Both the position numbers and the translations under genes were made by a program. Shown piece by piece: positions 1 through 48,791 of a DNA stretch of 48,791 bases. The stretch is from positions 1 through 48,791 of the IMG/VR virus record IMGVR_UViG_3300036940_000563; one strand, given 5' to 3'. How positions within the stretch are numbered: the first letter of the stretch is position 1; every line of letters starts with the position of its first letter. This stretch comes from a virus. Lineage: Duplodnaviria; Caudoviricetes. The notes beneath the pieces are model-generated. The model was not told the DNA's origin. It saw only the letters and a list, made by a program, of their open reading frames with translations, and made no database searches.

Positions 1-82
1 ATTTGAGTTGTTCTTTTTTTGACTTTTTTTCCACTTTCTTCTTCTTTTCTTAAATAGTTATCCACAGTATTTCAATTTTTAT

Positions 83-370
83 TTAACAATTACCTATATT
101 TGTTATTATCTTATTTTTAAGTAGATAACCTTTTATTTGTTTAATCCTCTTATTTAATATTTGAGGTCTTGATAAAGGTTCATTATATCTAGAGAAAGTT
201 ATAGGACCATTATATTTACATTGTTTTAGCTCTTTAATTAAACTATGTAATATGTCATTTTCTATCTCTTTAAAATTACTTTTTCTATCAATAAAACTAT
301 TTGGACACCATTTGCACTTTCTATTGCAATAGTTGAAAAGCTCAATTTCTACTAGTCTTAGTTCTCTCAT
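83..370 (-). pseudogene. Radical SAM protein, N-terminal part only (95 aa, probably truncated)
   Basis: CxxxCxxC motif (CNRKCKWC) and SRYNEP (GGEP-like); stops just after 'IITN', far short of a full barrel. Confidence 0.65.
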
Positions 371-926
371 ATTCAGCCATCTCTCTTTTAAATATTTCTT
401 TATTAGTAAAAAATTTTGAAGCTGGAGGTAAGTTACCCATTTTTAACCTTAACTCCGTCAATAGATATACATCTATATCTACTGTATATTTAATAATTTC
501 ACCTAATTCTCCAATAAGCAAACTTTCTATATCATCTTTTGCCTTATTTAATTTATATGTTAAAATTCCTTTATTTAGATGATATAGATTATTGGGATTA
601 TAAATACATAATAAATTTATATTGGCTCCTATTCTTTTCAGTCCCTCTACTCTATGATTTCCTTCTAATATTAAATTATCTCTATTAACGTATATTGGAG
701 CATACATTCCTCTATTAATAATATCTTTTCCTAAATTATTGTAACTAAAAAAAGATAATAATCCCCTTCTATTATCTTTATACTTTTCTGTATTATAGTT
801 TTTTATCATTCCGTTATTAACTTCTAGCTCATTTACAGGTAAAAAATCATACTCTTTTGTTAATACTATATTCTTTATATTATTCATATATAGATTAAAA
901 TAGTAATCATAATTCATAATTACCAC
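342..926 (-). CDS. ParB/Srx-like N-terminal domain protein
   Basis: PIYVNRDNLILEGNHRVEGL resembles the ParB GxHR motif; very AT-rich. Confidence 0.55.
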   Translation of the reverse strand: MVIMNYDYYFNLYMNNIKNIVLTKEYDFLPVNELEVNNGMIKNYNTEKYKDNRRGLLSFFSYNNLGKDIINRGMYAPIYVNRDNLILEGNHRVEGLKRIGANINLLCIYNPNNLYHLNKGILTYKLNKAKDDIESLLIGELGEIIKYTVDIDVYLLTELRLKMGNLPPASKFFTNKEIFKREMAEYERTKTSRN

Positions 927-2320
927 ACTATGTCATAAATCACTTTTAGTATTTGAGATGCACCTTTGGTTAAAGGAGAACCTAAGTTATTAATTGTAGA
1001 TAAAAATCTAAAAGGCAGACATGTAAAAATACCTATAGAATGATAAGTAGGATAACTTGGAGCATAACCTCTATGATAGCTTACAAGATAAAAAGGTTCA
1101 TCTACATATACTCCACTAGAATATAATGTCGTTCCAGTACCTTGTAGATAATTATAATCTCCAGTATCTTGAAGATATACTCTATTCCAGACTTTCTCCT
1201 CAATTAAATCTACATAATATGTTTCATATCTAGTATCTCTATTAGATGAAGTAACATAAATATCATCCATTCTAGTTGTCATACAAAATATGCTGTTAGG
1301 ATATTTCTTTGAAAAATTAAATCCTGTGATATTGCTTCCACAATCCATAATAGCATGTTCTGATACTGTATTTCGGTAAGTCCAATAAACGTCATTTCCA
1401 TTAGCCCACACTATTTTATCCGAAGAGATTTTCCACTTGGTAGGAGTAGCTGTATAAGCAATATTAAAAGTTAACTCTTCTATAAATGAATCTGTTTCTA
1501 TATCGTATTTATGTATTTTAAATCCTACTCCAGTTTGATAATATAATACATAAAAATAAGTATTGTCTATGCAAGGATGTCCTGCTCTAGTATAATTTAA
1601 AGGACCAGCTTCACTAATAGTAATAGTTTTTCTATTCCCGCTATCAGTATCAAATTTTATATCTCCTGAAAATGCTTTTGGACTTCTATCATATAAAACT
1701 TTGCCTTTATAAAATGGAACAATCCAAAAATTATCAAAATTAAAATTACTACTAGTTCCTAGAGCTTCATATAATAACATATAGTTATCGGATATATCAG
1801 ATAATTTTCTAGAGTAATTCTCGCTATATTTAAAGTTTTTACTATAATATGTATCTAAAGTTGGTATAGAGGGTAGATCCACTGAGCCTGATACATCTTG
1901 TGTTAAGGATAATGCATATATATCCCCTACAGCTACATTAGTTCCAAAGTCCCATACTTTTCTGTATCCTGATATTCTATCCCCATCATATAAATCTCCA
2001 CTTTCTAATTCATTTAGAGACCCTCTTTTTACATCAACTCCAGAATATAAATCATATGCATATCCAATTAACTCATCATTAACTTCTGTGGTAATACATT
2101 CATTTCCATCTACGGGTTTATTATTAGCAAATAATAATATTCCTTGAGCTAATTCAGAAAAAGGAATCGAAATGGCCTGTCCCAAATTAAAAGCAGGATA
2201 TTCACAATATTTTTTATGAATTATATCTATTACTTTAGTTAAATAGTTTTCTTCTACTATTTCTTTTTCAATTTTATTTGTATTGGCATCTATTAATTGT
2301 AATCTTGTAATACCTTTCAT
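920..2320 (-). CDS. Putative tail-tip / receptor-binding protein
   Basis: Follows Tal; conserved-looking N- and C-termini around a Tyr/beta-rich centre. Confidence 0.5.
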   Translation of the reverse strand: MKGITRLQLIDANTNKIEKEIVEENYLTKVIDIIHKKYCEYPAFNLGQAISIPFSELAQGILLFANNKPVDGNECITTEVNDELIGYAYDLYSGVDVKRGSLNELESGDLYDGDRISGYRKVWDFGTNVAVGDIYALSLTQDVSGSVDLPSIPTLDTYYSKNFKYSENYSRKLSDISDNYMLLYEALGTSSNFNFDNFWIVPFYKGKVLYDRSPKAFSGDIKFDTDSGNRKTITISEAGPLNYTRAGHPCIDNTYFYVLYYQTGVGFKIHKYDIETDSFIEELTFNIAYTATPTKWKISSDKIVWANGNDVYWTYRNTVSEHAIMDCGSNITGFNFSKKYPNSIFCMTTRMDDIYVTSSNRDTRYETYYVDLIEEKVWNRVYLQDTGDYNYLQGTGTTLYSSGVYVDEPFYLVSYHRGYAPSYPTYHSIGIFTCLPFRFLSTINNLGSPLTKGASQILKVIYDIVW

Positions 2321-2331
2321 TTTATTACTCC

Positions 2332-2925
2332 TTATTCAAATGTTGTTTGTATAGTTCCTTCTATAATTCCATAATCTAATCCTGTTGTTAATATACTTAA
2401 ATCTTCAGGAAAAGTTTCAGATAGTGGATTTAATATAGGAGTTATCAAACTATTATTAATTTGATGTATCATATTATAAGATAACCCTACCGAGCTTATT
2501 AAACTTATTTCATAATTAACTCCAAATTTTCTATATAATATCATAGGTACTCCATGAGGATAGTAATTCACAACAAAACTGGGTAGAGCATCTAAATCAC
2601 CTTGCTTGGTATTGTACATTATATTTACTACTCCATTACAAGAGAAATAATTGGTTGTTAAAAATTTTATTGTAGTATCATTAATTCTCTCCCACCCTAA
2701 TATCTCGATTAAATATTGATCTTGTATATAGGTAGCGGTAAAATACAAAGCATCTATATAGCTTTCTATTTCAACCTCTGGAATATGTCTCCCAAAGTCT
2801 ATGGTAATTGACTCCGTATCATCATTGCTTATACTTTCAGGCTGCCAAGATTGGGCTACTCCATAAGGTATACCTTTCATAGCTAAACCTGTTATAAAAC
2901 CATTATTGAAATCTTGACTCGACAT
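2332..2925 (-). CDS. Hypothetical tail-associated protein
   Basis: 197-aa ORF with RBS in the tail operon. Confidence 0.5.
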   Translation of the reverse strand: MSSQDFNNGFITGLAMKGIPYGVAQSWQPESISNDDTESITIDFGRHIPEVEIESYIDALYFTATYIQDQYLIEILGWERINDTTIKFLTTNYFSCNGVVNIMYNTKQGDLDALPSFVVNYYPHGVPMILYRKFGVNYEISLISSVGLSYNMIHQINNSLITPILNPLSETFPEDLSILTTGLDYGIIEGTIQTTFE

Positions 2926-2937
2926 TTAATCACCCCT

Positions 2938-4722
2938 TTATGGTAGATTACCTGAATGTACTGTTACTGGAATTTCCTGTCCTGTATCAACCTCAGTTAT
3001 TAAAGAGATATATCCATTCACATCAAAATCAGTTAAATAAGTTTTAACATCTGTGCCTTTCCATTTAACTTTAAATCCATTGTCATATATATTTAAGTCT
3101 TCCAAAGTAATTCCATTAGCATAGGGATAAAAATACAACCCATCATCAGTTAGCCCTATTTCAATTAAATCACCTGTGTTCTGCTTAAAGTATTGAATTT
3201 TTAAACCATTTGTATCCTTAAACAGATAGCTTTTTCCGCTATTATCATAAACTCCATCCCCGGCACCTAGTCTAATCTTTGGAGTAGCTGCTCCTGTATT
3301 TATATCAAAATCAAAAAACAGGCTCATTTTTACAGTTTCATCATATTGATAAATCATTACCGGGTAATCTGTTTCTTTTAGTGTAGTTATAGTGTTGGTT
3401 TCATCAGTCCAATAAACTGGATTGTTATCTCTAGTTAATAATTGTTCAGATAAGGGATTGCCATATTCATCAAGCTTTACAGATGCAGTAATACAATCAT
3501 CATACTGCTCGTAGATTCTTTTGAATGACATGTCACTTGTATCGCTATTTAAATATCTATCGACTTTATTTGATGTTTCCACCATGTCTACGGTTAGTTT
3601 TGCAATAGCACCATTTTCTGCATAAAGTGCTTCAGTTATTACTGTATTTGAAACCGTTACATCAAATTCTGCTTCCAGTGCTTCAATCATTCCTGCAGAC
3701 AATACTCCGTCAAAGATGTATTTACCTTCTATAGGATCAAAGTACAATTTGTTTATCCAGTTTTCTCCAGAACCATCTCCAGACTGCAAGGCAAAAGTAT
3801 CTGAATTAAATATACCTCTCGCCATTTTGTCATTTCTTATGCTTTCAAATCCTGTATCAGGACTTATCCTTATTCCATGGTAAGTCTTTCCTTTTGCCAG
3901 TGTATCTCTTTGAATCTTAGTAACCTTGTCTGTTAGAAGTTCAATGCTGTTTGCGATTTCTAGTTTTGAGTTTATAGCTCTTACTGGATTATAGGACCTT
4001 TTCACCACCTTGTTTTGTATATCAATATTTATAGCCTTATCAATTATTCTGATGGTGTCTCCCACTCCAACTGTTTCTAAGTCTTTTAACTCTGAATATT
4101 CTGGATGGTTTTTAAGTTCAAGCAAATCAATATCGTAATATGTCAGGTTGCTTCTTCTGTCTATAATCTTTTTAATTCCCTTTAAGTTCTTACCAAATAT
4201 CGTCGCAAAACCTTTGTTTTCTCCAATAGTGTTTTTAAGAGAGATTGTAAATCCATCATAATCAACTTCTAACTCTAATAAGTTTGCCAGCTTTTGAACC
4301 AACCCCAGCTTGTTAGTTTCCTCGTAAACTGCAAAGGTTATTATATCTGTCCTGTCAATTACACCTGCAGAAAATTCTGTACCAGATAATATGTCTGCAA
4401 GTATCTGAGAAGGAGCTCCGTCAAAAGTATAGTATTCTACTTCGTTTTCTATAAGCCTGTAGCTTACATGCTCGCATTCAATTCGGTAGGTTAGAGTATC
4501 TGAATGTTCCTTTTCAATGTATTTAATGTCGAAGTAGTATCCGTCGCAAAGAATATATCCTTCTGATTCCAGATAAATGCTTTTAAGATCATCTTCCAGA
4601 AGTTCAAAACTTAGAGTAAATTCTCCGTTGATCTTTCTTGTAATCTGTATGCTGTCTTCTATTATCACATCATCAAGGTAGGCCGTCTTTTCATTTGTAC
4701 TTCTATTAAAAAGAGTTATCAA
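2938..4722 (-). CDS. Tail spike / Tal (prophage tail endopeptidase-like N-terminus)
   Basis: Follows Dit; ITRKINGEFTLSF, CEHVSY and VGVGDTIRIID motifs. Confidence 0.8.
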   Translation of the reverse strand: MITLFNRSTNEKTAYLDDVIIEDSIQITRKINGEFTLSFELLEDDLKSIYLESEGYILCDGYYFDIKYIEKEHSDTLTYRIECEHVSYRLIENEVEYYTFDGAPSQILADILSGTEFSAGVIDRTDIITFAVYEETNKLGLVQKLANLLELEVDYDGFTISLKNTIGENKGFATIFGKNLKGIKKIIDRRSNLTYYDIDLLELKNHPEYSELKDLETVGVGDTIRIIDKAINIDIQNKVVKRSYNPVRAINSKLEIANSIELLTDKVTKIQRDTLAKGKTYHGIRISPDTGFESIRNDKMARGIFNSDTFALQSGDGSGENWINKLYFDPIEGKYIFDGVLSAGMIEALEAEFDVTVSNTVITEALYAENGAIAKLTVDMVETSNKVDRYLNSDTSDMSFKRIYEQYDDCITASVKLDEYGNPLSEQLLTRDNNPVYWTDETNTITTLKETDYPVMIYQYDETVKMSLFFDFDINTGAATPKIRLGAGDGVYDNSGKSYLFKDTNGLKIQYFKQNTGDLIEIGLTDDGLYFYPYANGITLEDLNIYDNGFKVKWKGTDVKTYLTDFDVNGYISLITEVDTGQEIPVTVHSGNLP

Positions 4723-4736
4723 AACTTTTCACCTCC

Positions 4737-5441
4737 CTAGATATATGTGTCGTAGTATTCTATTAGGACATTAGAAACTGTACCGGTTATTAAAAGTTCA
4801 GAGCTTCCCGGAGGTATTTTAATAAAATCTCCAGAGTGAATATCCAACTTGTTTTCCTTTAAATCGTTGTAAACTAAATATCTTTTACTATCTAAGGTAA
4901 TCTTTTCTGTTAATCCAGTTAGATTTAGAATCTTATCATCTAATGTTAAAAAAATATCTCCCGTTCCAGTAACTGATATTATTGTTTCTGCTTCTTCTGT
5001 TCCATCATTTATTAATGTTATACTTGTAGGATTATCTACACTAATGCTTTTAAAGGTTCCAAGCTGAAAAGGTTCGGTTTCAAATACAACCTTAAAGTTT
5101 TCTACAACCTGATTTAGTGACAGATCTATACCACTTACTGTTCTTACCACCCTGTATGTCTTGTCACTTTCACCGTCAAGGATGAGATCTCCTGTTCCAG
5201 AAAGCCAGAAGGCTATTTCCCTTGCTCTTTGTCTTCTGCTTTGGATTGTTCTTTTTATTAAGCTGCAGTCAAACTCCAGTGTTTTATTGTTATATCCATC
5301 TTCAAATATATACTGACCGTTTCTTCCGGGAACAGTCATTCTTTCAAATCTCTTTGATGGTATCAACTGATTATTGTCAGTCTTTACTATTAGTCCTTCA
5401 AATTCTCTTGAATGTTTTCCTCTATATGTAAAACCTATCAT
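4737..5441 (-). CDS. Distal tail protein (Dit)
   Basis: Follows TMP; FTYRGKHS, VPGRNG and FETEPF motifs. Confidence 0.85.
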   Translation of the reverse strand: MIGFTYRGKHSREFEGLIVKTDNNQLIPSKRFERMTVPGRNGQYIFEDGYNNKTLEFDCSLIKRTIQSRRQRAREIAFWLSGTGDLILDGESDKTYRVVRTVSGIDLSLNQVVENFKVVFETEPFQLGTFKSISVDNPTSITLINDGTEEAETIISVTGTGDIFLTLDDKILNLTGLTEKITLDSKRYLVYNDLKENKLDIHSGDFIKIPPGSSELLITGTVSNVLIEYYDTYI

Positions 5442-7609
5442 GTAAGTGCAACCCCTCTTTCATTTCTTCTTTGCAGGAGATACAGCTCTCTTGCTATGTT
5501 TTTTATGTCGCTGTCTTTTCTTACTGTCATATTTGCTATATTAAAGTAGTTTTGTGTGCCGGTTCCTTTTACTAAATCATTTCTGCCTAAATTAGCGTCT
5601 ATGTTAAATGATGTAGGTATGGTCCTGCTCATCTGGTTTTCAACATCCTTCATGGATTTGGTAAATCCTTCACCTATGCCTTCACTCATGTTGGCACCTA
5701 TACCTGCAAATACTTTGGAAGGAGAATTAATTCCCAGCACGTTTTTTACACCATTTACAATTCCACCTACCATGTTGTCTACCTTTCCTTTAAGCCATCC
5801 AATCATAGAAGATATGCCTTCCCATAAGCCTTTGGATATGTTTTTTCCTACATCTTTCACAGAAGGAATGCCTTTTGTAAATCCGCCGACTATTGATGTA
5901 ATTATCTGTGGAAGCTGAGCTACAAGTTGAGGTATTGCACTGATTAGTCCTGAAGCTAACTGAAGAGTTATCTGAACTCCCATGTTAATTATGGTCGGAA
6001 GATTGTTTGTTATAAATAGTATTATACTGTTTATGATCTGAGGAAGTGCTTCTATTAAAGTAGGCAGTGAGTTTAAAAGTCCCTGGGTCAGTCCGTTTAT
6101 AATCTGAAAGGCTGCATCAAGGACAAGGTCTAAGTTGTTAATTAAAGTTTCAACTATTAATATAACCGCTTCTACCATTGAAGGTACAAGTTCCGGTAGC
6201 GATAACCCTATTCCTTCACTTAAAGCTTTAACTAACATTATTGCTGCTTCTATTAATAGGGGCAGGTTATCTATTAGTGTCTGTATAATAGTCATTACTG
6301 CTTCTACTCCTGCAGGGATAAGTTCGGGAAGTAAGCTAAGTAATGTTCCTAGTACCTGACTGAATAAATCAGTTACTGTAGTTAATAAAAGAGGTAACAG
6401 TTCTCCAATAGCTAATATAATTCCATCCATTGCCGGAGGTAGAGCAACCACTATATTTTCAATGATAGGCACTATATTTTCTACTACCGACTGAAAGGCG
6501 TCTACTAGATTTTCAGTTAGATTAGTCATATCAGCATCTGCATTTCCAAGGCCAGCTGTAAAAGATCCAAGAGCTGCTTGCAAAAGCCCTATGGAACCAG
6601 TAACTGTTTGAGTAGATTCCTTGGCAAAGTTTCCGGCATACTGCTCAGTGTTTTCAAAGAACATCTGCATAGCAACTTGGGCTTTCTCAGCTTGTGTAGC
6701 ACTTGCCCATGTAAAGTCCAGACCCTTAGCTAAGGCATAGGCTTCAACACTAGTGGCATTCATAGCAACTCCCAGATTATCCATCATTGTAAAGTTACCT
6801 TTAGCTGCTCCTGCTACGGAATCGAGGGCCATCTGCATGTCAATCCCCATAACAGAAGCCATATCAGCTGCCCTTTGCATAGCTTTTTCTGTAAGTTCAA
6901 GACTTTTTTCCTGGTCAACTCCAGAACCTTGAAATAGGGCACCCATTTTATTTGCTGTAGCAAGATACTGACTTTGAGAAACTCCCAGATTTTTATATGC
7001 TTCTTCTCCAGTCTTTTGAATGGAATCTGCATACTCACCGAATACTGCTTCAGAGCCGCCTAAGTTCTGCTCAAGCTCCCCGAACTGCTGAACTACTTCC
7101 TTGCCTATTTTAACTGCAGCTGCTCCTGCTGCTAAAGCAACAGAACCCATGGCAAGACCCATGCCTTTTAGAATGCCGCCCATATTCTCAAACTTGCTTC
7201 CTGCATCTTCAGCAGCTTTTCCAGATTTCTCTAGATTTTCTCCTAGATCCTTAGCTTCCTTAGCCGATTCGTCCAGTTCTCTTTCCATTTTGTTAAGGTC
7301 AGCATTTGCATAGTTTAATTGTGTCCTCCAGGCTTTAGTTCTCTTGTCATTTTCTCCAAAGGAATCAGAAGCATTCTTTAGTGCTGATTCTAAAGTTTTA
7401 ATCTTGTTCTTCTGGGCATCTATCTCTTTATTCAACACTTCATTTCTGGCAGTCACAGCTTGGATAGACTTGTCCTGTTTGTCAAACTGAGATGTTACCA
7501 GTTTCATTTCCGAGCCTAAAACCTTAAAATCTCTGTTTATTTCTCTCAAGGCATTCTTGAATTCCTTCTCACCTTCAAGACCAATCTTTAAACCAAAATT
7601 ATCAGACAT
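5438..7609 (-). CDS. Tape measure protein (723 aa)
   Basis: MSDNFGLKIGLEGEKEF start, coiled coil, ~11-aa hydrophobic repeats, LGINSPSKVF motif. Confidence 0.92.
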   Translation of the reverse strand: MSDNFGLKIGLEGEKEFKNALREINRDFKVLGSEMKLVTSQFDKQDKSIQAVTARNEVLNKEIDAQKNKIKTLESALKNASDSFGENDKRTKAWRTQLNYANADLNKMERELDESAKEAKDLGENLEKSGKAAEDAGSKFENMGGILKGMGLAMGSVALAAGAAAVKIGKEVVQQFGELEQNLGGSEAVFGEYADSIQKTGEEAYKNLGVSQSQYLATANKMGALFQGSGVDQEKSLELTEKAMQRAADMASVMGIDMQMALDSVAGAAKGNFTMMDNLGVAMNATSVEAYALAKGLDFTWASATQAEKAQVAMQMFFENTEQYAGNFAKESTQTVTGSIGLLQAALGSFTAGLGNADADMTNLTENLVDAFQSVVENIVPIIENIVVALPPAMDGIILAIGELLPLLLTTVTDLFSQVLGTLLSLLPELIPAGVEAVMTIIQTLIDNLPLLIEAAIMLVKALSEGIGLSLPELVPSMVEAVILIVETLINNLDLVLDAAFQIINGLTQGLLNSLPTLIEALPQIINSIILFITNNLPTIINMGVQITLQLASGLISAIPQLVAQLPQIITSIVGGFTKGIPSVKDVGKNISKGLWEGISSMIGWLKGKVDNMVGGIVNGVKNVLGINSPSKVFAGIGANMSEGIGEGFTKSMKDVENQMSRTIPTSFNIDANLGRNDLVKGTGTQNYFNIANMTVRKDSDIKNIARELYLLQRRNERGVALT

Positions 7610-7637
7610 ATATCATCACCTCCTCATTTAAGGCATG

Positions 7638-7664
7638 AAAAAAGACACCTCTTTTGAAGTGTCT
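7638..7664 (-). terminator. Intrinsic terminator upstream of the TMP gene
   Basis: AGACACTTC-AAAA-GAGGTGTCT followed by a T run. Confidence 0.75.
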
Positions 7665-7695
7665 GTAATATATAAATATATTATTAATTTCAAAA

Positions 7696-7767
7696 TTATT
7701 ACCCGCGTTCTTACCCGAATTCTTACCGGCATTCTTACCGGCGTTCTTACCGACATTATTACCGACA
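7696..7767. repeat. 6 x 12-bp imperfect tandem repeat
   Basis: ttattacccgcg/ttcttacccgaa/ttcttaccggca/ttcttaccggcg/ttcttaccgaca/ttattaccgaca. Confidence 0.9.
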
Positions 7768-7821
7768 TTCTTGATAGAATTAGTTATTGAAGAATTGATC
7801 TTTAAAAAAATTAACGCATTT

Positions 7822-7906
7822 GAAAACTCTCTTTAATCTCTCTTAAGACATTTTAAAATTCTTTTTCTACTTCAACAACTATTTTCAGTTCAAAATTATC
7901 AGACAT
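7822..7906 (-). pseudogene. Degenerate second copy of the TMP 5' end
   Basis: Translates MSDNFELKIVVEVEKEF*NVLREIKESF versus TMP MSDNFGLKIGLEGEKEFKNALREINRDF. Confidence 0.85.
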
Positions 7907-8097
7907 ATAAACTCATCTCTTTTTTGAAGTGCTTGTAATATAACATTATCTATTTATAATGTAACATCACTATTGTTACATAGAAAGTCTAAAAAGTTAC
8001 ATTTAAAATTATATTTGTCTTTCATGCTAAAAACATTTTTAGATTTAGCACAATTGTCAAATCACACAATTACTCTTTATTTTCTTGATTCCATAAT

Positions 8098-8967
8098 TCA
8101 AGAAATAGTCTCGTATTTAGGCTTAAGCTTATTGTACTCTACCTTGAATTCATCATCTTTTAATAATTTATCTTTGATTTCTTCAATATTTACACAAGGT
8201 TTACTAGGGTAGTTACAAAAATCTCTTATAACACATCTGTCGCATTTTGGATTTGCTGTGCATATTTCACCATATCCATCAGCGCAGTAGCTCCATAAAA
8301 CAATGTCGAGATAAGATTTCAGATATCCTGTATTCTTGGCAATAGTATCAAATATTTTTATTACTTCTATCTCGGATGCTATACTAGAGTTGGAATATCC
8401 TAATCTATCATCGCCCAATATTCTCCTCATATGAAGGTCAGGCTTTGCTCCATCTATTCCTACATGTCTTAAGAACTCCCAAGCAAGAGCATAACCGATA
8501 TACTTTAATTTATATTTACCTTTTGATATAATCTTTGCTATCTTGTCAGCTGGATACTCTTCATAAAAATTATCAAGACTTCCATAATCTTTTTCTATCT
8601 TCTCAAGAATATGAATATCATAAGATAATGACTCCATCTGCTTTTTTGTTGACACGTTTCCACACCTTAATTCAAATATTCCATCGTAGAAATATTCTGC
8701 AGGAGTAGATAGTATCTTGTTTTTATCATATTGAAAAAATAACTTATCAATGTTTCTTAACTGGGGTGCTACATCTTTCCACTTCCTCTGATTACCGAGA
8801 AAAGCATAAATTAAAGCTTTTATATTGTCCTCAAAGCTAAATATTTTACCTTCTTTTCTTGCCTTTATATTTCTTATCAAGTCATGATTCTCAAAATCAA
8901 TATTGTTTTCTATTAAATACTCTACCACTTTATCGATTATTGCCTTATCCTTCACTTTTTCCATCAT
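8098..8967 (-). CDS. HhH-GPD superfamily DNA glycosylase-like protein with EndoIII-type 4Fe-4S motif (moron)
   Basis: LKYIGYALA...GIDGAKPDLH HhH-GPD-like motif; C-x6-C-x2-C-x5-C (CTANPKCDRCVIRDFC). Confidence 0.72.
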   Translation of the reverse strand: MMEKVKDKAIIDKVVEYLIENNIDFENHDLIRNIKARKEGKIFSFEDNIKALIYAFLGNQRKWKDVAPQLRNIDKLFFQYDKNKILSTPAEYFYDGIFELRCGNVSTKKQMESLSYDIHILEKIEKDYGSLDNFYEEYPADKIAKIISKGKYKLKYIGYALAWEFLRHVGIDGAKPDLHMRRILGDDRLGYSNSSIASEIEVIKIFDTIAKNTGYLKSYLDIVLWSYCADGYGEICTANPKCDRCVIRDFCNYPSKPCVNIEEIKDKLLKDDEFKVEYNKLKPKYETIS

Positions 8968-9020
8968 AATCCCCCACTATAGTAATTTATGGTAAATGAC
9001 CGACAAATATATTCAAACTA

Positions 9021-9049
9021 ATTCTAACAGTATGGGGATTGATTTGCAA
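9021..9049 (-). promoter_or_regulatory. SigA-type promoter of the glycosylase moron
   Basis: TTGCAA-17 nt-TAGAAT with extended -10 TG. Confidence 0.65.
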
Positions 9050-9054
9050 TCAAA

Positions 9055-9264
9055 TTAAATTCCATATGGAACTAAATCATCAATAAAATATTCCCTTCTC
9101 GGTTTTGAGATACCAATAAACTGCTTATGGCATTCCCAAAGGTCCATAATATATCCAATAGGCATAAGCCACACCTCATCTTCTTTTCTGTTTAAGTGTA
9201 CTGTTCCGTAATAAATAAGTCGGGTAAATAATTCATCATCACTTACCCGACTACTTGGTTTTTT
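9055..9264 (-). CDS. Tail assembly chaperone -1 frameshift extension (gpGT-like)
   Basis: Slippery A AAA AAC at 9258-9264; the -1 frame reads ...PSSRVSDDELFTRLIYYGTVHL...DDLVPYGI*; 15-bp hairpin at 9218-9252. Confidence 0.85.
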   Translation of the reverse strand, partial: KKPSSRVSDDELFTRLIYYGTVHLNRKEDEVWLMPIGYIMDLWECHKQFIGISKPRREYFIDDLVPYGI

Positions 9265-9653
9265 GAGTCTTCACTTATCACTTCTCTTCTAGTTCCCTTC
9301 ATCATACTTGCCATTATAGCATTCTTGTAGTTTGCCAAATCAAAAGGTGTAGTAAGAACTTCAACTTCTTCTTCCTTTAACAAATCTTTTTTATCATCCT
9401 TGTTTTTTATGTTATGAATTAGAATAGATTGATTTGCCAGCAGGGTTATAAGCCATATGATTTCATCTAGGGCCAGTTCAAAGTTTTCAGTTTTCATCAG
9501 CTTGTCACCTAGTTTTTCAAGACCCCCATATCTTTTTGATATTTCCTTTGTAGCCCTGGTGGTTAGGATCAGTTTGTATTCCTTATCTCCTATTTTTATA
9601 ATAGAGCTTCTTTCTTCCGATACATCATCTATCTTTATATTATCATCTGACAT
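9243..9653 (-). CDS. Tail assembly chaperone (gpG-like)
   Basis: Between major tail protein and TMP; ends at the slippery site. Confidence 0.85.
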   Translation of the reverse strand: MSDDNIKIDDVSEERSSIIKIGDKEYKLILTTRATKEISKRYGGLEKLGDKLMKTENFELALDEIIWLITLLANQSILIHNIKNKDDKKDLLKEEEVEVLTTPFDLANYKNAIMASMMKGTRREVISEDSKNQVVG

Positions 9654-9666
9654 TTATTTACCTCCA

Positions 9667-10527
9667 TTATGATACCGTTACTGTAGCTACATTAGTTGTT
9701 ACGTCACTGGCTCCAGATAAACTAAGAACACAGTAGTAATAATAACTTCCTACAGTTAAGTCTATTGGAATATCAAAACTTGCAGATATTTCACCAGTAA
9801 TTACTGTTCCGCCAGATGCACTATCTATTGTATTCTCATACCACTGATAAGTAATAGGATCGCTGGTGTTTGACTCAGCAACTACAGAAAGACTTCCTGT
9901 AATGCTCCCGTATGTAACTTCTGTTAAAGTTTCAGGTTGAGTAGTAATAGTTATAGCCGGTGTTATTGGTGTGAAGTCCGGTTCATAAACATTACCAAAC
10001 CATCCGGTAATTATTGAAGCTGCTACACCGTTATCCCCTTCAGTAACCTCTGCCTTCCAAGGGTGCTTGTTTTCTCCATCTATTTTATTTCTTCTAAATA
10101 CCATTCCCTCTATGGTGGGACTGCTGAATGTAATAGAGTCTCCCTTGGTGGCAAGGCTAGTTGATGGAACATTGAATATAACCCTGTAAAGCCAAAAGTA
10201 GCGATACTTTCCATTAGCTTTCTTTGCACGAAACCCTATGGCTACAGGATTACCTCCATCCTCACTTCTTGATACGATTACGTTATTGCTGTCTATCTTA
10301 CATCCTGTCAAATCCTGTGCTACCAGTGAACCTATATCATCTATTCCCAAGGTCAATGATCCACTCTTAAATTCCTTAACTACCTCTGATGCTCCATCAT
10401 CTGCATAGAGAATCGCTTCAATAAGTTCAATGCTAAGTTCTGCAGTCATAGCCTTTGCTAAAACCTTAGGTGCAGCGTAGGTTTCATTTCCACTTGAATC
10501 TTCTGTTATAGTTGCATAGTATAGACT
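9667..10527 (-). CDS. Major tail protein (phi13 family) exon 2, with C-terminal Ig-like domain
   Basis: In frame from the intron 3' junction: SLYYATITEDSSGNETYAAPKVLAKAMTAELS...; C-terminal TTQP...YQWY...YYYCV; spliced product 293 aa. Confidence 0.92.
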   Translation of the reverse strand, partial: SLYYATITEDSSGNETYAAPKVLAKAMTAELSIELIEAILYADDGASEVVKEFKSGSLTLGIDDIGSLVAQDLTGCKIDSNNVIVSRSEDGGNPVAIGFRAKKANGKYRYFWLYRVIFNVPSTSLATKGDSITFSSPTIEGMVFRRNKIDGENKHPWKAEVTEGDNGVAASIITGWFGNVYEPDFTPITPAITITTQPETLTEVTYGSITGSLSVVAESNTSDPITYQWYENTIDSASGGTVITGEISASFDIPIDLTVGSYYYYCVLSLSGASDVTTNVATVTVS

Positions 10528-13001
10528 GTAGAGTAGGAAAGAACCGCCTTACCGTCTTTCGATGGCAGGTTTGTCCAGTCCTCTCTCCGAACCGCGCTTA
10601 CCCCTCTCGAAGTACACGGCTCTCCATTGTTCTTCAATTTTAGAAAACTCATCATTTTGGGTGGTGAATATTTTGGTGGCACTGATGGCAAACAACAAGC
10701 GTTTTTCTTTTCTTTGAAATCATAGCACGTTCCCAAAGCTCCTTACCTTTAAGGTCTTTTACTTTGTGAATATGGTGAATTTCATATTTCCCTGCGCCTG
10801 TTTTACCGCACAATTCACATATATCCGCATTTAACCGTTTATCAAAAGTGTTTCTGTTATAACCAATTGTAACTGCTGCTTTTGTTACGGTATCAGTTGC
10901 ATTTGCACCCTTGCAATTGGTGTATTTTGCGAAATACATAAGTTTCTTACCTGCTTTTGTTTCATAAGGAATAGCCCACGAACCTTTACCGTCCTTAAAC
11001 TTTTCCTTAATCTTCGTAATGCGGGTTTTGTGCTTTGTTGCCAGCGTTTTCAGACAACTATATTCCATTAAATAGTTAAAGTAATTTAAGTCGCTAAAAT
11101 TACTTGCTAAGGAATAATAGTTGCATATACCACGTAGTTCGGCATTAAAAATGGTGATGATTTCCAAATCGGTGGAGTTCCTGAGTGGCACTCTGCTAAT
11201 CGGAAACATCTCATCGCATTTCTTTTGCCTAACAATGCCTTTTGAAAACAGAAACTTGCTGATTTTATCCTTGGGTATGAGCAATTCCACTTTGTTGTTA
11301 AGCGTTCTTTGTGTGGGTCGCCCTTTTCCATGGGGTTTAATCGAACTATTCCTGCGGATACTAACATCATAGCCGAGAAAACGCGCTTTTTCTGAACTGT
11401 GTGTAATAAGAGTTTTTTCATCGCTGAGTTCCATTTTCAGCGTTCCGCTGATAAACTCAGCCAGTTTTCTCTTGATTTCCACACAATCCTCACGGTTTCC
11501 CTTAACGGCGATTAGAAAATCGTCAGCATAACGAATATATTTGATTTTCTTGTCGTCCTGCGGAGTATATGGGGTTCTCATCATTTCTGCTCTCACTTGT
11601 TTATATTGTTTGAGCAAGTCCTGCTTTTCTTCCCCGTCCGCACAATCAATCAGCTTTTTCAGTTTGACCCTCTGTGTGAACAAACGATTATACTCCTTTG
11701 TCCTTACAGTTTCATTGGGCTTGTCAAATTCTGATTTCAGCGTCATCACAAACTTATCCAGTTCGTGCAAGTAGATATTGGCGAGTAATGGCGAAATAAT
11801 TCCGCCCTGCGGCGTACCGCTATAAGTGTTGTTATACTGCCAGTTTTCCACAAAGCCCGCTTTTAAGAATCTGTAAATCAGCTTAATCAGCCTTGCGTCT
11901 TTGATTTTCTGGTTGATAAACCCTACCAATACGGCGTGGTCAATATTATCGAAACAACCTTTAATATCTCCCTCAACAAACCACTTAGCCCCTGTAAACT
12001 CCTTTTTGAGAGTTGAGAGAGCCGTGTGGCAACTTCTTTTCAGGCGAAAACCATGAGAGCAATTTAGAAATACTGGTTCATACACTGCTTCCATGACCAT
12101 TCTTAAAACTTCTTGGACGAGTTTGTCCGTGAAAGTTGGTATCCCGAGTGGTCGCATTTTGCCGTTTGCTTTTTTGATATAGGTTCGCCTTGCGGGCTTC
12201 GGCTTATAGGTTCCATCAGCAAGGGAAGCGATAATTTTATCTATCTTTTCCTTGCTGAACCCGTCTGCGGTGTCGTTATCAACGCCATTTGTTGCCGCTC
12301 CGCTGTTAGCATACAAATTCTTGTACGCCTCATACCAAATATCTTGACGCAAGAGGTAGCGATAAAGCCTTGTAAAGACTTCTTCACTGTTTTTCGATGA
12401 ATTTTCCTTAATGCTTGCTAAAATTTCCATTGTTGGTTTCATTTTGAGGTTTTCCTCCCTAATCAATTTTCATTTTAGTACAGAACAACTGCGTCCCTTC
12501 GCCTTTATGACGGCGTTACCGCCCCTGACTACTACGAACGCTCCGTAACCTTGCGGAATATTCAAACCCTTAGAGGTCATAGCCTTACGGCGTTTCCGTT
12601 TAGGTTATCCCCAGTTAGCATGATGTGTTGGAAATTGTGGATTCTCGGTTTTGCTTTCGTTTCGTTAAAACAGGTTCTCCTGCTCGTTGCGCAAATTATT
12701 GATAACAATAAGAGTCAAGATACTCCTCTTATTTGTCTTTGCGCCATAGGTTTCAGGCACTTTCCTATGTCCAATCGGAACGGATACTTGAAACTCACAT
12801 TCGGTAAATATAACCTAAACCTTATATCCACTTTACCTTGCAGTTCAGTCGTGTTATATTGCCTTAAACAACTTACTGCTTTCCTGCCATGCTCTGTTCC
12901 CGTGTCAGCTTTCGCTTTTCGGTTAGGCAGGTGGTTTACCGCGTTATCTTACGGTGTAGTTCCCACACTACAAAACAACATCATGCCCTATCTGGGCGCA
13001 C
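10528..13001 (-). mobile_element. Group IIA intron, Ll.LtrB-like (2474 nt)
   Basis: 5' GTGCGCCCAGATAGGG; domain V GAGAGCCGTGTACTTCGAGAGGGGTAAGCGCGGTTCGG (~10588-10624); domain VI with bulged A, 3' end ...CCTACTCTAC; removal restores the tail ORF. Confidence 0.97.
10652..12442 (-). CDS. ltrA: Group II intron RT/maturase with HNH endonuclease domain
   Basis: MKPTMEIL start, RPLGIP, GTPQGG, YADD, C-terminal CELC...HH...CHQCH; resembles LtrA; GGGAGG RBS. Confidence 0.95.
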   Translation of the reverse strand: MKPTMEILASIKENSSKNSEEVFTRLYRYLLRQDIWYEAYKNLYANSGAATNGVDNDTADGFSKEKIDKIIASLADGTYKPKPARRTYIKKANGKMRPLGIPTFTDKLVQEVLRMVMEAVYEPVFLNCSHGFRLKRSCHTALSTLKKEFTGAKWFVEGDIKGCFDNIDHAVLVGFINQKIKDARLIKLIYRFLKAGFVENWQYNNTYSGTPQGGIISPLLANIYLHELDKFVMTLKSEFDKPNETVRTKEYNRLFTQRVKLKKLIDCADGEEKQDLLKQYKQVRAEMMRTPYTPQDDKKIKYIRYADDFLIAVKGNREDCVEIKRKLAEFISGTLKMELSDEKTLITHSSEKARFLGYDVSIRRNSSIKPHGKGRPTQRTLNNKVELLIPKDKISKFLFSKGIVRQKKCDEMFPISRVPLRNSTDLEIITIFNAELRGICNYYSLASNFSDLNYFNYLMEYSCLKTLATKHKTRITKIKEKFKDGKGSWAIPYETKAGKKLMYFAKYTNCKGANATDTVTKAAVTIGYNRNTFDKRLNADICELCGKTGAGKYEIHHIHKVKDLKGKELWERAMISKKRKTLVVCHQCHQNIHHPK

Positions 13002-13022
13002 ATCCAGTCCGATTGTTGCCAT
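13002..13022 (-). CDS. Major tail protein exon 1 (MATIGLD)
   Basis: ATG GCA ACA ATC GGA CTG GAT after an AAGGGAG RBS, directly abutting the intron GTGCG. Confidence 0.93.
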
Positions 13023-13041
13023 ATTTCATTTCTCCCTTCGA

Positions 13042-13389
13042 TTAAATACTCAAATCATAAACTTTCGCCGCATCAACAGCGAAGTGGTGAAAACCGGTAT
13101 CCTCTTCATACCCTATATACCTTCTATCAGTAATGGTAAAGTCTGAACTTAGCAGTATCGATACCACTTCATTTTTTCTTGTTTGATAATTGCCTTTTGA
13201 AAATAAGGAGAGACGAACTTCCTGCAGTTCTGCTCTAGGCAGATCATCAGCATAATGTTCGAAGATATCACTCATAGGAATCAATACTATATACTCATCC
13301 GGTGGTTTATTGCTAAAGACACCGGTTTCTATAGGAATTCCCAAAGGTTCAAGGACCTCACTTATATCTTTCAAAATACTTTGATGCAT
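13042..13389 (-). CDS. Tail terminator / completion protein
   Basis: Position before the major tail gene; YEEDTGFHH motif. Confidence 0.75.
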   Translation of the reverse strand: MHQSILKDISEVLEPLGIPIETGVFSNKPPDEYIVLIPMSDIFEHYADDLPRAELQEVRLSLFSKGNYQTRKNEVVSILLSSDFTITDRRYIGYEEDTGFHHFAVDAAKVYDLSI

Positions 13390-13409
13390 TCCATTAGCCC
13401 TCCTTCTTT

Positions 13410-13841
13410 TTAGATTTTATTTATCTCTTCATCCAGCTTCCTTTTCATTGTTTCAATACAGGCTTTTCTACTGGCTGTTTTTGCCGGTTTTAAAAAAGGC
13501 TTAGCCGGTTGTCCGGATTTGCCGTACTCTATGATGTTGGCTAGTTTTGCATTAGATTCTCCATCTTTTCTGGGCTCGTCAAAACCTACCTTTACGTTAT
13601 AATTACCCTTATTGTCAACTCCTGCTGGTGATACACCTAAGGCATCTGCCAGCTCTCCAGTGGATCTAGAAGGTTCCTTCGTATCTTTCCCTATAACCGA
13701 CTGAAGGTTTGATTTAACTTTGGCTTTCACCACTTCTCCGCCTTCTTTTAATACCTTGGGAATAATTTCATCAGTTTTGCCAGCTAAAGTTGAAACTTTT
13801 AAAAGAAAGTCTTCCGGCATTTTGTAGCTTGATCTGACCAT
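13410..13841 (-). CDS. HK97 gp10-family neck protein
   Basis: STGELADAL, EYGKSGQPAKPFLKPA. Confidence 0.85.
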   Translation of the reverse strand: MVRSSYKMPEDFLLKVSTLAGKTDEIIPKVLKEGGEVVKAKVKSNLQSVIGKDTKEPSRSTGELADALGVSPAGVDNKGNYNVKVGFDEPRKDGESNAKLANIIEYGKSGQPAKPFLKPAKTASRKACIETMKRKLDEEINKI

Positions 13842-13852
13842 GAAATCACCTC

Positions 13853-14182
13853 CTAGTCCTTGGCAGCTTCAATCTTTTCTGCTGCTATTTCTATATATAT
13901 TCCTCTGATGATTTCCACACTAATTATCTTGTATTCTACAGCGCCGCATCTTACAAGCATACCCGGTTCAATGGAAATCCCAGGAATCTTTCTCAGTTGA
14001 AATGTGGCATTGGCTTTGGTATAGGCAGCCATATTAGCCCACTTTCTAGAACCGTGCTGTTCTTCTTTATATGCCCTAACACTGGCGATCACCTCTTCTC
14101 CCTTGGAAGAAAATCCTTCATCGTCTTTTGCCGATACCGTGTCTATTATGTCTATTATGGTGTTCATCTTCCCAAAGCTCAT
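13853..14182 (-). CDS. Head closure / head-tail adaptor
   Basis: MSFGKMNT...DDEGF; position. Confidence 0.8.
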   Translation of the reverse strand: MSFGKMNTIIDIIDTVSAKDDEGFSSKGEEVIASVRAYKEEQHGSRKWANMAAYTKANATFQLRKIPGISIEPGMLVRCGAVEYKIISVEIIRGIYIEIAAEKIEAAKD

Positions 14183-14300
14183 CGCCGTCACCTGCCTTTA
14201 ACAGTTTCTCATCATATCCACTGTTCCTGTTTCTTCTTCTGCCTTTTCGGTAGCATCTTTTCTGATGTTTTCTTCTATTCTTTATCCACAGTCTTTTCAT
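14118..14300 (-). CDS. Possible Arg/Lys-rich small protein (60 aa)
   Basis: ATG overlaps the connector stop (TGATG); MKRLWIKNRRKHQKRCYRKGRRRNR; 3' part overlaps head closure out of frame. Confidence 0.4.
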   Translation of the reverse strand: MKRLWIKNRRKHQKRCYRKGRRRNRNSGYDEKLLKAGDGDELWEDEHHNRHNRHGIGKRR

Positions 14301-14608
14301 CAAACCTGCCACTCCTTTCCCATTCGAAGAAGCAAATGAACCGTCTTCCACACCTGTTCCGAAGCTCTGACATCGTCGTTGAAAAACCCTCCTGTTGATC
14401 CGTCTCTACTTTCATAAAAGTGAGAAGCAAGCATGACAACTCCCTGTTCTGTGGTCGGTGACATGGTGTTTAACTGATAGTAGTCCTTCCCAAGGTGCTG
14501 AAAACCTTCCGCGTAGCTTACAGCGGCGGCAATATATCCTTCAACAAGAGCATCATCTTCCAAGTGGTCAAGGATTAGATTTGCTTTTACCTTATCAATA
14601 AGTGCCAT
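14300..14608 (-). CDS. Head-tail connector (gp6-like)
   Basis: KVKANLILDH.EDDAL, SHFYESRD. Confidence 0.88.
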   Translation of the reverse strand: MALIDKVKANLILDHLEDDALVEGYIAAAVSYAEGFQHLGKDYYQLNTMSPTTEQGVVMLASHFYESRDGSTGGFFNDDVRASEQVWKTVHLLLRMGKEWQV

Positions 14609-14614
14609 TGTTTA

Positions 14615-14839
14615 TCACACGCTTTCCATCAATCCGGCAGCTTTTAGTTTGATGAGCAAAGAATTAAAATCCGTAACTAGAGCCGCTACATCTACTGCAG
14701 TGCTTTCTACTTGAACTGCAGCAGGTTTTAATTCTGTTCCATTAAAGGTTATTTTGCCTTCAGCTGCTACTTCAAGTTCACCGCCGATTACAGTTTTATC
14801 GCCGCCCTGTTGGGTATAGTTTTTAGTATTGTATCCCAT
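14615..14839 (-). CDS. Head fibre / decoration protein
   Basis: After capsid; DFNSLLIKLKAAGLM motif. Confidence 0.65.
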   Translation of the reverse strand: MGYNTKNYTQQGGDKTVIGGELEVAAEGKITFNGTELKPAAVQVESTAVDVAALVTDFNSLLIKLKAAGLMESV

Positions 14840-14902
14840 AGTTTTTCCTCCTTATAAAAATTAAAGAAAGGCATCCTGTTGACTACCTCCCTGTAGATTT
14901 TA

Positions 14903-16096
14903 CTAAGCTTTCTGTTGAAGAACCTTTATTGCTTCTGTAAGAATCAGTTTTCCGTCAAGTCTTTGAGATGCCAAGAATCCTACCTGACCGTTGGCTGCAT
15001 AAAGTTCGTTCAAGCGTTTAAAGGTTCTACCCTGACGATCTGCAATCCAGTAGTATTTAAAGTCTCCAAAGACAATGGATTTCTCTCCGGCAGCAGCTGT
15101 CGGCATGTACTGTGAAGTTACTACCGGTCTATTTAAAATAGTGTCAGGCGTTCCCGAAGTAAGAGAAGGCTGCCACAGATACTGTCCCTGACCGTCTTTA
15201 AGTTTTCTAAGCTTTTTAATGGTATCGTCGTTCACAAGAAAAGATGCATTTTTCCTGTAAGAGGACTTAAGGCTGTGGTAAAGATCAAGTACCTCATCAA
15301 TTAATATAGCAGTAGTTCCCGCAGCAGTAACTCCTAATCCGGCTCCACCGGTGGCATTCAATAGTCCTGTCGGCTTTGCTGTACCGTTTCCTGTAAGAAA
15401 GGCCTCCTCTTCAGCAGCACCAATTCTTCTAGCAAACTCTGCTGCTATATATGCTTCTAAATCAAAGTAGCTGTCGTTTAGAAGCTCATCAGAAACTTTA
15501 AGCATAGTCCCCAGCTTATATGCAGATAAGGTTACCTGAGTGAATGCATCATCACTTTCAGTAAAAGCTGCTTCTTCATCCATCCATGCCGCTGATCCTT
15601 GACTTGCTACTACAGGAATTTTTCTGTCTCCGTAGCTGGTAGTAATAACGTTGCACATATTTCTTAGGACGTTGGCTTCTTGAAGAGCCTTTATAAGTTG
15701 ATGTTCATACTCATCCGGCACTAAAAATCCGCCTTCTGAATCTGTGCCAATCTGCAGTGCGTTTTGTACCGATGGATTCATCTTGTTTCTCATAGCACCC
15801 CAGAAAGCATTTTTATATGAATCAGATGCTCTTCCAGTTTTTTCTTCAGTCATCTTCTCAGGTCTTGAAGCAAGAGGTTTGCTTATGGCTGCTGAAAATT
15901 CTCTGTCCATAGCCTCCTGTCTCTCAAGGCGCTCAATTTCATTGCCTAGGTTAACCACTTCATCTTCCATCTTTTCGTATACTGCATTGTCTTCTGGTTT
16001 GATCAGACCGTTCTCCTGACGATGTTCATCTAGGAATATCTTAGCCTGCTCCCAAACCTTAGCCCGTTGTTCTCTTAGTTCTTGAATTTTACTCAT
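14903..16096 (-). CDS. Major capsid protein, HK97 fold
   Basis: Coiled-coil delta domain, GGFLVP, FGDFKYY. Confidence 0.95.
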   Translation of the reverse strand: MSKIQELREQRAKVWEQAKIFLDEHRQENGLIKPEDNAVYEKMEDEVVNLGNEIERLERQEAMDREFSAAISKPLASRPEKMTEEKTGRASDSYKNAFWGAMRNKMNPSVQNALQIGTDSEGGFLVPDEYEHQLIKALQEANVLRNMCNVITTSYGDRKIPVVASQGSAAWMDEEAAFTESDDAFTQVTLSAYKLGTMLKVSDELLNDSYFDLEAYIAAEFARRIGAAEEEAFLTGNGTAKPTGLLNATGGAGLGVTAAGTTAILIDEVLDLYHSLKSSYRKNASFLVNDDTIKKLRKLKDGQGQYLWQPSLTSGTPDTILNRPVVTSQYMPTAAAGEKSIVFGDFKYYWIADRQGRTFKRLNELYAANGQVGFLASQRLDGKLILTEAIKVLQQKA

Positions 16097-16101
16097 ATTC
16101 A

Positions 16102-16917
16102 TTACCTCCAATTTTTAATCAGCTCCAGCCTTCTTTCAAGCTGGGCGATAGGGATTAGTTTTGTTTCTTCTGGTGTTTCTTCCTTTGATTCTTTAACCTG
16201 TGGTTCAGATGCCATACTCTTTTCCGGATCCTTTGTTTCATCTTCATTTGCCTTTAGATACTTCATCCTGGCCTGGATTCCGGGGAGTTTGTTTCTCAGT
16301 GCATTGGTTACAGTCATCTGGTCAAAAATAAAGCCTTCAGCCATTTCATCTGCCGGTTCTGATTCGTATAAAATTTTGTCGGCAAAATTAAGTTCAATAG
16401 CCTTGTGGGCACTCATCCAAGTTTCAGCATCCATCATGTGTGAGATTTTCGCTCTGGATTGTCCCGTCTTTGTTTGATAAGCATTGATGATACTTTCTTT
16501 TACTTCGCTTAAGAGATTAATTCCCACCTGAAGATCCGCCACCTCTCCGGCAATTAGCATGGCTGGATTATGAATCATAATTACTGATAAAGGAGAAACA
16601 CATACCTCATCTCCCGCCATTGCAATTACAGAAGCCGCACTAGCTGCAAGACCGTCAATATGAACACTGATATTTCCTGGATACTCTTTAAGCATGTTGT
16701 AAATCTGTGCTGCGGCAAAGGTGTCTCCTCCCGGCGAGTGTATCTTTACAACTATGTCCTCATTTTCAGGACCACTGTCATAAAGCTCTGTCTTAAACTG
16801 TTTAGGGGTGATATCGTCATCAAACCAAGATGACTCTGCAATATATCCTTCAAGGTGCAGGGTTCTTACAGTTGACTCTTCAGCTTCATTCACCACCCAG
16901 CGCCAAAATTTATCCAT
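16102..16917 (-). CDS. ClpP-type prohead protease
   Basis: IHSPGGD, GLAASAASVI, MIHNP, ETWMSA. Confidence 0.93.
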   Translation of the reverse strand: MDKFWRWVVNEAEESTVRTLHLEGYIAESSWFDDDITPKQFKTELYDSGPENEDIVVKIHSPGGDTFAAAQIYNMLKEYPGNISVHIDGLAASAASVIAMAGDEVCVSPLSVIMIHNPAMLIAGEVADLQVGINLLSEVKESIINAYQTKTGQSRAKISHMMDAETWMSAHKAIELNFADKILYESEPADEMAEGFIFDQMTVTNALRNKLPGIQARMKYLKANEDETKDPEKSMASEPQVKESKEETPEETKLIPIAQLERRLELIKNWR

Positions 16918-16941
16918 TAAATCTACCTCCTTTTTTGGCAT

Positions 16942-16972
16942 AAAAAAAGCACTTCCCTTTTTGAGAAATGCT
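16942..16972 (-). terminator. Intrinsic terminator between portal and protease
   Basis: AGCATTTCTC-AAAAA-GGGAAGTGCT followed by a T run. Confidence 0.65.
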
Positions 16973-17016
16973 GTTGTTACTTAGTATTAAATTTTTAAAA
17001 TATTCCAATTATACAT

Positions 17017-18255
17017 TTATTCTTCAGGCTTCTCACCACCTTCACCCATTGCCTTCTTTGCATAAGCCCCGGCCATCTTAAGAGGTAGCATGTTTCCGTT
17101 GATAAGATATAGATCTCCACCATCTTTTTCAGAAATAGGATCCATATTCTCCATCCTTCTTACATCATTGACTGAAAAGAATCCGTTCTGAATACCGATG
17201 GAGTAACCATCCATTCTTGATTTGTAGTCTCCCCGCATTAGTGCTGATGCATTAAAGGACACAAAGCACTGACCTTTTTCTTTTTCAAGAAAGAGCCTTT
17301 TGTTCATAGCTTGTTCTAATCTTACCAGCCATGGTCTTATAGTATGAACCACAAAACTTATGGATTGATTCTCTATGTTGCTGAATGAACTCTTGCTGAG
17401 ATCCGCCACCATATGAGGAGGAACTTGAAAGATTCTACAGATCTCTTCAATCTGAAACTTCCTTGTTTCTAAAAACTGAGCATCGGAGTTTGGCATGCTT
17501 ATGGGCTGATACTGCAGGCCGTCTTCAAGGACTGCAACTCTATTGCTGTTGCTGCTTCCTCCATAAGCTGTCTGCCAAGCATCTCTTACCTTAGTAGGAT
17601 CTTTAATAGTACCAGCAGTTGATAAAATACCACTTGGTGTTGCGTTGTTGGCGAAGAACCTTCCTCCGTATTCTTCAGCTGCAATATTTAGTCCTATTGC
17701 ATTTTTCGCAAGAGCCACCGGTGAATATCCCATCACCCCGTCAAACCCCAGTCCCGGAATATGAAGAATATCTTCAGGACCTAAATAGTGGGTTGCTCTA
17801 TCTTTATTGTAGGCATAGTATAGATTGCCATTCTTGTCTCTATCCACCGTCATCCTATCCGGAAGCAGTGGATATAGATGCATAACTTCTCCTTTTCCGT
17901 TTCGAATGATCTGGCAGTAGGAATTACCCCAAAGGAGAATATGAGTCATCATAGTTTCCCTTAAGGTAAAGGAAGTCATCTCCGGATTAGGCTCATCGTG
18001 GAGCAACTTATATAGAGGATGAGCATACATCTTTTCCTTTCCGTCACCTTTGTACTGATAAGTATGAAGAGGTAAAGATGCTACCGTCTCTGCTATGATT
18101 CTCACACAGGCAAATACGGCAGTAGTTTGCATGGAACTTCTTTCGTTTACAATTTTCCCTGATATGCTTTGTCCCATGTAAAAGACAGGAGCGCTGCTGA
18201 CACTATCTGTCGGTTCTGCCCTTGCCTTGAAAAGCCATTTAAATAAATTTGCCAT
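17017..18255 (-). CDS. Portal protein, HK97 family
   Basis: VFACVRIIAETVASLP, DAQFLETRKF, NDVRRMENM. Confidence 0.95.
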   Translation of the reverse strand: MANLFKWLFKARAEPTDSVSSAPVFYMGQSISGKIVNERSSMQTTAVFACVRIIAETVASLPLHTYQYKGDGKEKMYAHPLYKLLHDEPNPEMTSFTLRETMMTHILLWGNSYCQIIRNGKGEVMHLYPLLPDRMTVDRDKNGNLYYAYNKDRATHYLGPEDILHIPGLGFDGVMGYSPVALAKNAIGLNIAAEEYGGRFFANNATPSGILSTAGTIKDPTKVRDAWQTAYGGSSNSNRVAVLEDGLQYQPISMPNSDAQFLETRKFQIEEICRIFQVPPHMVADLSKSSFSNIENQSISFVVHTIRPWLVRLEQAMNKRLFLEKEKGQCFVSFNASALMRGDYKSRMDGYSIGIQNGFFSVNDVRRMENMDPISEKDGGDLYLINGNMLPLKMAGAYAKKAMGEGGEKPEE

Positions 18256-18380
18256 AAGTTTATACCTCCAAAATTTGCATAATAAAAGCACACATTTTCA
18301 TGAGTGCTCTAATCTTATTATTTAATTTCTTACCTGCTTATTATTTTTTCTAAATCCAAAATTCTCAGTTGCTTTTTAAA

Positions 18381-19898
18381 CTAAATCTTACTTTCTAATT
18401 TTTCTTTTCTTTTAATAAACTCGCTATTGTCTACTCCAGCATTATTGTAATAAACTATAGCTTTTTCACATACGGAGATTGCTTTTTCATAATCTTTATT
18501 CTTTTCATGAATTATTGCTAGTCTTTTAAATGCTGGTATGGTTACTGGATATCCTTTGTAAATATTTTCTTTTTCTTCTTTTATTTCCTTCTTAGAAAGA
18601 TACTTTGAAGATTGTTTTAGTCTTTTTAACTCTGTATCCATATATGCTTGTTGAAAATCATTTAGTGTTTTAAGATCATCTTCGCAGTATTTGATGCATT
18701 CATCTACATACTTATCATCTATTTTTCTATATTTATAATAAAATTTTTGCAGCTCTATATAGGTATAATGTCTACTAAAAGGATCATTGAAATTCTTTTT
18801 AAGATCCTTTAAAAGTCTTTTTTCTTCTTTTTCGTCAAAAACTAAAACTTCTTTTTTAGTTGCTTTTTTATTTTTCTTAACTTCTGGAGCTTTTCCTTTC
18901 TTCCTAAGCTCTACTAGTTTTTCTTTTACTGTTTCATGAGTTTTTATTAAAATATCATTGAATGTTTTCTTAAGCTTAAATGATTCAGAAATTAAAGGTG
19001 TTTTAATTTTTTTATCTGAAATTGATATATTTGCAAACATTGGTATATTTTCATTTCTAAGTTTCTTGAATTCTTTTTCGCTCAGTAAATCACTTATTTT
19101 AATGCTATTATCACCAAATTCATCAGAAAGTATTTCATTCATAGTCTCATCAAACAAATTTGGATACTTTTTAATATAATTATTATTAGTAAATTCAAAA
19201 GTTTTTGCAAGTCTTGTTATATCCTTTGAATAAATAGGAATATCAAAGCTATAAGCACTTAACAAGAATAAGTTGTCAGAGAAATTCAATTCATAATCTT
19301 TATCAAGAGATTTAATAAATTTCAACATCATATCTGGTCTCTGGTGATATAAGCAAGATAAAACTAATGCATTACCAGAATATGACTGAAAAGATGAATT
19401 TTCATGAACATCTCGCAACTTTAATATTACTTCAAATGCTTCTACAAATTTATCAGTTAATAAAAATCTTTCTAATCCATAATATAGTAAGAATACATAT
19501 CCAATCTCAAAATGTTTATTGTAAGGATTTGATAAGAATTTTAAGTATGCTCCTCTTTGCTCAGGATCGATTCCTTCATAAGATGGATAATATGGTAGTT
19601 TTTTAACCTTACTACTACTATTTAATTCCGATATGGTTAAATTAGTATCTATAAGACTAGGCTCAATGTCTGTACTCATAGAAAATTCAATGGTAAATTC
19701 ATATCCTCCGGCATTAAATTTTTCACTGTTAATATTTTTTTTACTTTCAAAGTTTTTTCTTGGTCCGTTTTTAAACCAAAGCAAATTTTTAATATCCTCG
19801 TGTATAGAGTATTTAACTATATCTAAACTGTTTGAAGTTGATACTAATTCTTTTACTTTTGATTTACCTTTCTTTTTCAATAAGTCAAATAATCCCAT
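18381..19898 (-). CDS. TerB N-terminal-domain protein with TPR-like C-terminus (moron)
   Basis: YYPSYEGIDPEQRGAYLKFL...IGYVFLLYYGLER matches the TerB_N pattern; AT-rich; inserted between terL and portal. Confidence 0.7.
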   Translation of the reverse strand: MGLFDLLKKKGKSKVKELVSTSNSLDIVKYSIHEDIKNLLWFKNGPRKNFESKKNINSEKFNAGGYEFTIEFSMSTDIEPSLIDTNLTISELNSSSKVKKLPYYPSYEGIDPEQRGAYLKFLSNPYNKHFEIGYVFLLYYGLERFLLTDKFVEAFEVILKLRDVHENSSFQSYSGNALVLSCLYHQRPDMMLKFIKSLDKDYELNFSDNLFLLSAYSFDIPIYSKDITRLAKTFEFTNNNYIKKYPNLFDETMNEILSDEFGDNSIKISDLLSEKEFKKLRNENIPMFANISISDKKIKTPLISESFKLKKTFNDILIKTHETVKEKLVELRKKGKAPEVKKNKKATKKEVLVFDEKEEKRLLKDLKKNFNDPFSRHYTYIELQKFYYKYRKIDDKYVDECIKYCEDDLKTLNDFQQAYMDTELKRLKQSSKYLSKKEIKEEKENIYKGYPVTIPAFKRLAIIHEKNKDYEKAISVCEKAIVYYNNAGVDNSEFIKRKEKLESKI

Positions 19899-19926
19899 CT
19901 AATCCACCTTCCTTACTTTTGCCACT

Positions 19927-19955
19927 ATTATATAACATCAGATATTATTTGTCAT
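19927..19955 (-). promoter_or_regulatory. SigA-type promoter of the TerB-N moron
   Basis: ATGACA-17 nt-TATAAT. Confidence 0.7.
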
Positions 19956-19989
19956 ATTAATAAGGAATGTGAATTTTGTATTTGAGCAT

Positions 19990-21543
19990 TTATAATACTA
20001 TCATATCTCTCTTATCATAAATAGATCCATCATCCTCCGGTGGATTTACTGCAGCCCTTGCAAGACCCATAATCATAGCCACTATTCCATCAATCTTTTC
20101 TGAGGATTTTTCTTTGTCTACTTTTATGTTTCCTGCCGGGTCTCTTCGAACCACTATGTTGTCTGCCATCCACCTAAGAACGGGATGTCCTCCATGAGCA
20201 ATCTGCTTACTTAGAATTAATCTCATTAAATCCTTTGTAGGCGGTGACATATCCTTAAAACCCTGACCGAAGGGCACTACTGTAAAGCCCATACCTTCTA
20301 AGTTTTGACTCATCTGTGTTGCTCCCCACCTATCATAGACAATTTCCCTTATGTTGTACTTCTCTCCCAGGTTTTCGATAAACTTCTCGATAAATCCGTA
20401 GTGGACCACATTACCTTCAGTAACATTTAAAAGTCCCTGTCTGTGCCAGATATCGTATGGAACTCCGTCTTTTTTTACTCTCTGGTGTAGTGTCTCCTCA
20501 GGCAACCAGAAGTATGGAAGGACCTGATACCTGCCTCCTTCCTCTAAAGGTGGGAAAACCAAGACAAAAGCCGTGATATCGCTGGTTGAGGATAGGTCCA
20601 GACCTCCGTAGCAAACTCTTCCTTTAAGCTCTTCTGGGTCTACTGGGTAATTGCAAAGATCCCACTTGTCCATAGGCATCCATTTGATTTCCTGCTTCAA
20701 CCACATGTTCAGTCGTAGTTGTTTAAATAGAGCAAGATCTGCCGGATCATCTTTAACTTGATTATAGTGTTCCCTTACTCTTTCTATAGTAATGGTATGG
20801 CCGAGGCTTGGGTTGGCCTTTCGCCAGTTCTTTTCATTTTCAATATCAGCATCATCATCCAGTCCGTAGATGATGGATAGAAATGTAGGATTGATTCTTT
20901 TACCTTCTAAAATATTTTTAGCCTTCTGATGCATCTCCCAACCGTAACCGGAGAGTTGGTTTCCAGCAGTGGTTAGATACAAAAACAAGGGCTGGGTTCT
21001 GGCATCTCCTGAGCCGGTGGTCAGCATCTTAGCAAGGTCCGGATTAGGATAGGTCCAAATTTCATCTAAGATAACGCAGGATGCATTGATTCCGGATTTT
21101 GATTTAACATCGGAACTTAGGACTTGATAGAAACTTCCTGTCTTTGGATAAACAATTCGTTTTGTAGACCTTACCAGATTGGTTACTTTTGTTAAGGTAG
21201 GATTTCCTTCTACAAAGTTAACGCTTGTATTAAAGATTATACTGGCCTGCTGTCTGTCACAAGCTGCCACATAAACTTCTGCATTAGGTTCACCATCAGC
21301 TAAAAGCATGTATAGGGCAATGGCTGCTCCGAGCTCACTTTTTCCATTTTTCTTACCTATCTCTACATAAGCAGTTCTATACTGTCTTGTTCCATCTTCT
21401 CTTAAAGTTCCAAATAACTTCTTAACCAGGTCCTTTTCCCAGGGAAGCAATTTAAAAGGCTGACCAGCCCATCTACCTTTGGTCAGCTTCAGTTGTTCTA
21501 TGAAATTTATGGCGTGATTAGCATGAGCTTCACTAAAAGGCAT
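19990..21543 (-). CDS. terL: Terminase large subunit
   Basis: GKKNGKS Walker A, ILDE Walker B, GLDLS, KIDGIVA. Confidence 0.96.
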   Translation of the reverse strand: MPFSEAHANHAINFIEQLKLTKGRWAGQPFKLLPWEKDLVKKLFGTLREDGTRQYRTAYVEIGKKNGKSELGAAIALYMLLADGEPNAEVYVAACDRQQASIIFNTSVNFVEGNPTLTKVTNLVRSTKRIVYPKTGSFYQVLSSDVKSKSGINASCVILDEIWTYPNPDLAKMLTTGSGDARTQPLFLYLTTAGNQLSGYGWEMHQKAKNILEGKRINPTFLSIIYGLDDDADIENEKNWRKANPSLGHTITIERVREHYNQVKDDPADLALFKQLRLNMWLKQEIKWMPMDKWDLCNYPVDPEELKGRVCYGGLDLSSTSDITAFVLVFPPLEEGGRYQVLPYFWLPEETLHQRVKKDGVPYDIWHRQGLLNVTEGNVVHYGFIEKFIENLGEKYNIREIVYDRWGATQMSQNLEGMGFTVVPFGQGFKDMSPPTKDLMRLILSKQIAHGGHPVLRWMADNIVVRRDPAGNIKVDKEKSSEKIDGIVAMIMGLARAAVNPPEDDGSIYDKRDMIVL

Positions 21544-21557
21544 AGGGTATTCCTCCT

Positions 21558-22067
21558 TTAATTATCACTTTTATTTAAAATATCTTCTGCCTTTGGAACA
21601 TTTAAAAGAAGACTTTCCATTGCGTCCCCTTCTATAGTGTTTCCTGAATTGTTTATATTAAGTCTGCTTCTTGCCGATGGACTGAGTCCCAGCTCTGAGC
21701 AGAAATTTCTCATCTGTTTTAGGTTCTGCTGGGCAATGGAAACCTGAGGGATCTGCTGAATATATCCTGAAGAAGTCTTTAATATGGACCCGTGCTTTGA
21801 GATAAATTCTTCAGCCTCTTTCCATCTGGCATAAGCCTGACAGTATCCTGCAAAGGCAGCCATATCGACTCTAGTCAAAAGTCCCATAGCTTCCAGTTCT
21901 TTTGACAGCCTTCTCCATTCCTTCTTGGCATCCGGCTCAAGCCATGACGGGCACTTTGGTGCTTTTTGTTTTGGTTTAGGTTCATTTTTATTTAATGGTC
22001 TCTTACCAGGGTTACCTTCAAGCTCTTTAACTGCTGTCGGTTTTGGTGGTCTTCCCCTACCAGCCAT
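21558..22067 (-). CDS. terS: Terminase small subunit, P27 family
   Basis: GRPPKPT..KELEGNPGKR, ELGLSPSARSR. Confidence 0.93.
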   Translation of the reverse strand: MAGRGRPPKPTAVKELEGNPGKRPLNKNEPKPKQKAPKCPSWLEPDAKKEWRRLSKELEAMGLLTRVDMAAFAGYCQAYARWKEAEEFISKHGSILKTSSGYIQQIPQVSIAQQNLKQMRNFCSELGLSPSARSRLNINNSGNTIEGDAMESLLLNVPKAEDILNKSDN

Positions 22068-22137
22068 AACTTTCACCTCCTTTTTTGCAAAGAAAAAAGC
22101 CTGATTAATTATCAGACTTTAAATTAAAATTTTATTT

Positions 22138-22530
22138 TTATTTTATTTTTTTTGATGATATAATTTTTTTATCTCTCAATTTTTTCAAACTAAATATCAG
22201 AGCAACAACACTTGCAGCTAATATAACTAATCTAATCATAGCATTTTCAGTTAATCTTGGAACATTCATAATCATAAAAACTACAGAACCGGTCCAATAA
22301 ATAGATATTATAGACACATCTCTAACTAGAGATAATATTCTAATATTTAACTCTTTATTGAGTAAAGATAAATATCTAAGCAATAATCCTAATGGAATTC
22401 CAAGAACTGCTGCATATAAATCTCCACCTATAGCTGATAATGTTAATAATAGTCCCCCAAGTCCCGTTACTAATAAAATGTATCCTATAACCATACTTAT
22501 AATTCTCAATACTTTTTTCATTTTTTTCAC
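22138..22530 (-). CDS. Predicted 4-TM membrane protein (moron)
   Basis: Four hydrophobic stretches; AT-rich. Confidence 0.65.
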   Translation of the reverse strand: MKKMKKVLRIISMVIGYILLVTGLGGLLLTLSAIGGDLYAAVLGIPLGLLLRYLSLLNKELNIRILSLVRDVSIISIYWTGSVVFMIMNVPRLTENAMIRLVILAASVVALIFSLKKLRDKKIISSKKIK

Positions 22531-22680
22531 CTTTACTTTTCATCTTTTAATTTCCACTTTTCTATTTACAGGTATATCTTTTGAAATTATTTACATTTAA
22601 AAACCTCCTTTATTTCTAATATCTCTATTTATATTATATAATAAATATATAAAAATAGTTGGTCTGGGAGGCTAATAGCT

Positions 22681-23412
22681 ATGAATAAAAAAGAAGACCC
22701 TAATATCGCTGAATCTAAAGACAATCAGTTAAGTTTTAATTTGCAATTAAGTGAAACAAATGAAGAAGATATTAAATTAACTTATAAAGACTTATATTTT
22801 TTTAATGCTTACAGAAAATATTACAAGAAAAATATAAAAACTGAACTCACAAAATTAAAAGAGACCTTGAAAAAATATGAAAATAAATTTCTTGAAAACT
22901 CTAATGGTGTAATGGAAGATTTTGTTTTTTATCCTCCTATGTTTCAAATTAAACCTACCGAAGGTGTTGAATACGATCAAGTTAATATGAGAGAAGCATA
23001 TAAATATATGCAGGACCAAAGATTTATTGAAAGACTTGTTGAATACATAGAATTATATGCTGAAAAATTTAAAAACAAGGATTCTTTTCATAACCTGTTA
23101 ATTAAACTATTCTCAGAATCCGGCTTAAGTCAAAAGGAGCTATCTGAAAGAGCTAATGTTAATTATACAACTTTAAATAAGATATTAAATAAAAAGAATA
23201 ACATAGATAATATTTCTATGAATTATATTTTAAAGCTTTGTTTGGCTATGAATCTCGATATTGATGAAACTCAAAAGCTACTTCTTTTCAGCGGTTACGT
23301 ACTAACCGGAAAAGATGATCGTGAAATTTATCTTAGAACAGCTATAAAAAATAAACTTGGAGTTGTAAAAACTAATTTATATTTAGATAAAAACAACTTA
23401 CAACTCTTATAG
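22681..23412 (+). CDS. XRE-family HTH protein
   Basis: GLSQKELSERANVNYTTLNKIL; only substantial plus-strand gene inside the phage block. Confidence 0.75.
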   Translation: MNKKEDPNIAESKDNQLSFNLQLSETNEEDIKLTYKDLYFFNAYRKYYKKNIKTELTKLKETLKKYENKFLENSNGVMEDFVFYPPMFQIKPTEGVEYDQVNMREAYKYMQDQRFIERLVEYIELYAEKFKNKDSFHNLLIKLFSESGLSQKELSERANVNYTTLNKILNKKNNIDNISMNYILKLCLAMNLDIDETQKLLLFSGYVLTGKDDREIYLRTAIKNKLGVVKTNLYLDKNNLQLL

Positions 23413-23450
23413 TTCATATTCTTTATATAGAAAGTTTGAAAGGTTAAATA

Positions 23451-23630
23451 TTATTTTTCTTTCCTACCTTCTGCTCTTCCAAGTTCAAATGCTAGCTCCA
23501 GAGCTTTCTTTACTCCCCATACAGAAACGTCGTAAAAATCAAAGCCATCTGAATTTCTTGTCTTAAGAGTTTCTATAAAGAGTTCTTCTTTCGCTATTTC
23601 TTCAAGTTTCTTTTCTATTTTTTTATCCAT
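23451..23630 (-). CDS. DUF6900-like small protein
   Basis: IETLKTRNSDGFDFYDVSVWGVKKALELAFELG. Confidence 0.7.
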   Translation of the reverse strand: MDKKIEKKLEEIAKEELFIETLKTRNSDGFDFYDVSVWGVKKALELAFELGRAEGRKEK

Positions 23631-23757
23631 GGTTTTATTCTCCTCTTCTTTTGGTATGTACATATTAAATCTAAAGAGAGAATATATCCAGTAATATTTT
23701 CTGCATAAAAAGAATTTTATCTACATAATTTTATCTCTTTTTTATGCATATAACTTT

Positions 23758-23979
23758 TCAATCTCTAGATTGCTTTCCACGGATTCCTTTATAATTAAAG
23801 TTCCCTTTTCGAATCTCTTCTTGTTCTGCTTCAACAGCCTTTTTGTAATTAGGGTCTTTGGTTTCTTTTTCTTTACAGCTCATGCATAGGCACTCTTCGT
23901 TAAACATAGACATGATACGTCCGCCTTTTAAGCTTCCACCACACCTATCACAGTATTTCTGATTTAAAAACTTATCCAT
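23758..23979 (-). CDS. Small CxxC/CxxC protein
   Basis: CDRC...CMSC; GGAGG RBS. Confidence 0.7.
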   Translation of the reverse strand: MDKFLNQKYCDRCGGSLKGGRIMSMFNEECLCMSCKEKETKDPNYKKAVEAEQEEIRKGNFNYKGIRGKQSRD

Positions 23980-23988
23980 TTAATCCTC

Positions 23989-24177
23989 CTACTCAACATC
24001 TACATATTCCATCAAGATTGCTAATGCCTCATCATAACTTTCAGCTTCTTTAGGAATTCGCTTTGTCATCTCATCTGCCTTTTCTTGTTGTCCAGCTTTT
24101 TTTAGCGTCCTTGATACAATTCCCATAAGATTAAAGATGTTGCCGTCTTCTCCTATGAGTTTACACTTAGGCTTCAT
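23989..24177 (-). CDS. Hypothetical phage protein
   Basis: LIGEDGNIFNLMG...SYDEAL. Confidence 0.7.
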   Translation of the reverse strand: MKPKCKLIGEDGNIFNLMGIVSRTLKKAGQQEKADEMTKRIPKEAESYDEALAILMEYVDVE

Positions 24178-24913
24178 CTTTATCACCGGCCTTTCTAAAA
24201 GCACTGCTACCTTTTAGGTGCTTAAGGAGTGCCCTTCTACTTTCCTTATACTCCGTACCCTTCATACCAATTCTAATAAGCCAGGTTCTAAGAGCATACT
24301 TTGGATTGTCATCTTGGGCCTGCTTAAAAGAAGCTCTGTTCAAGGTCTTGGAATATTCTGAAATAAGAACACATAAGTCTTTAAAGGCTTTTGCTCTTTC
24401 AGGACTTAAGCTTGAGACGTGAAGATAGAAAATAAGGGTTTCCTGTTCAAAGTCAATCTTTAATCCTGTACATCTAGCTCTTCCGAGTTTTTCAATGGAT
24501 GCTTTTAATTCTTCCAAATCATTAATATCTTCTTTGTTTAACTCCTCAGCAAAATTATCATCCATGAAATGTTCTTCTGTTTGGAAGGACATCATGATTA
24601 AGCCCTGCTTGCTGTAAAGCATGTTTATGATATTCTTTAAACTGGTAGCTGTATGATCTTCAAATTCTATTTTCACTTGGATACTGTCTAAATCTTGATG
24701 TAGATTCTTTTCAATTTCTGACTGATGTAATATTTCATCTGCTGTTATAGTTTCACCATTGCTTTTACTGATAATTCCAAACCTGTCAATGGTATACACT
24801 TCTTTATCTGTTTTAATCTCATAGTTAAAGGTAGGAACTCCTAAATACTTAGGTTCTACTCCTAAATTCTCTCCGAGTTTTTTAATTATTTCTTTTCTAT
24901 CCATTTCATCCAC
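24167..24913 (-). CDS. 'Virulence-related' phage protein sharing a C-terminal domain with the amidoligase
   Basis: PKYLGVPTFNY N-terminus; DNPKYALRTWLIRIG C-terminus. Confidence 0.7.
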   Translation of the reverse strand: MDEMDRKEIIKKLGENLGVEPKYLGVPTFNYEIKTDKEVYTIDRFGIISKSNGETITADEILHQSEIEKNLHQDLDSIQVKIEFEDHTATSLKNIINMLYSKQGLIMMSFQTEEHFMDDNFAEELNKEDINDLEELKASIEKLGRARCTGLKIDFEQETLIFYLHVSSLSPERAKAFKDLCVLISEYSKTLNRASFKQAQDDNPKYALRTWLIRIGMKGTEYKESRRALLKHLKGSSAFRKAGDKDEA

Positions 24914-24915
24914 CT

Positions 24916-25230
24916 CTATCCTACTTCCAAACCTGTGTACCGTGGATAATTGTAGCCTTCTGAATTTACCAAAACCTTCTCATCAGTTTCTATGTTGGTA
25001 ACCCGTATGCATCGAACCTGGCCATTATCATTGATACCTCCATCTCCTTTGGATATCCAAGGTTGGTCTTTTAAAAAGTCATTTGCAAATTCTTTAAAGT
25101 CTTTGTCTTTTAGAATCACTTCTCTGATGATGGTGTAGGGTTGACCTTTTCTGCCTTCTTTTATTGCTTGATTGGTAAGTTGTTTTAGCTCTTTTAAGTT
25201 ACATACTTTCCTTCCAAATTAAGCTCTCAT
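24916..25230 (-). pseudogene. Hypothetical protein (DUF6329-like) with a nonsense codon at position 4
   Basis: TAATG-coupled start, ATG AGA GCT TAA TTT GGA AGG..., then open in frame to VNSEGYNYPRY. Confidence 0.7.
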
Positions 25231-25418
25231 TACTTTCTCCCTCCAAGTCTTTTGAAATCTCCTTCTTGGATAAACTCTTCTATCTCTCCGGCGGTGTAGA
25301 CTAGGCAGTTATCGTCATCATCCTTAACTGGTGAAAGTACATAGTCATTTCCCCATCTTCCTACTATCTCGTAAGTCTTGCCTCTTTTGCTTTCGAATCT
25401 ATCTTTTTTCTTTATCAT
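25230..25418 (-). CDS. Hypothetical protein
   Basis: 62-aa ORF with RBS, downstream of a repeated promoter-like motif. Confidence 0.6.
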   Translation of the reverse strand: MIKKKDRFESKRGKTYEIVGRWGNDYVLSPVKDDDDNCLVYTAGEIEEFIQEGDFKRLGGRK

Positions 25419-25527
25419 CCTTTCCTTTTCCTCCTTGCTTTTAAATTCTTTTGGTACTACTATATATCACTCTAAAAGCACATAATTGCAAGAGAAATTT
25501 TAAGAAATGATGTATATTTTTTTCTGG

Positions 25528-26016
25528 TTATATATACTTCGGTGGATACTTTTGAATAGCTTTATTGCTTATTTCAAGAGCCTCATCAATAAATTCTAAA
25601 TCAAATTCTGCAGCTTCATATCCTACTATAACAGTATCAAGATAACTTCTGCTTGGCAGATTCAAATTAATCCTGTCTAATACCTTGTCCGTCATTATGT
25701 ATGCCATGGCTGTAATTGTCTTACCATTTTCAAGAGTTACCTTCACATCTTTCTTGTCATAAAATCTAGGATATCCTTCGTAATAATCAAGGGCTCTTTC
25801 ATCTTCCGGTTGCAGCTCCCAAACTATCACAGGAACCTTTCCGTCGTTTTTCTTTTCTACTGTGCAGTAGGCATTATCCACCTGTCCTTTAAACAGAAGT
25901 CTATATCCTTTTAAAGTTCCTTTACCGTGTACCTTTGCAGTCGGACATCTCATAGCCATCTGCTTTAGATTTAGATTTGACCCGTAAGCTATGTTTAATC
26001 TCTTTTCTTCTTTCAT
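25528..26016 (-). CDS. Gamma-glutamylcyclotransferase (AIG2-like)
   Basis: AYGSNL...QMAMRCP...LDYYEGYP. Confidence 0.88.
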   Translation of the reverse strand: MKEEKRLNIAYGSNLNLKQMAMRCPTAKVHGKGTLKGYRLLFKGQVDNAYCTVEKKNDGKVPVIVWELQPEDERALDYYEGYPRFYDKKDVKVTLENGKTITAMAYIMTDKVLDRINLNLPSRSYLDTVIVGYEAAEFDLEFIDEALEISNKAIQKYPPKYI

Positions 26017-26154
26017 CTTTACTCTATCCTTTCTTGAAGGGCGGTTTTACCCCTTTAGCTTTCCTTGTGTGGGCTTTTAACTTGATTGGCTAGCCCTTCT
26101 ACCGACTTAAGAGGGGTTTCCCCCTCCGTGGCTTTAGTTGCCGCTTGTTTTTAT

Positions 26155-27078
26155 CTATACGGCCCTTCGAAATCTCCAGGCTGCACTTCCATCAAGGTGC
26201 TTGCAAAGGTGTTCTCTGCAGTTCTTGAATTCTTCGCCGATAAAGCCGATTCTGTTAAGCCAGGTTCTCATGGAAAACTTAGGGTTATCAATCTGCGGCT
26301 TCTTGGTGCTGGCGCTTTTTTGGGTTAAGGCTTGGTGGTTCATCCCTAAGGCTAGGACTACAAAGCTTCTAATCTTTCCTGCGTGAAGGGTTCCGTTAAA
26401 GCCTCTTAGTTCTACCGTACCGCATCCGTTGAAAAAGCTGTGAAGATTTAAAAAGTGGTATCTACTTTCGTGGTAGTGTCTTTCTCTTCTGCTGCTGTAG
26501 CCTTTGTACCATATATCTTCTATTTGTCTAAAGCTGGTTGGTTTTATCTTATTCATTCTTTCAACCAGATTCTTGTCCATCTTTTTACAGTAGTACATTC
26601 TTCTTTGTTCTATCTGCAAGGCTTCGTATAAAAGGTCGTTTCTTGAGTAGATGATGTTCATGAAATTTCTTATGGATCTTGGTGTGTGTTCCAGTCCGTC
26701 TAAGTGGATGTGAATTCCGGTGCAGTTTTGTTTTTCTGAAAAGGCTCCTGCCTTTCTTAGTTTTCTCACCATCTCTTGAAGGTCCTTCATGTCTTTTTCG
26801 TAGGTCAGTATGGGACTTACCAATTCTACACTGTATTCTTTTGAAGCTGAAACCTTTTGACCGCCAGATTTTTTCTGGGTGTAAATGCTTCCGTCGTACA
26901 TTATCTTCCAGCTTTTTCCATCCGGTGCTTCGATTTTAAAGGTTCCGTAGTAATCATTTAGTTCCTTTACTTCTCCGTCTAAGTGTTCTCCTATTATCTT
27001 AGCAGCCTTTCTTCTTGTAATTCCTGTCATTTCTATTTCTATTCCGAACCTGCTTTTTAAAAATTCCTTGTTTTCCAT
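26155..27078 (-). CDS. Putative amidoligase (COOH-NH2 ligase type 2)
   Basis: FGIEIE, DGSI, ELVSPIL, TGIHIH, RYHFLN, TVELR. Confidence 0.9.
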   Translation of the reverse strand: MENKEFLKSRFGIEIEMTGITRRKAAKIIGEHLDGEVKELNDYYGTFKIEAPDGKSWKIMYDGSIYTQKKSGGQKVSASKEYSVELVSPILTYEKDMKDLQEMVRKLRKAGAFSEKQNCTGIHIHLDGLEHTPRSIRNFMNIIYSRNDLLYEALQIEQRRMYYCKKMDKNLVERMNKIKPTSFRQIEDIWYKGYSSRRERHYHESRYHFLNLHSFFNGCGTVELRGFNGTLHAGKIRSFVVLALGMNHQALTQKSASTKKPQIDNPKFSMRTWLNRIGFIGEEFKNCREHLCKHLDGSAAWRFRRAV

Positions 27079-27184
27079 GGTTTTTCCCCTTTCTGGTTTT
27101 GAGTGTGTTTCTTTTCTTATATACATATATCACTCTAAAGGGGATAAATATCAAGTCATTTATTGAAAACATACTGTATACTAT

Positions 27185-28447
27185 CTAAGATTCTTCTATC
27201 TCTTCAGGTTTCTCTACATCACTAATGTGAATCTTTTCGCCATCACGAATCAAATATACATCTTTGTCTGTTCCAACCTGTTCTATATATCTCTTAACTA
27301 TAACCGTTGCATATTTAGGATCAATCTCCATGGTATTACAGATTCTATCTATCTGCTCACAGGCAATAAGGGTTGATCCACTTCCACCAAAAATATCCAT
27401 TACTATTCCATTAACCTGAGATGAGTTTTTTATAGGATAACATAGTAAAGGAACTGGTTTCATTGTTGGATGTTCTCCATTTTTTCTCGGCTTGTCATAA
27501 TTCCACACAGTTGTTTCCGATCTTCCAGTAAACCATTTATGCTTGGCTCCTCTAAGCCATCCAAATAGTATAGGCTCGTGTATCCAGTTGTATGGACTCC
27601 TTCCAAGAACTAGAGAATTCTTCTTCCAAATGCAAACACCACTTAAATGAAATCCTGCTTCTATGAAAGCCTTTCTAAAGTTAAGTCCTTCCGTATCTGC
27701 ATGGAATACATATATTGAACCTCCCGGAGCAGTATGATCAGCCATATTTTTGAAGGCAGCTATTAAAAATTTATAAAAGGTATCATTATCCTGCTTGTCA
27801 TTTTGTATCTTAAGACCACTAGAGCTTTCAAAGTCCACATTATATGGAGGATCCGTTAATACAAGGTTGGCTTTCTTTCCATCCATTAATCTAGTTACAT
27901 CCTCAATCTTAGTAGCATCCCCGCAAAGCAGTCGATGTCTTCCAACCATCCAAAGATCTCCTGGCTTTACGAATGCGGCTTCCTCTAATGCTTTATTAAC
28001 ATCATAGTCATCATCAGTTACATCCTTATCATGGACCTGACTGAAGAGGTCTTCAATCTCCGCAGCATCAAATCCAGTGAGGGTAACATCAAAATCCTGG
28101 GCTTCAAGTCCTTTAATTAAATCTGCCAAAGCTTCAATCTCCCAGTCTCCTGTTACTTTATTAAGAGCCACGTTTAATGCCTTTTCTCTTTCAGGAGAAA
28201 GTTTAACAACAACACATTCTACTTCTGTTTGTCCTTCTTCTAATAGGATCTTATATCGCTGATGGCCTCCCACTATATTTCCTGTCTCTTCATTCCATAT
28301 GATAGGTTCCACATATCCAAACTCAGTCATGGACCTTTTCAACTTTTCATATGTCGGATCCCCCGGCTTTAAATCTTTTCTTGGATTGTACTCTGCCGGA
28401 TTGATTTCTGATATCGATACTTTTCTTACTATCATTTCCTGTTTCAT
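27185..28447 (-). CDS. ParB-like domain plus N6/N4 DNA methyltransferase
   Basis: YNPR..VGGHQR; TDPPY; HPTMKP; DIFGGSGST. Confidence 0.93.
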   Translation of the reverse strand: MKQEMIVRKVSISEINPAEYNPRKDLKPGDPTYEKLKRSMTEFGYVEPIIWNEETGNIVGGHQRYKILLEEGQTEVECVVVKLSPEREKALNVALNKVTGDWEIEALADLIKGLEAQDFDVTLTGFDAAEIEDLFSQVHDKDVTDDDYDVNKALEEAAFVKPGDLWMVGRHRLLCGDATKIEDVTRLMDGKKANLVLTDPPYNVDFESSSGLKIQNDKQDNDTFYKFLIAAFKNMADHTAPGGSIYVFHADTEGLNFRKAFIEAGFHLSGVCIWKKNSLVLGRSPYNWIHEPILFGWLRGAKHKWFTGRSETTVWNYDKPRKNGEHPTMKPVPLLCYPIKNSSQVNGIVMDIFGGSGSTLIACEQIDRICNTMEIDPKYATVIVKRYIEQVGTDKDVYLIRDGEKIHISDVEKPEEIEES

Positions 28448-28659
28448 TAGATTTCCTTCCTTTCATTGCATAAAAAAAGCCCTAGACTTGAGTCATAAGG
28501 CTAAAATACTGAAAAACTATATGAAATCCTATAGTTTTAAAGCTATATTAGTTCATTTTTACTTTAAATACTTATATTTTATTAATCGCTATATCCTAGT
28601 ATTCATAGGGTTTATAGGAAATTATTGAACTTTAAATTTCATTTTAAATTGCTCAAAGA

Positions 28660-28752
28660 TACCCCCCCTTGCGATTTTCGCGATTTCTCACACACGACCC
28701 TGGCGCGTTGTCGTTTCAAGGCTTACGTAGAGATGCATACCCCCTACCCCCT
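28660..28752. other. Probable cos packaging region
   Basis: GC-rich patch flanked by GGGGGTA motifs directly after the HNH gene; exact cut site not determined. Confidence 0.55.
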
Positions 28753-29106
28753 TGTAGAGTTTCCAAATCCTCCGTCTTCTTCCACAGTCTTCTTGGAGTG
28801 ACAACTCTTACATAAAGCTTGCCAGTTGTTTTTATTCCAGAAGAGTTTACTGTTTCCACCGTGGGCTTTGATGTGATCCACCTCTGTTGCTGGAGTAAGT
28901 CTTCCGTCTCTCTTGCAGTGAACACAGAGAGGATGCTTCTTTAAAAATTCCTTGCTGGACTTTCTCCACTGATAGGTGTACATCCTTGAGCTCCTGTCGT
29001 TCTGAGTTCTTATCATTTCTTTCTTATGCTTCTCGCAATATCTATCGTGGGTCAGCTCTTGACACCCAGGATAGTTGCAGATGCTCTTTGGTTTCCAAGG
29101 CATCAA
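28744..29106 (-). CDS. Packaging-associated HNH endonuclease (gp74-like)
   Basis: HPLCVHC, VDHIKAH, NWQALCKSCHSKKT. Confidence 0.92.
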   Translation of the reverse strand: MMPWKPKSICNYPGCQELTHDRYCEKHKKEMIRTQNDRSSRMYTYQWRKSSKEFLKKHPLCVHCKRDGRLTPATEVDHIKAHGGNSKLFWNKNNWQALCKSCHSKKTVEEDGGFGNSTRG

Positions 29107-29228
29107 GTATACCTCCTTGATTTCAACATATAAAAACCCTAGCCGAAACTAGAGTTTTATTTGCTAAGATTTATTCCTCTTAAGAATTGTTTATTAAATT
29201 CAACTGAGATAACTACCGGTAACACATA

Positions 29229-29789
29229 TTATTTAACTGAATCGCAATAAGTTTGAACTTTCTGTGCAAAATTTCCTTGTAGTTTTTCTTCCCAATAAGG
29301 AACTGATGCTCTTAGTGAGTTAAGTGCATTTTGGTGTTTACTATCACCAAGTTCATTTTTGATCTTTCCCATATAGTATTTTAAGTCATTCATTTTCATC
29401 ACTCTGGTATTGGGTTCGCCCTTTTCAAGATTAGCAAGAATATTCAAATAAATCAATGCACTACCACGACTCATTCCGGTTTTCTTGTGTATTTCTGTGC
29501 TTAGGTCACTAATCTCACCAGAACCTTTAAGATATCTTAAGAAAGCGTTCCACACTTCCTCAACCATATCTGATGTGATTCTTTTATTGCTACGTGATTC
29601 CTTCTCAGATGACTCACTAGAATCCTCAAAATCTTCAGCTGCTTCCATTTTCATCGGCATACCTTTTTCTAACGTAACTCGTTTAAGAAAAATGTTGATT
29701 GCCATTTCCGTATTCATTCCTAAGGAATGTAATATCTTCTCTGCTTCAAGTAATGTAGTATCGTCAATATTAATTTCTAACTTTGCCAT
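29229..29789 (-). CDS. RelB/DinJ-like RHH domain fused to an unknown domain (moron)
   Basis: INID...AEKILHSLGMNTEMAINIFLKRVTLEKGMP; no adjacent toxin gene. Confidence 0.75.
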   Translation of the reverse strand: MAKLEINIDDTTLLEAEKILHSLGMNTEMAINIFLKRVTLEKGMPMKMEAAEDFEDSSESSEKESRSNKRITSDMVEEVWNAFLRYLKGSGEISDLSTEIHKKTGMSRGSALIYLNILANLEKGEPNTRVMKMNDLKYYMGKIKNELGDSKHQNALNSLRASVPYWEEKLQGNFAQKVQTYCDSVK

Positions 29790-29804
29790 ATTGAATACCT
29801 CCAT

Positions 29805-29884
29805 ATTTACTATTGTTTTCTTGAATTTACTATATCATGTAATTATATTTTTGTCTATAGTAAATTAAGTAAATTATTTACTAT
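29805..29884 (-). promoter_or_regulatory. Promoter with ATTTACTAT operator array
   Basis: TAGACA-17 nt-TATAGT; four ATTTACTAT copies in both orientations (29805, 29825, 29857, 29876). Confidence 0.7.
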
Positions 29885-29955
29885 AGAATTACATTTATAG
29901 TATTTCCTTTGTTATAATAATATATGGAGTATGAATCTCTTAAAAAAGGACATAG

Positions 29956-29983
29956 AAAAAGCCCCAGTTCATTAACCAGAGCT
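29956..29983 (-). terminator. Terminator in the late leader
   Basis: GCTCTGGTTAATGAACTGGGGC followed by TTTTTCT. Confidence 0.65.
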
Positions 29984-30087
29984 TGAATCCAAGAATGCTG
30001 CGTTTCCTAAGAATCGTCTAGATATAGCTTAGGCTTATGCTACAGCATATGGTGTTCTAGGATTTTTTCTATACCTTTACACCATAT

Positions 30088-30133
30088 ACTATAACACACA
30101 TACCTACTGACATTCACTGACATTTACTGACAT
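30088..30133 (-). promoter_or_regulatory. Late promoter with activator-binding direct repeats
   Basis: 3 x ATGTCAGT at a 10-bp period over the activator 3' end, then TGnTATAGT. Confidence 0.75.
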
Positions 30134-30542
30134 CTTTTACTTTTTCGAATTCTTTTAATGCTTTTCCATGAATTCTGTAGACAGTTCTAGGATCATATCC
30201 CATGGAAACAGCTATCTCGTCCCAGCCCTTTCCACTAAGATATCTTAGCTCTAGTAATAGCTGCTGGTTAATGTCCTCCATCGAATTAATAATGTTTTGA
30301 ATTTCTCTTTTTAAATCTACTAATCTATCTATGTCGTTGTTAATTTCATTTTCTAAATCTAATACTTTCACAATAATACTTTCCATTTTATTCTTTTGGA
30401 TGTTGCCACCAGAGATTTTCTCTTTAGTAAAGCTTGTTGTAACTTTCATGGCTAGAGACTTAAGGGTTTCCATCTGTTCTAATTTACTGTCTACCATCTG
30501 ATCAAGCCAGATAGCCTGGGATAAATACTCCTTTGCATTCAT
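30114..30542 (-). CDS. RinA/ArpU/DUF1492-like late transcription activator
   Basis: MNAKEYLSQA...LLELRYL..KGWDEIA...VYRIHGKAL. Confidence 0.85.
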   Translation of the reverse strand: MNAKEYLSQAIWLDQMVDSKLEQMETLKSLAMKVTTSFTKEKISGGNIQKNKMESIIVKVLDLENEINNDIDRLVDLKREIQNIINSMEDINQQLLLELRYLSGKGWDEIAVSMGYDPRTVYRIHGKALKEFEKVKDVSKCQ

Positions 30543-30775
30543 CAGCCCACCTCCACTTCATCTAATAGACTCATCTTTCCTCCATAGTAGAGTTCCATAA
30601 TACTTCTCTTTACTGCTGGGTCTAATGTTTTAATTCTTCTTAAGGCTTTCTTATGGTCCTCTTCTGCTTGAGTTTTTGTTTTAAAGAAACTACAACTCTC
30701 ACTTTTACACTTCTTTAACTTTAAAATCTTACACTTTTCATCTCTGTAAGCGAAGCACATCTTATCATCTATCAT
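30542..30775 (-). CDS. Cys-rich hypothetical protein
   Basis: CFAY...CKIL...CSFFKT; translationally coupled. Confidence 0.7.
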   Translation of the reverse strand: MIDDKMCFAYRDEKCKILKLKKCKSESCSFFKTKTQAEEDHKKALRRIKTLDPAVKRSIMELYYGGKMSLLDEVEVG

Positions 30776-30777
30776 AC

Positions 30778-31197
30778 TTAGACACCTCCTATCTCTTCAC
30801 ACTTCGTTGTAAAGAATCTAATCTTTTTGTTCCACTTCTTTGCCTTTTTAATTTCTTCTCCCATTCCCGAAGATATCCTGTCACCAAAAACCCATACTTC
30901 TTGACACTTGCTCATAAGCACCAACCCCATCTCAATACCTAATCTTCTCTCATCCGGATCATCTTCTTCTAGAAACTGAGGGTACATCAGATGGGGTATT
31001 ATTGGTATTGCATTTTCAATAACTGCAAATCTTCCGTATCTTTTTGCTCTCATTGTATTTGTTTCTATGTCTCCTGAAAAAGGACTGCAGATGAATACAA
31101 TCTTCTTATATCTTTTTCCTTGTTTTTCCATATTTGTTAAAGCTTCATAAACTGTTGGGTCATTATATCCTTCAGAGTTATATTTATTTACACTCAT
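30778..31197 (-). CDS. DUF4406/DUF7768-like (nucleoside deoxyribosyltransferase fold)
   Basis: VFICSPFSGD, PHLMYPQF, SSGMGEEI. Confidence 0.75.
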   Translation of the reverse strand: MSVNKYNSEGYNDPTVYEALTNMEKQGKRYKKIVFICSPFSGDIETNTMRAKRYGRFAVIENAIPIIPHLMYPQFLEEDDPDERRLGIEMGLVLMSKCQEVWVFGDRISSGMGEEIKKAKKWNKKIRFFTTKCEEIGGV

Positions 31198-32599
31198 TTT
31201 TATCCTCCATTTTTAAGTTTTCTATTCTAGCCTTTACTGCTTCAATTAAAGCTTTCTGACCAGTGTCCTTATTATCCAGTGCCAACATTACTCTATGATC
31301 AATGGTATCCTTGGCTAATATGTGATGAATTACTACTGTTTGTTTCTGACCCTGTCGCCACAGTCTGGCATTGGCCTGTTGGTAAAGTTCAAGACTCCAA
31401 GTCATACCAAACCAGATTATGGTTGAACCTCCTTCTTGAAGGTTCAGACCGTGGCCAGCTGATGCCGGATGACAAAGTGCTATCTTCATTTCTCCTAGGT
31501 TCCACTTGGCAATATCCTCAGAGGTGTTAATCTCTCCTACATCAAATCTTTTTCTGATTCGATCTCTTTCATGTTTAAACCCGTAATATATTAGAACAGG
31601 TTTCCCATTGGCTGCTTCTACTAAATCTTCTAAAGCATCCAGTTTTCTATTGTGAATCTGGTGTACATCTTTGTACTCATCGTAGACTGTACCTCCCGCC
31701 ATCTGAAGAAGCTTGTTTGAAAGTACTGCAGCATTGACTGCATCCACATCGCTGTCTTCAAGAGGAAGCAGTAAATCTCTTTCAAGTTTTCTGTAAAGCT
31801 TCATCTCTTTTTCGGAAAGCTCCACTTCTACTTTGTTGAATATAATCTTTGGCATCTTCAGGTACTCAAGAGCTTTCATGCTGATACAGATATCTGAAAT
31901 CTTGTCATATATTTTATCTTCAGCATCATCGTTCAATGCATAGTCCGTCGGTATCCCACCATTCACATATTTCTGCGGGTGAAAGTATCTGCCCCGATAT
32001 CCACTATAGGTTCTGCCAAGTCTCTTCCCACCATCTAAAAGATATATCTGACTCCAAATATCTAGTAAACCGTTGGGTGCTGGAGTCCCGGTTAACCCTA
32101 CTATTCTTTTGATTTTGTGTCTTACCTTTTTAAGTGCCCTAAATCTTTTAGCAGATGGTGATTTGAAACTTGAAAGCTCATCTATAATCACCATGTCAAA
32201 GGGCCAGTCGTTTTTATAAAAGTCTACCAACCAGGGAACATTTTCTCTGTTGATGGTGTAAATATCTGCCTTTTTATATAGAGCCATGGTCCTTTCCTTT
32301 GCACTTCCCAAAACCCTAGTTAATCTTAAATTCTTAAGGTGTTTCCACTTAAGCACCTCATCAAGCCATGTAATCTTAGCTACACGTAGTGGTGCAATCA
32401 CCAAAACCTTTGAAACCTCAAAGCGATCATGAAGCAGGTCCACCAGAGCGGTTAGAGTTATTACACTTTTTCCTAATCCCATGTCTAAAAAAAGTGAAGA
32501 CGCGGGTTTTTCTAAAATAAACTCTGTGCAGTGGGTCTGATATTCATGTGGGTTGTATGTTACTCTTGATTTAGGCAGTACTATTTCCGGCAATCCCAT
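31184..32599 (-). CDS. SNF2-family helicase
   Basis: DMGLGKS, DELS, LTGTP, GHGLNLQ, QANARLWRQGQ. Confidence 0.93.
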   Translation of the reverse strand: MGLPEIVLPKSRVTYNPHEYQTHCTEFILEKPASSLFLDMGLGKSVITLTALVDLLHDRFEVSKVLVIAPLRVAKITWLDEVLKWKHLKNLRLTRVLGSAKERTMALYKKADIYTINRENVPWLVDFYKNDWPFDMVIIDELSSFKSPSAKRFRALKKVRHKIKRIVGLTGTPAPNGLLDIWSQIYLLDGGKRLGRTYSGYRGRYFHPQKYVNGGIPTDYALNDDAEDKIYDKISDICISMKALEYLKMPKIIFNKVEVELSEKEMKLYRKLERDLLLPLEDSDVDAVNAAVLSNKLLQMAGGTVYDEYKDVHQIHNRKLDALEDLVEAANGKPVLIYYGFKHERDRIRKRFDVGEINTSEDIAKWNLGEMKIALCHPASAGHGLNLQEGGSTIIWFGMTWSLELYQQANARLWRQGQKQTVVIHHILAKDTIDHRVMLALDNKDTGQKALIEAVKARIENLKMEDKNECK

Positions 32600-32870
32600 C
32601 CAACACACCTCCTATATCTTCTGGATTGTCTAGGCAATAAACCAAAAACCCTAGCCCTTCCAGCTCACCTTTTCTCTTTATCTGATTTGGTCTCATCTTC
32701 TTTCCCGGTGCCTTTACTTCAACAAAGCCCATCTTGCCACCAGTCATAAGAACCAATCTGTCAGGCACACCGTTTATTCCAGGGGAGAAAAACTTATATG
32801 CTCTACCATTTCTTTTTTTTACTTCTCTTACTAACTTTTGCTCTAATTCTTTTTCTGTCACTTCTATCAC
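32571..32870 (-). CDS. VRR-NUC nuclease
   Basis: GVPDRLV...FVEVKAPG. Confidence 0.9.
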   Translation of the reverse strand: MIEVTEKELEQKLVREVKKRNGRAYKFFSPGINGVPDRLVLMTGGKMGFVEVKAPGKKMRPNQIKRKGELEGLGFLVYCLDNPEDIGGVLDGIAGNSTA

Positions 32871-32984
32871 CTCTATCTATTTCTTCTAATGTTTAAAACT
32901 TATCTGCTTCTCATATTTATAATCAGTTTACTTGTCATCAAACCTTTAGCTTATAATTCAATAATGCTCTTTGCATCTCATCTT

Positions 32985-33245
32985 AATTTTTGTAATTAAG
33001 TCTGTAATTATCTCTGTAATTAAGGGGTAAAAAACTCTTACGCGCGTATATGTACGTAATTATCTATATATAGGTATATATTTATTATTATTAATCTATT
33101 AGTTATTTTAATTACATAATTACTAATTACCTTTAACCCCTTTAAATTACAGTTTTTCAGTGTGTAATTAAGTTTGTAATTATCTTTTTATTAATTTCAC
33201 TAATTTCAGTTTGTTGTAATTATGTTAGATGGATTTGTAATCTTA
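32985..33245. repeat. Putative replication origin: about 10 (T)GTAATTA motifs in both orientations
   Basis: AT-rich intergenic region directly downstream of the primase-helicase. Confidence 0.6.
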
Positions 33246-33268
33246 ATATCTCTTCAAAGTATGTGTTG

Positions 33269-35671
33269 CTACTCTTTCACCCTGCAGAAAGTCTTTTGAT
33301 TACCGTAAATTGGAAATCTTGTCTGTCCTTGCTTGTTTCCGGAATATGTCTCCCAACCACCGATTCTCATTAAGACTCCTATTATTTCGAAGGAGTCTTG
33401 CCTTCTTAAATTTGTCTTGTCCTTCCCTAAACACTCACACCAAATTTCATGAACACATACCTTTTCTCTTATCACAGCACCTAAAGGTACCGTAGTTCCA
33501 AATTCACTCTCTCCTGCCAGGTAACTTCTTCTCTGATAAAGGTCCATGTTGTCCCAATTATCTGGCAGTAAGGTTTCAAGGTAATCCCCGATAAGCCCTT
33601 CTCTGTCATCCGCCTCCATGGCATCTCGCTGTTCTTCGAAGGCTATCTTTTCCTCTTCAGCGGATAATATTAAAGGTTCACCGTTTCTATAATACTGAAG
33701 AGCTTCAGCCCATATCTGATCAATGTCTGTCATTTCCCATACGCTTTTCTTTCCATCACCAACTCTTACTGGCCAGAATCTTCTGTTTCCTGTGATGTCT
33801 CTTAAGAAACCACTGATGTTATTGGTACTGCCTACAATGATGCACTGCCTTGGGTGGTTCTCAACATTTATTCCGTAGCTTTGTCTGAACTTATCATCTG
33901 TTCTGGTTATGAATGACTTTACAGTTTCTACATCCATTTTTCTTAAGCCGGCAAGTTCTCCAAGTTCCAATATCCAGTAGCCTTGCAGCTTTTCTGCTCC
34001 TGATTTATCTCTCATGTCAGATACGGTTAAACTATCTGAAAACCACTGTCCGGCTAGCTTGGCGAAGAAGGTAGATTTACCTATTCCTTGAGGTCCATTG
34101 AGTACTAAGATATAGTCAAACTTAGTTCCCGGCTCATAAATTCTGGCTACTGCTGCCACCATTGTTTTACGTATGACAGCTCTCGTATAGTTGTTATCCT
34201 CTGCACCTAGATAGTCGATAAGAAGACTATCCATTCTCTCCCTTCCGTCCCAAACAGGCAGTCCTTCCATGTAGTCCTTGATTGGATGAAACACTCTCTC
34301 CGAAGCTGCTGTTATCAAGGCGTCTTTTACTTTAGCAGGTGACCATATACCGTAATGCTTATCGAGATACATCTTAAGGTTGGAGTGGTCTGAATCGTTC
34401 CATCCGTCTTTCACCTGCTCCCAAGGAAGAGGTCCGTTGACATCTATTAAATATTTCATTTGGTTGTATGCAATGCACTGTAATCTAGGATCGTGTCTCA
34501 TAATCGTTAGAATATTTGTTGGAGTGTCTTTTACAGAACCATTCTTGTTAAGCTCAAGTTCCAGCTGCCAGGTTAGATCTTCTTCCTTTTCTTCGTTATC
34601 GGTTAATTGAATATCTTCTACCTTTTCAAATTCCTCTTTTATCTCTTCTTCTCGTTCTTTGGCCAGTTGCTTTTTTACCTTTTCATCCATTGTACAAAAC
34701 TCAAGCATAGCTTTTACTGATAGTAGCTGCTTGCCTTCGTTTTTTTCTTCATCAAGGTATCCAAAGCGGTGTATCCTTACAAGGTCAAAAGCATTACACA
34801 ATTGATTACAAGCCGGGTCCGTTGCGTGATGAGAATATGCATATTTACCGTTGTAGATTACAACTCCTGCTGTAGAATCAGCCGGTATGTAGTCGTAGCG
34901 CTCAGGCACCACACTTGGTTGGTAAATATCTGAAAGAAAAGCTTCAATGACTTCTTCTATAGAATAGGTCCTGCAAAATGCTCCAATTAATCCCCCTTTT
35001 CTTATAGGATCCGCCTGCTTTTTCATCAGTCTATTTAACAATTTAGTTTGTCTTGATGACACAGGCCATAATGATGTATCCTGCCAGTTCTCGTAAATCT
35101 TTAAAATGCTGTAAGGATTTAGAAAATCTCCCTTTATTTCCCTGAAAAAATATTCTCCATCACTAGATGTGCTTGGCCAGTACATAAGCCTGTTAGGCTC
35201 GTATGTTGTATCATCAAATAGCTCTATCCCTATTTCTTTAGCAATCATCCTGCTTACTGCTTGATACTCGTCAGCTGTAACAGTTCTTGATAAAGGGATG
35301 ATAAGTCTAAGTCTTGGATTTTCTTTTGTGTGTTTATGAGTTGAGTAGATTACTGCTGCATACCCATAAAGCATCTCCAAGTTATCGGCTATTGATAGAG
35401 CATTATCTCCATGATCCATATCTAGGGTTATCATAGACCTGTTAATTACACTGTCCTTGGTTCTTCTTCTTTCTTTTAATTGTCCTGCTACAAAACCGCC
35501 AACATCCTTTACATTGTCTTGCTGGTACTTCTTCATTTTTTTGTATTCTTCTTGGGTTTCACTTGTTAAGGTAGTTCGGGAGAGTCTTTTAGAAAACTCT
35601 TCCCAGGACACCGTCTGTTCTTTTAAAAACTTATCTTTCCGACTGTTGCCTGTTGATATTGTAAATTTCAT
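33269..35671 (-). CDS. Primase-helicase with VapE domain
   Basis: LDMD..STHKH..RLRL N-terminus; GPQGIGKST; TGNRRFWPV. Confidence 0.9.
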   Translation of the reverse strand: MKFTISTGNSRKDKFLKEQTVSWEEFSKRLSRTTLTSETQEEYKKMKKYQQDNVKDVGGFVAGQLKERRRTKDSVINRSMITLDMDHGDNALSIADNLEMLYGYAAVIYSTHKHTKENPRLRLIIPLSRTVTADEYQAVSRMIAKEIGIELFDDTTYEPNRLMYWPSTSSDGEYFFREIKGDFLNPYSILKIYENWQDTSLWPVSSRQTKLLNRLMKKQADPIRKGGLIGAFCRTYSIEEVIEAFLSDIYQPSVVPERYDYIPADSTAGVVIYNGKYAYSHHATDPACNQLCNAFDLVRIHRFGYLDEEKNEGKQLLSVKAMLEFCTMDEKVKKQLAKEREEEIKEEFEKVEDIQLTDNEEKEEDLTWQLELELNKNGSVKDTPTNILTIMRHDPRLQCIAYNQMKYLIDVNGPLPWEQVKDGWNDSDHSNLKMYLDKHYGIWSPAKVKDALITAASERVFHPIKDYMEGLPVWDGRERMDSLLIDYLGAEDNNYTRAVIRKTMVAAVARIYEPGTKFDYILVLNGPQGIGKSTFFAKLAGQWFSDSLTVSDMRDKSGAEKLQGYWILELGELAGLRKMDVETVKSFITRTDDKFRQSYGINVENHPRQCIIVGSTNNISGFLRDITGNRRFWPVRVGDGKKSVWEMTDIDQIWAEALQYYRNGEPLILSAEEEKIAFEEQRDAMEADDREGLIGDYLETLLPDNWDNMDLYQRRSYLAGESEFGTTVPLGAVIREKVCVHEIWCECLGKDKTNLRRQDSFEIIGVLMRIGGWETYSGNKQGQTRFPIYGNQKTFCRVKE

Positions 35672-35837
35672 TTTCTACACCCCTCATAGGTTCTAATCTT
35701 TTTAATACTCTTTCTAAACCTCTTGCAGCTCCCGGCACATCTCCTGATAATGCCTGTCCCTTTAATGTCTTTATAGTATTTCTTGGTAGTATGTTTCTAT
35801 ATTGTTTTAAATGTTTTATAAATTGATTTGCCGTCAC
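35631..35837 (-). CDS. Small hypothetical protein
   Basis: GGAGG then GTG start; TLKGQALSGD..GAARGL. Confidence 0.65.
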   Translation of the reverse strand: MTANQFIKHLKQYRNILPRNTIKTLKGQALSGDVPGAARGLERVLKRLEPMRGVENEIYNINRQQSER

Positions 35838-35853
35838 TGTATCCTCCTTTGTA

Positions 35854-38737
35854 TTAATCCTTCTTATAGAACTCACATTCGTATCCATCTGCATCCAGGG
35901 GCAGTCCTTTTGACCACTTGGGACTTTCACTCATAATGCTGCAGACTTCTTCTACACTGGACTCTCCTATTGGCACTTCGCATATAATCTCATCATGTAC
36001 ATGACCAACTATTGAAAATCCTGTCTTGTCAAGTCTGATCATAGCTTCAGCTAGTAAATCTCTGGATGCAGCCTGTACTATATTTTCTACAATCTTTGGT
36101 CCGTAGGTTTCAATTCTCTCCCACTTTCTATTGGTCCCGATTCCTTCGTAGGTAAGCCCTTCTCTTCCAAATTTGTTTAACATCAACTTTGGTTTTACGT
36201 AGACCAGGTCTCTTCCTGAAGGCAAGGTTACAAACAGCATTCCCATTTTATATGTGAAGATAATCCCGTGGGTTCTTGTTCTGGTTCTCTGTTTCACTGC
36301 CTTGATGGCTGCCTTGTCAACTTCCCACCAGAAATTTACAATGTGGGGATTGGCTCTACGCCAGTTATCAATAAGACCTTGAAGTTCGTGTTCTTCGACA
36401 CCCATTTCCAATGCACCCATGGACTTTAAGGCTCCAACTCCACCACCGTATCCGCAGTTGTGCACTAGTTTTCCCGATACGGTAAAACGATTATGTCTTC
36501 CGGCATTTCGTATGTCATAAACTCTAACCTTGCCTCTATTAATCGCCAGTTCTTTCTTTTGTTTATCACTGCATCTTCTGCTGATTTTATGATTTGTTCT
36601 CGGTTCATACCGTCTCTTAGTTTCCTTGATACAACGCTTCTCGCATAAGGCCAGTATTCCTGATTCCATCTGGTTAAGAGTGTTAATTTCCGATTGGCTT
36701 GATTTATACTTCTTTCTACAAATCTTATATTTCCTTCTTCGTAGTGACCCTCGTTGTTGATTCGATCCATCTCCAACTCTATTTTCACATTCTCCACATT
36801 GGCAAGTATCCAAAGTCCTGCTTCTAATATGGAGTTGAATTTGAACTCTATTCCTCTTTCTCCGTATCTGTGATACTGTGGATTGTTTGGGTTTTGACAT
36901 CTTTGTTTTGCTTGAGTTAATCGTCGGTCTAACCACCTTGGAATTTGCATTGGCTGTGAACAACTTTGACATCCCTTTGATTTTCCAGTCCTCAGGTTTC
37001 CAAGATGACTCCACTGAATTCTCTTGCATCCCACACACTGGGTCAGTACATGACAATGATTCCATTTCTTGTTCCATCTCTTCTCCGGGCTGATAATTCT
37101 CACCCAACCGTATCTTTCTCCCACCATTTCCTGTTTGTATGAGATGTGAGCTGCTGGCGGCGGCTTCTCCAAATTGTACTGGCTTCGATTGCCCCTTAAC
37201 CCACACGAGATGATCTTTTGTTGCTTTAAGTCCTTCATATTCAATCACTTCTTTCTTTCCTTTATAAACCACACCTTCATGATTCACCCATTCTTCTCCA
37301 TCCCACAATTTATGTTTAATAGTTATATCTTCAATTGGAACTAGTCCTTTATCTGTTAAAACAAGTTCTCCTTCTGCAATGCAAGCCAGCTCTGAAATTT
37401 TACCTTTCTGTCTTAATGAACTACCTTTAGTTATTTCCTCAATTGGTACATGAAACATTTGTGACGCGGAAGCCTCATAGATTTTTCCGTGAGACTTGAA
37501 AACTTCCAGCCTCCACTTTTCTTTAGCCAGCCATGACAGTACTCTTGCCTCTATGGCTGAAAAGTCAGCTACTATAAACCTATGACCTTCTTTAGGAATA
37601 AAGGCGGTCCTTATAAGTTCTGATAAGACACCGGGCGTATTGCCAAAGAGCATCTGAATATCATCAAATCGTCCTTCTTTAACCATTTCTCTTGCAAGCT
37701 TTAAGTCTAAAAGGTGATTCTGAGGGATATTTTGAAACTGAACCAATCTGCCGGGCCCACCTCCCTGTACGATTAGCCCCATAGAACTGAAATAGCCCAT
37801 GGACTCTGCCACCTAAACAAACTGCCCTATCTATGGCTTCATATTTTCTGACACTGGTCTTAGCCATCAAAAGCCTTAACTTCAGAGCTTCTTCTATTTC
37901 TCCTTCAGTTTCATCCACCAGCTCCTTCACATTTTTCTTTGATAAGCTCTCAACTTCAACACCGCGATCCGACAACCAGTCTTTTAACTGTGATACGGAA
38001 TTTGGGTTTTCAAGACCTGTGAGTTCGTAGGCTCTTTCTGTTGCAGCTACAGTAAACTGTCTATCACAGGAGATGGCCTGAATAACAAAGTCCATATCTG
38101 CTTTTAATCCTCTATCGTTGATTCGTTGGTCCAGCTCATAAAGGATCTGTTCTGATTTTGGTATTGGAAAATCTTTAATCTTCTTTCTAATTTCAAGTTC
38201 CACTTCAACGTCTCTGATGTTGTACTGTTTGAACATTTCCCATTTGTTTGGTGCATCCGCTGGAAGGTTTCTGCTTCGTCCGCCATTAGCTGCAGTTGGC
38301 TTACAGGGAATACAGAAGTATCTGATTAGAGGTTTTCCTTCAGACATCTTCTGTGCATCCAGCCTTAGCACCTTGGCCACTCCCTCAAGGTGGAGAGGAA
38401 GTCCAAGCATTGCTGCCTGAACCTCACTGCACCTCCATGAAGATGGGTTAAGGTAGATATCATTTTGAAGTAGTCTGCTTAGATATTTCATAAGAGCCAC
38501 CCTTTCAAAGTTGGCATTGAAGGCTGTTTTGATAACATAACTACTGAGAATTGCTTCTATTATTTCTTCCGGTATCTCTTCACCACTAGCAATATCAACT
38601 AGTTCTACCGGTCCTTCATCTATACTGTAAGATAACAACAAGATGTCAAAGTTCGGGCTGTCTGTGTAACGGTAAACACCGCACTTTCTGAGGTCTACAT
38701 CAGAGAAGGTTTCAATATCTATGGAAATTATCTTCAT
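35854..38737 (-). CDS. polA: Phage family A DNA polymerase, frameshifted (extra base at 37753-37755) and intein-containing
   Basis: DIETFS exonuclease; RTGRWA/GRLVQ across the shift; ADFSAIEAR motif A; KISELA[intein]CGYGG motif B; HVHDE motif C. Confidence 0.92.
36457..37383 (-). mobile_element. Intein (309 aa) in PolA motif B
   Basis: Starts CIAEGELVLTDKGLVPIEDI; block B ATKDHLVW; ends VYDIRNAGRHNRFTVSGKLVHN followed by +1 Cys; removal restores ELACGYGGG. Confidence 0.95.
36465..37244 (-). CDS. HNH-type homing endonuclease nested in the +1 frame of the intein (start uncertain: 37244, 37238 or 37127)
   Basis: CVGC...GKSKGCQSC; AKQRCQNPNNPQYHRYGERGI; MDRINNEGHYEEGNIRF...NQANR. Confidence 0.85.
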   Translation of the reverse strand: MNMKDLKQQKIISCGLRGNRSQYNLEKPPPAAHISYKQEMVGERYGWVRIISPEKRWNKKWNHCHVLTQCVGCKRIQWSHLGNLRTGKSKGCQSCSQPMQIPRWLDRRLTQAKQRCQNPNNPQYHRYGERGIEFKFNSILEAGLWILANVENVKIELEMDRINNEGHYEEGNIRFVERSINQANRKLTLLTRWNQEYWPYARSVVSRKLRDGMNREQIIKSAEDAVINKRKNWRLIEARLEFMTYEMPEDIIVLPYREN

Positions 38738-38766
38738 AGCTTTACACCTTTCTTTTCTTTAAAATA

Positions 38767-39300
38767 CTAAGCCAGAAAATCATCATCTTCTTCAATCTCA
38801 AAGTCATCTTCAGCTCTGCTCTTTCCACCTAGCGGCTCTCCATCTTTTAATTTTTGCAAATTTCCAAGTCCTGCTGCGATTCCTCTATTTCCGTTAACAT
38901 TAAATGCATATAGATTGATGCTGACTTTTCCATAACACCCAGAGTAAACCTCGCTTCTATCAAGAATAGTTTGAACCTTTCCGTCCACCACTTGAGGTGC
39001 GTCTTTCGAGTTTGCATTGATAAAATAACAACCTTTGTAGTTTGGATCATCTGGTCTGTCTATGTCTCCATCTCGAAGAGGTGTCTTAAGATTTGCAGGA
39101 ACCTTGCCGCCGAACTTCGGTGCCCCTTCCTGCTTGGCTGCTTCTACAGCCTTAAGTACTTTATTTACTGTCTTTTTATCTGACTTTGGAATAATGACTG
39201 AAACGCTATATTTCGGGTCGCTTCCGTTAATGCTTCTTGGCTCCCAAATGTTTGCGTAACTTAATCTTCCCGGTATTACTACTTTCGTTTCTTTACTCAT
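38767..39300 (-). CDS. DUF2815 ssDNA-binding protein (T7 gp2.5-like)
   Basis: RLSYANIWEP, PLRDGD, YSGCY, acidic tail. Confidence 0.9.
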   Translation of the reverse strand: MSKETKVVIPGRLSYANIWEPRSINGSDPKYSVSVIIPKSDKKTVNKVLKAVEAAKQEGAPKFGGKVPANLKTPLRDGDIDRPDDPNYKGCYFINANSKDAPQVVDGKVQTILDRSEVYSGCYGKVSINLYAFNVNGNRGIAAGLGNLQKLKDGEPLGGKSRAEDDFEIEEDDDFLA

Positions 39301-39373
39301 GATTTAATCCTCCTAAAATTTGATTTATTTTGTTACTTTGAGTTTGTTTTCTTTGATAACTAATACTTTTTAT

Positions 39374-40510
39374 TTACTCTTCAACTTTAAATTCTTTTTT
39401 AATTGCCTCCACAGCTTGGCGCTTATCGGTTTCAGATACGAGAGTCAGTTTGCCTTTAGGCTTTTCAACTAAGCTTCCAAGTATTTCTTTAAACTTCTTC
39501 TTGCCCATGAGTTTCTCCATCTCGGTGATGGTGATGAGACTTTGTTTGAAGATGTCTGTATATCCTGCTTCCTTTGCAGTTTCAGCAACTTCTGTTTCAT
39601 CAATGTACTTTCTTCTGGTTCTGCCTTCCACCAGTTTAAATCCATCCCACTCTCTTCCTTCATTGATAGCTAGGGCTGTAGCGTAGGTGTAGATATCACC
39701 TGCCCATTTAGCCAGTTCATCTGCCAGACCTATAATTTCAGCAATTTCTTCATCGGTTAGAAGTGCAGGGTCTTGAAACTCATATTTTAATAGTTCTAGG
39801 TTCTTGACTGACCTGGCCCTGCATTGGTTCTTTGCTCTACAAAACCTGCAGTGATCCCCGGCGCAGAACTCTCCACCGCCGGTACTGGCTAGTAATGCTT
39901 TAGGCTTTAGTTCTTCATCCGCCCATTTGAGAAGTTCTTCTACGGTTATCTCCCATGTTGAGAAATTGTCTACTCTAGGCTGAACAATAGCCATGGATAC
40001 TTTTTCAATTTCATATAACATGTCAAATAGTGATAAGGCTCCTAATGCATAAAGCATCATTTGAGGATTCTGTTCTGCCGATACGATAATTCCTCTTCCG
40101 TACTTCAGATCTACCACATGAAGGGTTCCATTACCTACCACCACCAGATCCCCGGTTCCATAGCCTTCTGGTACATAGTCACTAAAGTCCAGCTTTTGCT
40201 CAATTAAAATCTGAAGATCCTTGCAATTTTCTTTTGATTTTTCAATTAGCTCTAAACAGTACTCAACGTAAAGGTCTGTCATGTCATCCATCTCATCGGA
40301 ATGATAATGGCTTGTCGGCTTTTTTGACCTCATCTTTAGTGCCTTCTTCAGTTTGTGTTCAGCTAAATCATGGGCTGCTGTTCCTTCTTCTGCATAGGTG
40401 CTCGTCTCATTGGGAAACTGCTGTTCTAATTGAGCTGAAGGAGTACAGTTCATCCATCTGTGGGCTCCCGATGCCGAGTAGATAGAATGGGTGTTGTATG
40501 AACCACTCAT
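39374..40510 (-). CDS. DUF2800 Cas4-like PD-(D/E)xK nuclease
   Basis: HRWMNC, EGTAAH, GTGD, DLKYG, CRFC. Confidence 0.88.
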   Translation of the reverse strand: MSGSYNTHSIYSASGAHRWMNCTPSAQLEQQFPNETSTYAEEGTAAHDLAEHKLKKALKMRSKKPTSHYHSDEMDDMTDLYVEYCLELIEKSKENCKDLQILIEQKLDFSDYVPEGYGTGDLVVVGNGTLHVVDLKYGRGIIVSAEQNPQMMLYALGALSLFDMLYEIEKVSMAIVQPRVDNFSTWEITVEELLKWADEELKPKALLASTGGGEFCAGDHCRFCRAKNQCRARSVKNLELLKYEFQDPALLTDEEIAEIIGLADELAKWAGDIYTYATALAINEGREWDGFKLVEGRTRRKYIDETEVAETAKEAGYTDIFKQSLITITEMEKLMGKKKFKEILGSLVEKPKGKLTLVSETDKRQAVEAIKKEFKVEE

Positions 40511-40860
40511 TTAATCTCTCCTACTTCCTTTAATGCTGATGCGTAATGTTTAGGCTCTAGAGAAGATAGATTATTTGCACCATATTTTGTGATTATGGCT
40601 TTCACCTCTTCCCTGTGTCCGTCTCTGCTTTTATCTGCCATTGCAGCTCTGACTTCTTCTAGAGTCGGTTGTTTTTCTTCTGGTTCTTTAATTTCTTTTG
40701 CTTTTTCTTTAGTCTTTGCTTTTTTCTTAGCTCCTTCATCAGCGACCTCATTTGTCTTCACAAATTCATTGGTTTCCATAGCTTGAACTAATATTTCAAT
40801 GCTTTTAGCCAGGGATTTAAGATCGCTTACAACTTCTAATGCGAGTTTTATTTTACTCAT
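40507..40860 (-). CDS. Conserved hypothetical phage protein
   Basis: TLEEVRA...KYGANNLS; usual position before DUF2800. Confidence 0.75.
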   Translation of the reverse strand: MSKIKLALEVVSDLKSLAKSIEILVQAMETNEFVKTNEVADEGAKKKAKTKEKAKEIKEPEEKQPTLEEVRAAMADKSRDGHREEVKAIITKYGANNLSSLEPKHYASALKEVGEIK

Positions 40861-42073
40861 TATTCGATACTCCTTTCTTTTTTAAATATTCTGTAGTCAG
40901 TTCTTTTAAAATTGGAACCAAATCCTTCATCTCCCAGGGTGTATCCTTAAGTTCACCATCAAGGATCATCTTTTCTCTGCCAAAGTGACCATAGGTTGCA
41001 AACTGTTTATAGATAGGTCTTCTCAGTCCAAAGGATTTTATGATGGTTCCAGGTCTCATATCAATAAGAGTTTTGATAATCTCAGTTAAAACTTCATCAG
41101 GTAGTTTTCCGGTTCCAAAGGTGTCTATCTTGAAGGACACCGGCTCGGATATCCCAATAGCGTAAGACACCTGCACTTCGCATTCCTTAGCCAGACCTGC
41201 TGCCACAATGTTCTTTGCCATGTATCTGGAAAGATAAGCTCCTGATCTATCTACCTTTGTTGGATCCTTCCCAGAAAAAGCTCCACCGCCGTGACGTCCT
41301 TTGCTTCCGTATGTATCAACTATAATTTTTCTACCGGTTAAACCTGAATCTGCAGCCGGACCTCCTAGTACGAATCTTCCTGTTGGGTTGATCATCACCT
41401 TCGTGTTTTTTGTCATAAGCTCTTGCGGGATGACCTTTAAGATTATATGTTTCATCACATCTTCCCTGAGTTTTTTAATGTCTACGTCTTCAGTGTGTTG
41501 GGTAGACACCACTACTGCTTCAATGGATAAAGGCTTATGATCCTTTCCATATCCCAGGGATACTTGCGCTTTCCCATCCGGTTTAAGATAGATAAGTTCT
41601 CCTGTTTTTCTAGCTTCAGCCAATCTTTTGCATAGCTTGTGAGATAATATGGCCGTCAGAGGCATCAACTCATCTGTTTCATCAGTTGCATATCCAAACA
41701 TCATTCCTTGGTCTCCGGCACCAGTTTCTTCCTTATCAACACCTATTGCTATATCCGGTGACTGCTTGTTTATGGTTATAAGCATTCTGTAGAATTCACC
41801 ATCAGTTGATAGCTCATCCGCTCGATAACCGATGTCGTATATAATGTCTTTTATAACTTTCTTGTAGTCAATCCTCTTTTCTGTGCTGGTTTCTCCAAAT
41901 ACATGTATCAGTCCATCTGCAGCAGTTACTTCAATTGCTGTTCTTGCTTTCGGGTCTTCTCTTAGAATGGCATCCATTATTCCATCTGCTATTTGATCGC
42001 ACATTTTATCTGGATGGCCCTCTGTAACAGATTCAGAGGTGAATACATACGCAGGTTTGTCTTTTTCTTTCAT
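40853..42073 (-). CDS. metK: S-adenosylmethionine synthetase
   Basis: FTSESVTEGHPDK, GAGDQG, GGGAFSGKDPTKVDRS, YGHFGR. Confidence 0.97.
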   Translation of the reverse strand: MKEKDKPAYVFTSESVTEGHPDKMCDQIADGIMDAILREDPKARTAIEVTAADGLIHVFGETSTEKRIDYKKVIKDIIYDIGYRADELSTDGEFYRMLITINKQSPDIAIGVDKEETGAGDQGMMFGYATDETDELMPLTAILSHKLCKRLAEARKTGELIYLKPDGKAQVSLGYGKDHKPLSIEAVVVSTQHTEDVDIKKLREDVMKHIILKVIPQELMTKNTKVMINPTGRFVLGGPAADSGLTGRKIIVDTYGSKGRHGGGAFSGKDPTKVDRSGAYLSRYMAKNIVAAGLAKECEVQVSYAIGISEPVSFKIDTFGTGKLPDEVLTEIIKTLIDMRPGTIIKSFGLRRPIYKQFATYGHFGREKMILDGELKDTPWEMKDLVPILKELTTEYLKKKGVSNNE

Positions 42074-42247
42074 TTACTTGCTCCTTTCTTTTTCTTCTTT
42101 GTTTTCATCATCCTGATCATTACCAAGATCAATTATTCTACTTGCCAGTCTTTTAGATACGATGCTTATGGCAGTTAAAACTCCAATCATTTCATCTTGG
42201 ATTTCTTTGTTCGCATTCATTTCGTCTGCTCCTTTCTCTTGGATCAT
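42074..42247 (-). CDS. Small hypothetical protein (start 42247 or 42220)
   Basis: EMIGVLTAISIVSKRLA; RBS before both candidate ATGs. Confidence 0.6.
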   Translation of the reverse strand: MIQEKGADEMNANKEIQDEMIGVLTAISIVSKRLASRIIDLGNDQDDENKEEKERSK

Positions 42248-42277
42248 ATCCAAGCCACCTCCTTTGACTACTAACCT

Positions 42278-42319
42278 CTTCACTTATTAGCCAACGGCAA
42301 GGGTGGTTTGGTAACCAGA
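42278..42319 (-). promoter_or_regulatory. Putative phage-sigma promoter, copy 2
   Basis: TCTGGTTACC-12 nt-CCGTTGGCTAATAAGTGAAG. Confidence 0.65.
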
Positions 42320-42332
42320 TATTTCAATTTTT

Positions 42333-43031
42333 CTACATTCCTTTGATTAAAAGTCTGAAAGTTTCTCTTCCTTTAGGAGTAATAAGGGTTTGAGTTCCTA
42401 CCCATCCGGTTTTCTTGTTCTTTGTCTCTTTTATTTCAAAGAGTCCTATATTCTTATCAGCATAGGGTTTAAGATGACTCTTCCTATCTCGATATAAATA
42501 CTTCTTATTAAGTAGAAACTGTATGAACTTCTTCTCTTTAATCTTTAATTCTTTTGCTGTATCCCTGAAATTCGTGAGAAGATTTCTGTCAACAAGCTCA
42601 TCAAAGTACTCAGCTTTCGGTAACATAGTGGTATTGGATACAAGAAGTTGTGAATTTTCTCTTCTTAGCTGTTGTATTGTGATGTCTGCCATCTTCAATG
42701 CCCTGGACATAATCATCTCCGGAGTATTCCAAGCTTTCTCAATAGCAATAAAGTATTGACGCGCTTGTTTTCCTTTTTCTGTTCTTTGGATCATGCATAG
42801 CTCTTTTGCCATTGGAATGCTTAGTTGATGATCTGTAGATGGTCTTCCACCAGATTCATTAGTTTTACTCAATATTGAGTAAAAGTCGGTATTCTTTGAA
42901 AATCCATATTCACACATTCTTCTAAACCAATCATTGTATCTAGTCTCAACTTTTAGAAACTCATGTAATTCTCGACCTGATACTGTAGGCTCGTTTCTGT
43001 TGTAATCCACTTTTAATAATTCGTTCATCAA
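42333..43031 (-). CDS. Antirepressor (AntA/AntB plus KilAC)
   Basis: VSGRELHEFL, AKELCM, PKAEYFD, TLITPKGR. Confidence 0.9.
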   Translation of the reverse strand: MMNELLKVDYNRNEPTVSGRELHEFLKVETRYNDWFRRMCEYGFSKNTDFYSILSKTNESGGRPSTDHQLSIPMAKELCMIQRTEKGKQARQYFIAIEKAWNTPEMIMSRALKMADITIQQLRRENSQLLVSNTTMLPKAEYFDELVDRNLLTNFRDTAKELKIKEKKFIQFLLNKKYLYRDRKSHLKPYADKNIGLFEIKETKNKKTGWVGTQTLITPKGRETFRLLIKGM

Positions 43032-43068
43032 TAAATTACCTCGTATTATTTGATAGAGGAATAATCCC

Positions 43069-43110
43069 CTTCACTTACTAACCAACGGGGACCCCCTCTT
43101 GGTAACCAGA
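43069..43110 (-). promoter_or_regulatory. Putative phage-sigma promoter, copy 1
   Basis: TCTGGTTACC-12 nt-CCGTTGGTTAGTAAGTGAAG, directly after the sigma-like gene. Confidence 0.65.
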
Positions 43111-43114
43111 AAAT

Positions 43115-43552
43115 TTAAAAAAACTTTCTGAGTTTCGCTAAAACCTTGTCTCTTTGTTTTATGATAGCTACGTGTGATATATTTCTTTTATCTGCAGCAG
43201 CCCTAACCGTCATCTCTTTATAGAAAAGGTCGTTAACGAGCTCTTGCTCTTGCCTGTTCAGTTCTTTCATTGCTTCTTGAAGAATTAAAAGCATAGCATT
43301 GTCAACAACGACATCTTCAACAAGCTTTTCTTTTGATGCAAACTCTTTACCCGCATCTTTCAACCGTTGAAGAGAGTCTTCTTTGCTTGGCTTATAACCA
43401 ATTACTGCACCTGTTTCAGGGTCCAAAATGCTACTGCCGACCTTTACGTCTTGTTCCAGATATCTCTCCCGGCGCTTCATCTTGTAATATTCTTTGTGAA
43501 TTTCGTCTGATACTGGAACTTCTAATTTTCCAATTATTATCTCTTTTCTCAT
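43115..43552 (-). CDS. Sigma-70 region 4-type regulator (phage sigma-like factor)
   Basis: LNRQEQELVNDLFYKEMTVRAAA...ISHVAIIKQRDKVLAKLR. Confidence 0.8.
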   Translation of the reverse strand: MRKEIIIGKLEVPVSDEIHKEYYKMKRRERYLEQDVKVGSSILDPETGAVIGYKPSKEDSLQRLKDAGKEFASKEKLVEDVVVDNAMLLILQEAMKELNRQEQELVNDLFYKEMTVRAAADKRNISHVAIIKQRDKVLAKLRKFF

Positions 43553-43580
43553 AATCTTGACTCCTTTGGAATTTATTTTT

Positions 43581-43680
43581 AAAATCCGCGAGAGCCGCCG
43601 ATTTATCCGAAAGACAAAAGACGACAGTGGAACACCTTTAAAGGTATTTCGCACTGCCGTCTCACGGTCTCACGGATTTT
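43581..43680 (-). ncRNA. Candidate structured cis-regulatory RNA upstream of the sigma-like gene
   Basis: 13-bp outer stem AAAATCCGTGAGA/TCTCGCGGATTTT enclosing an 11-bp stem AGACGGCAGTG/CACTGTCGTCT plus a T-rich tract and a small hairpin. Confidence 0.6.
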
Positions 43681-43695
43681 ATTTACTTGTATTTC

Positions 43696-43851
43696 TTATA
43701 TTTCTGTATTCTTTAAGTTAATAATTTCTGTTTTTCCTTTTGCATCTACTCTTATTAATGTTATACAATCTTTTATTTTAATTTCTACTGTTCCTGTACT
43801 CTCGTCAATTCGACATACCAAGCGTCCATCAAGATTTCTTATTTCACTCAT
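43696..43851 (-). CDS. 51-aa protein missed by the ORF track (possibly Com-like)
   Basis: AGAAAGGAGG RBS; MSEIRNLDGRLVCRIDESTGTVEIKIKDCITLIRVDAKGKTEIINLKNTEI. Confidence 0.75.
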   Translation of the reverse strand: MSEIRNLDGRLVCRIDESTGTVEIKIKDCITLIRVDAKGKTEIINLKNTEI

Positions 43852-44063
43852 TGGCTTTTCCTCCTTTCTATAGATTTTTGTCGTTTTATAACTATTAGTA
43901 ATGATTTTTGTGTTTTAATAGATTAAATTTGTTAATTAATGTGATATAATATATTTGTTTACTTGTTTAGGTTTATCACTAATTAATAACATCTCTTACA
44001 CATTAATTATCTCAAGTTCGGCCTGTTTAAAATAGAGACAGGCATGGGACATGTGGTACAAAC

Positions 44064-44918
44064 GTGGTACAAATAGAAATCAGTTATTTTATGGGAGGGA
44101 ATTTGACATTGAATTTTTCCGAATTTTCAAAGAATCTATATAAGAAATTGAGTGGTCTTACCAGCCAAGCTAAGTTTATAGGTGCTCTCTTTCATGCTGC
44201 AGGTAGTAATTTCTTTGTATTAAACCCTGCCTATGGGACCGATGGGTATCAGAGAAAAGTCTTTAATGGCACTAGAGCACTGACCCAAGATATGAAGGAT
44301 AGTTTTCCTAAGCCTATTGATATAGAAGAACTTATGAATTTCTTTCAGACAAGAATTGGAGATAAAACTCTTCTAGAAATAATGGAAAACTTTGATATAC
44401 CTAAAAATGAACTGCAAGACAAAGAATTGCTTTGTAGAGCCTTGTGCACTCAATTTCAAAACATCGTGTCAGACGCCGCTGATGAAGTAGATAATATTGT
44501 TCCCTCTGAATATATTGGACTTCTGAGAGCCTCTGATATTGACGCCCCAAACAATGCTCCGTATTATTTCGAAGATGAGTTTCGTGTCATTAATGAAAGT
44601 CCAGAAGTTAAGCACACTCTCAGTATCTATAAAGACTTTGAGCATCAATGGACCGTTAAAAATACAGGAAAAGTTACTTGGGAGAATCGATACCTTGAAT
44701 GTATCAATCAATCTGATATTAGAATCAAAGCCAAAAGCAAGATCATCAAAATACCAACAGTTAAACCTGGAGATGAAATATGTTTAACGGCTGAATTCAA
44801 TAGCAGAGGGATTGAAGGTGACTATGACGCTTTATGGGAAATGAAAGATATTGATGGCAACTTATGCTTTCCAAATAAAGAAACACGACTAAGAGTTGTC
44901 GTTACCGTTTCTTACTGA
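44064..44918 (+). CDS. NBR1-Ig-like domain protein (true start probably TTG at 44103 or 44109)
   Basis: FEHQWTVKNTGKVTW...PTVKPGD...WEMKD..G..CFP. Confidence 0.75.
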   Translation: MVQIEISYFMGGNLTLNFSEFSKNLYKKLSGLTSQAKFIGALFHAAGSNFFVLNPAYGTDGYQRKVFNGTRALTQDMKDSFPKPIDIEELMNFFQTRIGDKTLLEIMENFDIPKNELQDKELLCRALCTQFQNIVSDAADEVDNIVPSEYIGLLRASDIDAPNNAPYYFEDEFRVINESPEVKHTLSIYKDFEHQWTVKNTGKVTWENRYLECINQSDIRIKAKSKIIKIPTVKPGDEICLTAEFNSRGIEGDYDALWEMKDIDGNLCFPNKETRLRVVVTVSY

Positions 44919-44944
44919 GATAAAAATAGATTGGAGGCGTGAAA

Positions 44945-45166
44945 ATGGATAAAAGTAATGCCATAGAAAAATGGTCAACTTTAAAGGAAATTCAAGAACA
45001 CTTAGGTGTTGGCAGAGAAACTGTTTTAAACTGGATATCATCAAGGAATATGCCTGCATATAAAGTAGGAAGACTTTGGAAATTTAAAATATCAGAAGTT
45101 GATAATTGGATTCGCTCTGGCGGAGCAGACAGTCGAAAAGAAACAAAAGGAAAGTCCGAATCTTAG
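44945..45166 (+). CDS. Excisionase-like HTH DNA-binding protein
   Basis: WSTLKEIQEHLGVGRETV..WI...MPAYKVGRLWKFKISEVDNW. Confidence 0.88.
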   Translation: MDKSNAIEKWSTLKEIQEHLGVGRETVLNWISSRNMPAYKVGRLWKFKISEVDNWIRSGGADSRKETKGKSES

Positions 45167-45186
45167 TAACACTCAATTGAACGGAG

Positions 45187-46122
45187 GTGGTGCAAATGCA
45201 TCAGTTGAACAAAACATTAAAAGAAGCCGGATTTGAAAATATTTTTACAGAAGTTAACCATTCGGAATCCTTGGGACTCGTCAACCCCCATCAATTACGA
45301 ATGTTCCATTTAGATATACGAAACAATACTTTTTCATTTGATGCATTGCACGACTTTCTATTAAAAAATATAGGACGTTATGTTTTTTCTCGTGCTCAAA
45401 TGGACCAATTTCGCTTAGATGATGATCTTGAAGTTGTTGGCGCAAAAGCAATTGGTCTGGTTAAAAATGCTTGTAATATGGATCCCGATTGGATGGGTGA
45501 AGAACTTGGTGACATCATGCTTTATGTATTTTTAGAGCAAATCTTAAATGCACCTAAGCTATTTAGCAAAATAGAATTGACCCAATTTGGCAATCAGCAC
45601 ACTAAAAATGGCGGTGGTGTTCATCTATTGCCTCTAGGTAATATGGGTGCTAGCCCTTCATATCAACTGATATTTGGAAAATCGAATGTCATCGGTGATA
45701 TTAAAAATGCCATTGATAACGCTTTTGACCATATTATTGCCATAAGAAATAACGTACCTAAAGAGCTACGAGTTGTTGAAAGTACCGTCTTTTCTCAAAC
45801 TTACGATCCTCAAACTGCTGATTTTCTCAAAGATATCATTATTCCTAGCAAAAAAAAGAACACCCCAGTAGATAAGGCGTTCGGTGTATTTCTTGGTTAT
45901 TCACTTGGTCTTAAGCCAAATAAACGTTCAACTGATGAATTTAGAACATTATTTACGAAAAAAATGGATGATGATATCAAAGCTCATGTTGCTTATATTG
46001 CCAATAAAATAAATACTGAAAAATTAGGTAATCATTCATTTTACTTTTATATTTTGCCTTTTAATGATGCTGATAATGAAAAACAAAGCATTATGAATAC
46101 TGTTCTAGGGGGAGGTTATTAA
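45187..46122 (+). CDS. hamA: HamA-like (DUF1837) protein (likely start ATG 45196)
   Basis: LGDIMLYVFLEQILNAPKLFSKIEL, GVH, GVFLGY, YILPF; 1 nt upstream of the helicase. Confidence 0.75.
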   Translation: MVQMHQLNKTLKEAGFENIFTEVNHSESLGLVNPHQLRMFHLDIRNNTFSFDALHDFLLKNIGRYVFSRAQMDQFRLDDDLEVVGAKAIGLVKNACNMDPDWMGEELGDIMLYVFLEQILNAPKLFSKIELTQFGNQHTKNGGGVHLLPLGNMGASPSYQLIFGKSNVIGDIKNAIDNAFDHIIAIRNNVPKELRVVESTVFSQTYDPQTADFLKDIIIPSKKKNTPVDKAFGVFLGYSLGLKPNKRSTDEFRTLFTKKMDDDIKAHVAYIANKINTEKLGNHSFYFYILPFNDADNEKQSIMNTVLGGGY

Positions 46123-46123
46123 G

Positions 46124-48703
46124 ATGGAGAATATAGATGGTGTTAAATTAGGTGCTGCCATATTTAGTGAAATTGACCAGAACCTCTATTTAAATGAATT
46201 GTATGATAATATCTTACATAACTACTCAATGAACCTATTTGGACTTAGAACTGATAGAAATAAGTCTATTGATATTGAAGATGCATTGCGTTTTGCTGAC
46301 ATTTTATCTAAATCCAATGACCCAATAAATTCTGACAGACACAAAATCATGGCTCAGGAAATTGTTGCACTGCTAAAAAACATCCATCCTGAAAATCCAA
46401 CTATTGATTTTTATTTAGAATCTGTACTATTAAGCACCGGTAACTATAGAGGTATGACATTAGTAGCCCCTAATCATAAGCATGGAACTTTAATGGATCG
46501 GTTTTATACTGAATTCAGTAAAGACTATATGCGTATTCCTGCTGCACCTGAATCTCAATTCTTTCGTTCTCAGAAGGCTGTCTATGACCGTTTAGATGAT
46601 TCATACTTCAGCTATTCCGGCCCGACATCAATGGGAAAATCCTTTATCATGCGTATGTTCATCAAAGAGCAGGTTATGAAAGGGATAAAGGCAAACTTTA
46701 CCATTCTAGTTCCAACTAAAGCACTTATTAATGAGGTATCTAGCAGTATCATCAATGATCTTAAAGAAATGCTTGCTGAACACAATTACAAGATAATTAC
46801 TTCTGCAGGCGCCTTGGCTCTACAAGAGGATCACAATTTCATTTTAGTTTTAACACCAGAGCGAATGCTCTATTTGATGATTAGTAATCCAAGTATTGGT
46901 ATCGATTATTTATTTGTTGATGAAGCACATAAAATTTCATCCAAAGACAGTCGCAGCCCATTTTACTATAAAGTGGTAGATATGTTGAATCAGCGAGAGA
47001 ACAAACCTCATATGATTTTTGCTTCACCAAATATTCCTAATCCTGAAGTTTACCTTAAACTAATACCGGATGCCCATTCTTTGTTTGAACAGAAATTGAC
47101 AACTACTTTTACTCCTGTAAGCCAGATGAAGTATTTTATTGATTTTCAAACCCAAAAAGTTCAAATGTTTAACAACTATAGCGGTGAATTCATGGAATTT
47201 TCATCTTTAAATGAAAAAGTCACTTTTAATAAATTAATCTCACATATCGGTAAAGGCCGCCAGAATATTATTTACTGTAATTCAATTGCCAAAGCTGTCA
47301 GATATGCCTGTGAATTTGCAAAAGGTAAGCCTAAACGTGCTGAAGAAGAACTTTTGACTTTAGCAAAGGATATTATGAATGAGGTTCATGGAGACTATTA
47401 TCTGGCAAATGTTATTTCAAAAGGTGTTGCCTATCACATTGGATACTTGCCATCTGCCATCCGTATGCGTATTGAAGAGCTATATCGAAGCGGTTTAATC
47501 CATACAATCTTTTCCACCAGTACTTTGGTAGAAGGGGTTAATCTCCCAGCGGATAATTTATTCATTACCCATTATAAAAACGGTCGCCCAGAGATGACCA
47601 TTGTAGACTTTAAGAATCTTGTTGGTCGCGTAGGAAGAATCGAATATAACCTCTTTGGAAATGTATTTCTTGTCCGCTTAGAAGAAAATGTAGAAGCGAA
47701 GAAATTCATAAAACTCATTCAAAGCGAAGTTCCTGACCAACTTTTATCCTTGGTAACAGAATTGAAAAAATCCCAAAAGAAAAAAATTGTTGCCTCTCTT
47801 TTAGAGGGTAAGATTGAATTTATTAAACAAAAGAATCAAACTTATGATCAGTTCGCCCTCATGCGAAAATTTGCTATGATTCTATTAAGAGATATTACCA
47901 GCGGTAATGACAGCTTAGTAAAGAAAGAATTTGCTCCTTTTTTAGATAAAGAAAAAGAAACAAGAATCCTTGAAGCCTTCAAAGACAAAAAAGAAAAACC
48001 CGATGATGACATTAATATTTCCCTTGACCAAGTACATAATCTGACATCAGCCATTGCCAAAGGGCTAAGGTATCCGAATCCCAATTCTAGTGGTAATATT
48101 GATTACACCGATTTAATGGCTTTTTTAGAAAAACTTAGTGAAATTTTCAAATGGGAAATCTACGAAAAGCAAACCCTTGGTCAGAAAAAGAATGGAAGAC
48201 ACGGAAAGTTAAGATGGTATGCTGTTATCTTGTCGCAATGGATGTCTGGAACTGGGTTAAGTTTTATCATACGCGAAGCAATTAAATATAAGCGTAACCA
48301 TCCTGAATCAGGAGTAAAAGATTATAGCTACAATTATGTAGATTATAATGATACCCTTGAACACCGAAATATAGTGATTTCAGAAACGTTAAAAGTCATT
48401 GAGCACGTTGTTCTCTTCAGCATTTCCAATTACTTTTTAAGATTTTCATCAGAGTATAAGCGATTTCATAATATTGAATCATTTCAAAATGACTGGTATG
48501 AATATGTTGAATATGGAACAACCAATCCTCTGTCTATAACCCTTCAACGGAATGGATTTTCTAGAGAGACATCGACATATATTAAAAGGCATCAAACTCA
48601 ATACGTTATTAGAATGGAAAACGGTGACATTAAACTCCGCCGAGCTCTTGCTGAATGCGACAACACAAGCGTCAGTAATGAAGTAGCGGTGTTTGTCAAG
48701 TAA
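46124..48703 (+). CDS. hamB: HamB-like Ski2/DEAH helicase
   Basis: GPTSMGKS, VPTKAL, TPER, DEAH, STSTLVEGVNLPA, GRVGR; paired with DUF1837. Confidence 0.85.
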   Translation: MENIDGVKLGAAIFSEIDQNLYLNELYDNILHNYSMNLFGLRTDRNKSIDIEDALRFADILSKSNDPINSDRHKIMAQEIVALLKNIHPENPTIDFYLESVLLSTGNYRGMTLVAPNHKHGTLMDRFYTEFSKDYMRIPAAPESQFFRSQKAVYDRLDDSYFSYSGPTSMGKSFIMRMFIKEQVMKGIKANFTILVPTKALINEVSSSIINDLKEMLAEHNYKIITSAGALALQEDHNFILVLTPERMLYLMISNPSIGIDYLFVDEAHKISSKDSRSPFYYKVVDMLNQRENKPHMIFASPNIPNPEVYLKLIPDAHSLFEQKLTTTFTPVSQMKYFIDFQTQKVQMFNNYSGEFMEFSSLNEKVTFNKLISHIGKGRQNIIYCNSIAKAVRYACEFAKGKPKRAEEELLTLAKDIMNEVHGDYYLANVISKGVAYHIGYLPSAIRMRIEELYRSGLIHTIFSTSTLVEGVNLPADNLFITHYKNGRPEMTIVDFKNLVGRVGRIEYNLFGNVFLVRLEENVEAKKFIKLIQSEVPDQLLSLVTELKKSQKKKIVASLLEGKIEFIKQKNQTYDQFALMRKFAMILLRDITSGNDSLVKKEFAPFLDKEKETRILEAFKDKKEKPDDDINISLDQVHNLTSAIAKGLRYPNPNSSGNIDYTDLMAFLEKLSEIFKWEIYEKQTLGQKKNGRHGKLRWYAVILSQWMSGTGLSFIIREAIKYKRNHPESGVKDYSYNYVDYNDTLEHRNIVISETLKVIEHVVLFSISNYFLRFSSEYKRFHNIESFQNDWYEYVEYGTTNPLSITLQRNGFSRETSTYIKRHQTQYVIRMENGDIKLRRALAECDNTSVSNEVAVFVK

Positions 48704-48791
48704 GTTGTCGCATTTAATATAAAATATTTTATTGTATTAAATGAATTGCTTCGTTCCCGATTTGCCATTGACATGGAGCCTCTGCCAATAT

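Follow-up and report, generated by a model that had tools for sequence, protein, structure and literature searches.

An Ll.LtrB-like group II intron in a phage major tail gene, most likely at its own homing site

Introduction

Ll.LtrB, which encodes the protein LtrA, is found in Lactococcus conjugative elements and targets a relaxase gene. It belongs to the ML class of group II introns (PMC8919778), and its established cycle comprises maturase-assisted splicing, reverse splicing into DNA, nicking by the HNH domain and target-primed reverse transcription (PMC12350094). Ll.LtrB also reopens spliced mRNA, lowers the mRNA of its host gene and cuts conjugation 3-4-fold (PMC6003770).

In phages, Merk, Jones and Eddy reported group II introns in coding genes in 2025 (PMC12350094). 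Their 20 curated cases include IIA introns in UvrX, SNF2/DarB and ssb genes, and among them only a minor tail protein gene (c-st; a IIB, ORF-less intron) and a terminase gene have to do with the virion. In the portions consulted, neither a homing series nor an intron in a major tail, portal, capsid or protease gene is described; four contigs with the intron described here stand in its Table S2, which has no host-gene column, as bare RF00029 hits (PMC12350094). Splicing-dependent virion proteins, one of them high-copy, are known from the LittleE capsid and BAKA tail introns, for which N-terminal sequencing and RT-PCR gave the proof; as the LittleE case makes clear, splicing can be tolerated even in the high-copy capsid gene of a phage (PMC3706429). 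Unlike the intron described here, these two cases are probably group I, are LAGLIDADG-type or ORF-less, and form no retrohoming radiation (PMC3706429). The 'Hiding and hijacking' analysis of group II neighbourhoods places introns in mobile elements with expression timed with host functions and mentions 'some phage-related proteins', while its accessible part contains no site-specific targeting of late operons (PMC7306698). Our search of mostly open-access papers returned no description of this intron, nor of a series of such introns in late genes.

Results

We analysed a 48,791-nucleotide stretch, hereafter the window, which is the IMG/VR virus record IMGVR_UViG_3300036940_000563 (Duplodnaviria; Caudoviricetes). 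This 48.8-kb record combines a replication module with a late module, terminase to tail, on the minus strand; lysis and integrase genes are absent from the contig, which stops before them. The late module from terminase to tape measure (5438..22076, minus strand) appears intact and provides the frame for most of the related insertion sites discussed below. The major tail gene lies between the tail terminator gene upstream (13042..13389, minus strand) and the tail assembly chaperone gene downstream (9243..9653, minus strand). It belongs to the phi13 family of major tail proteins (TIGR01603, PHROG 88), as judged from this position and from a profile match that begins at residue 1 of the intron-free protein.

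The major tail (tube) gene is split by a group IIA intron of 2,474 nt (10528..13001, minus strand; GTGCG...AC, phase 0), as delimited by its ends, the Rfam match and a contig that omits the intron. A ribosome-binding site, GGGAG (13036-13032, minus strand), precedes the seven codons of exon 1 (13002..13022, minus strand), which contain IBS2 (13013-13009) and IBS1 (13007-13002). Exon 2 (9667..10527, minus strand) encodes the rest of the protein with a C-terminal Ig-like domain. The joined exons form one 293-aa frame with a single terminal stop, and 57 of 61 distinct intron-free tail proteins are likewise 293 aa long. The ends of the insertion follow the group II consensus (5' GUGYG, 3' AY), and RF00029 matches 10624-10528 with 54.8 bits. 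Domain V with its AGC triad (10589..10624, minus strand) is supported by this match and by folding; folding also predicts domain VI (10530..10586, minus strand) in which the branch point is a bulged A at 10534, 7 nt away from the 3' splice site. EBS2 (12774..12778, minus strand) and an 11-nt loop of the d3 stem that holds delta (12722) and EBS1 (12721-12716; together 12716..12722, minus strand) are further features of subgroup IIA, in which delta lies next to EBS1 and faces position +1 of exon 2. Taken as a whole, the 5' region of the intron is more stable than shuffled sequences (z -3.65). The ends, the Rfam match and the joined frame thus bear out the earlier note, which had placed an intact intron in sense orientation after codon 7 of the major tail gene.

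The intron carries an open, full-length frame for an intron-encoded protein of 596 aa (10652..12442, minus strand, from the ATG at 12442) with an RT domain (YADD at 11530), maturase X and an HNH domain (PF00078, PF01348 and PF21368). TIGR04416, the group II RT/maturase family, is by far the best NCBIfam family at 294.1 bits, just below its 300-bit cut-off. The protein is 61% identical to LtrA in amino acids and shares a starred clade of the RT tree with the real Ll.LtrB (L225, pFI430), so the description as Ll.LtrB-like is borne out; the tree covers this class only, and the ML label of the protein comes via Ll.LtrB. The two introns also have the same IIA ends, phase 0, EBS2, delta and EBS1 alignment columns and similar lengths (2,492 nt for Ll.LtrB). 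They differ in that Ll.LtrB has its own EBS and a relaxase target, whereas the window intron sits in a tail tube gene with a prophage as its vehicle, and their nucleotide identity is about 68%. The window RT has a rare P-to-L change in the HGFRP motif (residue 134, 12041-12043 region), where 98 of 101 relatives have P. This variant occurs with different exon-2 alleles: it is common to the window, L001, L002 and L003, the last of which shares the window's exon 2, and is absent from L004, L005, L009, L226 and L306. Between the window and L009 the RT shows 58 synonymous and 8 non-synonymous codon changes; judged by its codons, the RT is under purifying selection.

Unspliced tail RNA would be read for 13 codons to a stop. 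A start at the internal Met at 10449, which has no Shine-Dalgarno sequence at usable spacing, would lose 33 residues, and its product matches TIGR01603 only from profile position 46. Because of the early stop, the poor start and the lost part of the family match, we firmly infer from the gene itself that tube synthesis depends on splicing, as had been proposed. One contig of the RNA-labelled run X5 joins 10527 to 13002 exactly and omits 2,474 nt (GT..AC). This joint confirms the boundaries, but we rejected it as a splicing product, since the run hardly covers the intron and the joint is best read as an empty allele. Searches by sequence words matched 21 RNA runs, none with half of the words. 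Eight were examined, all as contigs: the second set of four contained no exon-exon joint, and no circle or lariat joint was seen in the eight, although contigs can exclude neither. A promoter scan gave 10 sites against 12.8 expected, no signal above chance. An essential tube N-terminus was also considered from a structure model and not used as proof: the AlphaFold2 model of the empty allele L027, with residues 2-16 and 28-38 as strands, has low confidence (pLDDT 60.5), and Foldseek returned mainly the Ig domain, with a mycobacteriophage connector entry as the top match (TM 0.28). The tube protein had no sequence match in the PDB below E 0.1.

The EBS/IBS pairing claimed in the earlier note is confirmed by alignment with Ll.LtrB. 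EBS2 pairs 5/5 with IBS2 in Watson-Crick fashion, delta pairs 1/1 as U facing the +1 A, and EBS1 pairs 5/6 with one G-U and one U-U, which gives 11/12. The U-U mismatch lies at exon position -5, which is T in 72 of 72 empty alleles; it is therefore unavoidable, and 11/12 is the best attainable score. The mean across 32 related variants is 11.1/12, as against 5.3 when permuted. Over 18 distinct sites the introns form 199 pairs with their own exons, compared with a mean of 96 and a maximum of 122 in 20,000 derangements, so the match is beyond chance. Delta co-varies with position +1 of exon 2 and is paired in 28 of 32 variants; a sister intron 78% identical to the window's (L025) is inserted at this junction too, where its delta is an A that faces a +1 T, and its EBS1 pairs 6/6. 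Non-Watson-Crick pairs occupy 25 of 54 third codon positions and 12 of 144 positions elsewhere, and the EBS base is G or U in 42 of 54 versus 76 of 144 (p 0.002, uncorrected for kinship). The +1 A, found in 8/8 occupied and 38/72 empty alleles (Fisher p 0.018), is no more than a hint of escape at this position, as it is confounded by phylogeny. Five introns in protease genes (L133, L135, L139, L114 and L175) have EBS1 and delta as in Ll.LtrB, and both kinds of host carry His-Asn/Asp codons there; these introns are distant from Ll.LtrB on the RT tree, which leaves convergence or an ancestral target.

When IMG/VR was searched with the RT, 26 loci came up, and 16 of these were 99-100% identical. 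All 14 near-identical copies with both ends (L001-L014) lie at the same tail-gene junction. L015 has the same 5' junction as the window intron, and L026 retains only the 3' 495 nt of the intron, followed by the window's exon 2. The junction recurs in the isolate Gudongella sp. SC589 (L226) and in the metagenome contig L306, and in the relatives L307 and L308 (91-92%) the intron stops at this exon-2 start too, where Lys replaces Ser. The mapping of other copies thus places every close copy with a readable flank at this junction, and none of the copies with more than 90% RT identity in the viral, genome (19 of 64 parts) and metagenome scans lay elsewhere. Intron-free alleles, which the earlier note had suggested looking for, are abundant: 72 of the closest 80 tail alleles are empty and 8 occupied, and exon 1 of the empty alleles L027 and L102 is exactly that of the window.

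The earlier note had read the EBS1 mismatch as a sign of a near-cognate site, that is, of an intron that strayed by retrotransposition into the tail gene from a true target in another gene. The mismatch itself speaks for this, given that L025 pairs 6/6, as does the fact that 8 other positions of the window reach 11/12 when G-U is counted. Given the lack of copies elsewhere in the collections scanned (19 of 64 parts for the genomes), the single copy in the Gudongella sp. SC589 genome, a score equal to the family mean and the use of the same junction by the 78%-identical sister, we regard such a stray as very improbable. Because the junction is fixed in all close copies, the -5 base is invariant and 11/12 equals the family mean, the tail-gene junction is most likely the cognate homing site of the intron.

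The introns are far more alike than the genes that carry them. Identities to the window for intron and exon 2 are 100% and 78.0% in L002, 99.92% and 77.2% in L306, and 98.3% and 76.5% in L226. The 98-100% identity of the introns does not extend into the flanks: over the first 90 nt of exon 2 it drops to about 70%, and upstream it is 57% in L226, whose prophage has a portal 56% and a TerL 58% identical to those of the window. On the tail-gene tree, occupied alleles require 6 changes, 5 of them forced by starred branches; the shuffled mean is 9.6, so they are still more clustered than in shuffles. An occupied and an empty allele, L004 and L053, share 600 identical exon-2 bases, and two empty targets, L040 and L041, occur on one contig. 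Same-site occupancy of diverged alleles, coexistence with empty alleles and the lack of flank co-transfer are the pattern of retrohoming. The suggestion that phages spread the intron appears to be right, as introns of 98-100% identity lie in tail genes of about 77%, with 6 changes on the tree and a distant Gudongella prophage among the carriers.

One alternative is that a single old insertion was passed on by homologous recombination or module exchange, or only seems to have spread because of assembly chimeras, without any retrohoming. Temperate phages are mosaic, the introns of L003 and L004 look recombinant, and many loci are short metagenome contigs, in which a repeat common to several phages can be mis-joined. 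The steep loss of identity on both sides of the intron, the occupied and empty pair with identical exon 2 and the purifying selection on the RT argue against this alternative, to which we give little weight.

We also scanned IMG/VR for the intron 5' end and obtained 121 stretches, of which 12 were dropped as chance and 109 are introns. Phage late genes host 102 of these (15 sites), six are conjugation-type, one is unclear and none is in an early gene, a 102:0 ratio that is inflated because IMG/VR favours contigs with structural genes. With genome and metagenome loci included, there are 25 sites in 12 late genes: six in the ClpP-like protease, three each in portal and major tail, two each in capsid, chaperone, chaperone extension and holin, and one each in head-tail adaptor, neck, tape measure, amidase and an XkdM-type tube. 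For four of the 25 (L200, L241, L264 and L267) the assignment depends on a single flank or on a very short one. That group II introns are uncommon in virion genes, as the earlier note held, is therefore true of the literature searched but not of the sequence collections.

In the GTDB sample (19 of 64 parts, best 80 kept, host labels assigned by hand), 48 loci among the best 80 have at least 50% RT identity: 21 are in late genes, 19 in conjugation genes, one in a probable phage helicase gene and seven in other or unknown hosts. Metagenome loci add YqaJ and Sak hosts. The RT tree, built with FastTree only and without six frameshifted or broken rows, gives no direction of switches. On it phage-late and conjugation-gene introns interleave with 9 changes (six rows relabelled; shuffled mean 27), and Ll.LtrB falls inside the starred clade that holds the window intron. 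We rejected monophyly of the phage-late introns, given 13 changes among four labels, and a phage-only clade, given the 19 conjugation loci of the 48.

Several single loci deserve description. In L380 (1380-3990) the 78%-identical sister intron interrupts a gene for a Sak single-strand annealing protein. Its 20 upstream nucleotides equal exon 1 of the L025 tail gene, and joining the flanks gives no continuous frame; either the contig is an assembly chimera or the intron carried exon sequence with it into a look-alike site. L238, in VirB4, and L144, in another frame, have near-identical RTs and different flanks, a possible ectopic insertion. L224 (PV036457.1) is a complete GenBank phage genome with a chaperone-extension intron that is annotated as a reverse transcriptase and hypothetical proteins only, and L056 combines an empty tube gene with an occupied chaperone extension. 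In the window, both sister-intron sites of the chaperone are empty, and the chaperone extension frame (to about 9054) is intact and intron-empty. A 15-bp hairpin at 9218-9252, directly after an A-run at the end of the chaperone gene, is likely a frameshift stimulator, and the site used in L056 and L146 falls inside it. The window also has extra genes of no family at 8098-8967, between chaperone and tape measure, and at 37679-38737, before polA; a TerB_N/TPR gene at 18381-19898, between terminase and portal; and at its right end (45187-48703) a HamA and helicase pair, which we take to be a Hachiman-like defence.

The introns could instead inactivate their hosts, with splicing too poor for tails and the prophages dead or dying. 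The tube is a high-copy protein, Ll.LtrB is known to depress the mRNA of its host gene (PMC6003770), gene inactivation was assumed for an intron-split helicase (PMC11318856), and the window RT has its P-to-L change. Yet both exons are in frame and full-length, and sense orientation and phase 0 hold for every one of the 32 variants examined. The prophage of Gudongella sp. SC589 looks complete: no late gene is missing, and it also has a holin, an endolysin and two serine recombinases. Two contigs (L009/L119 and L134/L135) each have two such introns in one late operon. We consider inactivation unlikely, though less so than the stray or recombination explanations. As for the genes concerned, tail tube and tape measure are both invaded in L009/L119/L120, and portal and protease in L134/L135.

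Discussion

Together, our results suggest that an Ll.LtrB-like IIA intron occupies what is likely its own homing site in diverged prophages, should make tube synthesis dependent on splicing and likely retrohomes to empty alleles. Its anatomy and pairing, the same-site occupancy, the near-identical introns in diverged hosts and the empty alleles lead to this homing reading, to which we assign a probability of roughly 85% from comparative sequence evidence.

We then propose a model for the cycle of the intron. After induction, it would be transcribed with the late operon, and its protein would fold the intron RNA and assist splicing, so that the tube mRNA is formed. EBS2, EBS1 and delta would read the codons for Ile-Gly-Leu-Asp and, beyond the junction, Ser or Lys in empty tail alleles. 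The lariat RNP would then reverse-splice into the empty allele of a co-resident or co-infecting phage, where the HNH domain would nick and the RT would copy the intron into the target. Expression with the late operon would yield RNPs when phage DNA is plentiful and cost the lysogen little. The intron would belong to a radiation in which altered EBS elements directed the ribozyme to new targets, namely conserved motifs in late genes of phages and in conjugation genes, which could be seen as the two inducible transfer operons of the mobile elements of these Firmicutes. The chemistry is that of an ordinary intron; what is unusual, and systematic, is the choice of host genes. A splicing cost to the phage, as the earlier note suggested, is plausible by analogy, since Ll.LtrB reopens spliced mRNA and cuts conjugation (PMC6003770).

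It is tempting to speculate further that late operons of temperate Firmicutes siphophages are a second, undescribed niche of the Ll.LtrB clade. In this tentative extension, at least 25 EBS-retargeted introns would home into conserved virion and lysis codons, with the RNP made when phage genomes are abundant and G or U opposite third codon positions reading synonymous alleles. Reopening of spliced mRNA might throttle virion output, and might even act in trans on co-resident prophages that lack the intron; in these, synonymous codons that escape it, such as TCT in place of AGT at +1, could be favoured. We hold this wider picture to be possible, and doubtful in its full form.

Until 2025 the prevailing view was that phages lack group II introns. 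Since these introns are known to depress the mRNA of their host genes, one would hardly expect to meet them in a high-copy virion gene. The tail gene appears to be a regular, recently invaded homing site within a pattern of 25 sites. The splicing cost to the phage, the question of whether introns cap prophage burst size, and the gene preferences of group I versus group II introns in phages can now be tested, and a cultured lysogen, Gudongella sp. SC589, carries the intron. The natural series of EBS/IBS pairs also shows how a TargeTron-type ribozyme retargets in nature.

What the first reader, a model, noticed from the sequence alone, without database searches (positions are those of the whole stretch)
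36457..37383. Dual-coding intein: homing endonuclease hidden in the +1 frame
Seen: the intein has normal splicing blocks (C1, TxxH, HN|C), but its ~200-aa centre shows no LAGLIDADG or HNH motif in frame. The same DNA in the +1 frame is a 259-codon ORF with a recognisable phage HNH-type endonuclease (Cys pairs, KQRC.NP....YHRYGERGI, DRINN.G.Y...N.R), ending 8 nt before the intein 3' end. In the stretches I checked, codons before AA/GA-starting codons end in C (TTC AAA TTC AAC; ATC AAC AAC GAG; TAC GAA) despite the AT-rich genome, as needed to avoid stops in the intein frame. Known: intein endonucleases are normally in-frame domains. Inference: a free-standing HNH invaded a mini-intein out of frame; splicing removes the junk translation and the nuclease is made separately to drive homing into polA motif B. 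I recall an out-of-frame HNH in a non-intein phage methylase insertion, so novelty needs a literature check.
Basis: partly seen in the sequence, partly recalled or inferred. Interest (0 to 1): 0.92.

Follow-up and report, generated by a model that had tools for sequence, protein, structure and literature searches.

The report
Polymerase intein with overlapping nuclease gene
A predicted self-splicing insert (intein) in a phage DNA polymerase gene carries a second, conserved gene one base out of step in the same DNA, which likely encodes the nuclease that spreads the insert; the overlap is real and common in phages, but this kind of layout is already described for other inteins.

Summary
Confirmed. 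A 927-nt intein (37383-36457, minus strand) sits in motif B of a phage family-A DNA polymerase. The +1 frame holds a 257-codon HNH-like ORF (ATG 37238 to stop 36465).

All 59 complete inteins in a 62-locus set are open in the intein frame. In the centre, selection acts on the +1 frame (dN/dS 0.12, against 1.47 in the intein frame), and about 17 expected intein-frame stops are avoided. A conserved ATG and ribosome-binding site point to separate translation. Patchy distribution and short shared flanks point to homing, including a Leu-to-Cys change at the splice site.

The nuclease lacks the canonical HNH histidine; its Arg and Tyr match the PacI type by spacing, with weak fold support. The family spans many PolA sites, helicases and cultured Salmonella and E. 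coli phages (+2 frame there).

The layout and the invasion model are already in print for other nucleases (Gosselin 2025 and Phillips 2026 preprints), and this scan noted it before in at least 17 other genomes. This copy has a real upstream polA frameshift and a weak binding site. Splicing, translation and cleavage are untested.

The parts
37679..38737 (-). polA 5' ORF (352 aa); runs out of frame after RTGRWA because of a +1 base
   Evidence: phrog_17 DNA polymerase, E 7e-55
37753..37755 (-). C run holding one base more than intact relatives: real frameshift in this copy's polA
   Evidence: contigs of runs X5, X10, X16 bridge it without a gap
37384..37752 (-). PolA N-extein downstream of the frameshift (motif A, start of motif B, ends KGKISELA)
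   Evidence: PF00476
36457..37383 (-). intein, 309 aa, class-1 motifs, inserted at ELA|CGYGG
37210..37221 (-). intein block B T55-x-x-H58, inside the +1 ORF
   Evidence: T55 and H58 invariant in 30 of 30 representatives
36457..36552 (-). intein C-terminal splicing region (block F Asp at 36514-36516, HN at 36457-36462), overlapped by the tail of the +1 ORF
37246..37257 (-). position of the predicted ribosome-binding site of the +1 ORF (GAGG in most relatives, weak GAAG in this copy)
36465..37238 (-). +1-frame nuclease-like ORF, 257 aa from ATG 37238 (259 from TTG 37244)
36960..37127 (-). N-terminal beta domain with CxxC...CxxC (C68, C71, C90, C93), predicted zinc-binding DNA-binding module
   Evidence: the function is inferred
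36693..36767 (-). predicted His-Me finger active site D158 R159 Y166 N170 N179 N182 (Arg where HNH enzymes have His)
36516..36704 (-). C-terminal helical module, shared (42% over 67 aa) with a GIY-YIG nuclease in split inteins of related polA genes
35854..36456 (-). PolA C-extein, starting with Cys+1 (CGYGG)

Best explanation
This is a two-gene selfish element on one stretch of DNA: the polymerase frame encodes an intein that likely splices itself out, and the +1 frame encodes a conserved nuclease-like protein that is likely translated separately from its own internal start and likely drives homing into empty polA motif-B sites. Ribosomes reading polA make a precursor whose intein centre (about 190 residues) is filler. 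Selection only keeps it free of stops, and splicing would remove it. Other ribosomes would start at the ATG formed by Tyr49 of the intein, using a GAGG site formed by Glu45-Val46. They would make a 257-aa His-Me finger nuclease predicted to use a PacI-like Arg/Tyr site. It would cut intein-free polA at or 3' of the insertion site. Repair from the intein allele would copy the intein and 45-135 nt of downstream flank, bringing the Cys+1 needed for splicing into Leu alleles. Shown: both frames, frame-specific selection, start-site conservation, patchy distribution, flank tracts. Inferred: splicing, translation, cleavage, cut position, catalytic tyrosine.
For: 59 of 59 complete inteins are open in frame 0; 49 of the 50 of 927 nt have a +1 stretch of at least 258 codons (redundant set, found with the nuclease as query). 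Independent query with the intein N-domain: 54 of 80 loci have the motif at +1, 1 at +2, 0 in frame. Centre dN/dS is 0.12 in +1 and 1.47 in frame 0 over 51 close pairs; codons 1-46 show the reverse, 1.86 and 0.26. 13-18 stops expected per sequence, 0 seen. Tyr49 is TAT in 23 of 24 against 46% in exteins; Glu45 is GAG in 20 of 24 against 42%; +1 stops fall from 93 in 1152 codons before the ATG to 0 in 888 after it. Binding-site energy averages -8.9 kcal/mol against -2.0 in controls. Extein monophyly of carriers is rejected, p-AU 2e-56. L094/L152 share the intein at 91-100% with flanks decaying to 51-84%. L043 matches the empty Leu allele L091 at 93-97% except for 90 nt after the site. Cys+1 in 68 of 68 carriers against 34 of 65 empty alleles.
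Confidence: 0.78

Rival explanations
1. The +1 protein is made and conserved but is not the homing nuclease. It is a catalytically dead DNA-binding protein or has another phage role, and the intein spreads by ordinary recombination or by other nucleases.
For: Arg replaces the general-base His in all motif matches. No solved-structure hit by sequence below E 0.24 and weak fold scores. His-Me fingers without His can be inactive (PMC5714182 section 12).
Against: D, R, Y and N of the predicted site are invariant in 49 of 49 diverse segments (picked by a motif that requires D/E, R, Y/F and N) and present with Asn+21 in 117 of 119 close relatives. The R-to-Y spacing of 7 equals PacI Arg93/Tyr100. 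Short flank tracts next to near-identical inteins fit site-directed transfer. Clean deletions of the ORF recur, as in the homing cycle.
Confidence: 0.12
2. The nuclease is reached by a +1 ribosomal frameshift from the polymerase frame, giving a PolA-N/intein-N/nuclease fusion, rather than by its own start.
For: Same strand, +1 offset; an SD-like site can stimulate +1 shifts (recalled). One of 24 representatives lacks the ATG.
Against: The constrained bases are exactly an ATG and a binding site about 8 nt upstream. +1 stops are frequent up to codons 45-46, right before the ATG. No conserved RNA structure in intein nt 61-360.
Confidence: 0.07
3. On origin only (compatible with the mechanism above): an ancestral in-frame nuclease domain slipped out of frame through indels at both junctions, instead of a free-standing gene landing in a mini-intein.
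For: The same nuclease family occurs at +1 and at +2 in related inteins, so frames can change. No clearly ancestral mini-intein was found.
Against: 0 of 80 intein-queried loci have the motif in frame. The 5 longer fusions among 575 candidates are one-sided frameshift products, none with the nuclease between both intein halves. Free-standing relatives with the same motif exist. A different nuclease sits at +2 in terminase inteins and a GIY-YIG gene between split halves, which points to repeated capture.
Confidence: 0.2
4. Artefact: compensating sequencing errors hide an ordinary in-frame endonuclease, or the +1 ORF is a chance shadow of the intein frame.
For: The window does carry a frameshift elsewhere in polA.
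Against: Both frames are open at once over 771 nt. The same register holds in dozens of independent assemblies and in GenBank phages. Contigs from other runs match the intein without gaps. Selection favours the +1 frame.
Confidence: 0.01

Closest known systems
Actinobacteriophage inteins with an endonuclease VII-like gene in reading frame 3 (Gosselin, Arsenault, Gogarten; bioRxiv 10.1101/2025.01.02.630785; abstract, passages and section 15 read)
   Same: Contiguous phage intein, disordered in-frame centre, nuclease in another same-strand frame, signs of continued transfer; same proposed origin by invasion of a free-standing gene.
   Different: Different nuclease (His-less HNH-like here) and host (PolA motif B and helicases). 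There the second ORFs typically lie outside the splicing domain; here the ORF overlaps blocks B and F. There the layout is rare; here it is the rule for the family.
Cyanobacterial DnaX intein with an out-of-frame LAGLIDADG endonuclease (Phillips, DeSimone, Gogarten; bioRxiv 10.64898/2026.09.14.751524; whole text read; cites Gorbalenya 1998, not seen)
   Same: Overlapping same-strand ORF, frame-specific dN/dS, putative Shine-Dalgarno site, empty, mini and full alleles, patchy tree.
   Different: LAGLIDADG nuclease, bacterial chromosomal host gene, single insertion site.
[quoted passage not shown] 2025, PMC11855218; abstract and part of Results read)
   Same: Hidden HNH ORF in an insert that stays open in the host frame, with signs of homing.
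   Different: It has no splicing domains; this element has complete intein motifs.
PacI and His-Me finger group 20 (PMC5714182 passages and section 12; PMC4081073, PMC3384342, PMC13139853 passages)
   Different: PacI is a dimeric restriction enzyme with an 8-bp site; no sequence hit to PacI was obtained and residue-level equivalence was not computed.
Fractured genes: split inteins flanking a free-standing endonuclease (Dassa et al. 2009, known only as cited)
   Same: Nuclease gene separate from the splicing protein, inside an intein locus; relatives L073 and L083 have this layout at another polA site.
   Different: Here the intein frame is continuous and the nuclease overlaps it.

Membership tests
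Class 1 intein | Cys1, block B TxxH, block F Asp, terminal His-Asn, Cys/Ser/Thr at +1 | tested here: met
   T55 and H58 invariant in 30 of 30; Cys+1 in 68 of 68 carriers. The block definitions are recalled.
Class 1 intein | Exact in-frame insert absent from homologues | tested here: met
   75 of 80 nearest polA loci are empty at exactly this site
Class 1 intein | Match to curated intein/Hint models | tested here: inconclusive
   no Pfam or NCBIfam hit for the intein or two short forms; weak PHROG hits on the N-terminal part
Class 1 intein | Protein splicing activity | not testable with these tools
   needs an assay; open frame in 59 of 59 is indirect support
Non-canonical inteins with out-of-frame homing endonuclease | Nuclease ORF in another frame inside a continuous intein | tested here: met
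Non-canonical inteins with out-of-frame homing endonuclease | Purifying selection on the second frame and signs of transfer | tested here: met
Described out-of-frame intein nucleases (endonuclease VII-like, LAGLIDADG, VSR-like) | Nuclease of one of those types | tested here: not met
   PHROG HNH hits and an HNH-type motif, no Pfam hit to those types
Canonical HNH homing endonuclease (I-HmuI type) | His general base after the metal-binding Asp | tested here: not met
   Arg in 118 of 118 close and 126 of 126 distant motif matches; His75 role from PMC3384342 passage
His-Me finger (beta-beta-alpha-metal) superfamily | Two-strand finger plus helix with metal-binding Asn | tested here: inconclusive
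PacI-type His-Me finger (group 20) | Arg in place of His and a conserved loop Tyr | tested here: met
   R159 and Y166, spacing 7 as in Arg93/Tyr100; by motif and spacing only
PacI-type His-Me finger (group 20) | Structural equivalence of the Tyr and DNA cleavage | not testable with these tools
ShiLan-type insertion | No splicing domains | tested here: not met
   intein motifs present
Fractured gene / split intein | Intein in two separate ORFs | tested here: not met
   continuous frame in 59 of 59
Self-splicing intron | Group I or II RNA structure | tested here: inconclusive
   no Rfam match at E up to 1 in 35500-39000; not needed, since the insert is in frame with intein motifs

The most novel reading that the evidence does not exclude
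An old, stable and very widespread family of dual-coded inteins whose homing enzyme is a His-less, PacI-type tyrosine nuclease. Its start signals are written into the codons of the splicing domain. It has moved among many PolA and helicase sites and between the +1 and +2 frames, and it can invade Leu-bearing alleles by co-converting the splice-site Cys. It is hidden, unannotated, in cultured E. coli and Salmonella phages, where it can be tested directly.
Probability: 0.5. Interest if true: 0.65.

Novelty: new variant of a known kind. Interest (0 to 1): 0.46.

Why it matters
Many phage polymerase inteins that look as if their endonuclease has decayed would in fact carry an intact, selected nuclease gene that annotation misses (none of the 4 intein-bearing GenBank records opened lists it). 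The family gives a large natural test of whether out-of-frame nucleases are a passing stage or a stable state in intein evolution; the data here favour stable. It would add a tyrosine-type active site to homing endonucleases. It also explains how an intein that needs Cys+1 can enter a site where about half of the empty alleles have Leu.

Full report
Setting. The window is a temperate tailed phage: portal, terminase, capsid, tape-measure and tail genes and a replication block of DUF2800 nuclease, ssDNA-binding protein, DNA polymerase, VapE-like protein, VRR-NUC and SNF2 helicase. Near-identical DNA occurs in oil-field metagenomes. The polymerase gene is on the minus strand.

Observation. The insert 37383-36457 is 927 nt, reads ELA|CIAE...LVHN|CGYGG and has no stop in the polymerase frame. 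It has Cys1, T55-x-x-H58, a block-F Asp and His-Asn before a Cys (block names recalled). Of the 80 polA loci nearest to the C-extein (best 80 of 456), 75 lack exactly this insert, 4 carry an intein and 1 was unresolved. The +1 frame is open from 37244 to 36465 and ends 8 nt before the intein end. It matches PHROGs HNH families (best E 8e-18), with no Pfam or NCBIfam hit.

Conservation. The +1 protein has 265 relatives among 367 candidates; most of the 120 listed are 59-68% identical. I fetched 32 viral and 29 genome loci with it. With the window that makes 62; 3 were cut by contig ends and dropped. All 59 complete inteins are open in frame 0 and sit at the same polA site: 50 are 927 nt, one 930 nt, and 8 are 360-504 nt. 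The set is redundant (38 unique among the 50) and was found with the nuclease as query. As an independent check I queried with the intein N-domain. Of 80 loci (best 80 of 86), 54 have the nuclease motif at +1, 1 at +2, 5 have a different, canonical HNH motif at +2, 20 have none (short, truncated or missed) and none has it in frame.

Selection. In 24 representatives (under 95% identical), the variable codon position switches along the intein. In codons 90-277, pN/pS is 0.24/0.77 in +1 and 0.39/0.27 in frame 0. Over 51 close pairs, dN/dS is 0.12 and 1.47. In codons 1-46 it is 1.86 and 0.26. In the overlaps (47-89 and 278-305) both frames are constrained, 0.47/0.52 and 0.44/0.31 for frame 0/+1. 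A third-position T occurs in 0 of 926 codons where it would make an intein-frame stop, against 918 of 2184 elsewhere; ordinary window genes show no such effect (221 of 584 against 475 of 1164). Synonymous resampling gives 13-18 stops per sequence and never zero in 2000 draws, for each of 23 sequences (L032, with a +1 stop, left out). So the centre encodes the +1 protein, and the polymerase frame is only kept open, as expected if it must be read through and spliced.

Translation. The +1 ATG comes from intein Tyr49, which is TAT in 23 of 24 against 46% in exteins. Glu45 is GAG in 20 of 24 against 42%, giving GAGG about 8 nt upstream. +1 stops number 93 in 1152 codons before the ATG, 0 in 888 over codons 49-85 and 1 in 5280 after (the p-values, 2e-7 and 5e-5, ignore relatedness). 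In a wider set of 30, 87% have a binding energy of -6 kcal/mol or better against 7% of control windows, the later Met has no site, and no RNA structure is conserved. Separate initiation is the best reading. The ORF therefore overlaps block B and block F. This copy's site is weak (-2.2), one relative has ACG, and three of the 30 stop a few codons early, so the tail is dispensable.

Homing. Carriers are scattered over the extein tree, and their monophyly is rejected (29 against 34 rows, p-AU 2e-56). Intein and extein identity barely correlate (Spearman 0.16, 57 sequences). L094 and L152 share the intein at 91-100%, 93-98% for 90 nt upstream and 96% for 45 nt downstream, then 51-84% (up to 93% in the last window). 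L043 matches the empty allele L091 at 93-97% up to the site and again from 90 nt after it, but only 43-73% in between, and has Cys where L091 has Leu. All 68 carriers have Cys+1, against 34 of 65 empty alleles. This fits a cut at or 3' of the site with co-conversion supplying the Cys. Ordinary recombination can give similar tracts. Short inteins are mostly deletions of full ones (L168-L170 are 97-98% identical to L166).

Reach. The same splicing domain and +1 nuclease occur at other registers of PolA motif B and in SF2 helicases; terminase inteins carry the other HNH at +2. Among annotated phages 231 records match, 145 of them Salmonella phages. In the three Salmonella and E. coli records opened, the nuclease is a 248-codon ORF at +2 inside the polymerase intein; Gardnerella phage AB1 has the +1 form. 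None of the four annotates it. Free-standing relatives with the same motif exist (EfV12-phi1 gp144, 27%; L197). At a second polA site, L073 and L083 have a split intein around a GIY-YIG gene that shares this protein's C-terminal module. Repeated capture of free-standing nucleases is the likelier origin, but no ancestral mini-intein was seen. The five longer fusions found are one-sided frameshift products.

This copy. polA has one extra base at 37753-37755, about 370 nt upstream of the intein. Contigs from three other runs bridge it without gaps. L001 shares it within a 57-nt identical patch in an otherwise 85% alignment. It recurs in two distant intein-free genes but is rare: 3 shifted against about 2600 intact. 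This copy may be defective; the family-level evidence does not depend on it.

Known systems. Gosselin et al. (bioRxiv 10.1101/2025.01.02.630785; abstract, passages, section 15) describe inteins with an endonuclease VII-like gene in frame 3 and propose the same invasion model. Phillips et al. (bioRxiv 10.64898/2026.09.14.751524; whole text) describe an out-of-frame LAGLIDADG gene in the DnaX intein with frame-specific dN/dS and a putative binding site, citing Gorbalenya 1998. Arsenault et al. (PMC11855218; abstract and part of Results) describe the non-intein HNH case. I found no paper on this PolA/HNH-like family in ten searches, which miss most subscription journals and preprint supplements. 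Earlier notes of this scan report the same layout: 18 findings in at least 17 genomes. They are unchecked AI notes and are not counted as support.

Verdict. Real, selected and probably functional dual coding. It is a new variant of a known kind: a different nuclease type and host, overlap onto splicing blocks, and wide and stable spread. Interest 0.46.

Noticed in passing
window 37753-37755 (-); L001, L222, L224: The same +1 base in polA at RTGRWA/GRLVQ occurs in this copy, in L001 (inside a 57-nt identical patch) and in two distant intein-free genes. It lies at the second intein site of this gene. The exteins of the window and L001 still look conserved at protein level (90-93% aa at about 85% nt). 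Rare overall; unexplained.
   Followed up: partly
L073 1413-2628, L083 1413-2628: Split intein at the RTGRW|SGRLVQ site of polA with a GIY-YIG gene between and overlapping the halves; its C-terminal module is 42% identical to that of this nuclease.
   Followed up: partly
L215, L217, L218, L219, L220: Terminase large-subunit inteins with a canonical HNH ORF in the +2 frame: a second, apparently independent out-of-frame family.
   Followed up: partly
L348, L349, L352 (PP932687, MT711526, PP280813): Polymerase inteins of cultured Salmonella and E. coli phages carry an unannotated 248-codon relative of this nuclease in the +2 frame, at a site four residues upstream in motif B.
   Followed up: partly
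L185, L192, L210: The same intein family sits in SF2 helicase genes; L192 and L210 keep the +1 nuclease, L185 has a deletion.
   Followed up: partly
L043, L086, L095, L133: A continuous second intein at the RTGRW|SGRLVQ site; L043 carries inteins at both sites. L202 has two inteins in polA.
   Followed up: no
window 10652-12466 (-): Group II intron reverse transcriptase/maturase with an HNH domain among the tail and head-completion genes.
   Followed up: no
window 45187-48703 (+): HamA-domain gene followed by a DEAD-box helicase, a Hachiman-like defence pair (the system name is recalled).
   Followed up: no
window 40853-42073 (-), 24167-27126 (-), 18381-19898 (-): S-adenosylmethionine synthetase, two amidoligase genes with a gamma-glutamyl cyclotransferase, and a TerB-N/TPR gene between terminase and portal.
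   Followed up: no
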